In this document: piece by piece, positions 1 to 64,000 of the stretch
Position numbering within the stretch: the first letter of the stretch is position 1
Layout of the letters: every line of letters begins with the position of its first letter
NCBI GenBank assembly: GCA_044892525.1
Contig: CM097886.1
Location: 184,934,312 to 184,998,311 of the forward strand
Length of the DNA: 64,000 nt
Origin: Schmidtea polychroa
Lineage: Eukaryota
Direction: 5' to 3'
The notes under the pieces: model-generated
Told to the model about the DNA's origin: nothing
What the model saw: only the letters and a program-made list of their open reading frames with translations
Database searches by the model: none
Translations under genes and position numbers: made by a program

Positions 1-877
1 GAAATCTCAAATATAATTTCAATTAATTACTACATAATTATGATATAATGTGATATAAATTATAAATATTATATTATATCAAATGACAAAATCTATTTAT
101 TGTCACCATTCGACACTACAGAAATTCAATGAAAACATTATTCAACACACTCATTAGTAATTACATAATCACATGTGCATAATCCAGTAATCATTTTTTA
201 TTTTAATTAACTAATTAAAATTCCTAAAATTGCACAAGAATATTGCATTTTGTGTATTTATTTCAGGAAAATGATTTATGACGTTAAATTTGAAAGAAAT
301 AGAATTTTTTAATAGTTCTTAAACATTATCTACTACTCATTGTAATTCTGTCAGTAGTATTGATAAATTTCTTCAATTGTTCCGTTATAGTGGGTATTTA
401 ATATATATTGATAGAAAGTAACAAAAGCTATGTCATTGGCTATCGATATTGAACGGCCGCCATACAAATTGACCAATAATATCCCTGCATTTCTTTATGG
501 ATTGATAGTCATTTGTTACAAGTTTTTTGATATTGTTCAATTTTTTCAATTGTGCGATTTATTCCAAAATCAACGTTAAATTTGCTGAAGGTTTCCAAAG
601 TTATAAAATTATCGAAAATGTGTAATAAATTTATTCGATGTTTAAACAAAATCATAATTAATTATGTTTTCTTGATTATATATAAATAATAAATAGAAAT
701 TTTGCATTCTTAAAATTTGCAAATAGAAGGAAGAATTTGTTTTTTGTAAAAATATATCTTGACAATTGTATTTTATTTTTGATTAATTTATCAAAATTAT
801 TTTATTAATGTTAAATACATACTTAAATAAACACGGTAAAGATTTTATTAATAAAAATCGCCATTCGTACGTCTTTT

Positions 878-918
878 TCACTATATATTTCGATAGCATC
901 ACTATCATCATCAGGTTA
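878..918 (-). ncRNA. Minimal type I hammerhead ribozyme motif (left arm of hairpin, minus strand)
   Basis: Minus strand reads UAAC-CUGAUGA-U-GAUAG-UGAUG-CUAUC-GAAA-UAUAU-A-GUGA. Stem II is a perfect 5 bp and the core is intact. Confidence 0.7.
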
Positions 919-1012
919 CCTACATTCACGATGGATGAATAACTATACTATATTGATAATTTGTTTATATATTATCAATATAGTATATATATTCATCCGT
1001 CGTGAATGTATG

Positions 1013-1053
1013 TAACCTGATGATGATAGTGATGCTATTGAAATATATAGTGA
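1013..1053 (+). ncRNA. Minimal type I hammerhead ribozyme motif (right arm of hairpin)
   Basis: CUGAUGA at 1017-1023, extra U, stem II GAUAG/CUAUU with 5-nt loop, GAAA at 1040-1043, palindromic stem III AUAUAU, triplet AUA with H17=1049. Stem I is weak (UAAC/GUGA). Confidence 0.65.
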
Positions 1054-2609
1054 AAAAGATGTACGAATGGTGATTAATATTAAATACATTTTATTTAAAA
1101 TAGGAGTTTATATTGAGAAAAATAAAATTATTATTTAATTTTATTTTATGAATTTGTTATTAGAAAATTCATTTCGTGATGCCTAATTGATGATTTGAAC
1201 GCTTATCAATCATTTTTATAATCCAAGAAGACATTTTGAATTTTATGTAAAATAATAATTATTATTTGAAATATTTGAAAATGTTATTAAAAGGAAAAAT
1301 TATAAGAATTATAAATCAATCATAAAAATTAGTGGAATAATTATAATTGTTTTAATTGGCATTTTGTCACTAATTCTAATATAAACGACGTCCATTGCAT
1401 ATTTATTCAAACAAATTTAAAGTAAAATAAAAATATATAAAAATTTATTGATTATTGTAATTTCATTAGATTTCACTGAAATTGTTATTTTCTACAAAAT
1501 TTTAATATTTCAAATTTTACTGTTTTTATTCTATTAATTTTTTTTACATTTCTCTAAAATTTAGATTTACAGAAATTTTTGTTTGGTCAATCTGATGCTC
1601 ATTAAAAATGTTAATTGTTTTTTCTCATTTAATAGTGAAAAAATTATTAATATTTTTAAAAATGTAAGAAAATTCATTTGACTTGTTTTTATTATTTCTT
1701 ATTTGACTTTTATCAAACTATTGATGCTCCTTGAGATTATATAAATTTTCTCATTCATTTCCGTTTCGGAATGTAAAGAAAATTATTGCCGCGATAAAAG
1801 TTTAAAAAAAATTTGTTTTATCTTTTAGCTTTTGANNNNNNNNNNNNNNNNNNNNNNNNNNNNNNNNNNNNNNNNNNNNNNNNNNNNNNNNNNNNNNNNN
1901 NNNNNNNNNNNNNNNNNNNNNNNNNNNNNNNNNNNNNNNNNNNNNNNNNNNNNNNNNNNNNNNNNNNNNNNNNNNNNNNNNNNNNNNNNNNNNNNNNNNN
2001 NNNNNNNNNNNNNNNNNNNNNNNNNNNNNNNNNNNNNNNNNNNNATAATATGGGATATGAGCATAATAAACTTTTCATATTTTACGAAAAAAATGAAATA
2101 TCTGAATTTCCATCCATCCATAATTTATAAAATTTAATAATTCCTCCAAATATTGATTAGAGTTCAAAAAATTTGAAGAATGTTTTCATTTTTTAATTAA
2201 AAATTTCCATTTGATTGAAATAATAATTGAATTATATTGGTGAATGATGGAAATAAAAATGTCAGAAACAAACAGATGTTAACCGGATTCATTTTATAAT
2301 GTAAATAATTAAACTGGGAATTTTTTCAACAATTTTTTTTGTAAAATTTTCCTGAATAGAACTTTGAACCTTCACACATTTGGCAATATCATTTGGCTTC
2401 AAAAATCCTTTGAGAAACAATTCTGAAAAGTCTTTTTACCAATAAAATCTTTAGTCTTCTTTATCACTGATAATTTCCTAATATCATTCTCTGTATGTTT
2501 ATAATTATCAAAATTTTGTTCTCTATTTTACATGAAATTTAGGCACTGTATTTTAAACAAAAAAGAAAGCATAAAATGTAAAATATAAATTTAGATTTTT
2601 ATTGTTATT

Positions 2610-2720
2610 TATTTAAAATCATTGATTTCTTTTCCATTGACATTGTATTGATTAAAAAGCTTGACTATGAATCAGTAAATATATCGATGTTTTTGAGATT
2701 CACGAATTTTGATCAAAGAA
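2610..2720 (-). repeat. Foldback family A arm (inverted relative to 3988-4130)
   Basis: Reverse complement of the AAACATCGATATATTTACTGATTCATAGTCAAGC...AAATCAGTGGTGAAA motif seen at 3988-4130, 20140-20245, 21015-21660, 30435-30520 and 32372-32460. Confidence 0.75.
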
Positions 2721-3987
2721 AACTTTGAAAAAAAATTTTAAATTTAAAGATCAAAAGTTGTATGAGTTTTGAAAATTATAATAATGTCTCGAGAGGGGTA
2801 TGTTCATATTGATAATGGCACCAAAAGGTAAATTTTATTACTGAACCATTAAAGTTTACATTGAAATTTACAGATAAAAGACAATTATTCTAAAATATAT
2901 TCAATTTATCGAATTGTTGCTCTAATGTTTCTCTAAATTTGTCCGCCTCTCTCTTTTTTATCAAAATATAAACTTTTGTATACATTATATACATTTTGTG
3001 TAGAAAGAAATATCCAAAAAATTTACAACAATTTTCTATGAATAAAATTCTTCCTCCAGCTGTCTCTGGCGGAGAAATTTTCAAAAATCAATTTTATCAA
3101 CAAAAAAGCTTTTAATTTTTACTAATAAATATTTCTAGAAAATCCTAATTGAGTTTAAATTAATCCAAAAAACTTTTAAAAATTAATTTTAGAATTTTTT
3201 TGGAAAACCNNNNNNNNNNNNNNNNNNNNNNNNNNNNNNNNNNNNNNNNNNNNNNNNNNNNNNNNNNNNNNNNNNNNNNNNNNNNNNNNNNNNNNNNNNN
3301 NNNNNNNNNNNNNNNNNNNNNNNNNNNNNNNNNNNNNNNNNNNNNNNNNNNNNNNNNNNNNNATGACGCATAATTTGTCTAATTTGATCAGCTAATTCTT
3401 CTAAAACTGTTATACTGTGTTACATATAAAAGTTACATATATTTTCTGCATATATATAGATTACAATTTATTAAAACTTAAATTTTACGGAGATTCTTTA
3501 TAATTTTTAAAGAAATTTGAACTAATTATTTTTTTAATTTCTGAAATTTGGATTTATCCCAACTAAAAAATGGTGACATGCTATTATTTACCCAATGTTT
3601 TCTTTCAAATTAGAGTATGTATCACAAATTTTGTTTATAGGAAATAATGTAAATTAAAACTCTCAATCAACCCCAACCGGACATTGACAGCAAGGACAAA
3701 CAATCTATTATGTCCGAAAGAATTATTTTCGTAATTGTAATAATTAGACTAATTTCTCCAACAATTAAATTGGCACTAGAAATTCCACCAATATATACAT
3801 ATAATTCATTAATTCTCCCTAACTGTTGTGATCTTTTCTATGCCATTTATGCACCCTTAGGGAAAACATCAAAATTCAAAGGGGAATAAACAATATTTCT
3901 CAGATTAAGCAGCATCTCTTTTTAAGAAAAGAAATTAGATTTTGTTATAAGCAAAACCTGTTATGTAATAATTATAATTATAAAAAT

Positions 3988-4130
3988 TCACTTGAAAAAG
4001 GCAGTGCCGAAAATTCGTGAATATCAAAAACATCGATATATTTACTGATTCATAGTCAAGCATTTTATTAAATATAATGTCAATGGAAAAGAAATCAGTG
4101 GTGAAATTTGAAAAAATGTTCTTATAATAA
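3988..4130 (+). repeat. Foldback family A arm
   Basis: CACTTGAAAAAGGCAGTGCCGAAAATTCGTGAATATCAAAAACATCGATATATTTACTGATTCATAGTCAAG... recurs at least six times in the window. Confidence 0.8.
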
Positions 4131-6742
4131 TTATAATAATTTATAATATTTATTAGTAATATGCTTGAGCTAGGTAAAAATCTTGGAACTTTCTAAAATT
4201 AATTCGATAGATTTAAAAATATTAATATTTGAAAAATAACCGGATTAAAGATTTTTTTAAAAATAATATTATTGATAATTTACTTTAATTTATTTGAATA
4301 TTTAATTGTATATATCTGTATCAATAATAAAAACTTAAACTAATAATACTCTCTTTTCTAGATTGGAAGTACTATAAAAACTGCATGTTCCAATTTAGAA
4401 AATAAATATGGTAAAATCTTCTAAAAATTATTGATATATTATTTGACTTTTCTGTAGTACCTGAAACATGCACACTTAATTTTATTTTATTAAGTATTTT
4501 TAATTATTTAAATTACATATGCATTATTGAGGAAATAAACAATAATTACGTTGTCTAAATATTATTATTACCTGCTACCCTTTTTTTCTATACTAACAAA
4601 AGATGTACTCAAAACTCTTGAATTGTGGAACTTTTTTTTCAAATTTTAGGAACTTCAAACTTTCAACATCAATCTTTCTGGTCTTCATGCATTTCTGTAA
4701 TATATGTATTCAAAGTTCACCTAATGGAAATATGAGATCGCATCTCAAATTTAATAAAGAAAATAAAACTCTGGAATCATAACAATTTGTGGAACAACGA
4801 ACCACTTCACCTCTATATAGATTGTATATATTACAATTGATAAATTTTGTAAAGCTGATGTTGATATGTCTACTCTTCGTCGGATCACAGAAAGAGAAAG
4901 GAGTACAATTTATTATTCATAAATGTCATTACAATATATACATACTTATTCCACTATTTCGACAGTATATTTTACCATCTGAACAAAACTAAGTCAAAAT
5001 TTAAGAATGAAATTTAATAATACATATGTTTCTGACAAATTATAAGTAAATTGTAAAGTTAGGTTTCGTTTTAGGCTGATCATTATAATTTTTTTACGAA
5101 AACGAATTATGTAAATACTGGATAAAGTTTTAGGTGTATTGCTAGTTAGACTGTAAGGACCGAGTATTAATTGTCCATTCAAATTAACTGAAAGTTCGAT
5201 ATTCAAACAAGAGAATTATTTTACACCATTTTCAAAATTTCTATGTATTCTTTTTTGAACCAACTTTATCTAATTTAACTTGATTTTATGGATTCAACCA
5301 TTCCTGATTTTGCAAAGAATATTAATTGATTGATTTTTGGAATGTTGAGATCAGTATAAAAATCAGTTTTTGTAATTATTATTTTGATTAAAGTATTTAC
5401 TTGTGTTATATTTGCTGTGATAATAATTGGCTCTGTTTCTATAGTTATTTGAAATTTTATTCCAACCTAAATATTCATTGTTTCGATTGTTGTATTCTTT
5501 TATAATTCTTATATAATTCTTATTATAATTCTTATAATTCTTTTATAATTGCTGATAGGGGTTTTATTCCATCTGATTCCACTTTGACCTCTGACCGTAT
5601 AAGAATAAAGTTTCTTGTTGACTGCTGCAACGTTTTTCACATTTTCATCGATTTCTTTAACAATCTTCTCGTGCTTCATCATTCTATTTTTTCATTCCTT
5701 CGAACGTATTTAACTCCTGCATCTTTAAATCAATCTTAAATTCATTATTTTCAAGGGCATTAAATAATGGGAACTAGGTTAAAGATTCTTTAACCAATTT
5801 ATGCTTCAAAATTTTATCAGCATAATTTTCGATTTTCTGGCAAAATTTATTGACTGAATCTTCTCATTATTTTTATTGTAGGACTTCCTGTAAGTCTTCA
5901 ATAAATGTTTGGGATTACACAAAAGCTTTTTTTGAGTGGTTCTTTGAAGTTCTTCATATTGTCAGTTTCTTCATATTTCTTGAGTGCATTATGAAGAGTT
6001 CTTCAATTTTCAACAGCTTGAAAAATCGCTTGATCTCTTCAATGAATTTTAGAACGTCTTTTAAAAGGTTTCACAAAATAATCCAGGAGCTTGTTCACCA
6101 TGTTAGACTGTGTGGACCGAGTATTATGGTATCCATTTAAATTAACTAATAATTCAATATTCAAACATTTATTATTATTCACAATATTCAAATAAGGGCA
6201 TTATCTTGAACAAGAAAACCTCATCCATAGTCATTCGATTAATTTAAATTATATAATAATTATAATTACATTTAAATTATTAATATAATATTTACATTTA
6301 TTACTTACATACCATACTTGTGAAATTCTAAATTAATTAATATTAAATATTTAAATTAATTAATTAAATTAAACTTTATTTATTTTATTCATTATATTAC
6401 TAACTAAAAATAGAGATAAACCGATATAAAATAATTTTAACATTATATTCACGCGAAATTTTCGCCGTTGCATAGAAAATGCACTAATAGATAATTAAAT
6501 CAAAATTGAGTGCTCATCTGTCATAATGATATATATGAATAAAACCAAATCTATTTTGCTTTTGTCGCGTGATTTTGACTGTATGACTCTAGAAAGTATT
6601 TTGGCATTCATTGGGCAGTATTTACATTTTTCTATTTATAGCAGTTAAATTTGGAAATAGTGTATAATGCCTACTTTAAAAAAGACAATAAAATTTCGAT
6701 GTAAAATAAAAAACATGTTTCTCCATGAAAGATCTTAACTTA

Positions 6743-7191
6743 TTAACACATTGTATGCGGGTACATTTTTTGCCGGAGTTGTGCTGTAGCGGGGTTTTTT
6801 TACGCATATTTAGTTTTTCAGTAAAATCTCAATAAATCGAAAATTATTTAAATTTTTAACCAACGTTTCTTATTTTGGTGGGAACATTTATAATAATATC
6901 GTAAATATGAAAATTTAAATATAAATATTTAGTTTTCATTTTTTCAAATTACATTATATATTTTTTTATTTTCTTCAAATGGTGGTATAGTGACCGTTAC
7001 CGTCGGTCTCTGAAAATGGACTAGGCCGCGTTTTCACCAAGTTACCAAAATAATAAATAACAAAACAAAACAATAAACCAAAAAAAGTATTCGATTTTTA
7101 ATCATGTCAGTAACGTACTACTATGTTACCCGGGCTCAAGTGCCAATCGTAAAAAAACGTACTAGTACGTGTCCCGCATACAATGTGTTAA
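6743..7191. mobile_element. piggyBac-type MITE, 441 bp between TTAA target duplications
   Basis: TTAA (6743-6746) then CACATTGTATGCGGG; at the other end CCCGCATACAATGTG then TTAA (7188-7191). 15-bp perfect TIR, no ORF. Confidence 0.85.
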
Positions 7192-7824
7192 TTGTGCAGT
7201 CAAGCATGAAATTAAAATGCAAAATTTTTTAAACCTATTTAAATCTATTTTTCAGATGAGTTAATTTGTATTTATCCAACGGTTACAATTCGGCTAAAAT
7301 ATAACTCCTGGGGAAATCTGAATAGGGAAAACACAGAAAATTTTAAATGGAGTAAATTTTAGGAAGAAATTAACCTGGAATTAGTAAAACAAATGAACTC
7401 AACTGAAATTCTGGATTCTTTTATTAAATATTTTGCTTAATTATTTAATTAATTTAATTTAGTTGACCATTTTTCCAATTGGAACTTTCCGTTTTTATTA
7501 CTATTACCGATCGTAAAAACTGGAAAAAGACGCGGGAATTTCAATAAAACTTTTCCTAAAGCAAATAAAACAATAAAGGCTACCGCTAAACTTTGTTATT
7601 AAAATTATATTATAATATTAATAAAAATAATAATATAAATAATANNNNNNNNNNNNNNNNNNNNNNNNNNNNNNNNNNNNNNNNNNNNNNNNNNNNNNNN
7701 NNNNNNNNNNNNNNNNNNNNNNNNNNNNNNNNNNNNNNNNNNNNNNNNNNNNNNNNNNNNNNNNNNNNNNNNNAGGAATTATATCAAGCCAGTTTTTATT
7801 TTGATCAATAATCATGACTCCAAG

Positions 7825-8389
7825 TCAACAAAATATGTTCTCGAATTTGACCATCTTTTGAAATCCCAACTCCAAATTCTTCGATGATTTTTCTAGCGAT
7901 GAAGTTATTAAAAGAAGTTTCGAAAGCATTAAAATCTCAATACCAACCAATGGAGTAACAATAGCCCGATGATAGATTCGACGTGTGGCAATTATTTTTT
8001 GACTTTCAGTATATTGACTTTTGGCTTGAGTTGATTTTAAGAAATTCATATTATCTGACCAATTATGAAAAGTCTTTAAATCCAAAACCCATTTTATCTA
8101 CTGCATAATCATAAGCTTGAGCCATTCTTTCTTTGAAACTAGGAGTTTTGTTATCTTTATCTTGTAGGTGAGACAAATAAAGTTTCCATAATTCGATGTG
8201 ATAAGTTCGCAGTACATATTCCTTTAATAGTTCAACATTTTCAATGGTTTCAACATATTGACTGATTAAGGGAAACTGGCGAATTTGTGCATCGCTAAAT
8301 AAAACATTCCACGCTTCCCATTGATTTGATTTAAAGTGTTCTTTAGCCATCAATAGTTCATCAGGATTGAAAACTTTACTTTCTTTCAT
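7825..8389 (-). pseudogene. CSTF3: Degenerate N-terminal fragment of CstF-77 (CSTF3/suf/Rna14)
   Basis: HIELWKLYLSHL...PSFKERMAQAYDYAVDKMG, NFLKS...ESQKIIATRRIYHRAIVTP and IARKIIEE match recalled CSTF3 HAT repeats. At least two frameshifts, internal deletions, no introns, truncated. Confidence 0.85.
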
Positions 8390-10682
8390 ATTCAAATCTC
8401 CTTCCAAAATATATGTTTTTAAACAAAAGTTCATATTTCCAAATCTGGAAAATTCCAACATTCGAAATAAATTTCAAGCAAAAAATCAATTTAACAAAAC
8501 ACAAATTTAATAACAAAGCACACAGAGGTGATATAAACGACAAAAACATAAATCACCATTCCCAGCGTCTGTGTGCCTGACACAATACCCACCACAATCG
8601 CACACAAACGCGAGGCCGAATTCATACAGCCAGTCAGAGGGAGAAGTCATTCCCCTCCTCTGAATGGTCGAATCAATAATAATAATAATAATAATAATGA
8701 TAATAAATAACAATAATAAAATTAATTGTAAATTACATTTATTGTGAAAAATTACATAGTAACAAAATGGTTAAAGAATATAAAAAATACCACAGAAATA
8801 TCGCAGAAATAAAAAATTTAAAAAAATATTTAATAATTATATAGTGAAAATGAAATAAGTAAATACTCTTCCCTAATTGTCTTATAATGATGGGTAATAA
8901 TATGTGAGAGGTAAATATGGACAATACCCAACATGGATGCCAAACAAATGATTCTAGCACTTGATCAAATTGAATGACAACTTGAACTCAAATGTCCGGT
9001 GGAAAAAAGTGAAATTAAATATATATTTTTTTTAAATTGAAATGAATCATTATAATTATTATAATTATTTTTATTATTATAATTATCTTTGGTACTATTA
9101 ATTTATAATAATAAATAAATAACAATAGCAATAACTTTTAACGATTAAATGATAATAGAAGTCTTTTACTGCGTTAAATAAATAAAATTAAATTAGCAAA
9201 AATATTATTTCTTGATTTTATTGAATATATTCTTCACAACAAAAAGGCTTATATTATCATTTAATTGTTTAACATTGAATTAATGCTGCTACTAAGAAAT
9301 CATCACATTATAATAACAATNNNNNNNNNNNNNNNNNNNNNNNNNNNNNNNNNNNNNNNNNNNNNNNNNNNNNNNNNNNNNNNNNNNNNNNNNNNNNNNN
9401 NNNNNNNNNNNNNNNNNNNNNNNNNNNNNNNNNNNNNNNNNNNNNNNNNNNNNNNNNNNNNNNNNNNNNNNNNNNNNNNNNNNNNNNNNNNNNNNNNNNN
9501 NNNNNNNNNNNNNNNNNNNNNNNNNNNNNNNNNNNNNNNNNNNNNNNNNNNNNNNNNNNNNNNNNNNNNNNNNNNNNNNNNNNNNNNNNNNNNNNNNNNN
9601 NNNNNNNNNNATGAAAAATGATTGAAAAAATCATTTCACTTGATGTCATGAAAAAGTCAGAATCGTGATAAATGTAAAAGGAAACTATTTTTTTTCATTT
9701 TGTAAATTATTCTGAGAATTTTATTTAAAGTTTTATATTAAATGCCAAACTGGACAGGAATTTGCCTTGGTAATTAATATAACAAATTTTACACAATTTA
9801 CCAATGTTTTTATTGACAATGTGCAGCGTATTTAAAAGTAGTCATCCTTTTGTCAAATTTTTACCAATTCACCATTTTTAATTTATTTTTGGGCAGATTG
9901 GTATTGGTGTTCTGTATTCAGTAGGGTTACGACCATTCTCTTTGCTTCGGCACCTAGGATTAGAGATCTGGTAACTCACTTTATTACGTTTGCATAATTT
10001 GAAACACAATGCTTATTTAAGGAATCCAAAATATCTGTTAGTTCCATTTGTAATTAAAATTTGAATGATTGTACCTTTATGATGTTGTCACCTAGCAGAA
10101 TGGAATAAAAGCCCATTAGGCTGAAATAAAGTCCCAATAAAAAAGTAGTGATAGAAAGAAAAGATCTGACAGTTGTTAATAATTTGTACGACACAATTAA
10201 AACAAAAAAGAGAGACCCTTCGTTCTTACAGGCTTTGATTCCTATTTATTAGGCATGATATAGTTTTCATAATGATACATTCATATGGGGATGTCACAGA
10301 AAGACTGAATGAATTCAAACGTTTCTTTATTAAGCAATTAAAATATCTGGTTTATTAATTTATATAATAATAATTTATTTATTAGGAAACATTATATAAT
10401 AATTAAATAAATATTATGACAAAACTCTTCAAAATAATAAAACATTTAGAACAACCTAGTNNNNNNNNNNNNNNNNNNNNNNNNNNNNNNNNNNNNNNNN
10501 NNNNNNNNNNNNNNNNNNNNNNNNNNNNNNNNNNNNNNNNNNNNNNNNNNNNNNNNNNNNNNNNNNNNNNNNNNNNNNNNNNNNNNNNNNNNNNNNNNNN
10601 NNNNNNNNNNNNNNNNNNNNNNNNNNNNNNNNNNNNNNNNNNNNNNNNNNNNNNNNNNNNNNNNNNNNNNNNNNNNNNNNNN

Positions 10683-10874
10683 AGTAGCATTTATTATTTA
10701 AAACAATAAAATGATAATTTAAGCCTTTTGCTGCGAATAATGTATTTAATGAAAAAGTTTCGACTATAAGATAATCCTTGTCAATCTCTGCTTACAATTG
10801 ACAGTTGACAAGGACTATTTTATATTCGAAAATCTTTTCATTAAATACATTATTTGCAGCAAAAGGCTTAAATT
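10683..10874. repeat. Foldback family B (palindromic MITE-like), flanked by gaps on both sides
   Basis: AATTTAAGCCTTTTGCTGC...CCTTGTCAA is mirrored by TTGACAAGG...GCAGCAAAAGGCTTAAATT. Other copies at 11861-11910, 26477-26652 and 48888-48975. Confidence 0.85.
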
Positions 10875-13800
10875 NNNNNNNNNNNNNNNNNNNNNNNNNN
10901 NNNNNNNNNNNNNNNNNNNNNNNNNNNNNNNNNNNNNNNNNNNNNNNNNNNNNNNNNNNNNNNNNNNNNNNNNNNNNNNNNNNNNNNNNNNNNNNNNNNN
11001 NNNNNNNNNNNNNNNNNNNNNNNNNNNNATAAAATTATAAATTCAAATCTAGATTGATCAAGTATTGAGTGTAGAAAATGAATAATAAATAAATAATAAT
11101 TTCTACGAGAATGGCACCAAATGTTATCGATTATGAATAAATTGAGGTCAAACAAAATAAATAGAAGAATTCTTAATGAAAACATTTTGGACATTTTATA
11201 AATGTTGAAAATAATTTTTCAGTCAACAACTAACAAAAATATAAAAAAAATTTATTTACTCGCTGCAGAAAATTGTTGAATTTAAATATTAAAATTAAAA
11301 GTTTCAATAAATCAGTAAATAATCAAAATTAGATTTCTCTCTTATTTGTTTTTTTTTGTTTTAATGACGTAAAGAAATAATAATACGTATATTAATCATA
11401 CTAAGACTTCATAATCCGATTGATAAGAATTCCAGTAATTAATCAAATGATGTGACTTATTTTATCTTATAAGAACCATTTTACGGATTCAAATGCGTTG
11501 GGCGTTTTGTGACTGATCCGCTGATCTATTATAGGGCTTATGAAATAGTGAGTGCAAACCTGTACAATGTTTTGCATTAATTACTTGACTGAATCTGGTC
11601 CATTATGGGTTTCAGCATTAAAAAGCTATCTATTAGAAATAGCTAATAGATAATATATTTATATAAAAGAAATACTTTATTTATCTCATATGTTCCTAAT
11701 TCATGGCNNNNNNNNNNNNNNNNNNNNNNNNNNNNNNNNNNNNNNNNNNNNNNNNNNNNNNNNNNNNNNNNNNNNNNNNNNNNNNNNNNNNNNNNNNNNN
11801 NNNNNNNNNNNNNNNNNNNNNNNNNNNNNNNNNNNNNNNNNNNNNNNNNNNNNNNNNNNNGCAGCATTTATTATTTAAAACAATAAAATGATAATTTAAG
11901 CCTTTTTCTGCATTTTTTGAAATTTAAAGAAAACAGAAAAAATAAAAAATTATTAATGCAGCAAAAGGNNNNNNNNNNNNNNNNNNNNNNNNNNNNNNNN
12001 NNNNNNNNNNNNNNNNNNNNNNNNNNNNNNNNNNNNNNNNNNNNNNNNNNNNNNNNNNNNNNNNNNNNNNNNNNNNNNNNNNNNNNNNNNNNNNNNNNNT
12101 TTTAACTTAAGCTACCAATGTACATTAGATAATTTAATTAATTTTACTTTACTTTTTTAACAAATTTGCTAATTACTTTTACAATATTAATTTTTACAAA
12201 GTAAATTGGATATCAATAAATAGATAATTAAATTTACAATATAAATTATATCAAATTCGTAAAATAGTGTCAGATTGAAAATTTACTATGCTGGTTTGAA
12301 ATAATTTACCACCAAGTTAACATTATGACCAACAAAATTTTAGATTTTTATTTATTATTATTATAGAATAAAATTTAGCATTAGAATCATCTTCGAAAAT
12401 GTAAATATTATCAAAACTTAAATTTTTATTTGAAATTTTCGAAATCACGCTGCCGAAACTTTACCACCACAGCGACATTTTCATTAATAACTTTTTAAAT
12501 AATAATTATTAGAAACTAATTTTAGCATTACTGGAAAGATAATAAAATTTAGATTATAAATCATCTTAGAACTTTTAAATATTATCAAAAGTAAAATTAT
12601 ACTTGGCAAATATTGCAATCCAATACCATGTGTTTTGTATCTAATTAATTAATTAATAAAATTAAACTTTTCAAATTTACAATTTCGCCAAAAAGGCANN
12701 NNNNNNNNNNNNNNNNNNNNNNNNNNNNNNNNNNNNNNNNNNNNNNNNNNNNNNNNNNNNNNNNNNNNNNNNNNNNNNNNNNNNNNNNNNNNNNNNNNNN
12801 NNNNNNNNNNNNNNNNNNNNNNNNNNNNNNNNNNNNNNNNNNNNNNNNNNNNNNNNNNNNNNNNNNNNNNNNNNNNNNNNCTTAAGATAAAATCTTTTTT
12901 GAGGAATTTTAAATATTAATTGAAATTATAAAATAATATGTAAAAATAATATTTTTAAATATGTTTCTAATAGAAAATTTTAAAACTAACATTTTTAGAA
13001 ACTATTTGAATTTAAAAATATCGATTTGTTTTAAGAACGAAAATATTTATTTAAATAATATTGATTGGTTGAACTTTGGATTAAATAAACTTTACAAAAA
13101 TTTAATTAGATTAGATAAACAATTTTATTGTAAGTTGCCTTCATAAATTGATATTAATATTATCCTAATTGTATTAATATTTAATTCAATAAAAAAGTTT
13201 ATTAATTACCTAATTAAAATTAAATTAATAAAAATTAATTAATATAATCTAGAATTTCCCAAAAATTTGTAATAAATATTTTCATAGAAAAGAGAAATTG
13301 GAATGAATAATAATATTCTTGTTTTCCATGTTTAAATGACATTCGAATGGCGCATAATTCTTTAATCTAATTACGAGGGAAATACTTTCTCTGTCTTGTG
13401 AGATAATTTATGTAAATTGTTTACTTGGATTTATTTTTTCCTCATTTGACATATTTTCTATAAATAATTTTATCGAAATTTCAAAATAAATAAACAAATT
13501 ATTATTTGTTGGCTTGGGAACTTTGTTGATGGGAAATTTTTTGGTATACTCATTAAAACATTCATTTAGCTTTTATTTTTAAATATGTCTAAATTAGGAT
13601 TTTAAAAATAAAACATACTAATAATTTTTTTTTAATTTATTTTAGAAAATTTATTAAAAAGATATTTTATTTTTATTTTATTTAAATAAATGTTAACTGA
13701 TTTGGTCGTATTTTAATTAATTTTATTTATTGATAATCAACTAAAATTCACTTGATGATTGGCTGATAGTTTATAATCGACCTCAATGACCCTGTTGAAT

Positions 13801-13981
13801 TATCGCTTGTATGCTCGATTATTATTATAATTTAGCTTTTACATATTATGATTTATTTTCAATTGAATGAAAACTAATTGAAAATGCTGAATTAAGTACA
13901 TTAAGAACTTGAAAATATGTTTAATAATATAAATTTTTAATAAAACAAAGAATGATTTTAAGATTCCTATTGTATTAAAAT

Positions 13982-15734
13982 CAGGCCGTACCGTCGGGGG
14001 GGCCCAGGAGGGCCCGGCCCCCCCAAATAAAAAAACAGACATGAATAAAAAATTACATTCAATATGTTTGATAAAAGAAAAATTGCTATCGTGCACACAT
14101 GCATTGAGTTGCACATGTAGAGGTTTATGTAGTGTGGACGGGGGTAGGATGTTCCATCTATCTGCCTCACTGGAAGAGACTGGCATGTGAAGTCGGTGGC
14201 ATGGGTAGGGTGCGTGCTGTCTGTCTTTCCTGCCTCACAGGCAGTAACAACGCATGGAGGCATGATTGAGTGTCAGAGCACGGAGTGGGTGCATTGTGGT
14301 CTTCATACGATGGTAGAGAGATAGGCCAATGAGAGCACATCACATGTCATTATACTCAACTCACTCCTATGGCAGAGTGACATGTTAATTGATCATATTT
14401 TGTAACATTATTTTCATCGTATTAGATTCTAATATTATTAGAATAATATTATTAGAATTATATTATTAAATCTTATATTTTTTTCACTCTATGTTTAGAA
14501 AATTTTTAAAAATGAAAATTTAAGTTTAAAAGTTAAGAGACTTCCTGATAGAAAAAAAACAGCCAACAATAGCTTGCAGGGTCAAGCAATGGACCTTTCT
14601 TCAGCATGTGATGTTATGGATGCCGTCATAGAGCGCATTCGCAGCCTACGCAATGAAGAGGAATTCCAAGTTCTTTTTGGGAAATTCGAAGGTCAAATGG
14701 ATATGGAGCAGACACCAAAAAGAAGAAGAACTCAGATGAACTCAAAATTAGACAACTTCATTGTGTTCGGATCTGTGGGACAGCCAGAACACCAGGCCTT
14801 GCCTATCAGATGCGCATATCGCCAGATGTATTACGAAGTCGTTGATAGGACTCTGCAGGAAATAACAAAAAGCTTCGGTGTCACCAACAGAAGCCTTTAT
14901 AAGTCTCTTGCATGTTTCAAGACTGATCACGCAAACTTTTTGAATATTGAGGATCTAAAGACTTTAGCGACACTGTGTGGCGTGGACCTAAGCGAAACCC
15001 AACATGAATTTGAAACTGCAAAGGTTTTCCTATTGAAGAGAGCCAGTACTGTGACAAACGTTCATCAGTTAGTGCAAGAACTGTACTCATACCGAGATGC
15101 TTTTCCATCTGTCTATCGTCTTGCAGCTTCTGCACTGACAATCGGTGCTTCAACTGCCACATGTGAGGCGACTTTCAGTACTTTATCTCGTGTCTTAACT
15201 CCCTTTCGTACGTCGATGAGCCATTCTCGTAAAGCCAACTTTGTATTGCTCTCATTTGAAAGTAACATCAGTAATAACATCAAATCTGATGAGTTTCTTC
15301 GGCGGTTTCATGAAATGAAAAATCGTCGACTGCAGCTATTTTGAGTCATGTCGATATCTCACACACGTAATTTCTTTTTTCTGGATCTAGTTCCTGTGTA
15401 ATTTCTATTGCACTCACCTTTAGTTTTCAAATCTGTGTGACTGTGTGTTCTGTCTTTGTATGTCCAAATACATGCAGCTATTTGTTTTTTGTGTTTGTTC
15501 CTAAAAAATGTGCGAAAATCATTTTCTATATACTAGTATATGCAATAATGTAGCAAAATAATGCTCAGACAAAATGTCGATTTTGCTTTCCTTTTTTTTA
15601 AATTGAACATTTCGGAGTGCAAAGTGTGAGTAGTGACTAGTCTGTTTTCATAAAATACTTAGTTTACACGAGAATTACTGGCCCCTCAAACGCAAGTCTG
15701 CCCCCCCGTCAAAAGGTGTCACGGTACGGGGCTG
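13982..15734 (+). mobile_element. Internally deleted hAT DNA transposon, 1753 bp
   Basis: Perfect 8-bp TSD ATTAAAAT (13974-13981, 15735-15742). Imperfect TIR CAGGCCGTACCGT / ACGGTACGGGGCTG. Carries a transposase 3' half. Confidence 0.92.
14574..15344 (+). pseudogene. C-terminal about 256 aa of a hAT (ZMYM1-like) transposase with hATC dimerization domain; 5' half missing
   Basis: FPSVYRLAASALTIGASTATCEATFSTLSRV..FRTSM and LQGQAMDLSSAC motifs. The frame is uninterrupted but starts at a non-ATG codon after an AT-rich block. Confidence 0.85.
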
Positions 15735-16315
15735 ATTAAAATTAATAAGAGATTAAAGAAAACCTATTCCACGTAACAATTTTAAAGTTTCAAAATGGTT
15801 CAATAAAACAAAGCAATAAAAAAACAGTGTGTTTTAAAATTTTACATCGTATTGTGCCATTTCCAAATTCAATCTGCTACAGATACACACTATTTGATGC
15901 ATACACACATACCGGCTAGTTGCATGCACAAACTCATTAGTTGCATACACACACTCATTAGTTTCATCCGATCATAACCACGGGGAAAATGTTAAATACA
16001 TCCTGTTTTATTTACACTTATTTAAATTACAAACTAGCACACACTTTTGAGAATATTGCGCATTTTTTGTATTTTCTATCAAACCACAAACATTTCACTC
16101 GAGTGTGACATATAATTTGTCTGATTGAACCAACATTTACTATTGAAAATATAAACAATTCATTAAATAAATATTTACATGATTTTTGTTGAATGTAAAG
16201 CAAGCATATTTATTACATTTTTGTTGTGTTTATTGTTTTATTTTTCCTACCTTTAATTATAAATTCAATTTTACATATTAATATTGGATATAAATAACAA
16301 CAAAAAGTCACCACT

Positions 16316-17680
16316 TTAGGCGCACACCCAGGATCTTTACTTGTGGGGCTTAATTTTAGAAAACACATTTTTAAGGGTCGAGTTCATTTTGAATAGGAAG
16401 GGGGTTAAATTCATTTACTACAAAGGGTGCAGCTTATTTTACTCAGTCAACGACACTGCTTATCAAATCTTATTATCCTGAAGACTTAGTAAGCTCTTTT
16501 GTAGTTAATCGTTTCCAGTTAATAATTTAAATATTTTATTGTCATTGTGGGGGGAGGGGTGGACTCAAGTTCACAATCTCTCCTTGGGTGCTCATCTGGA
16601 GCCTATTCATTTGTAAATGTTTGTTTTCCATAACATAAGTTTAATAATTTAATACAAAAGATTATTTTCTATTAGTAAATATTAAATTTTTAATTATAAA
16701 AATAATTAGCTAATGTGAGAAATTTCATTAAATTTCTAGAAAATCGTGAAATCAGTGCAGAAATTGAAGATTTTACAAAATAAACCAAAAAACAAAATTT
16801 TAGAAGTGTAAATGAGAATGCCATTTGATCTCCATTTTTTAACATCTAAAAGACATCTTTATGTCGAAATTTTGAACCCGCCACATTTTTTATTATCTAT
16901 CAATTGTGTTAATAAATATGAATTTATAAATAATTGAGTGAAGGTCTTCTAGTGAAGGTCTCTAATGAAGGTCTCTAGTGAAGGTCTTCTTGTTAAGGTC
17001 TTCTAACTAAGGTCTTTTTGTAAAGGTCTTCATATGAAGGTCTTCTTGTGAAGGTCTTCTAGTGAAGGTATTTAGTGAAGGTCTTCAAATGAAGGTATTT
17101 TAATGAAGGTTTTCTATTAAAGGTCTTATGAACCTTAATTTGTAGGAGAAATGAATATTATTGAAACAGAATTGAGTTTTCTCGCACTGGGAATATCATC
17201 AGAACTGCCTTTCATAAATTTCCCAAAATTACTTAGTGCCAGGAAAAAATTGGGGTAGGTCACCATTTTGATATGAAAAATGATTAGTTATATCAAAGCT
17301 TTGATAAAGGACACCCAGCAACATCCATAAGGTAAACATTATCACAATTCAATTAATCATCCTCATCTATAAAAGATTTATTATTGTAGAGCTCCACTTT
17401 AGAAAAAAGATTTTTAAGGTTCGAGTTCATTTTCAATACATAATACACGAGAAAAACAAAATATTAACTACTTTTATATTCATTTTGAATAGGAGGGGTT
17501 TAAATGAATTTATTTTTACACAGTCAACGCTACTGCTTATCAAATCTTATTATCCTGAGGACTTAGTAAGCTCTTTTGTAATTAATCATTAATTTAGATT
17601 TTTTATAGTCATGAGGGGGGCTTAAATCCACGAGCTCCCTTTCGGTGCGCATCTGGACCCCATTCATTTGTAAATCTTTG
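16316..17680 (+). repeat. Two diverged direct copies of a 290-300 bp segment (about 16316-16620 and 17393-17680), possibly old MITEs
   Basis: Both contain CAGTCAACG..ACTGCTTATCAAATCTTATTATCCTGA.GACTTAGTAAGCTCTTTT and end in GGTGC.CATCTGGA.C..ATTCATTTGTAAAT. No TSD found. Confidence 0.7.
16938..17128. repeat. 13-14 bp minisatellite (AGTGAAGGTCTTCT), about 14 units
   Basis: Tandem AAGGTCT core visible directly. Confidence 0.9.
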
Positions 17681-18920
17681 TGCTAAGTTCACTAATCCCT
17701 TGTAGATTTATATATTTTTATTATATAGTTTGGAATAAATTATATGAAAAGTAGCACTATTCTCACATTCGCCATCTTTTATTGAATTTTCACTTATTTT
17801 TCAAGGATTTTTGCAATATATTAACACTGATATAATTTTTAGCTTGCCGATCCAGTAGTTTTTACATTCTATATAAATGAAATAATATTAAATTTAAATG
17901 NNNNNNNNNNNNNNNNNNNNNNNNNNNNNNNNNNNNNNNNNNNNNNNNNNNNNNNNNNNNNNNNNNNNNNNNNNNNNNNNNNNNNNNNNNNNNNNNNNNN
18001 NNNNNNNNNNNNNNNNNNNNNNNNNNNNNNNNNNNNNNNNNNNNNNNNNNNNNNNNNNNNNNNNNNNNNNNNNNNNNNNNNNNNNNNNNNNNNNNNNNNN
18101 NNNNNNNNNNNNNNNNNNNNNNNNNNNNNNNNNNNNNNNNNNNNNNNNNNNNNNNNNNNNNNNNNNNNNNNNNNNNNNNNNNNNNNNNNNNNNNNNNNNN
18201 NNNNNNNNNNNNNNNNNNNNNNNNNNNNNNNNNTAATGACATACCAGGTCAACAGTTTGATTCAATATTATCCAAATCTTTATGAATAAACATAAACAGC
18301 AGCCCCACCCGAATGAAATTTGTTTCAAAAAATAATTCAAAAATTAAAAGCAATTATGAATTAAACTTAATCTTATTGGTTGAATTAATCTAACCAATCA
18401 CGTTGCATTTCTATTTGATTTTGAAAAGTTTTTGTCGAATGTTTTAATTATAATTGAAATAAACAAAATAAATATTTACAATTGCATAGACAGACTGACA
18501 GGAGATTTGGACAAAATTTGCCCATCTCTATTTATTAAATTTTTCAATTTCATTGTCTTACATTTCTATTATTTGTTTTAATGTTTAATAAAGTTTACAT
18601 TTACATTGATTGATAAAGCATTCCTGGAGAAGTAAGGACGTCCATTCCAGATAATTCTGTTTCAAGAGGAGGGGAGGGGGGCGGGGGTGGGAGAAAATTT
18701 ACATTTTTAAACTATAATAAAATCTTTTCGTATTATTTCTATTATTTTTGCCATCAACCTTAATTACCTTAAAGAGCCTTGTGACATTGGAGTTTTATCT
18801 TTTAATAGTTTTCATTTCATTATTATTCCAAAAGAAGTAATTATATAATCTATTCAAGGATAATTTGGATTTTTCAAAAATATTCGATTTTATATTTTAT
18901 CTTTTTTACCATTATTTTAC

Positions 18921-19250
18921 CATGACCCTGTGATCATGTGACCCTGTCATTATCTCACCTTGTGATCATATGGCATTGTGATTACTTGACCTTGTGATCA
19001 TATGGCATTGTGATTACCTGACCTTGTGATCATGTGACCCTGTGATCATGTGACCCTGTGATCATATGACCTGTGATTATCTCACCTTGTGATCATATGG
19101 CATTGTGATTACCTGACCTTGTGATCATGTGACCCTGTGATTATCTCACCTTGTGATCATATGGCATTGTGACTACTTGACCTTGTGATCATGTGACCCT
19201 GTGATTACCTGACCTTGTGATCGTATAACCTTGTGATTATCTGACCTCTT
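18921..19250. repeat. 16-17 bp minisatellite (CTGTGATCATGTGACC and variants), about 19 units
   Basis: Tandem TGTGATCA/TGTGATTA units with higher-order re-duplication. Confidence 0.9.
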
Positions 19251-20924
19251 AATTATATATTAAATGATTAAAGGCCATGGAACCCTACCATTAATTGGTG
19301 TTAATAAAACTTTCTTGTGCATTGGACAACGTAAGTTTAAAATGAAATATAACTGTAAATTATTGTTAAAGAAAGCTAGTTCTCAAAGACCCCGATAAAG
19401 TCGTAAAAATAAATTGATTTTTATTACTCACAAATTACTGCTAATAAACAAAAATATTTATTGACAATGATTCAATTTATTCCGGATTTGATTTCTTATT
19501 TATTTGTTTTCGTTGTTTAAATACACTAAAAAGATTATTGCTAATTTGCGATAGAAAAAAACGAAATATGAAAAATACACCAGTAAAACAAATAAAATAA
19601 CAATTTAATCGATTTTGTTGCAATTTTAAACAAATCAAAAGTTGTTTTAATCGATCAAAATTGTAAATTTATTGATAAAATATCTTTCAATTAAATTTTC
19701 AAATAACATTTATGTAAATCAAATTGTTGCTTATATGACTGATTAATGTGNNNNNNNNNNNNNNNNNNNNNNNNNNNNNNNNNNNNNNNNNNNNNNNNNN
19801 NNNNNNNNNNNNNNNNNNNNNNNNNNNNNNNNNNNNNNNNNNNNNNNNNNNNNNNNNNNNNNNNNNNNNNNNNNNNNNNNNNNNNNNNNNNNNNNNNNNN
19901 NNNNNNNNNNNNNNNNNNNNNNNNNNNNNNNNNNNNNNNNNNNNNNNNNNNNNNNNNNNNNNNNNNNNNNNNNNNNNNNNNNNNNNNNNNNNNNNNNNNN
20001 NNNNNNNNNNNNNNNNNNNNNNNNNNNNNNNNNNNNNNNNNNNNNNNNNNNNNNNNNNNNNNNNNNNNNNNNNNNNNNNNNNNNNNNNNNNNNNNNNNNN
20101 TTATTAAAATTCTTGACTAAAAATCAGTAAAGATAATAAAAAGGCAATCGATATATTTACTGATTCATCATATTCAAGTTAATTAATAAATACAATGTCA
20201 ATTGAAAATAAATCAGTGGTGAAAATTGAAAAAAGTTCTTCTAATAATATTAATAATAATAATAACAATAATAAATAATAATTTTATTTTATTCGAAATT
20301 ATCTTTTCTCAATCTTATCTGAAAATCGACTTTCCTAAATTTTATAATGCATAATATATCCAATTTCACTAAAATTTTTTTTTTAATATTAAACTTATTT
20401 AAAAACAATTTATATTAATTTTACCAAAAAGGAAAATTGAAGAATTTACAAAATTTGTGGGACAAGAGTCGAATTGGGCCAGACTGGAAATTATTGACAT
20501 GAAAGAAACAAACGTCATTTGAGATAAACAAAATAACTAATTCTACAAATTTGAGAAACGATGTTATTAGCTACAACTATTTTCAAATATTATAAATAAT
20601 ACATTTGTTAATTACAAAATGTATATCAAATAACCATTTGGTACATATTGGTCCACATTTCTACATTCAAATTATAGATATTGGAAGGACATTTACAACA
20701 TTTGACCAAGAACTTAAAACAGGTAAATGCATTTTTCTTTGTTCTTTACGTTTTTGTTTGTTGTGATCTTTTGAAAAAGGGTTTAACTAAATATTAGTTT
20801 TTAAATATTAAAACCAGTACCGTATCAAAACACCATATATGGTGCATCGGTCAGTGTTTATGAAGAAGGGCTCTAATTGGTTCTATATGAAATTCGACTA
20901 CCGGACAATATAGATTGATTAAAA

Positions 20925-21660
20925 ATAGAGCTTGAAGACCATAAATCAGTAATATATCGATGTTTTTTGATACTCACAAATTTTCGGTACTGCTTGTTTT
21001 AAGTGAATTTCTAGTAAATTCACTTGAAAAAGGCAGTGACGAAAATTCGTGAGTATCAACAAACATCGATATATTCAGTGCTCGAAGTGGAACAAAATAT
21101 GTGCCGGGATAGGCATGCTGTGGCACCCGGGATTCCAGGCTTTTATGCAGAAATTCTCAGTTGGGGGTGTTGCAAAACTTTTGGGGGTGTCCAACAAATT
21201 TTGGGGGGGGGGGTGTCCACCCATTTAATCATAAGTTTCAGAATATACCTACCTATCCATTACTGCTGCTTGGGAAATTCTTAATTGAATAGAGAATAGA
21301 GAATAAAGAACTTTAAATTGGTACCGAAAATTGTAATTAAATTTCATTGAAGAAACGTATCAAGTAATAATAAAAATACTTAAATATACATATATGGATG
21401 TACTATGTGTGACCTTAATTGCAGTATTTGTGTGCCTATAAAATGAAATAAGTACCGGGATAAACCTATAGATTATATGAAATGAAGTGCCGGGATGCAA
21501 TTCCACCTACATAATCAATGCCGGGATAATATCCCGGCTATCCCGCCTCACTTCGAGCACTGGATATATTACTGATTTATAGTCTTCAAGCTCTCTTTTT
21601 AATAAATTCAATGGAAAAAATAATTAGTGGTGAAATTGGAAAAAAGTTCTTATAGTATAG
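20925..21660. repeat. Foldback family A palindromic copy interrupted by a hAT MITE
   Basis: Left arm about 20925-21008 and right arm 21015-21075 plus 21563-21660, centred on AAGTGAATTTCTAGTAAATTCACTT. Confidence 0.75.
21076..21562. mobile_element. hAT-type MITE, 487 bp
   Basis: 14-bp TIR CAGTGCTCGAAGTG / CACTTCGAGCACTG and 8-bp TSD GATATATT (21068-21075, 21563-21570). Internal T[G/A]CCGGGAT subterminal repeats. Confidence 0.93.
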
Positions 21661-22485
21661 ATTGAGCAATTACGCAATAATTAATATTGGATGTTACATT
21701 AAAAAATATTATTAATAAATAATCGCTTATGTCTAAATCTATTGACCAGTCGAACAAGGTCAAGATATTCTATATATAAAAAGAGTCACAAAACACACGC
21801 AAAAAGTAATTTTGATAAAATCGCTCAATTTCCTCCGCCCTAGACTTCAAAAAACTCCAACGAAAAAGTCCATTAGCGTTAAATTTCAATTTTATAATTT
21901 TACTTAACAATTTATTGTATGCTTTGCCTTTTACTCATTAACATCACTAATTGTTCAGTTGTATATTTGTTATTAAACCAGTAAATACAAACGCTTTATA
22001 TTGTGTCAAATTCATGTAAAGTACGCAAAATGATTATTAATAAGTCGAAAACTTCGGTCTCGTTTATCAATTTACATGTTCTAGCTTGAGAACATATTGA
22101 CCAATATTAGTAACCACAATAAGGGCTGTAAGAGTAAAATAGGTATGTTTGATTTTAAAATTTTATTAAAAAATTTCGACAATTATTAGGAACGTGTAAT
22201 TTGTTATAAAATTAATGTGCAGAATGCAGTGAATACTTGTGTTTTAAATGTTTTAAAATAATTTATTGTATATTAAATGTATGGATTGTTGTTGTTAAAT
22301 TAAATAATTATTAAATTATTAAATTAAATTTCAATATTTTAAAATTTTATATTTGATAACTAAAATTTAAAAAAATAATATATTATTTGAATTATAAAAA
22401 AATATTTTTTTATTAAAAATTTGATATAATTAATACCATTAATAAATTAGTTCAAAAATATATAATTTCTATAATTATTATATCC

Positions 22486-22524
22486 TACCTGATGATGACA
22501 GGAAAACTATCGAAATATATCGTA
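22486..22524 (+). ncRNA. Minimal type I hammerhead ribozyme motif (third, diverged copy)
   Basis: UAC-CUGAUGA(22489-22495)-U-GACAG-GAAAA-CUAUC-GAAA(22512-22515)-UAUAU-C(22521)-GUA. 3-bp stem I, AUC cleavage triplet, one mismatch in stem II. Downstream about 25 nt is homologous to the hairpin copies. Confidence 0.7.
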
Positions 22525-23877
22525 AAACAAATGTTTGATTGGCGCTGCCTTATAATTAAATCGTTGACATGTATGTTTAACTATTTATTTAAAAATGATA
22601 TTAAAATAATTTTTAAAAATAAAAAATGAGACTGATATAAATGTAATTAATAAATCATTTATAACAATTAATAAATTATATAAATTTAAAATCCTTTGTC
22701 AAAGTATAATATAACAACGTCACACCCCCCTCCTCTACGAATAATAATAAAACAAAATAAACATTTGCTGTTGAATTTGATAAAACAAATTGATATGAAT
22801 TTTTGAACCAATTTTTAATCGCATTCAAAATTTTAATGAATTTATAATAGAAATTAATTGATTTCATTTTTGTTTAATCGGTAATCACATTTAAACAAAT
22901 GATGACAATTTTCCTACATCTTACAGCCTCAAAGTATGCGGCCCGTTGCTCGTGGAATTGTATAAAAACAAATGATAATTAATCACCAGTTGTCATTTTA
23001 AATACAAATTACATTTATTTTTTAAAGAAAACAATTAAGCAATTAATTAAATACATAATGAAATTTTTATTATATTTCCTTCAATTCGTTTTGTCTGGTG
23101 GGTGAATTATGCTTTTCAAATGCATTAAACTCATCACTTAAATATTACAACAAAAAAAACAATTATAATTATAATAATTAATTCTCTATCTATTTTTTAA
23201 ACAAAATGAATGAAATATTTTAGCGATTTAAACAATAATATTTATTTATTTTGATAATACAGTGGATCGTTAATAATCATCAGCGATTTGAGCTATTTTT
23301 AGATTAAATTCCAATTATTAAAACAAAAAACAAATTTAATTAAAAAAAATTTAAAGAAATTAATGCCAATTTTTTGTTGAAATCAAATTATTAACCAATG
23401 AAATTTGTAGCTTTATTTTTAATTAAATGGAAAATTATAATATAAATAATTTTATTATGGGATAATTTGATCATCCCAAGTTACAATAAGATCCATTTTA
23501 TATACTCACATTTCCCTTTGCTTTAGGTTCATTTTTCTAGATGAAGCTTTATTTTATTTTTTATGTGACTTATTCCCTTGGTACGGAAACCAGTTATACA
23601 TTGACCAGTATTTCATCAGCATATCTATATAAAATTTCTAATAAAAAAATATTTAAAAAGTATATTATAAGCTTTACCGCAAGTATTTATAACATTTTTA
23701 CAAAACGCCAATCATGCATGACGGGCATAATGCAAACCGACAATAAATACACCCGTTTGCGAGAGTTAACATTGTCTATAATACACCTAATTCCAGATGT
23801 TAAAAGTCTCTATAATACATGTTAGTGTGTTCATCAGTTGATGGCTCACCATTTATGAGAATGTGAAGTTATTTACT

Positions 23878-25640
23878 TCATTTCATTTATTCAATTTTAC
23901 AAGTAAGTTTTTTTAATTTAAGTAACTTTTAAGGTTTGAATTTTGATTTTATAAAATTATGAGATCACTATTCAAGCTTTTAAATGTTACTTGTAGTCAA
24001 CATTTTGATTATAAATTATTTTTAATTAATTTCAGGATTTTTTTAACTATGAATTTATTTGGAATTATTTCAATAAAATGTAAGTTAGATTAATATTTTT
24101 AACTATGAATAAATAAAGAAATCACCAAAAACATTTATTTTTTAAGACATTTAAGAAAGAAGCGGAGTAGTATTTTAAGTTTTTGTAATGTTCTTTATCC
24201 AGCTCATTTATATGACGAATTTTGTCATTTTATGTAATTCTATGAAATTATTATTTTTTTATACAAGTTATAAAAATTTACGATTTTCGAATTTTTTTCC
24301 AGAAAAATATCTAAAAATCTAAAGAAATAATAACTTCAAAAATATTTTATAAATAGATTTTACGATGTTTTGTCGTCCTTTTATCGAAAACTTAAAGTAG
24401 AGTTGTCCGATTGAAAATCCAAAATTTTTTCTGCCATGAATTTTAATATATTAAAAATAATGATATGTTAACAATATGTTAATGACTTTCTACTTTCGGA
24501 ATAAAAAAAGCTATATTAAATTTACGTGTATTTTATATTATGTGTGCTGTGTTTGTATGTAAAATTATTTTTCTGTCACTTTCTCAATTCCTATAATAAA
24601 ACTTTTAACATTCGGAACATTAAATTTTTGCACACAGGTAAGTTTGTGTGTTGCTATAGTATAATTTTATCGATTTTTTTAGATTATAGAAACTTTTATA
24701 TTCTGAATTTAGGTGTATACGTATGTGTACACACCAGTTGTGGTGAGTCACCAATTATATGACAATGTTAACTTAATTTCATTTATTCAATTTTTCAAAA
24801 ATCGTTTTAAGGTAAGTTTTTGAATTAAAGTAATTTTTAGGACTTGAATTTTGATTTTATATAATTATGAGATCATTATTCAAGTTCTTAAATATTACTG
24901 TTAGTCATCATTTATAATATAATATATTAATAATTAAATTTCAGGTGATTTTAGAAATTTTATGATATTTTATTTGGATTTATTTGGATTTATTTCGTAA
25001 AAATGTAAGTTAGATATTTTTAAAATTATAAATAAATAAAGTATTCACCAAACATTTATTTTTCAGACATTTAGGAAAGAATGGATAAAATAATTTTTTA
25101 AGTTTTTGTAATCTTCTTTCGAATTTTTTCTTTTTTTGTAATTCAATGAAAATATTAATTTGTTAAAATAATTTATTAAAATTTACGATTTGCGATTTTT
25201 TTCCTGCAAATTCAAAGATGTCGAAGGATCTTCTTCAATATCTGTAAATCTAAAGAAATTTTATATTCAAAATTATTTTATAATTAAATCTTACGATGTA
25301 TTTTCTTCTTTTTCTCTAAAGCTCAAGGTAGAGCAGTCGGAATCTGATTCAAAAGTTTTATTGTGCATAACTTTTTAAATGATTTGAAAATATTAATATG
25401 TTAATCAATGTTAATTTGGCAAAAAAACACTTTATTAATTTTGTATGTATTTTTCATTATGTGTGCTGTGTTTGTATGCTTAATTATTTTCTCTCACTTT
25501 TAAGATTCCTATAATAAATATGTTGACTTTCGCAGCATTAAATTTTTACACACAGGTAAGTTTGTCTGTTCCTATAATATATATTTATTGATTTTTTTAT
25601 ATTATAGGCTATATTATATTTCGCAAACGGGTGTATCATG
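23878..25640. repeat. Diverged tandem duplication, unit about 900 bp (about 23878-24777 and 24778-25640)
   Basis: Co-linear shared blocks, e.g. TTTGATTTTATA.AATTATGAGATCA, ATTATGTGTGCTGTGTTTGTATG, CACACAGGTAAGTTTGT. Confidence 0.8.
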
Positions 25641-26401
25641 CAAATCACTATGACAACTCACTAATTGCACAATTGTCGTATCCTTGATGATAATCAAATT
25701 GACCTAGTTTTCATCATTTGTTTAAAATTCAAATCAATAATAAATGAAATATCATCAAAAAAAAAGAAACATTTCAAAGGTGACCAAAAAAATAAAAGAT
25801 TTTACTGATAAAAAATTTCATTTATTTTGTAAAAAAGATTCAAATTTCATGTAATATTTGTACACAAATTAAACTGAAATATTTTGGTTACAAATGGGAC
25901 TTTATTAGGGAACCCTCCAGTATCATATGTAAAATATTCCATTAATTTTATTTTTCTCTTGAATAATGACTAGCTTTTTGCCAATTTTATGAAGGTTTGT
26001 GGTTTATAAGGGTCCATGTGACACCATGATAAGAGAATCACATTCATAAATTTTTACTAAAAATTTCTATTTAAATGATATTTTGTTTGAATCCATTCTC
26101 AATTACAGAAAGAATATTTCAAACCCAAAGAGACTCCTTAAAAATATCAAATATTACTTACAAGATTTTTCTTCGGAGATTCATTAATTTAGGAACTTCC
26201 TTTTGTTGTCTTGCAAAATTAATTAATAAATTATTAAAATTTGGTTTTTACTGTGTCATGTTCCTAAAGAGACGTAAAAAATGTAATTATAAGATACAAG
26301 AGGCCTAATTATAGAAAATTTGAGAAAGAAAATTAAAATAAAATTAATTACAAAAAAATTTTAATTAACATCTTTATCTTAATATAATAATTATAGTATT
26401 A

Positions 26402-26442
<41 letters not shown>

Positions 26443-27430
26443 ATTATTATTAGAATAAAGTGATGATTTCTTGGTAGCAGCATTTATTATTTAAAACAAT
26501 AAAATGATAATTTAAGCCTTTTGCTGCAAATAATGTATTTAATGAAAATATTTTCGGCTATAAGATAATCCTTGTCAATCTATCTATCAAGAACTATCTT
26601 ATAGTCGAAAATTTTTTCATTAAATACATTATAAGCAGCAAAAGGCTTAAATNNNNNNNNNNNNNNNNNNNNNNNNNNNNNNNNNNNNNNNNNNNNNNNN
26701 NNNNNNNNNNNNNNNNNNNNNNNNNNNNNNNNNNNNNNNNNNNNNNNNNNNNNNNNNNNNNNNNNNNNNNNNNNNNNNNNNNNNNNNNNNNNNNNNNNNN
26801 NNNNNNNNNNNAAGATTCGATAGTGCCGACTAAATTTGATATAAACAAATTAAAGTTTAAACTCATTTCTTGACAACTTTTATGTTTTCTTTTTCATTTA
26901 ATCGTTTTTAGTATCGAAATTTTCTTTAATTTAGCAAATCTTGAAAATCTTTTCATTTGGTTCCAGAAGTTCTTGATTGAGAAGTCTATTCCGGTGAAAG
27001 GGGGGATACGTTATATATTTCAGGACATAAAAAACAAACAAGATGATTTCTGCAACTCCTCCAGTTGTCAATGAGAGTACTTGAAATAAACCAAAATTTA
27101 TGAGTTTCATTTCACTGGAAATAATTTCTGGAATGAAAATTCGTATTTTGTTTTAAATTTAAAAAAATACATTTGAAAATTCTACTTTCGAAAAAATAAA
27201 AATTTTCTATTTTATTTTTAGTTAAAGTATGTTTTTTCACATTACTTATTTATCGGTTGTAAGTAGTTGTTTTTGTCATTTTCCATAATGATTAAGATGG
27301 GAAAAAATATAATATTTATATTAATAATCCATCAGTGCAAAGAATTCCTCTGAAAGAGTTCTTCCATGGCTCGCAAGCTTATGACATTTCTTTAATATCT
27401 CTTTATGTATTATCGAAACACTTGATAAAA

Positions 27431-28515
27431 CTGTATTACTATGTTCAAGTCTGGACTTCGTGACGGCCATGTAATCGTTGATATATTACTTGATTTCAGA
27501 TAATTTTGGACAATCCGTGCTTTGTGTACTGTGCAATTGTCTTGCTGGAAGTAAAAATTTCCTCTTTAGGTTAACTTTCATTATTGGCACAGCAAAGGTC
27601 TTCAACAGGGTAATGTAATCGGTCGACTTAAATTTGCCAGTTATCATGTGGAAAGATAGAAGTCCGTTAGGAAGGATCATCAGCCAGACCATAATTCACC
27701 CTCCATGACATTGCCGAATATTACGCACATATTTTGATGTTTTCGGAATATATGTCATCCAACAATCTGGTCCATCAAGTGTGAACCTTTTTTCGTCTGA
27801 GAATATAGTATTCTCCCAAATGTGATTGGTCGAAATCCATTCTGTTATCACTTTCATTCTTTCTTCCTTGTGTTTCTTAGATAGGATGATTTCGTGATAA
27901 CTTTTTGCGTATTTCATACCAGCAAGCTGCATATACCTTTGTACTGTCCTTGTTGATACAGCTAGCCCACAATTTCTCTTGATCTTGGGCGAATTAACTT
28001 TATCCGTGCAGTTTCTCTTTTGATGGATAACGCGTCTGCTTTACTTATTTTTCTTCTGTTTCCACGTTTGCGTTTATGTAACACATATTTGTAGGTGACT
28101 AAATTCTTAACAGCATATCTAGACATGCCCAAAATGGTGCCAATTGCACCATAACTGTTACCTTCCTGTTTCATCTTTATAGCAACTTTCTTTAAATCTG
28201 GAGATCTCATAATCAATTCTAAAATTATTATAAACATTAAAATCATATAAAGTAGTATAAAAAAATAGGTTAAAATTATTAATACTTAAAAATCTTTAAA
28301 GTGTGCTAAAAATTGTGTCGTATTTTAATTTTTAAAAAACCTAAGAATTCAAATATTATTTAAACAAAAAATAATATATGTCTAAGTAGTGATAATTATT
28401 AAAAGTATTACTATATTAATTACAATCATACAAAATTTATTTCATTTATTACATTATTAATGATTTTGTAACGAAATTTCTTACTGTGCTAAAAATAGTG
28501 TCGGGCAGTATATAT
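27431..28515 (-). mobile_element. Tc1/Tc3-like (DD34E-type) transposon, frameshifted and 3'-truncated
   Basis: HTH N-terminus (27962-28246), FSDEKRFTLDGPD, QQDNCTVH and WPSRSPDLN motifs in shifting frames; it ends where the third catalytic residue should be. One TIR end at about 28510 with inner and outer direct repeats TGTGCTAAAAAT.GTGTCG (28302, 28485). Confidence 0.88.
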
Positions 28516-28595
28516 AATTCTTTACGGATATCAACAAAGAATTTCATCATGATTTTATAGGTAGTCTCGTGAATACCAACAGTTTTCATTCCTAA
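28514..28595 (-). pseudogene. Actin pseudogene remnant (copy A), split by the Tc1 element; continues about 27340-27430
   Basis: Near-identical to 32133-32215 of the actin pseudogene; joins exactly across the Tc1 insertion. Confidence 0.75.
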
Positions 28596-28598
28596 TAG

Positions 28599-29031
28599 TT
28601 TCTAGGTTTATTGCTATAGGTTCCGTAATAAATGGCGTTACGTAATAATTGATTGCGCAATCATCGGATATATAAGTAGGATGGGAAACATCATATTTGT
28701 ATAGATCAGAATGAGAATCACAAATATAATCCAATCAACCAATGGAATCATCAGCAACATTTCCATGCCATCCAATCAAACATTAATCATAAAATCCAAC
28801 CCAACTGCATTCCTCGAATGGATATTCGGAGATTGGGGGGTCGAAGAAACGGGGAAATCATTTCTAAGTGTAGTGAAACAATTTTTCGTTGAAAGTAAGT
28901 AAATGATTTATTTAATGGGAATATTATTTATAAATTATAATTTTATAGTTGGAACATTGGGAATCTTTATCATCATCCTTGTTGTAATCTTCATATTCAG
29001 ATCGAAAATTGTCAGCATGATCAAGCGTTGA
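28599..29031 (+). pseudogene. 5'-truncated copy 1 of the small membrane glycoprotein gene
   Basis: Near-identical to 32920-33352 but lacks the first codons of the signal peptide and is fused to the actin remnant. Confidence 0.65.
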
Positions 29032-31989
29032 TCTGAGTTATAATTTTATCATCTTAATTGATCAGTTTAATAAATTTGCTTTCATTTCTTTTCATCTTTA
29101 TTTCATCTTTATTATATTTTAAGCATTCTTTACCATTTCCGTTATTACAACTTGTTACGTCATGAGAGTAATTAACCAATAGGAAATGATTGCTTGATTC
29201 AAACAAATGGGAATATTGTTAAGTTATTTTCTAAAAATCATTTTTCACTTTTTTAAATGTTGCCAATAGAGCAGGAGGTAACAAAACAAAAAACTTGATG
29301 ATATAATCGACGAATTAGCAGTAAAAATGTTTGTACAAAAAAAGAATAAAAATTATTATCTTTATGTATGTAAATTAATGAATATATTGGTGAAATAAAT
29401 ATTTCATTAAATAAATTGATAAAATTATGTTTGTTAAAGAATATTAGTTTTTTTTGAATTAAATGACTTTTCGGATTTTTTTTGAAAATTATTTTGTGAT
29501 TCTGTTTGTTTAAATTTCTGATTTCAGATTTATGAAAAGTTGTGTAAAATTTAAAAATAAATGAATTTGCAAATTTATAAGTTAAATTTATTTAAATATC
29601 TTCAATTCCATATTAATTACTCATATTTTTGTAAAATGGATGGTTATGCTTATATTCAAGATAACGTTAGTTTAAATAATAAATTTCAAGATTACTAGAC
29701 AGAGATTATGAATCTCCATTCTAAAAAATTATGGCATCAGATTAGTGTTGATTTGAAAAACCTTTATGATCAACTTATTTCATCATTTGAAAATAAAATG
29801 AATTTCGTCCCAATCCGGTTGAGACTAAAGACGAAACAATGTTCATGTATAATTTCTTATTTTTTGGTAACGGGCCCCGCATATAATATTTTCCCGAGGC
29901 TCTGTAAAACCCACAGCCGATCCTGAATTTACCTTTTATTGAAAATGTTATGTAATTTAATTTAAATTCTAATTTATCGTAATTATTTGAATGCCTAATC
30001 AAATATAAAAAGAATTTTTAATATATTTTTAAAAATGTATTAATATATAAATAACTAGTACATTTTACCGACATAACGTTCGTATTCTCGGCATCATAAT
30101 TATCCACCACGACATTATTTGGTGCTACTGGACCATTATTATTTTCTGGGACATCCGCAATAAAATGTGGGAGGGGGCATTGTTTGAAATATCCAAATCA
30201 ACATTATTGTTATTTCCTAAAATGTATTTTTAATTTTTATTAATTAAAATATAAATAATTTATCATTTTGGAAGATATTTTAGAATATATTGTTTAAATC
30301 CAGCAAATCCTCATTTTCGGTAATCTCTTACCAACCACCAATATTATTATCTAAATGATTATGAATAAATTGTACTATTGATAGTAACAATAAATTACTA
30401 GATATATTAACTTTTTGAATCTTAATGAATATTAATGACTGATTCATAGTCAAGTTTTTTTAATAATACAATGTCAATTGAAAATAAATCAGTGGTGAAA
30501 ACTGAAAAGACTTCTTATAAATATAAAAATAAAAGTAAAAGTCTTTCATTTTCTTCTAATACAACGGATTTTTGAATATTATTACATTTCTATTTGTGAA
30601 TTTTAAAAATTGAAAAATAATTGTGATGAAAAATGTGATTGCAAATGTTTATAAATAAAGAGAAATAAGTTTTTCATAATCAACCAATCCCTATTGAGAG
30701 CACACATGTTTTGCACACTTAATTATATCAATTCATATGAGTTGATGAGAGATATTTATTGAGTATGTGCGCATGTTCTTTGTTAATCATGTATATGTTC
30801 CTAGATAATAATACACTGGTATTGACGAATCCTTGTTACTCATGCAATGGTCGTGTATTTTTTATGTAATTAATATTAATAATAGAAATTAAAATTAAAT
30901 GATAAAATAAACAAAACAATAAAACTAAAAATAACACATTAATTTCAAAAATTTATTAAACATGAAGTTGTTTGAATAATGACCATTTAGCATGTTCCAG
31001 TCAATGGATTTTGAAAGATTGTTTTATTTTACAGAATAAATTTCCAAAATGTTGCAGTTTCGAAACCAATAAAGAGGGATTATAGAAACTCATAGAATCA
31101 AACACATGTATTTTGCTCGGTGTCGTATATAATCCAATCAAATTTTCGTCGCCTCGATGAGATGAATGCGTAAGGAGTAAGATTCATTTTATTAATATGT
31201 TTACATAACTATGATAAAAGATAATAGCATAAACTGTTTCTAAGTAATATAGAACGATAAGTACAAAAGAATAAATGCTTCATAACAAAATGAATAAAAA
31301 CAATTAAAAAATTTAAAAATATTAGAAATTAAAAAAATTTAATAAAATTTAAAAATTTAAAAAAAAGTAAAATTTGGATGGAAGGGGCCCTTAGCTTTTT
31401 TATATAGAGAGAGATAATAATAATAATAATATTAAATAAAAAAATAAAGATTCGATAGTGCCGACTAAATTTGATATAAACAAATTAATGTTTAAACTCA
31501 TTTCTTGACAACTTTTATGTTTTCTTTTTCATTTAATCGTTTTTAGTATCAAAATTTTCTTTAATTTAGCAAATCTTGAAAATCTTTTCATTTGGTTCCA
31601 GAAGTTCTTGATTGAGAAGTCTATTCCGGTGAAAGGGGGGATACGTTATATATTTCAGGACATAAAAAACAAACAAGATGATTTCTGCAACTCCTCCAGT
31701 TGTCAATGAGAGTACTTGAAATAAACCAAAATTTATGAGTTTCATTTCACTGGAAATAATTTCTGGAATGAAAATTCGTATTTTGTTTTAAATTTAAAAA
31801 AATACATTTGAAAATTCTACTTTCGAAAAAATAAAAATTTTCTATTTTATTATTAGTTAAAGTATGTTTTTTCACATTACTTATTTATCGGTTGTAAGTA
31901 GTTGTTTTTGTCATTTTCCATAATGATTAAGATGAGAAAAAATATAATATCTATATTAATAATCCATCAGTGCAAAGAATTCCTCTGAA

Positions 31990-32365
31990 AGAGTTCTTCC
32001 ATGGATCGAAAGCTGCTGAGACTTAGGATAAAGGTGAGAATTTAATTTTCATTGAAGCTTGAACCCAAGTTGATATCTCTTTATGCATACTATCAGCCAC
32101 ATCAGGATACTTTGTAGAAACACTTGATAAAAAATTCTTTACGGATATCCACAAAGCATTTCATCATGATTTTATAGGTAGTCTCGTGAGTACCAACAGT
32201 TTCCATTCCCAAGAATGATTGCTGGAACAAAGCTCCAAGATATCTGAATCTTTCATTTCCAAAGGTAATGACTTGAAAATTTGGCAGTTCATAACTGTTT
32301 TTAAGCGTTGATAAAGAGGCAGCCATTTGCATTTCTTGTTCAAAATCAAGAGCAATGTAATAATG
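31990..32365 (-). pseudogene. Actin pseudogene fragment (copy B)
   Basis: [53 protein letters not shown]...HETTYK.MMKC.VDIRK and ADSMHKEIS...SMKIK align to recalled actin residues about 218-330, with frameshifts and deletions. Confidence 0.92.
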
Positions 32366-32609
32366 ATCAAATTCACTTGATAAAGGCAGTGCCGAAAATT
32401 AGTGAGTATCAACAAACATCGATATATTAATGATTTATAGTCTTCAAGCTCTCTTTTCAATAAATGCTTTTAAAATAAATGAAAGTAAAAAGTAAAAACA
32501 GCAATTCTTTAAATTTTATTCTCGAATTTGGTAAAGATTAAGTGGCTTTTAAAGAAAATGAAAATAATGCGAAATGTAGGATTGATAATCTCATGCAGTT
32601 TCATCTTCT

Positions 32610-32860
32610 ATCCACTTTATCCGACTTCATATCCACCCTTATATCTACACACTTCTTACCTTATATCTGACATTATATCCACACACTTCTGACCTCATAT
32701 TTAACCTTCTATCCACCTTTATATCCACACATCTGACCTTATACCTTATCTTTTATCCATCCTTAAATCCATAGTGTGAACACCTAACTTATATCCACAC
32801 TTATACCCACCTTTATGTCAGACCTTATATCATATCTTATATCTATCTTTATATCCTTTT
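32610..32860. repeat. CCTTATATCCACAC-type minisatellite upstream of gene copy 2
   Basis: Degenerate tandem units; reverse complement of the array at 36170-36885. Confidence 0.85.
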
Positions 32861-32903
32861 TTTCAATTTTTATGGTTTATAATTTTACACATTCAATTTC
32901 AAA

Positions 32904-33352
32904 ATGCATCGAGAGAAAATTTCTATGTTTATTGTTATAGGTTCCGTAATAAATGGCGTTACGTAATAATTGATTGCGCAATCACCGGATATATAAGCAG
33001 GATGGGAAACATCATATTTGTATAGATCAGAATGAGAATCACAAATATAATCCAATCAACCAATGGAATCATCAGCAACATTTCCATGCCATCCAATCAA
33101 ACATTAATCATAAAATCCAACCCAAATGCATTCCTCGAATGGATATTCGGAGATTGGGGGGTCGAAGAAACGGGGAAATCATTTCTAAGTGTAGTGAAAC
33201 AATTTTTCGTTGAAAGTAAGTAAATAATTTATTTAATGGGAATATTATTTATAAATTATAATTTTATAGTTGGAACATTGGGAATCTTTATCATCATCCT
33301 TGTTGTAATCTTCATATTCAGATCGAAAATTGTCAGCATGATCAAGCGTTGA
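32904..33352 (+). CDS. Predicted 108-aa type I membrane glycoprotein, copy 2; join(32904..32962,33031..33215,33270..33352)
   Basis: Two GT-AG introns (68 and 54 nt) remove all in-frame stops. The product has a signal-peptide-like N-terminus, NIS and NQT sequons, a hydrophobic helix IGTLGIFIIILVVIFIF and a basic tail RSKIVSMIKR. Intron 2 has a textbook GTAAGT donor; intron 1 is inferred from frame restoration. Confidence 0.6.
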
Positions 33353-34320
33353 TCTGAGTTATAATTTTATCATCTTAATTGATCAGTTTAATAAATTTGC
33401 TTTCATTTCTTTTCATCTTTATTATATTTTAAGTATTTTTTACCATTTCCGTTATTACAACTTGTTACCTCATGAGAGTAATTAACCAATAGGAAATGAT
33501 TGCTTGATTCAAACAAATGGGAATATTGTTAAGTTATTTTCTAAAAATCATTTTTCACTTTTTTAAATGTTGTCAATAGAGCAGGAGGTAACAAAACAAA
33601 AAAACTTGATGATATAATCGACGACTTAGCAGTAAAAAATGTTTGTACAAAAAAAGAATAAAGATTATTATCTTTATGTATGTAAATTAAATTAACATAA
33701 CTAACAGCCAGATACCAACTACCAAGTACCAACAATCTGTTACCAACTAGGTACTACAACTATCATGTACTGACAATCATCTACTAAGTACCACCGACCA
33801 AGTATTTTCAACTAGCAACTAACAACTTATTGATTCTTATTGATTTTCGCCAACACTTTATTTACTGCAACAATATTTTCATTTGTTATATGAACTATGA
33901 AACTTGAATATTGCGACTTGATCAATTTGACTGTATTTGAGAATTTATATGGAATTTCATGTACCAAGAAATTTATCTTATGTTTATGATACATTTGGTT
34001 TCACATCTATCTTGATTTGAATAATTTTCAATTATTTTCTTAATTGTTTTTTTTCAATACAATAAATCTAAGAATAAAATAAATCCTTTTTATTAAATTT
34101 TATTTTTAAATTTTATCAATCATTAATTAATATTTTAAAAATTGATATTAATAATTTTATTTCATTTTCATTATTATTAATATTATTATTATTAGTGTCA
34201 CTCATCGTGAAATAATCAAAATATATAGGTTAAGTTTCGAATTTAATAATTCACATATAAATAAATAAATTATGTCAAGAACCCTTCACAAAAGATAATT
34301 TAAATAACTAAAAACATTAA

Positions 34321-34366
<46 letters not shown>

Positions 34367-35663
34367 TCAGTATTGACTGAAATTGTGTACATTATATAAA
34401 TTATTAATTAGATTTAATAAAATCACAACATAATATTTTCTACTTTACTACTCACCTTTTAAAATATATTTAAAACAAGTATGTTTTAATTACAAAAATA
34501 ATTATCAATTAATCGAGTAAGGGGTATGATATTATTTAGAATCAATAAGTACCACAGTGTAATAGATGTACATATGTTAATACATATTACAATAAACCCA
34601 CTCACGAACGTATACATATATTAAAACACGGATGTATTAACATTATTTCATACACACGCTCAAATAAATATTATTCAATACATACAAATCATAGAGGCTA
34701 AACACATATCAACCAATCAAAATCATGCAATCAAGTACCCTTACGAAGAGTACCCATAAAGGGCAAAATATATATGTATATATATATATATATATTCAAC
34801 TTTTAAAAATTACAAATTATTCATGTCATATATAATAAAACGAATTAACAATTACTCCATCAAATTTATTATTAAATTCCTTTTAAATTAAATACATCAA
34901 GATAAGAACTTTGATAAAATTATTTTAAGGTGGCAATTGGAGAATTAATCTTTAAACAATGAAATAAATGAACTTTGATGAAATTATTCTGAGGTGGTAA
35001 GAATCATAATTATTGAAAATCTTACAAGTAGTGGCACCTTGAATTCAGTCAATCCGTTGCATTTTTATGATTTTTTTTCATTCAATGATTATCATTTTCT
35101 TCAATGAAGAAGAATTTTCTTTAAAAGATCAATCTATTTGTTAACACCTGGTTATAAGTGCTTAGTACTTGGTAGTTGTTAGTTGCTAGTTGAAAATACT
35201 TGGTCGATGATTGAATTTAGGTTGGTACTTAGTAGATGGTTGTCAGTATATGATAGTTGTAGTACCTAGTTGGTAACAGATTGTTGGTACTTGGTAGTTG
35301 GTATCTGGCTGTTAGTTATGTTAATTTAATTTACATACATAAAGATAATAATCTTTATTCTTTTTTTGTACAAACATTTTTTACTGCTAAGTCGTCGATT
35401 ATATCATCAAGTTTTTTTGTTTTGTTACCTCCTGCTCTATTGACAACATTTAAAAAAGTGAAAAATGATTTTTAGAAAATAACTTAACAATATTCCCATT
35501 TGTTTGAATCAAGCAATCATTTCCTATTGGTTAATTACTCTCATGACGTAACAAGTTGTAATAACGGAAATGGTAAAAAATACTTAAAATATAATAAAGA
35601 TGAAAAGAAATGAAAGCAAATTTATTAAACTGATCAATTAAGATGATAAAATTATAACTCAGA

Positions 35664-36112
35664 TCAACGCTTGATCATGCTGACAATTTTCGATCTGAAT
35701 ATGAAGATTACAACAAGGATGATGATAAAGATTCCCAATGTTCCAACTATAAAATTATAATTTATAAATAATATTCCCATTAAATAAATTATTTACTTAC
35801 TTTCAACGAAAAATTGTTTCACTACACTTAGAAATGATTTCCCCGTTTCTTCGACCCCCCAATCTCCGAATATCCATTCGAGGAATGCATTTGGGTTGGA
35901 TTTTATGGTTAATGTTTGATTGGATGGCATGGAAATGTTGCTGATGATTCCATTGGTTGATTGGATTATATTTGTGATTCTCATTCTGATCTATACAAAT
36001 ATGATGTTTCCCATCCTGCTTATATATCCGGTGATTGTGCAATCAATTATTACGTAACGCCATTTATTACGGAACCTATAACAATAAACATAGAAATTTT
36101 CTCTCGATGCAT
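35664..36112 (-). CDS. Predicted 108-aa type I membrane glycoprotein, copy 3 (inverted copy)
   Basis: Same 449-bp span and splice sites as copy 2; one visible amino-acid change (TLIIKS to TLTIKS). Confidence 0.6.
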
Positions 36113-36169
36113 TTTGAAATTGAATGTGTAAAATAATAAACGATAAAATTGAAATGAGTATTTCTTTGT

Positions 36170-36885
36170 TTGATACAAGGTCTGATATAAGGTGGGTATA
36201 AGGGTTGATAGAAGGGCGGGTGTGGATGTGTGGATATAAAGACGTGTATAAGGATGGATATAAGGTAGGATATAAGGGTGATATAAGGGTTGATATAAGG
36301 TGTAATATAAGGTCAAATGTGGGGATATAAGGATGGATATAAGGACGGGTATAAGGGTGGATATAAGGGTTGATAGAAAGGCGGGTATAATTGTGGATGT
36401 GTGGATATAAAGGCGGGTATAAGGGTGGATATAAGGAGTAATTTAAGGTTAGATGTGGGGATATAGGGGTGGATATAAGGTTTAATATAATGTCAACTGT
36501 GGGGATATAAGGATGGATATAAGGACGGGTATAAGGGTGGATATAAGGGTTGATAGAAAGGCGGGTATAATTGTGGATGTGTGGATATAAAGGCGGGTAT
36601 AAGGGTGGATATAAGGAGTAATTTAAGGTTAGATGTGGGGATATAGGGGTGGATATGAGGTAGGATATAAGGGTGATATAAGGGTTGATATAAGGTTTAA
36701 TATAATGTCAAATGTGGGGATATAAGGATGGATATAAGGACGGGTGTAATAAGGTGTAATATAAGGATATATAAGGTGTAATATAAGGTCAGCTGTGGGG
36801 ATATAAGGATGGATAAAAGGACAGGTATAAGGGTGGATATAAGGAATAGTATAAGGTCAGATGTGGGGATATATTGGTGGATATA
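36170..36885. repeat. GGATATAAGG(GT) minisatellite upstream of gene copy 3, with a 180-bp higher-order duplication
   Basis: Lines starting at 36361 and 36541 are identical (period 180). Confidence 0.9.
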
Positions 36886-37469
36886 ATTTTTTATGAGACG
36901 ATCTATGAGAGCATGATGAAGAAATTGAGAAATAATTATTATCTTTCTCGGGATGAAGAATTCTTACAGAAAGAACAATGTTGTAGCAAAAGATTAACAC
37001 GAAAATACGTTATTTACCTTATAATACAGGCGGAATAAATTAATAAATTTTTGTGAATAGGTCAATAGCTCACCGCAATATTTTTCTATATTCAATTTCA
37101 AAACATTCAAAATAACCTCAATAAAAGAAAAGAGTCAATCTAAGAAAAATTGGCTAGAAGACCCATGATCATGTTTTGAGTAGAATTGTAGTGACAATTG
37201 AAAGGTGGTGCAGAATTATACAAGGTCTATGGTAGAGAACTATGTCAAATCGTTTTAGTCCACTCAACATATTTTCAAGAAAATCGGATATCTATGAAAC
37301 ACAAATAATAACTAATTGACTATTTTGGTAGAAATATTCGAATATAGACTGATTTCTTTGATATTCATATTATCTAAATTAATTTTTAGAACGGAAGTTT
37401 GTTTTAATGTGTTAATTAAAATTTCAAAAATTTTGTATTGTATTATTTATAAAATGAAATGTGGTCCAC

Positions 37470-37528
37470 TTGCACCACCTTGCACCACCTTGCACCACCT
37501 TGCACCACCTTGAACCATCTTGCACCTC
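37470..37528. repeat. 10-bp tandem repeat TGCACCACCT, about 6 units
   Basis: Directly visible. Confidence 0.9.
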
Positions 37529-38143
37529 GCTGCCGCCGCCCATGTGTATTGGAGAAATTTAGTTTCATAAAAATGTTTTTATTACGACATCTAATTATTT
37601 ATAATTTTTCATCTTATTTAAACTATTCGGTTAGAATATTATGTAACGTCAAGCAGTAAGAATATATTTTACGAATGGTAATTTCAATTATCATCGCATT
37701 TTAGGATTAATTTAATACAGATTATTGAAGTAATGAAACAAGTAAATGATAAATCCAAACAGTAACGTAAGTGTGAAGGTCGAGAGAGTGGTCCATCTCG
37801 GGTGACCCTTTCGATCAACTGTAACAAAAAGGAAAAGGAAGAAATCTTGCCATACTGACCAAAAGACATCATCTCCCAGTGTTTATTTTATTTCTTATAA
37901 ATCGTTTAGAATTTTTGTCTAAATTGGCTCAAAATCACGATCCATTTTCTCTAATTTTTCGTTTATCTTGTGTGCTACTAATCTTGTGTGTGCAAAGTTT
38001 TTGAAATTGTGCAAATTGTTGTACACATGTGACATTTAATAAGCTAAAAATTATGTATTGGTTTACAATCCAAAGTAAATGACATGCACCCAGCAATGCA
38101 AGTCCAGCTCCATGTGTTAACTTATAATGAGAGATATATGCAA

Positions 38144-38850
38144 TAGGGTGGAGTGAAAAGTGAGGAAAAAAATCATTTTGAGAGTTTTTACTTGGAATAG
38201 CAATGAAAAGACGTGGAGTGTTGTCATCTAAAAGATATTAAAAGTTCAACTTGATAAGTTGATATCTTAGGCTCCCCCACGAGCGATGAAAATGACAATA
38301 TTTGAACATTTTTTACCGAAAATGTTTAATTATAATATACTGAAAAATAGTGATACAATTTGCTTCTATATTATCAGAAACATTTTTAGGCAGTTTTGGC
38401 ACAGTTTTAACATATATTGTCTCAATAAAAACACACACATTCAAATGAGTCGATATGACTGTCACATATTGAAGTCCCGTTTTGTGTCAAAAACGGGTAT
38501 TTTTGAGCTAGACTCCAGTCTTGTACGGATAAAACCGTCTCGTCGTGTCTCACCACACACAGACTGAGATGCCTCACTCACCACCTTGATGCACCTCTCC
38601 ACAGTCTGCGTGTAGCATGGGTATCTGTTGAATTTGACCACGGGCGTAGTTGGTTCACGTATGAACTGTCGGAGGTCATCGTTACTGATACTCATTGTGA
38701 CTGGTGGCTCGGTCACATTCACTGTCGACCAGTCAATCATTTCGGTGTAGTCTGTGCAGTCAAAGTTAATCGACGGCACTGTGAACTGCCGAACGCCCTT
38801 CCTCTTCGGCTGGTCTCGTGCTTTCAGAATTCTACGGAGGGCTATGCAAG
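38144..38850 (-). mobile_element. 3' fragment of a DNA transposon, probably hAT superfamily (hATm-like)
   Basis: ORF 38462-38866 has FTVPSINF...TEPP...YPCYTQTVERCIKVVSEAS...RDGFIR, a recalled transposase C-terminal signature. Terminus TAGGGTG at 38144. The other end is absent; subgroup assignment is from memory. Confidence 0.7.
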
Positions 38851-41800
38851 TGCTGCAGTTTATCAAATTTACAATCCTTCAGTAACTCTCTTATACTATA
38901 TTTAAAATTAATGATATTTAGATTTATTCTACATAATTTTAATTTATGGACTTACTCTAAGATGTAATATAACTGGCTTAGTTAAAAATAATAATAAATA
39001 TTTTCCCCTAAATATTTTAGTGCGCACTCTAAATTGTTTTGTAAATATTGCACAATTAAGATGAATTGGATAAAAGGCCTTGCGTTAAACTTTACAAAAA
39101 TGGCCTAACTTCAGTCGAGCGTAGTTTGTCCTGGTAAAAATTAATTAAGAATTACCAGCGATCTACTGTAAGTCAAAACCGTTTTTAATTCTTGGCTATT
39201 TTCTCTAATGAAAGCAAGGTAGCAAATTTCGGGAATCTTGATGTCATTAAGAATTTGCAATGAAAAAGTCTATAAAAATTATTTAAACTTTTTGTTCTTT
39301 TGGGCCCCTTGCAAGCCTATAACGGGGCATAAACTTCCAGATAGCAAGTATCATGATTTTGTTATTTTATTTATTTTATTACAAATCAGGTTGGTCTCAA
39401 TAAGGTATAGGTATTGAGAGGAGTGACAAACTCAGAGGCTGCACTTCCCCCCCCCCCATTTAATAAATATATTTATTATATAAAATTAAAATTTATTAAA
39501 TATTTATTGTAAATATTACCTCAATTAAAATGTTAATTATTTCATTGGGGAATCTGTAGAAGGAAATTTATATATTTATTAAAATTAATAAATATTTATT
39601 AATTGTATAAATATTTACATTGAGTCTCAAATTGATGTTGATTGAGTTGGAATGAGAGGAAATGGAGCTGGAAATATCTCCAGGAGAACAGTTCCGTGAT
39701 GGCAATGAAATCATTTTTCAAGAATAAATAATCCAATTAATTAAAACAAATTCAATCGTTTGTTTTATTGGATAGATTTGGCCGCCTTTCGGGAGGCTAG
39801 CTAGGTGAAATGAGAAATATTTTCTTTCAAGTAAAAAACTCATAAATTTACAATTTTTCATTGAATATTTTTTTATTATATTTGTAAGAAAGTTTTGTCG
39901 GTTTATTATTTAAATAAAAGAACTTTAAACAATCACTAAACTCTTTCTGGCGTCTTGGAGGGGGATTCTTGATTCAAGTAGCTTCTCCAAATGCTTATCA
40001 GAAAGAACACCATCAAGTTTAATTAGTAAAAGTAAGACCTTCTTAGTCAATGTCAAAGAGCTTCCATCGAACATGTCCATATGGATGTTACAATTCCACC
40101 TATAAGGATAAAAAAATAAAAACATACATTCTGATTGCAATTTATATTTTCCATAATTAATTATTCTTTTAAATACCCATCAAACAATAAAAAATATTTA
40201 AATAGAAATATTAAGCGATATCTGATATATCTAAAACGGTAAAAGGTGGTATTTTGTCTTCCAAATAAATATATGGAACTTTTTTTTCTCGAAAAAAAGT
40301 ATTTTTTTGACAGTCTAGGATTTTGATGAGATACCGTTACAATTCTGCCTGGGGTAATTTTCTGTAAGACTTAAGAAACATAAACATATTTTTATGATAA
40401 GTGTCTAGATATTGAAGAATNNNNNNNNNNNNNNNNNNNNNNNNNNNNNNNNNNNNNNNNNNNNNNNNNNNNNNNNNNNNNNNNNNNNNNNNNNNNNNNN
40501 NNNNNNNNNNNNNNNNNNNNNNNNNNNNNNNNNNNNNNNNNNNNNNNNNNNNNNNNNNNNNNNNNNNNNNNNNNNNNNNNNNNNNNNNNNNNNNNNNNNN
40601 NNNNNNNNNNNNNNNNNNNNNNNNNNNNNNNNNNNNNNNNNNNNNNNNNNNNNNNNNNNNNNNNNNNNNNNNNNNNNNNNNNNNNNNNNNNNACAATTGT
40701 ATATTTTGTGTTCCCATTCGTGAACTAACTATATAATCATTGATTTTTATCAAAGAAAGTAGCTGTTTATCAGTTGATCCGATCAACCCGTGTGAATGTT
40801 GATGATCTGAGAATCTCGAAATGGAATTCATGCGTAATCTAATCAAGAATGTCTAACATTATTGATTCAACAGAAAAAACTCCGAAAAAATTGGCTCCCC
40901 AAATACGACTTATTAATTAAGATGTACTAGAAAAGTCGCATCTGGCTAATTTTGAATGGCAGACCCAGCGTGACGGTTTTCGAAGCCAATTCGTTGAAGT
41001 GTTTTTAATTAAATCGATTCTTTTGCCGAGGATTTCCCAGTGAAAACAGAATTTTGAGATTTAATCAAATGTTTTTCTGCGATTTAAATATTGCCAAAAA
41101 CATATTATAGGCGAACATAGGCAAGCATTTGCTAAATAGTTTGCATAAATCAGGCTTACTCTAAAAAATTTCAAATTATTTTCGTTATGTCACAAGAAAT
41201 ACTTTAAAATAATGGCATTCGTTTTACAATATATATCTTTAATGGGAAGAAATTACAAGGGTTATTAGGGTTGTCAAGGTTGATGGCTGTAATAATAGTG
41301 ACGACTAGAAATGACTTGATAGCAAAATTGTCTGTTTATATATGGTAAATTTTAGGGAAATGGTTGATAGAGCTAGAAAAATAAAGATTGAGAATAGAAT
41401 TGAAAGTGTTTGCTATTTGATAAACCATACTGTAGGTTAACATACATTTATAATCCCTATAGAAATTGATGTCGCCAGTCAATTCTTTATCATATTTATT
41501 GTTGACAAATGGACCCAACAACTTCTTTGTCAATTAAAGTCCTCTGTAATTTAAGGGAATCACAATTTGTCGGATATTTCATTCCCACAGTCAATTGTAA
41601 AACCGAAAGAAGATAGGTGAAAGACACTTAATGATAAGAATATCAAAATTTGACATTTTAAAAATGTTAAATTAAATCAAAGAAATATTTTAGTCAAATA
41701 TTTTATATTCTTTTCGCCTGTAATTTGTTTTTGTTTCCTTTATTTTTATTTATTTTGTGAGAAAATAAAAAAATTGGTTAAAAATAGAAAAAGAAAAGAA

Positions 41801-42589
41801 AATGAATAAATTAGAAATCAAATAGATTAAATGGTTAATGTTTCAATAACGAACAATTTATTAAAATAAATACTACAAAAGTGAAATATTGTTTAATTTG
41901 CAGATAAAGTGGTAGGCGGTTTAGGAGGCCTTATAAATTATATATAATGACGAATGCAAATATATAATGACGAATGCAAAACTACAACTTACCGAGATTA
42001 ATTCTTAATAAACACAATAATTTATTTTTATGCCTTTTTACAATATCAAATTATTCTTTTTATTATTAAAGAATTTTGAAAAATAATAAAATATAGTTTG
42101 AATTATTATTTTCCATGATAAATGCAAAGGGGTAAAGATTCCTAAATTTGGAAACACTTAAAAGTTTCACATATAAGTGTAATAACAGATTCTAATAAAA
42201 TGTAAAAAATAGAAATAATGAAATCAAATTTTTAGAGAATTGTAATTAAATTTTGAATGAATTCTTGTTGACTCCGGTAACATTGTTTTTTTAACTAAAT
42301 TTTAATTAATTTTGCATTTCATTTAAATAAATATTTACACTTTTAAGCGATTAGAACATTATAAGAGCTTTCAAGTTTATAATTATTAATTCTGATATTA
42401 AAAATTTTTGTTATGAATTATATTTTGTTTTAATAATCAATATGAATGTTTCTATAGAAATGCGTAATTAAATTATTTGAATTTCTATATTTGTATTTTT
42501 AGAAAACTTTCATTTATAAAAGGTTTCTTTCTCTTAGAATATAAAATAAAGACTTAAATTATACTAATTATTTTAAAAGTCAAATTAAA

Positions 42590-45500
42590 ATGTCAGAAGT
42601 ATTAAATTTTTATTTACAAAAATATGGTTTAATTGAAAAGCAAACGGAAAACATAAAAATTGATGCAAATGAAAAAGCCAAGTAATTTAATGTTGAGTTT
42701 AATTTTCAACACTTAAATCAAACTAGAGAAAGATGGAATTTATTGCGTAAAAGTATTTGTAGTGTTTCGGATATTATTGAAAAACAAGATTTAATCGACA
42801 TAAAATTATCTCATGGAATCGAGTTTGTGAGGAGAATAAATCACATAAATCCGATTGAACAAGTGCGATTTTGAATAAATATGTATATGAGATTATATAT
42901 CAACTAATACAGGCGGATTTTATTCCTTCTATTGACTCATATCTAACTCTTGATGGCTGTTCAGTGAGGCAATTCGATTCAAATGGTCGGTGTAAAAATT
43001 TCATGCCATATTCAGGCATTCCAGTGAAATTCAAGCGATTGCAATATGCAAATTGTAGTGACAGATATATCGCTTGGACCCCAGATGAAACTGAATTGGC
43101 AATGCTCAATTCATCATTTGATGTAAGCTAAATTCATTTGAGCTCTCTTGCAATATTCTGATAAATTTATCGGTATATATTTCAGGGTGAGTTGCAGCTT
43201 AGAATTGTAATTGGGGGATGTCATTATTTGATATATTTCCAATGGGGGTCACTGCCCCCCCCCCCCCTCTGGGAATCGGGCGCGTTTGGTCATTCATTTC
43301 TCATGCTAGTCATGTGGATATCATTGATAGTGCTCAATTAGGTTTATAATGGGGATTTATTGTGGCTTTATACTTCATTTGCCTTATATTTACCCTTGTA
43401 CCCTATATGGGGGTCACTGCCCCCCCCCTGGGAATCGGGCGCGTTTGGTCATTCATTTCTCATGCTAGTCATGTGGATATCATTGATAATGCTCAATTAG
43501 GTTTATAATGGGGATTTATTGTGGCTTTATACTTCATTTGCCTTATATTTACCCTTGTACCCTATATGGGGGTCACTGCCCCCCCCCTGGGAATCGGGCG
43601 CGTTTGGTCATTCATTTATCATGCTAATCATGTGGATATCATTGATAATGCTCAATTAGGTTTATAATGGGGATTTATTGTGGCTTTATACTTCATTTGC
43701 CTTATATTTACCCTTGTACCCTATATGGGGGTCACTGCCCCCCCCATGGGAATCGGACGCGTTTGGTCATTCATTTCTCATGCTAGTCATATGGATATCA
43801 TTGATAATGCTCAATTAGGTTTATAATGGGGATTTATTGTGGCTTTATACTTCATTTGCCTTATATTTACCCTTGTACCCTATATGGGGGTCACTGCCCC
43901 CCCCCATAGGAATCGGGCGCGTTTGGTCATTCATTTCTCATGCTAGTCATGTGGATATCATTGATAATGCTCAATTAGGTTTATAATGGGGATTTATTGT
44001 GGCTTTATACTTCATTTGCCTTATATTTACCCTTGTACCCTATATGGGGGTCACTGCCCCCCCCATGGGAATCGGACGCGTTTGGTCATTCATTTCTCAT
44101 GCTAGTCATATGGATATCATTGATAATGCTCAATTAGGTTTATATTGGGGATTTATTGTGGCTTTATACTTCATTTGCCTTATATTTACCCTTGTACCCT
44201 ATATGGGGGTCACTGCCCCCCCCCTGGGAATCGGGCGCGTTTGGTCATTCATTTCTCATGCTAGTCATGTGGATATCATTGATAATGCTCAATTAGGTTT
44301 ATAATGGGGATTTATTGTGGCTTTATACTTCATTTGCCTTATATTTACCCTTGTACCCTATATGGGGGTCACTGCCCCCCCCCCTGGGAATCGGGCGCGT
44401 TTGGTCATTCATTTCTCATGCTAGTCATGTGGATATCATTGATAATGCTCAATTAGGTTTATAATGGGGATTTATTGTGGCTTTATACTTCATTTGCCTT
44501 ATATTTACCCTTGTACCCTATATGGGGGTCACTGCCCCCCCCCTGAGAATCGGGCGCGTTTGGTCATTCATTTCTCATGCTAGTCATGTGGATATCATTG
44601 ATAATGCTCAATTAGGTTTATATTGGGCATTTATTGTGGCTTTATACTTATTTGCCTTATATGTAGCCCAGCTCCCAATATAAGACCAAGCCCCCCCCCC
44701 TCAACTTTAGACACGTGTTATTATTCATTCATGTTATCAAGTCATATAGAAACCAAAGATAATAGTGTTATTTGCTTATATTAACAATTTCTATGGCACA
44801 CAAAGCGTGTTTCTCCTCATTTAGCGTTGTTCCCTTTATGGGTGTCACCCTCCCCTCATGGAATTTGTAATGGGTTTTTGTTCAGTTTTGTTGCCAAATA
44901 ATGTGTGAGGTTCATAATGAGAATTTATTGTGGTTTCATACTTCTTTTCCCTTATAATTTTAGATTTTAGCCTTGTTCCCAATATGAGACCAAGCGTCCC
45001 CCCGCAAAAATTAGACACGTTTTTTATTTCATTTATCTTGCTAAATCATATTGATATCATTTATTATGTTTGATTAGGTCTATAATGATGATTTATTGTT
45101 GCTTTATACTTCATTTTCTCTTTATTTACCCTTGTTCCCTTTATGGAAGTCACCGTCCCCTCATGGAATTTGGAATGGGTTTTTCTTCAGTTATGTTGCC
45201 AAAACATGTGATTTATTAATAATCAGGCTTATAATGAGGATTTATTGCGGTTGGATTTAACTTCCCTTATATTTAGCCATGTTCCCAATATGATTACCAA
45301 GGGTCCCCCTCCAGTATAATTTATAATTTATAATTTAACGAACAATCATATGAATAGTATTATTAATAATGTAATAAGATTTGCTTAAAAATTTATTATA
45401 ATTCAAATGATGTCTGTTATATTATATGTTCCTAATATATTTGTGGATGTTATGAACTCGTTATGTTATTATGTATAGAAATATGATGAGCCCGATAGAG

Positions 45501-48500
45501 TCACCGATAAAAAAATTGTGTTGGGACTATCGGGGTGTATGCTATGTCACCACAAATAAAATAATAATAATAATAATAAAACCAGAATATAAAATTAACT
45601 AACAAGTTATTAATTCAACCTTTATTAAAAAGAAATATAAGACCTTAATTATCCTGGTTATAGGACTGTAAACTTAGTTATTTCCTTAGTAATTAGGAAG
45701 GTTGTCCTCGACTATACTCTTGAGTTGTATTTAGAAGCCTGGGGATTCTACTACTAGATCGTTTATTTGTATATTTTAAACTGTCACTTGAATAGTTTGT
45801 TTTCTTTGAAGAATTCTCTTACGATCGACACTTGTATCTTTGATTGTATATTTGATTTTCGTTTACTTGTGTATCTGAAACTAGTACTTGAATAGTCTGT
45901 TTTCTTTGAAGAATTCTTTTATCTTCTTTTAATTAATTTTCTTCGTTAATTACAGTCCTTTGCGATTCTTAAGATTTGAAGTCTTAAATAGCTTTTTAAT
46001 TTCCTATCGATTTTTTTTTCCTTTTACTATAGTAAATTATCGCTATATAGTTTTTTTGAAAATCTGGATTTCCCAGATGGTGACAGTTTATATTTTGGTA
46101 TTCACAATTACTAATTGTGAACACTAAAATACATACAAAAATAACAGTACATTACAATGTCGTTCCTTATAATTTACTGATTTCCCCATATGGTACCAAG
46201 GCCCCCCCCCGCCTGTTCTACAATTTAGCCGAAATTTTTATATTTGAAATCAATTATGGAGCTATATCATGCTAAAGTTTTTAATAAAAAGACATATTAA
46301 GCTCAAAATGGATTCTAGATACCTCATTTTCCTATATATTTTTACTTGTTCCCAATGTGACAGTTTCACCCCCCCCCATTCCCAGTATTAATTTTTTTAT
46401 TCATTTACGTTCCCAAATCATTAGGCTTAGACTGGGATTTATTGTGACACAAAGGTTTATATCTATATAATGCCGGTTACTCAAGTAACGGGTTCACTGT
46501 CACCCCCCCCCCCCTCCCACACCTACCTCCAATATTTTCAAACAAATTTACTGGCCAAATCATGAATTTGAACATTATTATTAATGATAAAAATATATTA
46601 AACAGTGATTTATTGTGGATTTTGCTTGTTGCCATCATGGAGGGCTCATTGACCCTCCCGGAGTATTTGGTGCATATTTCTATATTTTTATTTATCCATG
46701 CAACAATATCATATGAAAGCTTCCCCGATTGTAATAGGTAATAACATTCAGATAGTCGAAGTCATCGACAAAGCACTTATTGAGGGACCCATCAAGGAAC
46801 TGCTGTACAATGAAGACAGAAATGAGATAATCTCATCTCACTGCAATCGGTTGCTAATTTGGCAATTCAGATATGCTAATAAGCATCTCATTCCGCGGTT
46901 GTCTGTAAATATAAACCATAAAGACCAATTTGCTATGATATTCTCTATTGAAAGAACTCAGCGGGAAAACCAGTGCCTATTTCTAGCGAATGACAATGGT
47001 GTGACAGTTGTGGAGCTATCTACAGGTGTGGTCACGGGTAATCATTTATCCCTCCATGACCGACCTATTAGCGCCTTGACATTTTTCAATCCATTGAAAC
47101 TGTTATCAACAGGATGTAGAGATGGATCTATAAAGGTTTGGTCGTTCGCAAACGGTAAAATCCATCTGAAAATGGTATTTGTTGGTCACACGAGTGTTGT
47201 TAGTTGCTTAGCTTTCTTTCCCGGTGGTTCTCAAGCCACTATTGCTTCATGTGGTAGTGATAAAACACTTAGAGTTTGGTCTTTGGAATTGGATGACGAG
47301 GTTGAATGTTTGGATTTGGAATACGCTTCGAAATACATTGGATCAGACATCACAAGGACATCGTTCTTTACTTTGAGTACAACTTTCATTGACATTTGGC
47401 ATCAGAATCATTTGTCCGATGATTTACTCAGCTTGACTTCTCCGGTTTCTAAAATGTCTAATACTGATTCCAATAAATGTCTAGTTCAATGTCGAAACAA
47501 TCTTCTGTTTTATTTAGAATCTTCTCCTAGTTCTCGGATTATTACAAAAACGGTTATCACAAAGTTTGACAGTTCTACTCAAAATCCAAAAGTGCGTTCA
47601 ACGATTCATTTGGAAAATCAAAGCCTCCTTTTGATATTAATACAAGTAGGATTAATATTGTAATTTACTGAGAAGCCCTCAATGATCCTCCCCTAATTTG
47701 ATTGCGCTATTTAATATATAACATACCAAATAATGCGAAACTTGAAAAGAAATTTAACTTAATATTTTACTTATAATTTGTCAGCAACTAATATTGTATA
47801 AAATCTATTATTTCAATTTAATATTATTAATCATTATTAATAATTATTAATCATTAACATTATTAATCATTATTAATCATTAACATTATTAATCATTTCT
47901 AAAATTTGAATTCTACAAATACTTAAAAATATTAGACATTATTTTCTGATAATTTTTACCACGGTGCAACATCATAGCTTCTTTATGCCAGGACGTTTTT
48001 ATTCTACCCTGTAGATTTAGTTATCATTATTGTTTACCGGTAACATGTTATAGAAATTGCCCTTGGGTGCCTCAGTATCTCACATGATTTTTATAAATCG
48101 GGTTTTGTTTGTACCAGTTGGAGCAATAGTTGTTCATGTCTTTTAGTTACTTAAAGTTATTGTTTTACCAGATCATTTAAGCATAACTTTTTAATGCAAT
48201 ATTTGATATTATTTTAAAGGCCTTGAAAAGGTGAATCGAACTACACTATAAAAATTAAAAACTGGAAGGCTGTGCTCAAGAAAAAAGTAGCTCAGTGGAA
48301 TTTTGTACCCTGGTGGATCAGCAGCCTGTTACTAGCAATCGCAGGCTGTCAGAGGAGTTTTGCCATTCTCAAAGCATTAATGTTCGTCTTCTGCAGAACA
48401 TTGGTTTTGTAAATAAAAAATACACGTCGAGTTCCCCACGATCTGACAAATATTCAAACCAGCCTCTTTGTAACGAATTACTCGATAACCCAAAAGACAG

Positions 48501-51500
48501 ATGTTTTTGGAAGCAAATTATTACAGGAGTCAAGATGTGGGTTTTTTCGTAATTCTAGTGACTGTAAGCAGTGGATTCAGCCTAGTCAAAAAAATCAGGA
48601 AGTTTTTATAGGGCGCTACAAAAAGAAACTTATTCGGATCGTCGAGTTATCGATGGTAACATTTATTCTGAACAACTACAGCAAGTTCATGATACTTTGA
48701 GCACTCGCTACCCGGGATTGTTGAATCGCAACAGATCCATCCTACAGCATGATAATTCCCCATTTCATACATTGCAAAGGGTGAAAGAGAAAATTCAGGA
48801 ACTGCAGACCATCGAAATCATCTCCCATACTGATTATCATTTGTTGCGGTCTCTTTCATCCTTTTTGGTTCAGAGGAAGAGGTCAATTTGACAAGGACTA
48901 CCTTATAGTCGAAAATATTTTCATTTTTATCAAATATATTATTCGCAGCAAAATGCTTAAATTATCATTTAATTGTTTATAATGTTTTAATAGATATTGG
49001 AAATTCAATATTTTAATAAAATTATGCTTTTTGAAAGTTATGATATATTTGTAATTTTGTAGCAATAACAAAATAGTACAATAAATGTTTTCCTAGTCTC
49101 CCTCGTTTGGCCATTTATACTTTCATTGTATTCATCTTGCATTATAATTAATAAATACGTGGTTCCCTCAATTAGTACTTAGACTCGACAAGAAATAAGC
49201 AACCGGTTTTTTTCAAACTTTCCCCTAACAATCAAACACCATGTAAAAGTTTATTTCTCAATGTAGAGTCCGTTAACTTCCACGTATTTTCACCATCGTT
49301 ACACCAAGTCCAAAATTCACTTTTCATAGACAGTTTTGAGATATGAAGTCAGTTGGGACTGTAAGATAGATGAGACACCAGTGAAAATACATAGGAGACA
49401 TTTGTTGCTTTTGTCAGTTGGGATGTGGAGATTAGGGCATTATCAAGTCATAGCCAGATTTCATTATTTCCTTTTTTCTGTCGCTTTCTTCTTGCTTTCT
49501 GTACTGATTGTACATTTTTTACTTTTGATTTTGACATATGATGCAACAAATATAGAATATCACAAAACATTGTGATGATCAGACATTTTTTGTGATATGA
49601 GGCAGTTTTCATTTCCAATGACGGTTCTTCCTTTGCATCTTCCATAACGTTTGGTTTCAGTTAGGTATAGGCGCAGATTATGTATTTTAGGAAGGCATCA
49701 CGTAAATTATCTATGAAATTAAATGAAACTTTAGCATTATTAGATGCAATTTTAACACTATTAAATGTAAATGTCATACTAATAAATGGGAAAACTTTTA
49801 TTGTAAATATTTGATATTGATATTTTAAACTCCTTGAAATAATACCTTCCAGATTAGAAATGAATATTTTCCGGGGGGAATCTGGTATTGGCGGATGCCG
49901 AACACTGAGTCGAGTTCAAATATAATAAAAATAAAGTTAATATGGGTCCTAATATAGGACCCGAATGAACAATCTAGTTAAGTAGGGGCAATCGAATTAT
50001 CCGGCGAGGAATTAAATTGGGATAGGCTGTCGAAAAAATAAATGAATTGCCAAAACTAATTAAGTCGACAAGAGGAAGCCCGGAAGAAATTTAGCAAAAG
50101 TAATTTGATGAAGGGATATTATAATTACGAGATGGGTTTAAAAGAAAGAAGAAAGAAGAGTGATATTACAGTCAAAGGAAGTAAAGGCCAATTTAACTTT
50201 AGTGCTAACAAAATCGTTTTGAATCTAGCGTAGAAAGATTTATTCTTGCGTAAGATTGAGGTTGAAATTTGAAAAGTGTGCAGAGTAAAAGGAGTTATTT
50301 AAAGTTGTGTAAATTGAGATTGTTTCATTAAAGTGTGTAATTGTGATAATTTCGAATAAACATTATTGTTTTGGGTTGTTTGATTTGCTTAAAAAAAGAA
50401 CATCAAGGAATAAGACAGTGATACTGACTTGCACAAAATACCCAATAAATCTAATAAGGTGGCAGAGTAAAAGAATCCTTAGACAAAGTAAGAAATGAAT
50501 TTGATTTTGCTGGATTATTAGAAAAATCCGAATTATAAAAATAATTTGTTTTTCACAGTCGGTAAAATCTAATATTGACATAGTCCAAGTAAATGAATTG
50601 ATTGGTCAATTTGAATAAATTATGCATCATTTCATATAGGAAAATCGATTTTCAGATAATATTGATAAAAAAATATAATTTTGTTGATTAAAAATAAAAG
50701 TTGTAGTAAAAAAGCATTAATGAGATAGAAAATGGTTATATGAATGACAGTATTGGTGGGGATTATTATTAGGATTATTGGAAATTTTATATTGCCTTAT
50801 TCTTTTATTTATTAGGATAACGAAATTCTTCATTATACTACCAAGAGTAATCCTATGGTTATTGTGAATCACTCTCAATATGAATCTGACGATTCTTTAG
50901 TACTTCTGACTGTCTATAAACCTTTATCTAGTTTCAACGATAAATCTCCAAACAAGAATCTCATTTTCTCCGGTTCAAAATTAGGATGGGTTAGGGTCCA
51001 TGATATAGCTGATTTGAATAAAACAACCTTTGAAATTGATGCTCATTCGCAATCCGAGGTTGTCTGTATGATACCGGATCCCTTGAACAGTAGACTTTAC
51101 ACTTCGGGAATGGATAACAGTATCAAACTTTGGTATGTTTATCCTTTTGCAGTGGAACCTTTGTCAAAGATTTTATCCTTTTTCTGTGGACTTCTTCCGT
51201 CGAACTTGATTAACATCAATAACTATTTGTTTACTGTTTTCCAAGACCCAGACCGAGCTCATTATCCTTGTGTTGTTTACAATATTGATACTCGTGGCAG
51301 ATACGATCATTCCCCGTCGGATGATCACATCGAACCGGTGAGCTCTATCAGTGCATGTGAACGAATGAAACTTTTCCTCTCGTGTTCAGCCGGAACAGAG
51401 AATGTGATAAAAATATGGACGCATAGAAATGTTCTTTTACGACAAATCGAAATGCATTTCCCCGTCAATTATGCTATTTTCTCCTCGTTTCAAGGTGACA

Positions 51501-53998
51501 TATTGACAGGAATTGGCCATCAAATATCTTATATAGATCATACAAAGTTCCTTCCAAAGCTTTTTGTCAAGAAACAAGTTTTGATGTATTTCGAAGAAAA
51601 GGCTGCATTGAATGAAAATCCATTGGAAATCAACGAAGAAATCCTTCAATCGAAATTCAGTTCTGAAGATCGCGATAAATTGAATGGAATCAAATCTGTG
51701 TTTAAGTATGAAAGTTATGTTGACATACTGACAGAGGAAGAAGAACTAAAATTGAATATGGTCAACAAGTTCAAGAAGAATAATCTAGATCATTTACATA
51801 GATTGGAAGATGACATAAGAAAGATACAACAAGGGGAACATGATAAACCGAAAAGAAAATATGAGAGTTTTATAGAAACTCCATCGAAAACCGATGTTTT
51901 TAACCATTACTTTTCTCAAATTGTCAAATATCCTAAAATAAGCCTTCCTGTGGAGGAGGAAGATATCAAATCCAAATCAAGTTTGAAATCAGTAATTCCA
52001 GATAAATACACTAAATCTGACAAAGAAGGATTCTTTCCATCTCGAGAAACAATCAGCAAAATAATGGTGCCAGATAATCTTAGAAAAGGGGGCTATATTC
52101 CCAACTCGGCAGTTTTACAATCATTGTGGCCTCCGAAAGTTTTAAGTGAAAAAGCAGATATCTGGAGGCCAACACTGTTGTCTGAACTCGATATCAAGCA
52201 ATTGGAGTTATTGAAGACAACAGTGGTTGAAATTGAGGAAGAAGAAACAAAATATTTTGAATGGGACTCAGATAAAGAATCCGAACGAACTGTCGCATCT
52301 CCAGAGCAGATAGAGCAAATAGAGGTTTTGTCTGAAAATCTTTCAGAAGATCTTATGAGTAAATATGGTTCGATATTAGAAGAAAAGCAATCTATTAATG
52401 AAGAAATTACTGGGGAAGAGCTTGACACTAAATCTTTAGAGAATGAACCACCAATAGAAATTAAGAAACGCCCGGAAACTACAAAAGTTACTAAAGAAAG
52501 TTTAAAGTTACCATTAATTGCTCGAAAACCAGCTACCATGCCGGAGATAAAACTCGTAAGATTCGTATCATCAGCTGAAGATATTCCGGAGGAGGTAAAA
52601 TCTCCAAAGCTTTCAATGGACATCAAGAAAGATAATACAGATATGTCTTCGTTTTTCATAACTCAAATACCAACTGAAGCGAAACCCCGGTTGGGCAAGA
52701 ATTCAGTTCTACCTAAGTTTCTCTCTCAATTCGAAACGGAGGCATGGTTCAATAGAATTTGTCCGCCTCCTCACAATGATGAAACGTGTTTGAAAGGCTT
52801 ACCAACCCCTTTAACTGCAAACAGTTTTACCATGCATTTGTTGCATTCGCTTAAAGATTTCAAAGATTCGGAACTAGTAGAACTTGTAAATGCAATCAAT
52901 TACCTTTATTCCAATGAAACTATTGAAAAGAGAAACATCCCAGAGATTAATAAAGTAATCGAAAAGGAAGTTATGCAACTAGAGAGTGTTGAAAAAAAAA
53001 CAGAAATATCATTGTTCAAATCATGCTTACACTTAATGGCTTCATTGGAGGGAATTTCTGATAAGTCTTTGGTGACAATCTGTTTGAGTCGGTTTTTTGA
53101 TGCAGATCCCGAACTGAAAAGTTTTCTCAAATCTATCCTTTATCATTTAGGATTGGAAGACAACACGGACTCGGTTGAACGAGAGTTAACGAATTTCAAA
53201 TTGTTTTCAGTGAGAACTGGTGCAGAACGAATGCAAGATTTGCGCAAAATCATTTCCGATTGGTTGGAAAAATGGTTTCAGAGCATGTCTCTATTTGCAG
53301 CTGAATGTCGGGAAATCATTGGTAAAGAAATGCATCTCATTGGCACCCGACACGGAAATCTCTCCAAATCCACTGTCATTTGTTTGGAAAGCGTCAAAAA
53401 CGTTTTCCATTGTCATATTTTGTCACCGGCAGATTTGGTTTTGCTTTATCCCCATGAGAAAAATCCCAAATCGATTCTCAATTATATTAATTGCCTCAAT
53501 TATTTCCGGTTCAAAAAATTGGGGAAAGAACATTCTGTCGTTTCTGATATGAAGCCCGAAACCGCTGGACCGAAGAAAACTATTGTGTCTTTACCGAAAC
53601 TAAATCCAGAGAAACAGTTTCTTGTAAGGCTCGGAGAATCTCATGCTTTGGGAGTGGAAGAAAAAACGAGAAAAGACTTTTTAGCTTTGGTAGAGTATTT
53701 TAATGGTAAATTATTAAAAATAAAAAGAAATTATTTTTTTCAGAACACAACATCCAATAGGAGTAATATTTCAGATTGTACTCAACATCCTTCTATGCAA
53801 CCGTTTCATCATTATCAAGTAGCTCTAGGAGGAGGATTTGTTCCTTTCATGCATTTACATCTGAAGCCTTGCTTGGTAAATCCCTTTCCAAAAGAAGAAG
53901 ACTTCATAGAATGGGAAAAGGCTAATCCAAAATCATTATTCGGAAGCTATAACAAAGCGTTTATTCCCCAATTTTCATTACCCCCTGAACCATTTTGA
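42590..53998 (+). CDS. WDR97: WD repeat-containing protein 97; join(42590..42681,42727..42862,42913..43122,46752..47645,50816..53998), about 1504 aa
   Basis: All junctions are GT-AG and keep frame (4515 nt). Segments ERWNLLRKS..KLSHGIEFVRR, LLIWQFRY, MVFVGHT and WYVYPFA..FQDPD..DHSPSDDH..IKIWTHRNVLLR are co-linear with recalled human WDR97. The paralogue WDR87 is not fully excluded. Confidence 0.85.
43242..44680. repeat. 159-bp tandem satellite, about 9 near-identical units, in WDR97 intron 3; degenerate units continue to about 45310 and at about 46170-46670
   Basis: Unit starts at 43407, 43566, 43725, 43884, 44044, 44203, 44362 and 44522 (spacing 159-160; variation is in the C-run). Confidence 0.95.
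45545..46085 (-). mobile_element. Probable solo LTR, 541 bp
   Basis: TGTCACCA...TGGTGACA termini and AATAAA on the minus strand; it interrupts the degenerate satellite. No TSD match. Confidence 0.55.
48240..48885 (+). mobile_element. Degenerate mariner transposase relic in WDR97 intron 4
   Basis: RVPHDL-like segment, FWKQIITG..WVF, ILQHDNSPFHT and DYHLLRSL motifs in broken frames. Confidence 0.8.
49177..49690 (-). mobile_element. Second mariner relic (3' end with TIR), opposite orientation
   Basis: DNAL..TS and SHLSYSP motifs on the minus strand; TA-flanked terminus TACTTAGACTCGACAAGAAATAAGCAACCGG at about 49177. Confidence 0.55.
49861..50420 (+). mobile_element. Possible LTR-derived segment in WDR97 intron 4
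   Basis: Purine-rich, more GC-rich than flanks, with hairpin GGGTCCTAATATAGGACCC, AATAAA near 50356 and CA-ending candidates. Boundaries and TSD not established. Confidence 0.3.
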
Positions 53999-54499
53999 AA
54001 TGAGTGATTTGAAACGATAAAGTTGATTGTGTTTTTTTTTTGTTTTATTTTTGTAAGTTTCTATTTTAATATTTTTGTCATTTTATTTTAGGAAATCATT
54101 GATGTTATCTAAAGGCAGAGATTCGAACCTGAACTCAACCGGAAACCGTACTGAAATGGAAATGCTCTATTTTAGTTTTATTCTGTTTATATCGATCTTT
54201 CCAGTGTGAAAGGTTAGGTCAAGGTTGTCGAGCTAACTTTGAGGTTTTAAGGGTGTGTTTGCCATTAAAATTCAAAGTGAGTTATTCTAGAGTTATTAGC
54301 ATTGAAGTGTTCAGTTAGTCTTTATTCCCCTTGTTCAGTTTTGTGTTAGTTTTTGTTTTTGTTTAAAATAGAAGTGTAGGAAAATGATAATTTAAAAATT
54401 ATAAATATTGTTCATTATCTAAACTCTAAATTGGTAGGATAACAAATAATCTCTCCCAGAATAATAAAACAACCCGTAACCAATGCGTTAGAGGATTGT

Positions 54500-55430
54500 T
54501 AGTAATTCCTGTAATGTATTGTAATATCTTATTTTTTATCTTTTGTTAGTTATATGGTTTAAATGTAAATTACAATCTCACACGTTGCACGTGGAGAAAA
54601 ATTTGTTTTTTACTTATCTTTTTTATTAAAAAAACTATATAGCGATAATTTACCTTGGTGAATTATCGCTATAGAAAATTGTTTAAAAATAAAAATAACC
54701 CATAACATTAAGAATCCAGTTGAATTTTGTAAAAGAAACAAATAATTACTTTTCTAAAAATTGGGTATCAAAAAAATGGCTAGGAATAAAATAACGGTTC
54801 TGTAAATGCCGATAATTTTTGGACAAATGTCGGTAATCCCCGGAGGAATTGATGTATTATTGATTAGCTGAAAAGATACGAGTAGTCAGTTGGTTGAAGA
54901 AACAAAATTAGTGAGAACTTACGAAATCATTCAAGTAAAATTAAGAGAACATTATAAGGTATCGTACCAGAGAGCTGATCACCCCTTGGGCAATCTACCT
55001 TATGATAACGATTTTTGACTAAAGAAAAATACAAATCGAGTGACTAATTGTAGTTGGGATAGAGTTTGAATAAAGTTGTTCTGTGTTGGGTTTAAGTTAT
55101 TTGATTGGTCAAAGACACGAAGAGTAAGAAACTATCCTACTTGTTAAATAATAACTTAACGCTATAGTGAAGCCGGGCAATAAATGATAGTAACTAAAAT
55201 AGCCACCTTGGATTAGCAGAACTCAAAATATTATTTCAAAGAAGTAAAATTTCAACTTTTTGGAGGCCCTTAAACAGTTGCATTTCTTGAAGTTATCGGT
55301 TTATCAAGTTTTACTAGCAAAAGTTGAAAGTGTTGAGTCATAATTGTTGTTCCACAGATTCTTGGCACATTTTTTATCAGTATAATAACTCAATATAATA
55401 ATAATTTATTATTATTACGAATTACAATCG
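54500..55430 (+). mobile_element. Possible LTR-derived segment related to 45545-46085
   Basis: Shares AAAAAACTATATAGCGATAATTTAC (about 54632) with the reverse complement of about 46031-46057. Boundaries uncertain. Confidence 0.35.
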
Positions 55431-56987
55431 TCCAAATTTTCACCGATACATATGTTCCTTTGATAATAATGGCAGGTGACCCAGAAAGAAACCCTCTCAA
55501 ATAAGGAATCTGAGTAACTTCTCTTTTAAAATTCTCAGACTTTTCACTCTTTTTCCTTGGTCACTTTTGTCTTCAACATAGATGGCGACTTGTTTAAATT
55601 TAGGGTTCATTTTGTAGAGCTTTCTTTCAAATTCAAGTCAAACTCAATTACGAGAATCTGGAAAAGTTTTCTTAATTTAATCGTTTTTATTTTAGCTTGA
55701 CAACCTGGCATTTTGCCTGTCTTAATTAGATTTTTGTTTTTCTTAATTAATTAATTTATAAATTTTTATTTCCTAAATGACTTGCCTGAGGACACTCGAT
55801 CGATTTTATATTACTATATTCCTATTTTTCTCCATCATTTTTCACCTGATTATATCTGTTTTTACTGAAAAGTATTATTTTTTGGTTTGTAAAATTAACT
55901 TTCTCACTTCACTATTATTTTGCTACTTTGTGTTAAATTTTATATTTCTCTTGCTTTTGTCATAAGTCGATGTCACTACGTCACTGGTTTCTTGTAAAAT
56001 GTGCAGTCCCTGAGGTAAGAATTATAAGACGCCATAAAAATGTTTTCAGGTTTTCTTTTTACAAAAATTTATTGAATTTAAAAGAAAATTTTTAATTCAA
56101 TAAAAATATATGAAAAAAAAACAAATTGAAAAATCGTTTTTATACATGTTAATTTAAACAAAAATGATTTATTTATTTGATTCACGGACGCCTCAGAATT
56201 TTGGTGACGCATTGATAACGAGTGACTCATCCAGAGAATGTAAGGCGGAAACAAAATTCTCCATACGAGAGAGTAATATCTTGAAGAATGTTTTTCCTTA
56301 ATCTAAGAAATAATGTGTGAACCACGTCTATCGAGCTCATGAGGTCGTCCAGTGTTCACATTAAATGTTAAAAAAAAGAGGAAGTAACTTTCTATGAATG
56401 ACCTTCATATTTCTAAAGCCTCTCAACCAAAAAGGAAAAATTGGAATTCTACGTGTTCTTCCAAGCAATCCTCGGAGTTTGCTGATTGTATGAAGCAAGT
56501 CATCAAGTCCGCTGCTTTCACTTCTAATGAGCCATTCAAACAATTCAAGAAGTTTACTGGTTGTATGGAGCAATCCATCAAGTTCACAGCTCTCCATCTT
56601 CTGACTTTAATTTTCCCTTCAATCCTACTGTCAAATTTTTCGTCCCTACCTGAGGCAAAATGCCTTTTACTTCTTAGTTTGAGCTTCTTTATATGGTTAA
56701 AATAATTGTATTGACTGATGGTTTTTCAACTAGATCGTCTTCAGTTGACAATCTTTACCTAGCGCCCTTTTTTATCATTTCTCCTTTGAAAGAAATAATT
56801 TTTTTTCCCACCGTGAGTCTTCCTCGTGATAATATTTTAGCCATGATTTTTCTCTTACCAATTTGACTAAAGACTTTGTAATTTTTTCTCTTCGATCAAC
56901 CGGCATTTTCCCAACAATGTTGTTTCCTTTTATATTGGTGCTCATCCCAATAATTTATGAGAAATAATAATTGAATAGGCTCTCGAC

Positions 56988-57264
56988 CAGTGGCGTAACT
57001 AGGGGGGGCAGGGGGGACATTTGTCCTCGGGCGCCAAAATTAGGGGGCGCAAAATTAGGGAAGCCAATTTGGAACAAAAATTAAGTAATAAATTATTCTT
57101 AAGATCTAAGAGATTAATATATTTTTTATTAAAATCTGTTAAACCTGTTTCGTTATTCGTCATTAATATTCTTTAAAAAAATTAAATTAAATATATATAT
57201 ATATATAAGGGGGCGCTAATTTTTCAGTTGCCCCCAGGCGCAAGAACATCACGGTACGCCACTG
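56988..57264. mobile_element. hAT-type MITE, 277 bp
   Basis: TIR CAGTGGCGTA / TACGCCACTG and perfect 8-bp TSD CTCTCGAC (56980-56987, 57265-57272). Confidence 0.93.
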
Positions 57265-58745
57265 CTCTCGACCAAAGTTTGTGAAAAACAAAATAATTGA
57301 ACAGGCGCCCTCTCGCCTTTCTTCAAAGGTCTCATTTCGCTAATTCAAAACTAATAATTTTGAAAGGAAGCCAAATTCCATTATACACTTGTTTACCACT
57401 CGGGTTTCCCACATGGCTCGGGTTTTCTACATACTATATAAATTATTTATTTATTTTTTAATTAATTTGTAATTATTGAATATATTTTTCTGGTGACTTC
57501 ACTGGTTTCATATTACTATATCTGTGTTCGTCTCAACGTTCGCAATCTTTACATACCGATATACCACGGAATACTTCATTTTGATTACGTATAAGTTCAA
57601 CAATAGAAAACGCACGCTTAATACACCAATTTCTGAGAAACCATGTTAAAAAAAAGTTGGGAGAAATTGTTCAGTTTATCTATTATTTACTCATTAGTTT
57701 CTAATTCTTTCGGGTCAACCATCTATTATTTAGGCACCGAGGGGATGAAGGGTGTCCATAGTTACTGATTTACGTACTAGAGTGTATGGGGGTTATGAAA
57801 AGGTAATCAAATAATGCGCATGTACGTTAAAAATAAAATAATTGTAATGCTACGGATTACAAGATTTTGTTGTCAATTAGGAGTCAAATTAAGTTCCGTT
57901 TTAGATTTAATCTTAGTGTTAACCGGTATTGTTTGAACAGATACATTATATAAAACACGTGAATGTGGTTAAAATGACCTATTTTGATGAGACTAGTGAT
58001 CGTAGTTCCCAAGAATAAATTAGAATGAACATAAAATCGACGGTCAGACAGCGTAAGGCGATCATGCGTATGTACGATTGGGGGTATACGCTGTTTAAAT
58101 CGTAATATTTTGGTGTATATAATATATAATTCTTTAAACTTCCCTTCTTTGTAATCACCAACAATCCCTATTATGTTCCATTTGTTCCCCAGGTATTTTA
58201 GTTCCAATATTAGTAAGAAATTGCCACCGCCCAATCCGGATTCGCATGACCAATAACAACAATTCACTCAAACCATAAAATATTTCCAGCGGTTCCCAAG
58301 TTTTTGGAGTCTCCAAAACATAAGAATTTACACGTTACACAGAATTTTCACTTATTGTGTGTTCCTAACCGCCAATTTCACGGTTCTCACGTAACTTCCT
58401 TGATAAACCCTAGAGATCCAGGGAGAACGCGTAGCTGATCAGTGCCATGTACAATATGGCCAAGGAGACACGTTATCCCAATTATCGGGATCCAAATGGA
58501 TATCATCCAATCAATAATTCAGTAAAATGAAATCAATATGCAATTTATAGAATCAATCATAGCAATGACAGAAATTAAATCGATGAATACAAAATCAATT
58601 ATAATAATCAATAGAAATAAAATCGATAAATACAAAATCAATGATAATAATCAATAGAAATAAAATCGATAAATAAAAAATCAATAGAAATAAAAACAAT
58701 AAATTTATTGAAACCACATCGCAACAAAAGACGGAACTCGAGTTT

Positions 58746-61700
58746 CTAATCAGATTTATTGCTGTCCTCCTCAACGTCTTCCTCATCCCAATCTTGTGAT
58801 AAAGCCGCATCGATCTCGTTCTCAATCTCCTCTCCAATAGAGTTGTGATCAGATGCCGAGCTGTGACTGGCATCGTTGCCACTGACAACAGCAGGAACAC
58901 TGGGAACATAGGGGGCCACGTCGACTGGTTTGGTTCTCACTTCCTCAATTGGGTTTCGCTCCCACATGTGTTGGCGCTGCAAATATGTATTTGCGGGCAT
59001 TTTCTGGCACTCCAGTGAGGTCTGTTTGAGATGGGCTTCGATTCCTTTCATTTCCTAGATAGATCAATATTATCGATCAATTATACCAATAAATATATAA
59101 TCAATAATATCGATAAATATATAATCAATAATATCAATAAATATATAATCAATAAAATCAATTGTTATAAGTCACCTCGTAGCCTGGGAATAAATTCGGA
59201 TATTCAGCGGGATTGGCCAGCGCTTCAGCAACTTTCTTATTGGCCTTTGTAGCGAGGTGTAGCTTCCAGAGCTCGACAACCTCCGGCACCCGACTGGGCA
59301 AATAGGCCCGCCCAAAGAATCCTGCCTCGGAATACCTGCCGGAATCAAGGAGCAACTGTAAGCAACCATCAAGATCATTGAGAAGGAATCGAGAGAGGAA
59401 TGCAATGTTCTGCTGGCCATCATCAGTTGCCTTTTCGGTCAATTTCTCCATCATTGATCGATTGCCGGTGCTGCTGGCCAGCAACAGGAGGCTGCCGTAA
59501 TCGTGAGCACGAGCCATGCATTCTTGGGCCAGTTGGAAATTGCACGCCTTCGTAGCGGCATCCGCGATCTGTGACAACCAATCAGTAAATCGATAAATCA
59601 ATCAATATTTCCAATCAATCAAATATCAATCAGCCAATCAATCAAATATCAATCAGCCAATCAATCAAATATCAATCAGCCAATCAAATATCAATCAGCC
59701 AATCAATCAACCAATCAATCAGCCAATCAATCAACCAATCAATCAAATATCAATCAGCCAATCAATCAACCAATCAATCAAATATCAATCAGCCAATCAA
59801 ATATCAATCAGCCAATCAATCAAATATCAATCAGCCAATCAATCAAATATCAATCAGCCAATCAATCAAATATCAATCAGCCAATCAATCAAATATCAAT
59901 CAACCAATCAATCAAATATCAATCAGCCAATCAATCACCCAACCAATCAATCAATATTACATTATTCAATAAATCAGCTAATCAATCAATCGTACCAGTT
60001 TCCATTTCTGATCGGTGCTGTTGTCCTTGTCACCGTCAACGATATCGAATGCCAGATCCAATTTATTCAGGCTCAATGCCAATTCGAATTTGTGCTCCAT
60101 ATCGGTTGTCACTGCCAACGCCTTGTCCTTGAATCCCTGCTTCTCCAGGAACTGTGCAACCCTTGCCAATTGGTCCCTAGGGATGTTCACTAGCACTCCA
60201 TCGGCACTGTCGAAATCGCCCCGCATGATCAATGTCTGATACTCGAGCACCGCCAGCAGCAATGTGTAACTGATGATCTGGATCAATTATCAATATATTA
60301 AATAATATGAAATCTGTGTAAATAAAATATCGATTTCTCACCTGGAGACTCCTGTCTGCCAGGAACACTCGATTCTCCTTGGGCAGGTAGCCCAGCAGGT
60401 ACATGTGACGCTCCAGGTGGGCAACTGTCACCATCTCGCCCCCAACACTGTACTGCAATCGGTTGGCCGAATTGGTGTAGAGGAAGCAATCACCTACCCA
60501 AGCGGCATTCTTGACGACATCATTGATTTCCCCGCTTTCGGTTAGCTAGAATATATAATCAAATCAATAAATATCGATAATATATGATCAAATCAATAAA
60601 TATCGATAATAATATGATCAAATCAATAAATATCGATAATATATGATCAAATCAATAAATATCGATAATATATAATAAAATCAATAAATATCGATAAAAT
60701 ATAATCAAATCAATAAATATCGATAATATATGATCAAATCAATAAATATCGATAATATATAATCAAATCAATAAATATCGATAATAATATGATCAGATCA
60801 ATAAATATCGATAATATATAATCAAATCAATAAATATCGATAATAATATGATCAGATCAATAAATATCGATAATATATGATCAAATCAATAAATATCGAT
60901 AATAATATGATCAAATCAATAAATATCGATAATATATGATCAAATCAATAAATATCGATAATAATATTATCAAATCAATAAATATCGATAATAATATTAT
61001 CAAATCAATAAATATCGATAATATATGATCAAATCAATAAATATCGATAATAATATTATCAAATCAATAAATATCGATAATAATATTATCAAATCAATAA
61101 ATATCGATAATAATATTATCAAATCAATAATTAGAAATGATTGAATGATCAAATCTACCTCGAATGCGCTCTCGATTCCATCCTCACCAACACCGGCAGT
61201 AACATCATCGGCACCGGGCGCATTGTACCGCAGAATGTAGAACATCTCATCAGTCACTACCGCCACCAGCTGGCCCGATTCATTCCAATAGACCGCCTTC
61301 GGTAGCACCTCGATCCGACGCACCAATGTGCCCGTGTTCCAGTCATAGAATGCCAAACTCGATACCGACCGCACAGCCAACAGGACGCCACCGAATATCA
61401 TTTCCACTCCAAAGTCTGGCTTGAAACTTCTTTCTTCTTTGAAATTTCTGAATATCTATATTTCCCAATATTAATCAATAAATCAATAAATTCACAATTA
61501 ATCAATAATTGACAGGTCATTAATCAATCAATAATCAATCAGTTAATCAATAATCAATCAGTTGATTAATCAATAATTGATAATCAATCAATCAGTTAAT
61601 CAATCAATATCGGCCTTACCTTGATGAGGCCGGATCCGTCACGGATTGCGTACATATTCGGATCGATTTGTGACCAAACAAACTCGTGTGCCTGCCCGAA

Positions 61701-64000
61701 GCTCTTGTTCCTGAGTGCCATCGCAGTGTAGATGATGTACTCACCGTCACCGCACACCACCACAAATTTGCCGTTGGCATTGTGAGCGATTGTTTGCGGG
61801 TAGATCTCACAGGATCCCAGCTCCTTGGGATTGAGCGGAACGCGATCCCCGTCCTGGCATCAAATATTGATTCAAATTTATCTCAGTTTTCATTTTCTTA
61901 ACTTTTACTTCTTAATATTTTACCTAATCTCATTATTTTCATTATTTCTTACCTTTTCTATTTATTTTGCATTTTATTTTACTTTTGATTATTTTTAATA
62001 AAATTAATTTTATTTAACAATTTCACCATTTACATTTCATTTTTATTTACTTTTACTTTTAAATTTTTTTTAACTATTTTCACTTTTTATATTTATTCTC
62101 ACTTTTTTCAATTTTAAATTGTTTCTTTAATTTAATTTTTAATTTAATATTTTTTTATTTTCTTATCTTTTATTTACTTTTTTAAATTGTAACTTATTTT
62201 TAAAAAATTAAATATTTTATATTTTTACATTTTTATTTTTCTTTCTTATTTTTTTACTTTTTCTAACTTTTTAAAATCTTATTTCAAAAATTTAATTTTT
62301 GTTATTCTTACCTTTTTATTTTTTATTTTATAATTTTTTTATTTTCATCTATTTTGAATTTTAAATTATTATTTTTTTAATTTAATTTTTTTTATTTTTA
62401 CCTGTTGATTTTCATTTTCTTATCTTTTTATTTACTTTTTAAAAATTATAACTTATTATTTTTAAAAAATTTAATTTTTTATATTTTTACATTTTAATTT
62501 TTCTCTTATCTTTTTATTTTTTTTAAATCTTATTTCAAAAATTTAATTTTTGTTATTCTTAAATTTTTATTTTCATCTTTGTTTCAATTTTAAATTATTA
62601 CTTTTTTAATTTAATTTTTGTTATTTTTACCTGTTTATTTTTATTTTCTTATCTTTTTATTTACTTTTGTAAATTGTAACTTATTTTTTAAAAATTAAAT
62701 TTTTTATATTTTTACATTTTTATTTTTCTTTCTTATCTTTTTACTTTTTCTAACTTTTTAAAATCTTATTTCAAAAATTTAATTTTTGTTATTCTTACCT
62801 TTTTATTTACTTTTTATTTTGAATTTTAAATTACTATTTTTTTAATTTAATTTTTTTTACCTGTTGATTTTTATTTTCTTATCTTTTTATTTACTTTTTG
62901 AAAATTGTAACTTAGTATTTTTAAAAAATATAATTTTTTATATTTTTACATTTTAATTTTTCTCTCATCTTTTTATTTTTTTTAAATCTTATTTCAAAAA
63001 TTTAATTTTTGTTATTCTTAACTTTTTTTTTTTTTTAACTTTATATTTACTTTTTATTTTGAAATTTTTTATTTTTATTTTTATATTTTTACCTTTTTAT
63101 TTTTCTTTCTTGTAAGTTTCTGTTTACTTTTTTAAACTTTTTATTTTAACTTTTTTAAATCTTATTTCAAAAATTTAATTTTTACTATTCTTACCTTTTA
63201 ATTTTGATTTATTTTCATCTTTATTTCAATTTTAAATTATTTATTTAATTTAATTTTGGTTATTTTTCCCTGTTTATTTTTATTTTCTTATCTTTATATT
63301 TACTTTTTATTTTGAAATTTTTTATCTTTATTTTTTAACTTTTTATTTAGAGATATTATTGATATTGATTACAGCAGAAATCCTACCTGGATATCGCCCA
63401 TTTCCCCTCCGAGCGCCTTGATATTGGCTTGCTGTAAATCTGCGTGGCGAGCAAATATCATCTTACCGTTGACATCCATGCTCATTGCAGGCTCCTCTCG
63501 CCCCAACTTAATCACAATTGAGCCTTCATCGTAGCCAATAGCGATAGAATTGGAGCGCTTCAAGCAAGCCAAGCTCCATACGCGTTCCAGGCCGTAATTA
63601 AGAGTGGTTTCCAACCGGTACGTGTTAGCGTGCCATACCCGAATGGTGCCATCCTCAGACCCAGTGATAATGATTGGCAATTCAGGATGAAATGAAACAG
63701 CGCTGCAATATGATAGAATCATTAGTCACACCCCTTATTATTGATAAACCGCAAAGTTCCACCTGATATTTTGGGCGTGGCCGTCGAGTGTGTGAACGCA
63801 GGTTTTTGTCTGATAATCCCAAATTTTCACCAGCCTATCATCGGCACCGGACACCAAATACGGCTTGTCCCCTCCCGAATAATAGTCAATACAATTGACA
63901 CCCTTTTCGTGTCCTTCCATTGTGAAATTTGCAATTCCTGAACCCAAATTCCACACTTTGATAGTTTTGTCTAAGCTAGCCGATGCAAAAGTGTTGTTAT
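58746..64000 (-). CDS. COPB2: Coatomer subunit beta' (5' end beyond window); exons 64000-63763, 63702-63387, 61853-61620, 61455-61159, 60545-60342, 60277-59996, 59568-59176, 59054-58746
   Basis: [42 protein letters not shown] and [10 protein letters not shown] are near-identical to recalled beta'-COP. All seven introns are GT-AG and preserve frame. Confidence 0.97.
59580..59990. repeat. AATC-based minisatellite (about 23-mer AATCAATCAAATATCAATCAGCC) filling COPB2 intron 59569-59995
   Basis: Directly visible. Confidence 0.9.
60550..61130. repeat. 27-30 bp minisatellite (AATCAATAAATATCGATAATATATGATCA) filling COPB2 intron 60546-61158
   Basis: About 20 tandem units, each with an ATCGAT palindrome. 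Confidence 0.92.
61880..63350. repeat. T-rich low-complexity array with internal repeats of about 240 bp in COPB2 intron 61854-63386
   Basis: AAATCTTATTTCAAAAATTTAATTTTT recurs at about 62275, 62525, 62760, 62985 and 63157; very few G on the + strand. Confidence 0.8.

Follow-up and report, generated by a model that had tools for sequence, protein, structure and literature searches.

A hammerhead-bearing hairpin in Schmidtea polychroa as a probable inverted Penelope-like insertion

Introduction

What is a long hairpin whose two arms each carry a hammerhead ribozyme core, one on each strand? The question is raised by a locus near the left end of a 64,000-nt stretch of DNA from Schmidtea polychroa, the whole of which was analysed and is called the window here. 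This eukaryotic DNA is rich in AT, is interrupted by assembly gaps, and carries host genes along with hAT and Tc1 remnants. A first reading made from the letters only (the sequence-only reading) had placed the hairpin at 856-1075, and had taken it for either an inverted pLTR remnant of a Penelope-like element (PLE) or a non-autonomous ribozyme-bearing element.

Several published accounts bear on this question, and they are cited from the portions of each paper that were available. Minimal hammerheads were described in PLE pLTRs, with low activity even as dimers, as were dual motifs on opposite strands 100-700 bp apart and a Drosophila type with a 2-bp helix I in Drosophila virilis (PMC4209133). 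In rotifers, inverted pLTRs are mostly head-to-head, with a 31-bp tail and 8-10-bp duplications; the first 12-22 codons lie inside the pLTR and tail, antisense small RNAs were found, and self-priming was proposed for the inverted copies (PMC3846280). An inverted 5'-truncated copy with a 30-40-bp tail at one end was also reported (PMC8557442). In Poseidon of Anolis carolinensis (PAc), the ORF starts at stem II and the cut lies 26 bp downstream (PMC11167929). Both strands were cut and extended in vitro in that system, ATT was preferred, and the tail lies between two RT start sites. Its ribozyme was protein-assisted and dispensable for insertion in vitro, and inverted copies are not treated in the available text of that paper.

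Results

The palindrome with 105-bp arms was confirmed. Positions 856-960 pair with 971-1075 over 105 nt, with mismatches at the 7 sites where the arms differ. The hairpin fold was predicted at -160.2 kcal/mol (z -30.7), and equal stability was reached in 0 of 200 shuffles. However, 856-1075 proved too small a unit. The actual unit is a 252-bp insert at 821-1072, which lies between 17-bp direct repeats. The left copy of this target-site duplication (804-820, + strand) begins with ATT and matches the right copy (1073-1089, + strand) directly at 16 of 17 positions. A repeat of this length was reached by 3 of 1500 null pairs drawn from AT-rich genomic DNA and by 0 of 1000 shuffles. The duplication sits in AT-rich DNA, and the position of its left inner edge is uncertain by up to 10 nt, as some copies of the family match as far as 811.

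The two arms are not equivalent. According to the arm pairing and the family ends, the left arm (821-960, - strand) is a 5'-truncated pLTR copy with a tail. This tail is a 3' extension of 35-38 bp at 821-858 (- strand), delimited by the family 3' ends and present in the left arm only. The right arm (956-1072, + strand) is a 5'-truncated pLTR copy without the tail. It stops at 1072-1075, where the ATT of the arm and the target ATT that opens the duplication (1073-1075) are the same three bases. The inversion junction (956-970, + strand) consists of a 5-nt microhomology common to both arms (956-960), followed by 10 nt of right-arm sequence that form the loop. These 10 nt are element sequence owned by the right arm, a correction to the sequence-only reading. 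Within 290 bp one can read the tail, the target duplication, the microhomology of the junction and the alleles of the arms.

No empty site for the 821-1072 insert was seen in the contigs of the examined runs. A joint from 809 to 1124, present in two runs, was considered as an empty site and rejected, since its position differs from the predicted one and its sides measure 19-21 nt.

One hammerhead core per strand had been claimed, and both a motif pattern and a descriptor recovered them, from 914 to 882 on the - strand and from 1017 to 1049 on the + strand. The left-arm motif (882-914) is an intact minimal hammerhead, with CUGAUGA, an extra U, a 5-bp helix II with a G-C closing pair, GAAA, a palindromic AUAUAU helix III and A17. 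The right-arm motif (1017-1049) is decayed: a C-to-T change at 1039 has removed the G10.1-C11.1 pair, and helix II closes with G-U. Both arms have a helix I of 2 bp (C-G and A-U, followed by an A/G mismatch). The motif, intact in the left arm, fits the minimal-hammerhead consensus in Fig. S3 of PMC4209133, which comprises CUGANGA, an extra base, a G10.1-C11.1 helix II, GAAA, a palindromic helix III and U16.1-H17. The cut predicted earlier, after 1049, corresponds to the one register in which any helix I can form; it lies 27 nt from the ATG at 1023. The pattern was found at 3 places in the window and in 0 of 100 shuffles, and the descriptor gave 0 matches in 100 block shuffles. The Rfam search suggested by the sequence-only reading returned no hammerhead in three scans with hits up to E 5-10.

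The set of copies in that reading was incomplete, for a third, solo copy is present at 22487-22582 (+ strand), with the motif itself placed at 22489-22520 by the pattern search. It is diverged (73%) and has the same core, a replaced loop II, C17, a 3-bp helix I, one mismatch in helix II and the same open frame. A clear target duplication was sought around it and not found. The retention of the stem while the loop was replaced is suggestive; the presumed coding constraint would overlap the stem, and no compensatory change was observed in the stems of the three copies. A further core-like match at 15286, inside a hAT frame, was dropped as it has no palindromic helix III. That frame (14499-15344, + strand) encodes a hAT dimerisation domain, and Tc1-type transposase remnants occur at 27699-28285 (- strand).

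The activity of the ribozyme was assessed by fold models, which contain neither tertiary contacts nor protein help. A through-transcript had been expected to bury the ribozyme, and the models agree: a read-through RNA would hold a single sense motif inside 98-102 bp, with 102 of 105 positions paired on the + strand and 98 of 105 on the - strand. Lying on opposite strands, the two cores cannot form a dimer in cis. For single arms, the ribozyme-ready fold was predicted to cost 6.7-9.2 kcal/mol, the helix III self-duplex was predicted at only -0.8 kcal/mol, and helix I had a pair probability of 0.0 in the predicted ensembles. Self-cleavage of a half-transcript looks unfavourable in these models, and the ribozyme is probably inactive at 821-1072.

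The mismatches between the arms were then considered by strand. As had been noted, four of the seven are G-U on the + strand (860/1071, 871/1060, 892/1039 and 932/999). These are all four of the transition mismatches, and given the G-U pairs an unbroken duplex of 64 bp is left on that strand. Such a duplex could belong to a domesticated hairpin-RNA or microRNA-like locus giving small RNAs against the repeat family. The left junction was found in two studies, between which the flank sequence differs at 7 of 345 nt, and is also in line with that explanation. However, the G-U bias is weak (two-sided p=0.125 for 4/4). Three of the four G-U changes are C-to-T at CpG, which affects 3 of 10 CpG sites vs 4 of 95 other sites (p=0.018, with the direction at 1071 assumed). 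Rfam microRNA scores were 17-46 bits vs thresholds of 62-80. A domesticated locus is therefore highly unlikely; an insert of PLE origin could at the same time give small RNAs incidentally. At 871 the reads show a gain of CG. The observed/expected CpG ratio of the window is 0.87, and therefore methylation is not claimed.

Contigs from 4 of 23 sequencing runs were aligned to positions 500-1500. In run X1, the summed contig depth was about 2.36 million over the ribozyme vs 316 in the flank (ratio about 7,500), and in X3 the ratio was 10,800-28,500 depending on the flank value; summed contig depth is not copy number, and these figures are read only as a very abundant repeat. The arm is thus a very abundant genomic repeat. 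The X1 depth fell from 911,103 in bin 1044-1077 to 10,827 in bin 1078-1111. On the other side, the 3' ends of the family are ragged, at 811, 819 and 823 in X1 and X3, and the sequence beyond them is unrelated. Loose ends before 956 and behind 962 share a consensus (agreement 0.79-0.88), from which it follows that the family extends upstream there in non-inverted form. Two pattern scans of metagenome contigs for the motif gave 0 matches.

In run X8, which is labelled with another organism, the repeat was found at 823-960 in a few contigs, with summed depth up to 18,900 and 1-3 differences (15 records). A related species, a mixed sample or transfer are candidate causes. Run X12, which may be RNA, gave 103 contigs; they could not be assigned to this locus and do not count here as evidence on expression.

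The same contigs bear on whether the palindrome is an assembly or amplification chimera. The scaffold is gappy and none of the contigs listed covers the entire insert, as a chimera would allow. Against this, the arms differ at 7/105 sites, and a single-copy contig runs from the left flank into the element, differing at no position in X1 and at 7 in X3. Moreover, a target duplication would not arise from a chimera, and this origin is scarcely credible.

An ATG lies at A9-U-G10.1 of the ribozyme and probably starts a PLE ORF, of which the first 29 codons would be present at 821-908 (- strand). Of the three frames, only the one set by this ATG stays open both in the left arm and in the third copy (22495-22581). 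The 27 changes between these two copies fall 5/6/16 by codon position, a third-position bias with p=0.005. Downstream of the cut site alone, the changes are 5/3/13 (p=0.007). When the same changes were permuted, an equally good protein match was obtained in 0.06% of 5000 trials (p=0.0006). These tests compare two copies, with the frame chosen among three, but the ATG frame is the one predicted by the Poseidon precedent.

It had been observed that no RT or GIY-YIG ORF is visible in the window, and this held in a Pfam scan, where 0 of 140 frames (of the 205 with at least 55 codons) matched. The insert is truncated by construction and so has no ORF body in which RT or GIY-YIG could appear. The N-terminal peptide gave 497 candidates, none at E<=1, and no usable match in Atlas. 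One match at E 8.6e-5 among 1.84 billion proteins was a repetitive 179-aa singleton and was judged to be due to chance. The putative link to a PLE protein comes from architecture, and a parent ORF, which would show membership of an autonomous PLE family, was not seen among the 140 of 205 frames scanned.

These results also bear on a fold-back DNA transposon (MITE) in which the hammerhead-like string arose by chance. Long inverted arms, a direct repeat, an AT-rich site and high copy number are what a MITE would show, and hAT and Tc1 remnants do occur in the window. However, terminal inverted repeats that match and are sharp on both sides, as in a MITE, were not found: the ends are unequal, the family 3' ends are ragged at 811/819/823 and there is a solo copy. 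The absence of the motif from shuffles, the codon bias and the 17-bp duplication also argue against a MITE, and this explanation, very improbable on these grounds, is largely refuted.

Other hammerheads were detected in the window by a descriptor for a U3-A8 core, which found 3 motifs vs 1 in 60 shuffles. A second family with this core and a 6-bp helix I is present at 3992 and 32377 and, decayed, at 20951-21075. The motifs at 3992-4016 and 32377-32401 are well-formed U3-A8 minimal hammerheads with the 6-bp helix I and only a 3-bp helix II. They are predicted to be better candidates for cleavage tests than the motif at 821-1072. The second-family palindrome (20907-21665) is arranged head to head, between a 12-bp direct repeat with 11/12 identity (20907-20918 and 21654-21665). 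One of its arms bears a tail of about 45 bp, and a microhomology starting with ATT lies on the tail-less arm. Its right arm is split at 21076-21562 by a later, hAT-like insert, which has an 8-bp duplication and whose terminal inverted repeats are short. Another pair, 2620-2710 vs 3984-4130, is head to head with 1.3 kb between; a duplication was sought for it and not found. A third family, also with a U3-A8 core, occurs at 10683-10874, 26476-26652 and 48888-48978. Its palindromes at 10716-10874 and 26510-26652 have different centres, and their right ends adjoin assembly gaps. The four palindromes of three families each have their own junction, which points to repeated formation at insertion and not to a mobile palindrome.

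The last observation bears on the second proposal of the sequence-only reading. A non-autonomous, ORF-less PLE derivative would be a short family moved in trans, with the palindrome perhaps as the mobile unit. The thousands-fold depth fits it, as do the lack of RT in 140/205 frames and of a homologue of the N-terminal peptide, and such PLE derivatives are described in the available part of PMC8557442. On the other hand, family contigs pass the junction into shared non-inverted sequence, and the different centres of the palindromes in other families suggest that a palindrome forms anew with each insertion. The proposal is left unsupported where the palindrome itself is taken as the unit, since family copies continue upstream and other centres differ. 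A derivative of this kind is improbable here, and the parent element may be short and non-palindromic.

Further features of the window were recorded. A diverged Suf/CstF-77 fragment in two frames is present at 7828-8473 (- strand); a word search for its homologues gave none at E<=1e-5, and the hairpin could be intronic if this gene runs leftwards. A 926-bp inverted repeat (32868-33793 / 35223-36148, 99%) and local direct duplications (26812-29293 / 31447-33603, 98-99%) may reflect recent duplication or assembly redundancy. A 159-bp tandem array occupies 43101-44700. A coatomer beta-prime gene lies at 57000-64000, with introns filled with short tandem repeats and exons whose GC content exceeds that of the window's first half.

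Discussion

The hairpin is very probably a single, now inert PLE insertion, in which two 5'-truncated ribozyme-bearing ends are joined head to head. The earlier proposal of an inverted pLTR remnant is supported by the target-site duplication, the one-sided tail, the high copy number, the ATG inside the ribozyme with its coding signal, and the recurrence of the layout in a second family. Every structural feature of 821-1072 is already on record in the literature.

Such an insertion could have formed as follows. The GIY-YIG endonuclease of the element would make a staggered cut, offset by 17 nt, in AT-rich DNA. Reverse transcription would start at two internal start sites, the far site giving the arm with the tail and the near site the arm without it. 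Both copies would stop about 50-60 nt upstream of the ribozyme and would be joined via the 5 nt of microhomology. In the parent element, to which the hammerhead would belong, it may overlap the beginning of the RT-EN frame and work as a ribozyme that is dimeric or assisted by protein. At 821-1072 it is likely idle, and the hairpin would be a by-product.

Priming from both cut strands is mildly favoured over a single cDNA folding back, because the tail-less arm owns the loop and copying that arm back cannot supply the tail. In a fold-back, the strand that owns the loop would be the template and has no tail; its supposed copy has one, so that an extra trimming step would be required, whereas double priming requires none.

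The arm alleles hint at two RNA templates. A two-base allele of the right arm (988-989) is held by about 15% (X1) and 11% (X3) of the family depth, and the left arm carries the majority allele. It is conceivable, if rather doubtful, that the palindromes arise from two separate RNAs: a dimeric RT-endonuclease would prime both cut strands, one per internal start site, and the cDNAs would be joined by microhomology. However, the 988-989 allele extends a TA run and could recur, and gene conversion among thousands of copies could give the same alleles. The depth shares also derive from contigs assigned to the better-fitting arm, and they concern one locus. No paper proposing a two-template origin of PLE palindromes was found in a search that left older subscription Penelope papers outside.

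As a locus, 821-1072 matters little, being one decayed insertion of an abundant repeat with a published layout; it is a clean specimen of a PLE inverted insertion. For the making of inverted PLE copies, self-priming was proposed (PMC3846280) and two-strand, two-site priming was shown in vitro (PMC11167929); a palindrome census would bear directly on the choice. Inserts of this kind seem to be numerous in the genome and to come from at least three hammerhead families. If the two-template proposal were true, palindrome-rich genomes would settle self-priming vs double priming by counting. For annotation tools, PLE palindromic inserts mimic MITEs or microRNA hairpins.

In L1 twin priming, both cut strands prime, the cDNAs are joined by microhomology and a target duplication results; the inverted part is a different, upstream piece. 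The insert at 821-1072 resembles it in the microhomology join, the target duplication and, as far as can be inferred, the use of two cut-strand primers. Unlike in L1, both arms copy the same end, which results in a palindrome.

Retrozymes are defined by short tandem repeats, each with a classical hammerhead. Such tandem ribozyme repeats were not found in the window, where the copies are inverted or solo. The present repeat shares with metazoan retrozymes (PMC7229834, available portion) a type I hammerhead in a dispersed, non-coding-looking repeat. It differs from them in the lack of a tandem array, in a minimal instead of a classical motif, and in its coding signal and PLE tail.

In layout, a close likeness is with the inverted-pLTR insertions of EN+ PLEs from the Penelope/Poseidon group, described in the available parts of PMC3846280 and PMC8557442. 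These share the head-to-head inverted 5'-truncated copy, the one-sided tail (35-38 bp here vs 30-40 bp), the target duplication, the AT-rich site and the first ORF codons in pLTR and tail. In contrast to them, no ORF body is left in the 252 bp, and the 17-bp duplication is longer than the 8-10-bp duplications of the rotifer paper (PMC3846280).

With respect to the ribozyme, the Drosophila Penelope type (PMC4209133, available portion) has the same core, the extra base between 9 and 10.1, G10.1-C11.1, the palindromic AUAUAU helix III, the 2-bp helix I and pairs on opposite strands, which are 103 bp apart here. The helix II sequence differs, and helix I is weaker in the present motif.

Regarding Poseidon PAc, as described in the available text of PMC11167929, the start sites differ: here they would be at 50 and 88 nt within the ORF, whereas PAc has one at 111-118. 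In both systems the ORF starts at stem II, with the cut 27 nt away here vs 26, an ATT is found at the target, and the tail lies between two RT start sites, which for the present element are putative.

What the first reader, a model, noticed from the sequence alone, without database searches (positions are those of the whole stretch)
32904..33352. Hidden three-exon gene for an orphan 108-aa single-pass glycoprotein, present in three copies
Seen: the ORF track shows only a 63-aa fragment. Splicing 32963-33030 and 33216-33269 gives MHREKISMFIVIGSVINGVT-MRITN...NISMPSNQT...NAFLEWIFGDWG...KQFFVE-IGTLGIFIIILVVIFIF-RSKIVSMIKR: signal-like N-terminus, two N-glycosylation sequons, Trp-containing amphipathic juxtamembrane segment, TM helix and basic tail. 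I do not recognise the family. Inference: a lineage-specific surface microprotein. The aromatic membrane-proximal segment loosely recalls viral envelope or small fusogen stems, which is speculative.
Basis: partly seen in the sequence, partly recalled or inferred. Interest (0 to 1): 0.7.

Follow-up and report, generated by a model that had tools for sequence, protein, structure and literature searches.

The report
Triplicated orphan membrane microprotein gene
The region holds a real but unannotated small gene, present three times, for an 88-residue protein with one membrane-spanning helix near its end. It has two exons rather than three, and it lacks the secretion signal that made it look like a surface glycoprotein.

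Summary
The three copies are real and 92-97% identical at the DNA level: 28599-29378 (+), 32501-33800 (+) and 36387-35223 (-). The 63-aa ORF and the 54-nt intron 33216-33269 are also real.

An exhaustive protein search found two relatives (46-49% identity) on metagenome contigs of another AT-rich eukaryote. Those contigs show:
- the same start, MRIT;
- a 54-nt phase-1 intron at the same codon;
- the same ending, a 17-residue membrane helix followed by a basic tail.

Two copies there differ by 7 synonymous changes and 1 replacement (omega 0.04). This supports a protein-coding gene under purifying selection.

- a TATATAA box 42-43 nt upstream of the ATG is conserved in all lineages and lies inside "intron 1";
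- an in-frame TAG sits 9 nt before the ATG;
- the relatives have no acceptor and no homologous exon 1;
- window copy 1 lacks the exon-1 ATG but keeps the whole gene.

The product is therefore 88 aa with no signal peptide. It is most likely tail-anchored with its N-terminus in the cytosol, which is inferred. One conserved N-x-S/T site and the positive-inside rule keep an N-outside topology possible.

There is no Pfam, PDB or viral relative. This is an ordinary orphan microprotein gene that was locally amplified.

The parts
32958..32982 (+). Two bZIP-type palindromes, GTTACGTAAT (PAR/E4BP4-type) and ATTGCGCAAT (C/EBP-type), just upstream of the TATA box.
   Evidence: RTTACGTAAY occurs in the 64-kb window only at the three gene copies, against 0.25 expected. 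The exact ATTGCGCAAT occurs only at copies 1 and 2, and copy 3 has one mismatch. L001 has ATTACGCAAT at the aligned place. Function is inferred from the known consensus sites and was not tested.
32990..32996 (+). TATA box (TATATAA) of copy 2, 42 nt upstream of the start codon.
   Evidence: The same heptamer sits at -42 (both window copies scored, 1 and 2), -43 (L001) and -42 (L002), while the surrounding sequence diverges. Its base rate in the window is 5.5e-4 per position.
33032..33215 (+). Exon A coding part of copy 2: start codon (A at -3, G at +4) through residue 61 plus 1 base. It encodes the N/S/T/I-rich N-terminus, the invariant FLEW-x-x-GDW-x-V core and an amphipathic helix.
   Evidence: phmmer against 1.84 billion representatives found P0002 (49% identity, E 7.9e-10) and P0003 (46%, E 1.3e-8), both starting M-K/R-I-T. 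Exon DNA identity to L001 is 66%, against 51 +/- 2% for shuffles. An in-frame TAG lies at 33023-33025.
33216..33269 (+). The only intron of copy 2: 54 nt, phase 1, GTAAGT...TTTTATAG, 11% GC.
   Evidence: L001 and L002 have a 54-nt phase-1 intron (GTGAGT...TTCTAG) at the homologous codon. P0002 reads ...VE-SK... after the homologous position, which is what read-through of A|GTAAG gives.
33270..33352 (+). Exon B coding part of copy 2: a 17-residue membrane helix (residues 62-78), a 10-residue basic tail (+4) and the stop codon.
   Evidence: L001 and L002 encode a homologous helix plus tail (R-T-R-I-V-R-K-I-R-N-A) after the intron. TMD GRAVY is 3.2 in the window and 2.36 in L001.
33390..33395 (+). 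AATAAA, the likely poly(A) signal, 38 nt after the stop codon.
   Evidence: Direct reading of the sequence. It is kept in all three copies.
28711..29031 (+). Copy 1 of the gene: exon A 28711-28894, intron 28895-28948, exon B 28949-29031. It is intact with one replacement (N to T in 'NPN'). The TATA box is at 28669.
35664..35984 (-). Copy 3 of the gene, inverted: exon A 35984-35801, intron 35800-35747, exon B 35746-35664. It is intact with one replacement (I to T in 'LII').
32904..32962 (+). It is rejected as coding and is best read as promoter-upstream DNA.
   Evidence: It is not conserved in L001 or L002 (56% identity against 52 +/- 2% for shuffles). It is absent from copy 1. It lies upstream of the conserved TATA box.
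32600..32860 (+). Degenerate ~12-nt minisatellite (CTTATATCCACC-like) upstream of copy 2. A longer array, 36170-36890, lies upstream of copy 3.
   Evidence: It is part of the duplicated unit and its role is unknown.

Best explanation
This is a real protein-coding gene with two exons, driven by a TATA-box promoter. It has been amplified recently into two direct copies and one inverted copy by local segmental duplication.

Gene layout in copy 2:
- TATA box at 32990
- ATG at 33032
- one 54-nt phase-1 intron, 33216-33269
- stop codon at 33350-33352
- AATAAA at 33390

The product is 88 aa. It has a polar, uncharged N/S/T/I-rich N-terminus and an invariant aromatic core (F-L-E-W-I/L-F/L-G-D-W-G/D-V, predicted helix). 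An amphipathic helix follows, then a 17-residue membrane helix (62-78) and a 10-residue basic tail.

Shown here: the exon-intron structure, the start codon, the promoter position, purifying selection on the protein, and restriction of the family to a few sequences.

Inferred:
- There is no signal peptide and the only hydrophobic helix ends 10 residues from the C-terminus. The helix would still be inside the ribosome when translation ends, so the protein is probably inserted after translation as a tail-anchored protein.
- In that case the 61-residue N-terminal part faces the cytosol. The two helices before the anchor would lie on or near the membrane surface, and the invariant Trp-rich core would be the working surface, binding a partner or the lipid interface.
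- The strongly basic tail would then favour peroxisomes or the mitochondrial outer membrane over the ER.
- The paired bZIP-type sites next to a TATA box suggest regulated rather than housekeeping expression.
For: Gene model:
- Relatives P0002 and P0003 were the only credible hits among 1.84e9 representatives.
- The contigs L001 and L002 show the same start, a 54-nt phase-1 intron at the same codon, and a homologous helix plus tail.
- TATATAA sits at -42/-43/-42.
- An in-frame stop lies 9 nt upstream of the ATG, and A-3/G+4 context is kept in all.

Coding:
- L001 against L002 gives 7 synonymous and 1 non-synonymous change, omega 0.04, binomial p = 1.9e-4.
- Exons are 66% identical between the window and L001 and flanks are at background.
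- A 4-codon in-frame indel lies in the N-terminal region.
- All three window copies keep the ORF, splice sites and TATA box.

Topology:
- Only one hydrophobic segment exists, residues 62-78 of 88, with a +4 tail (+5 over the 11-residue tail of L001).
- Costello et al. 2017 (PMC5450235) show that TMD hydrophobicity and tail charge together sort tail-anchored proteins. A highly charged tail directs them to peroxisomes or mitochondria even when the TMD is hydrophobic.
- AlphaFold on exon A gives two helices (31-41 and 45-59), at low confidence.
Against: - No transcript evidence could be obtained. The window's own protein is not in the 15-billion-protein collection.
- The tail-anchored topology is a rule-based inference.
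- The positive-inside rule (tail +4/+5, N-flank about neutral) would equally put the tail in the cytosol and the N-terminus outside.
- One N-x-S/T site is conserved at the same aligned column in all three lineages (NQT, NKT, NES), which hints at a lumenal or extracellular N-terminus.
- Within the window, both differences among copies in the CDS are replacements and none is synonymous.
- The L001/L002 intron is as conserved as the exons (53/54). Part of their similarity therefore reflects recent duplication or gene conversion, although the 7:1 ratio still argues for constraint.
- The function of the conserved core is unknown.
Confidence: 0.55

Rival explanations
1. The same 88-aa two-exon gene, but with the opposite topology. 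The N-terminal 61 residues are outside the cell or in the lumen and are glycosylated, and the basic tail is cytosolic. This is a small surface sialoglycoprotein-like molecule without a cleavable signal, in the manner of glycophorin C.
For: - The positive-inside rule fits: the tail has 4-5 K/R and no acidic residues, and the N-flank is neutral or negative.
- One sequon is conserved at the same column with a variable middle residue.
- The first 30 residues are uncharged and rich in N/S/T, like a glycosylated stalk that can be translocated.
Against: - The helix ends 10 residues before the stop codon, so co-translational targeting is not possible.
- From general knowledge, no established route moves a 61-residue N-terminal domain across a membrane after translation using a C-terminal anchor.
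- Sequons arise easily by chance in N/S/T-rich sequence, and the other sequons are not conserved.
Confidence: 0.22
2. One reading: three exons and 108 aa, with exon 1 (32904-32962) supplying a cleavable signal peptide. This makes a type I surface glycoprotein.
For: - The join is in frame with GT..AG borders.
- The exon-1 peptide has an 11-residue hydrophobic run.
- It would explain how an N/S/T-rich N-terminus with sequons reaches the outside.
- Copies 2 and 3 both keep exon 1.
Against: - The conserved TATA box lies inside 'intron 1' at a fixed distance from ATG 33032 in three lineages.
- The relatives have no AG acceptor before the ATG and no similar upstream exon.
- Copy 1 lacks both exon-1 ATGs yet is otherwise intact.
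- 'Intron 1' has 35% GC, like the exons, and a poor pyrimidine tract.
- A 20-codon ORF with a hydrophobic run is unremarkable in AT-rich DNA.
Confidence: 0.07
3. It is not a functional gene. Either it is a chance ORF inside a non-coding repeat or transposon fragment, or the copies are three decaying pseudogenes.
For: - ORFs of 63 aa are common in this window.
- The copies are embedded among a Tc1-like remnant, an actin pseudogene fragment and minisatellites.
- Among the window copies, exons are not significantly better conserved than flanks.
Against: - Omega is 0.04 between L001 and L002.
- Protein-level conservation with relatives is 46-49%, while the flanks are unalignable.
- Intron position, phase and length are conserved.
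- No terminal inverted or long terminal repeats bound the unit.
- All three copies keep the ORF, splice sites, TATA box and AATAAA.
Confidence: 0.04
4. It is a captured viral envelope-stem or small fusogen gene.
Against: - No relative was found in 2.9 million viral contigs using the family profile.
- There is no PDB match. The best hit is E 0.58, to an unrelated globin.
- There is no Pfam family.
- The gene has a spliceosomal intron and a TATA promoter, and the aromatic core lies 20 residues from the helix rather than next to it.
Confidence: 0.02

Closest known systems
Tail-anchored membrane proteins as a topological class, for example small ones such as Fis1-type adaptors, the ~90-aa BH3-only protein Harakiri, and SERCA-regulating micropeptides
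   Same: There is no signal peptide and a single hydrophobic helix lies within about 10 residues of the C-terminus. A short basic tail follows, the total size is small, and the helical functional segment lies upstream of the anchor.
   Different: There is no sequence similarity to any of them and no Pfam hit. The BH3 core L-x3-G-D is not met, because here L and G are separated by four residues. The N-terminal third is N/S/T-rich and carries one conserved sequon, which is unusual for a cytosolic domain.
Small signal-less or type I sialoglycoproteins (glycophorin A/C type)
   Same: It has an S/T/N-rich N-terminal region with sequons, one membrane helix, and a basic stop-transfer-like run immediately after it (R-S-K-I-V-S-M-I-K-R).
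   Different: The cytoplasmic part is only 10 residues, so co-translational insertion is not possible. There is no homology, and glycosylation was not tested.
FXYD family of single-span ion-pump regulators (Pfam PF02038)
   Same: The protein is about 60-100 aa with a single span. It has a conserved aromatic/acidic motif before the helix and a basic tail after it.
   Different: There is no Pfam match at E <= 0.01. The conserved motif here is FLEW..GDW, 20 residues upstream of the helix, and not the juxtamembrane FxYD.
Viral fusion-protein membrane-proximal regions and small fusogens
   Same: It has a Trp-containing amphipathic segment on the N-terminal side of a membrane helix.
   Different: There is no viral or structural relative. 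The gene has a cellular architecture, and a second helix separates the segment from the anchor.

Membership tests
Tail-anchored protein (topological class) | No N-terminal signal peptide or other hydrophobic segment | tested here: met
In the 88-aa product, the only Kyte-Doolittle 19-residue windows above 1.6 all overlap the helix at 62-78.
Tail-anchored protein (topological class) | A single transmembrane helix so close to the C-terminus that it leaves the ribosome only after termination (within about 30-40 residues) | tested here: met
   The helix spans 62-78 of 88 with a 10-residue tail in the window. L001 and L002 have the same layout with an 11-residue tail.
Tail-anchored protein (topological class) | Post-translational insertion with the N-terminus in the cytosol | not testable with these tools
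   This needs a protease-protection or glycosylation-tag assay. The conserved sequon and the positive-inside rule argue mildly the other way.
   Exon 1 is absent from the relatives and from copy 1. The conserved TATA box lies downstream of it, and an in-frame stop lies between them.
   One sequon is conserved in column (NQT/NKT/NES) and the others are not. Occupancy cannot be tested here.
Viral envelope or small fusogen protein | Detectable homology to a viral protein or a solved fusion-protein structure | tested here: not met
   The profile scan of viral contigs gave 127 pattern matches, none confirmed. The PDB profile search gave nothing below E 0.58. The AlphaFold model was too poor (pLDDT 53) for a fold search.
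   No credible terminal repeats were found. Omega is 0.04 between L001 and L002.
FXYD (PF02038) | A match to the family profile, with the FxYD motif next to the helix | tested here: not met
   Pfam scans of both exon translations returned no family.
BH3-only tail-anchored proteins | BH3 core: a hydrophobic residue (L), three residues, then G-D | tested here: not met
   In all family members the sequence reads L-E-W-I/L-F/L-G-D. Four residues separate L from G, and the residue at G-4 is E.

The most novel reading that the evidence does not exclude
The family could be a membrane protein anchored near its C-terminus whose 61-residue N-terminal domain is nevertheless outside the cell or in the lumen and glycosylated. 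The conserved N-x-S/T site and the positive-inside rule both point that way. That would require an insertion route not described for proteins whose only helix ends 10 residues from the stop codon. The Trp-rich invariant core would then act on the outer leaflet or on an extracellular partner.
Probability: 0.15. Interest if true: 0.55.

Novelty: new member of a known kind. Interest (0 to 1): 0.3.

Why it matters
The work adds a real, constrained gene family that no annotation or protein database currently holds. Only two unannotated ORF fragments matched among 15 billion proteins.

It also shows how a plausible-looking signal-peptide exon can be refuted by comparing promoters. For the genome concerned, it means three missed genes and a corrected gene model.

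More widely the finding is modest. Lineage-restricted single-pass microproteins are common, and their functions are mostly unknown. The one biologically open point is topology: a C-terminal anchor combined with a conserved sequon. A single bench assay could test it.

Tried and rejected
- A word-indexed protein search with exon A alone found nothing.
- The same search with the family profile found only the same two relatives.
- The JGI metagenome scan returned one locus, L003. It is a GC-rich bacterial contig whose 51-aa ORF shares FLEWIFGD only because that pattern was the search key. It has no membrane helix, so I rejected it as a chance match.
- The three long multi-stretch hits P0001, P0004 and P0005 (793-1814 aa, 7-11 short stretches mostly on the low-complexity N-terminus) were taken as compositional and not pursued.
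- The DNA for P0002 could not be fetched because the sample file is too large.
- Rfam and tRNA scans of the window found nothing.
- AlphaFold on exon A gave pLDDT 53, so no fold search was run.
- dN/dS among the window copies is uninformative, with only 2 changes.
- The organism was not identified. The neighbouring WD-repeat gene is 83% identical to UniParc UPI000602BA8E and 53% identical to a Logan contig of run SRR33002330, and neither carries a name.
- I did not submit the spliced 88-aa sequence to any remote tool, because it has no single reference in the window. The exhaustive exon-A search already shows the collection holds no such product.

Full report
**What is in the sequence.** The window is AT-rich metazoan-type DNA, 17-39% GC in 2-kb windows. 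It also carries:
- a coatomer beta-prime gene;
- a large WD-repeat gene with introns of about 3 kb;
- hAT and Tc1-like remnants.

At the reported site the ORF list shows a 63-aa ORF (33032-33223) and a 38-aa ORF (33236-33352). Three copies exist: 28599-29378 (+), 32501-33800 (+) and 36387-35223 (-). They are 92-97% identical across exons, intron and flanks alike. A relaxed tblastn with all family members found no further copies.

**Is it more than chance?** Not from the window alone.
- Stop-free stretches of at least 63 codons occur 128 times in this window.
- The three copies differ at only 2 CDS columns, both replacements, against 12 non-coding columns (Fisher p = 0.16).

External evidence therefore decides the question.

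**Relatives.** An exhaustive phmmer search with exon A against 1.84 billion cluster representatives found two credible hits. P0002 is 75 aa, 49% identical, E 7.9e-10. P0003 is 74 aa, 46% identical, E 1.3e-8. Both are unnamed ORFs from short ENA metagenome contigs. Each starts M-K/R-I-T, and each stops being similar exactly where the window's exon ends. P0002 continues ...VE-SK..., which is the read-through of an A|GTAAG donor.

Two contigs carry P0003: L001 (26% GC) and L002 (30% GC). After the homologous codon they have a 54-nt phase-1 intron (GTGAGT...TTCTAG). This matches the window's intron 33216-33269 in length and phase. The next exon encodes a 17-residue hydrophobic helix and a basic tail, then a stop.

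**Coding constraint.**
- L001 and L002 differ in the CDS by 7 synonymous changes and 1 replacement. Omega is 0.04, and the probability of at least 7 of 8 being synonymous under neutrality is 1.9e-4.
- Between the window and L001 the exons are 66% identical at the DNA level, against 51 +/- 2% for shuffles. Sequence further than 60 nt upstream and the downstream sequence are at background.
- The only indel in the protein alignment is four codons, in frame.
- One caveat applies. The L001/L002 intron is also 53/54 identical, so part of their likeness is recent duplication or conversion.

**The first exon fails.**
- A TATATAA heptamer lies 42, 43 and 42 nt upstream of the ATG in the window, L001 and L002. 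The DNA around it is otherwise poorly alignable. Its base rate in the window is 5.5e-4 per position. In the window it is at 32990, inside the proposed intron 1.
- An in-frame TAG lies at 33023-33025.
- The ATG has A at -3 and G at +4 in all lineages.
- L001 has no AG closer than 27 nt to the ATG and L002 none closer than 10 nt.
- Window copy 1 begins its homology at 28599. It lacks the exon-1 ATG and reads AGG at the second ATG, yet keeps the TATA box, ORF, splice sites and AATAAA.
- 'Intron 1' has 35% GC, like the exons. The true intron has 11%.

The gene is therefore: TATA 32990, ATG 33032, exon A to 33215, intron 33216-33269, exon B 33270-33352, AATAAA 33390. The product is 88 aa.

**Promoter detail.** Just upstream of the TATA box lie GTTACGTAAT and ATTGCGCAAT. 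From general knowledge these are the consensus palindromes for PAR/E4BP4-type and C/EBP-type bZIP factors. The first occurs in the window only at the three copies, with 0.25 expected. L001 has ATTACGCAAT at the aligned position. Any regulatory role is an inference.

**The protein.**
- Residues 1-30 are N/S/T/I-rich, nearly uncharged and variable.
- Residues 34-44 are the conserved aromatic core F-L-E-W-I/L-F/L-G-D-W-G/D-V, invariant except at three positions.
- Residues 45-59 form an amphipathic helix, with a hydrophobic moment up to 0.63.
- Residues 62-78 are the only hydrophobic helix, GRAVY 3.2 (2.36 in L001).
- The tail has +4 charge (+5 in L001) and no acidic residue.

AlphaFold on the five-sequence exon-A alignment gives helices 31-41 and 45-59, but at pLDDT 53. 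I therefore did not run a fold search. No Pfam family matches and no PDB relative (best E 0.58). The family profile found no relative in viral contigs.

**How it most likely works.** There is no signal peptide, and the helix ends 10 residues before the stop codon. The helix therefore cannot emerge from the ribosome before termination. By the accepted definition the protein is tail-anchored, inserted after translation with the N-terminal 61 residues in the cytosol. This is an inference, at about 0.55.

Under the rules of Costello et al. 2017 (PMC5450235), a highly charged tail directs such proteins to peroxisomes or mitochondria, and a very hydrophobic helix pulls towards the ER. The organelle is therefore open. 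The invariant Trp-rich helix and the amphipathic helix next to the anchor would lie at the membrane surface and form the functional face.

The main rival (about 0.22) is the opposite topology. It is favoured by the positive-inside rule and by one N-x-S/T site kept in the same column in all three lineages (NQT, NKT, NES). I know of no insertion route for that arrangement.

**Origin of the copies.** Copies 1 and 2 belong to a tandem duplication of at least 2.2 kb. The segment 26812-27379 matches 31447-32014 at 98.8%. An actin pseudogene fragment lies next to both copies.

Two differences separate copy 1 from copy 2. A Tc1-like remnant lies between copy 1's upstream segments, and about 700 bp present upstream of copy 2 are missing.

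Copy 3 is an inverted duplicate lying tail to tail with copy 2, 1.35 kb away. No terminal repeats mark the unit as a transposon.

**Verdict.** This is a real, unannotated orphan gene family. The finding is ordinary in kind, a lineage-restricted single-pass microprotein that was locally amplified. It leaves one small open question, the topology.

Noticed in passing
window 32105-32332 (-) and 28509-28601 (-): A degenerate actin fragment, matching actin residues about 227-295 (E 4e-23 to PDB actins), lies just upstream of copy 2. A shorter piece abuts copy 1. It appears to be a pseudogene carried along with the duplicated unit.
   Followed up: partly
window 27486-28246 (-): Frameshifted ORFs here resemble a Tc1/mariner transposase N-terminus by eye. 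No family scan was run on them. The piece lies between the upstream segments of copy 1, and no inverted repeats were detected.
   Followed up: partly
window 36170-36890 and 32600-32860: A degenerate 12-nt minisatellite (GGATATAAGGGT on the + strand at copy 3) lies upstream of gene copies 2 and 3. It is much longer at copy 3 and accounts for the strong GC skew of 36-38 kb.
   Followed up: partly
window 33700-33830 and 35170-35300: A short ACCAAC/TACCAAGT-type low-complexity repeat lies at the 3' end of the duplicated unit in copies 2 and 3. It is absent from copy 1.
   Followed up: no
window 42892-43125, 46731-47675, 50816-53995 (+): A large WD-repeat gene has three exons separated by introns of about 3 kb. 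It is 83% identical to an unnamed 1413-aa UniParc entry (UPI000602BA8E) and 53% identical to a Logan contig of run SRR33002330.
   Followed up: partly
window 59158-63722 (-): Exons of coatomer subunit beta-prime (COPB2). One intron (about 61000-61100) contains a short tandem repeat that the ORF finder translated as [10 protein letters not shown] repeats.
   Followed up: partly
window 14574-15344 (+): A 256-aa ORF carries a hAT C-terminal dimerisation domain. It lies in the most GC-rich 2-kb bin of the window (38.5%) and is probably a transposase remnant.
   Followed up: no
window 8063-8461 (-): An exon-like ORF matches the Suf / HAT-repeat family (a CstF-77-type mRNA 3'-end processing factor).
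   Followed up: no
window 38462-38866 (-): A 134-aa ORF with no Pfam match lies in a relatively GC-rich stretch. It could be part of an unclassified repeat or gene.
   Followed up: no
L001 1-110 (-): A divergently oriented ORF start appears, on reading it by eye, to encode a signal-peptide-like N-terminus (MKCFVLFLTFFLILPVFC...). It lies about 400 nt upstream of the family member and is a neighbouring secreted-protein gene cut by the contig end.
   Followed up: no
L001 696-749 vs L002 397-450: The 54-nt intron differs at 1 site between the two contigs, while synonymous sites differ at 11%. Either the short intron is constrained or the two copies have undergone gene conversion.
   Followed up: no
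L003 2249-2404 (+): A GC-rich bacterial metagenome contig has a 51-aa ORF containing FLEWIFGD. It has no membrane helix, and I judged it a chance match produced by the pattern-based scan.
   Followed up: yes
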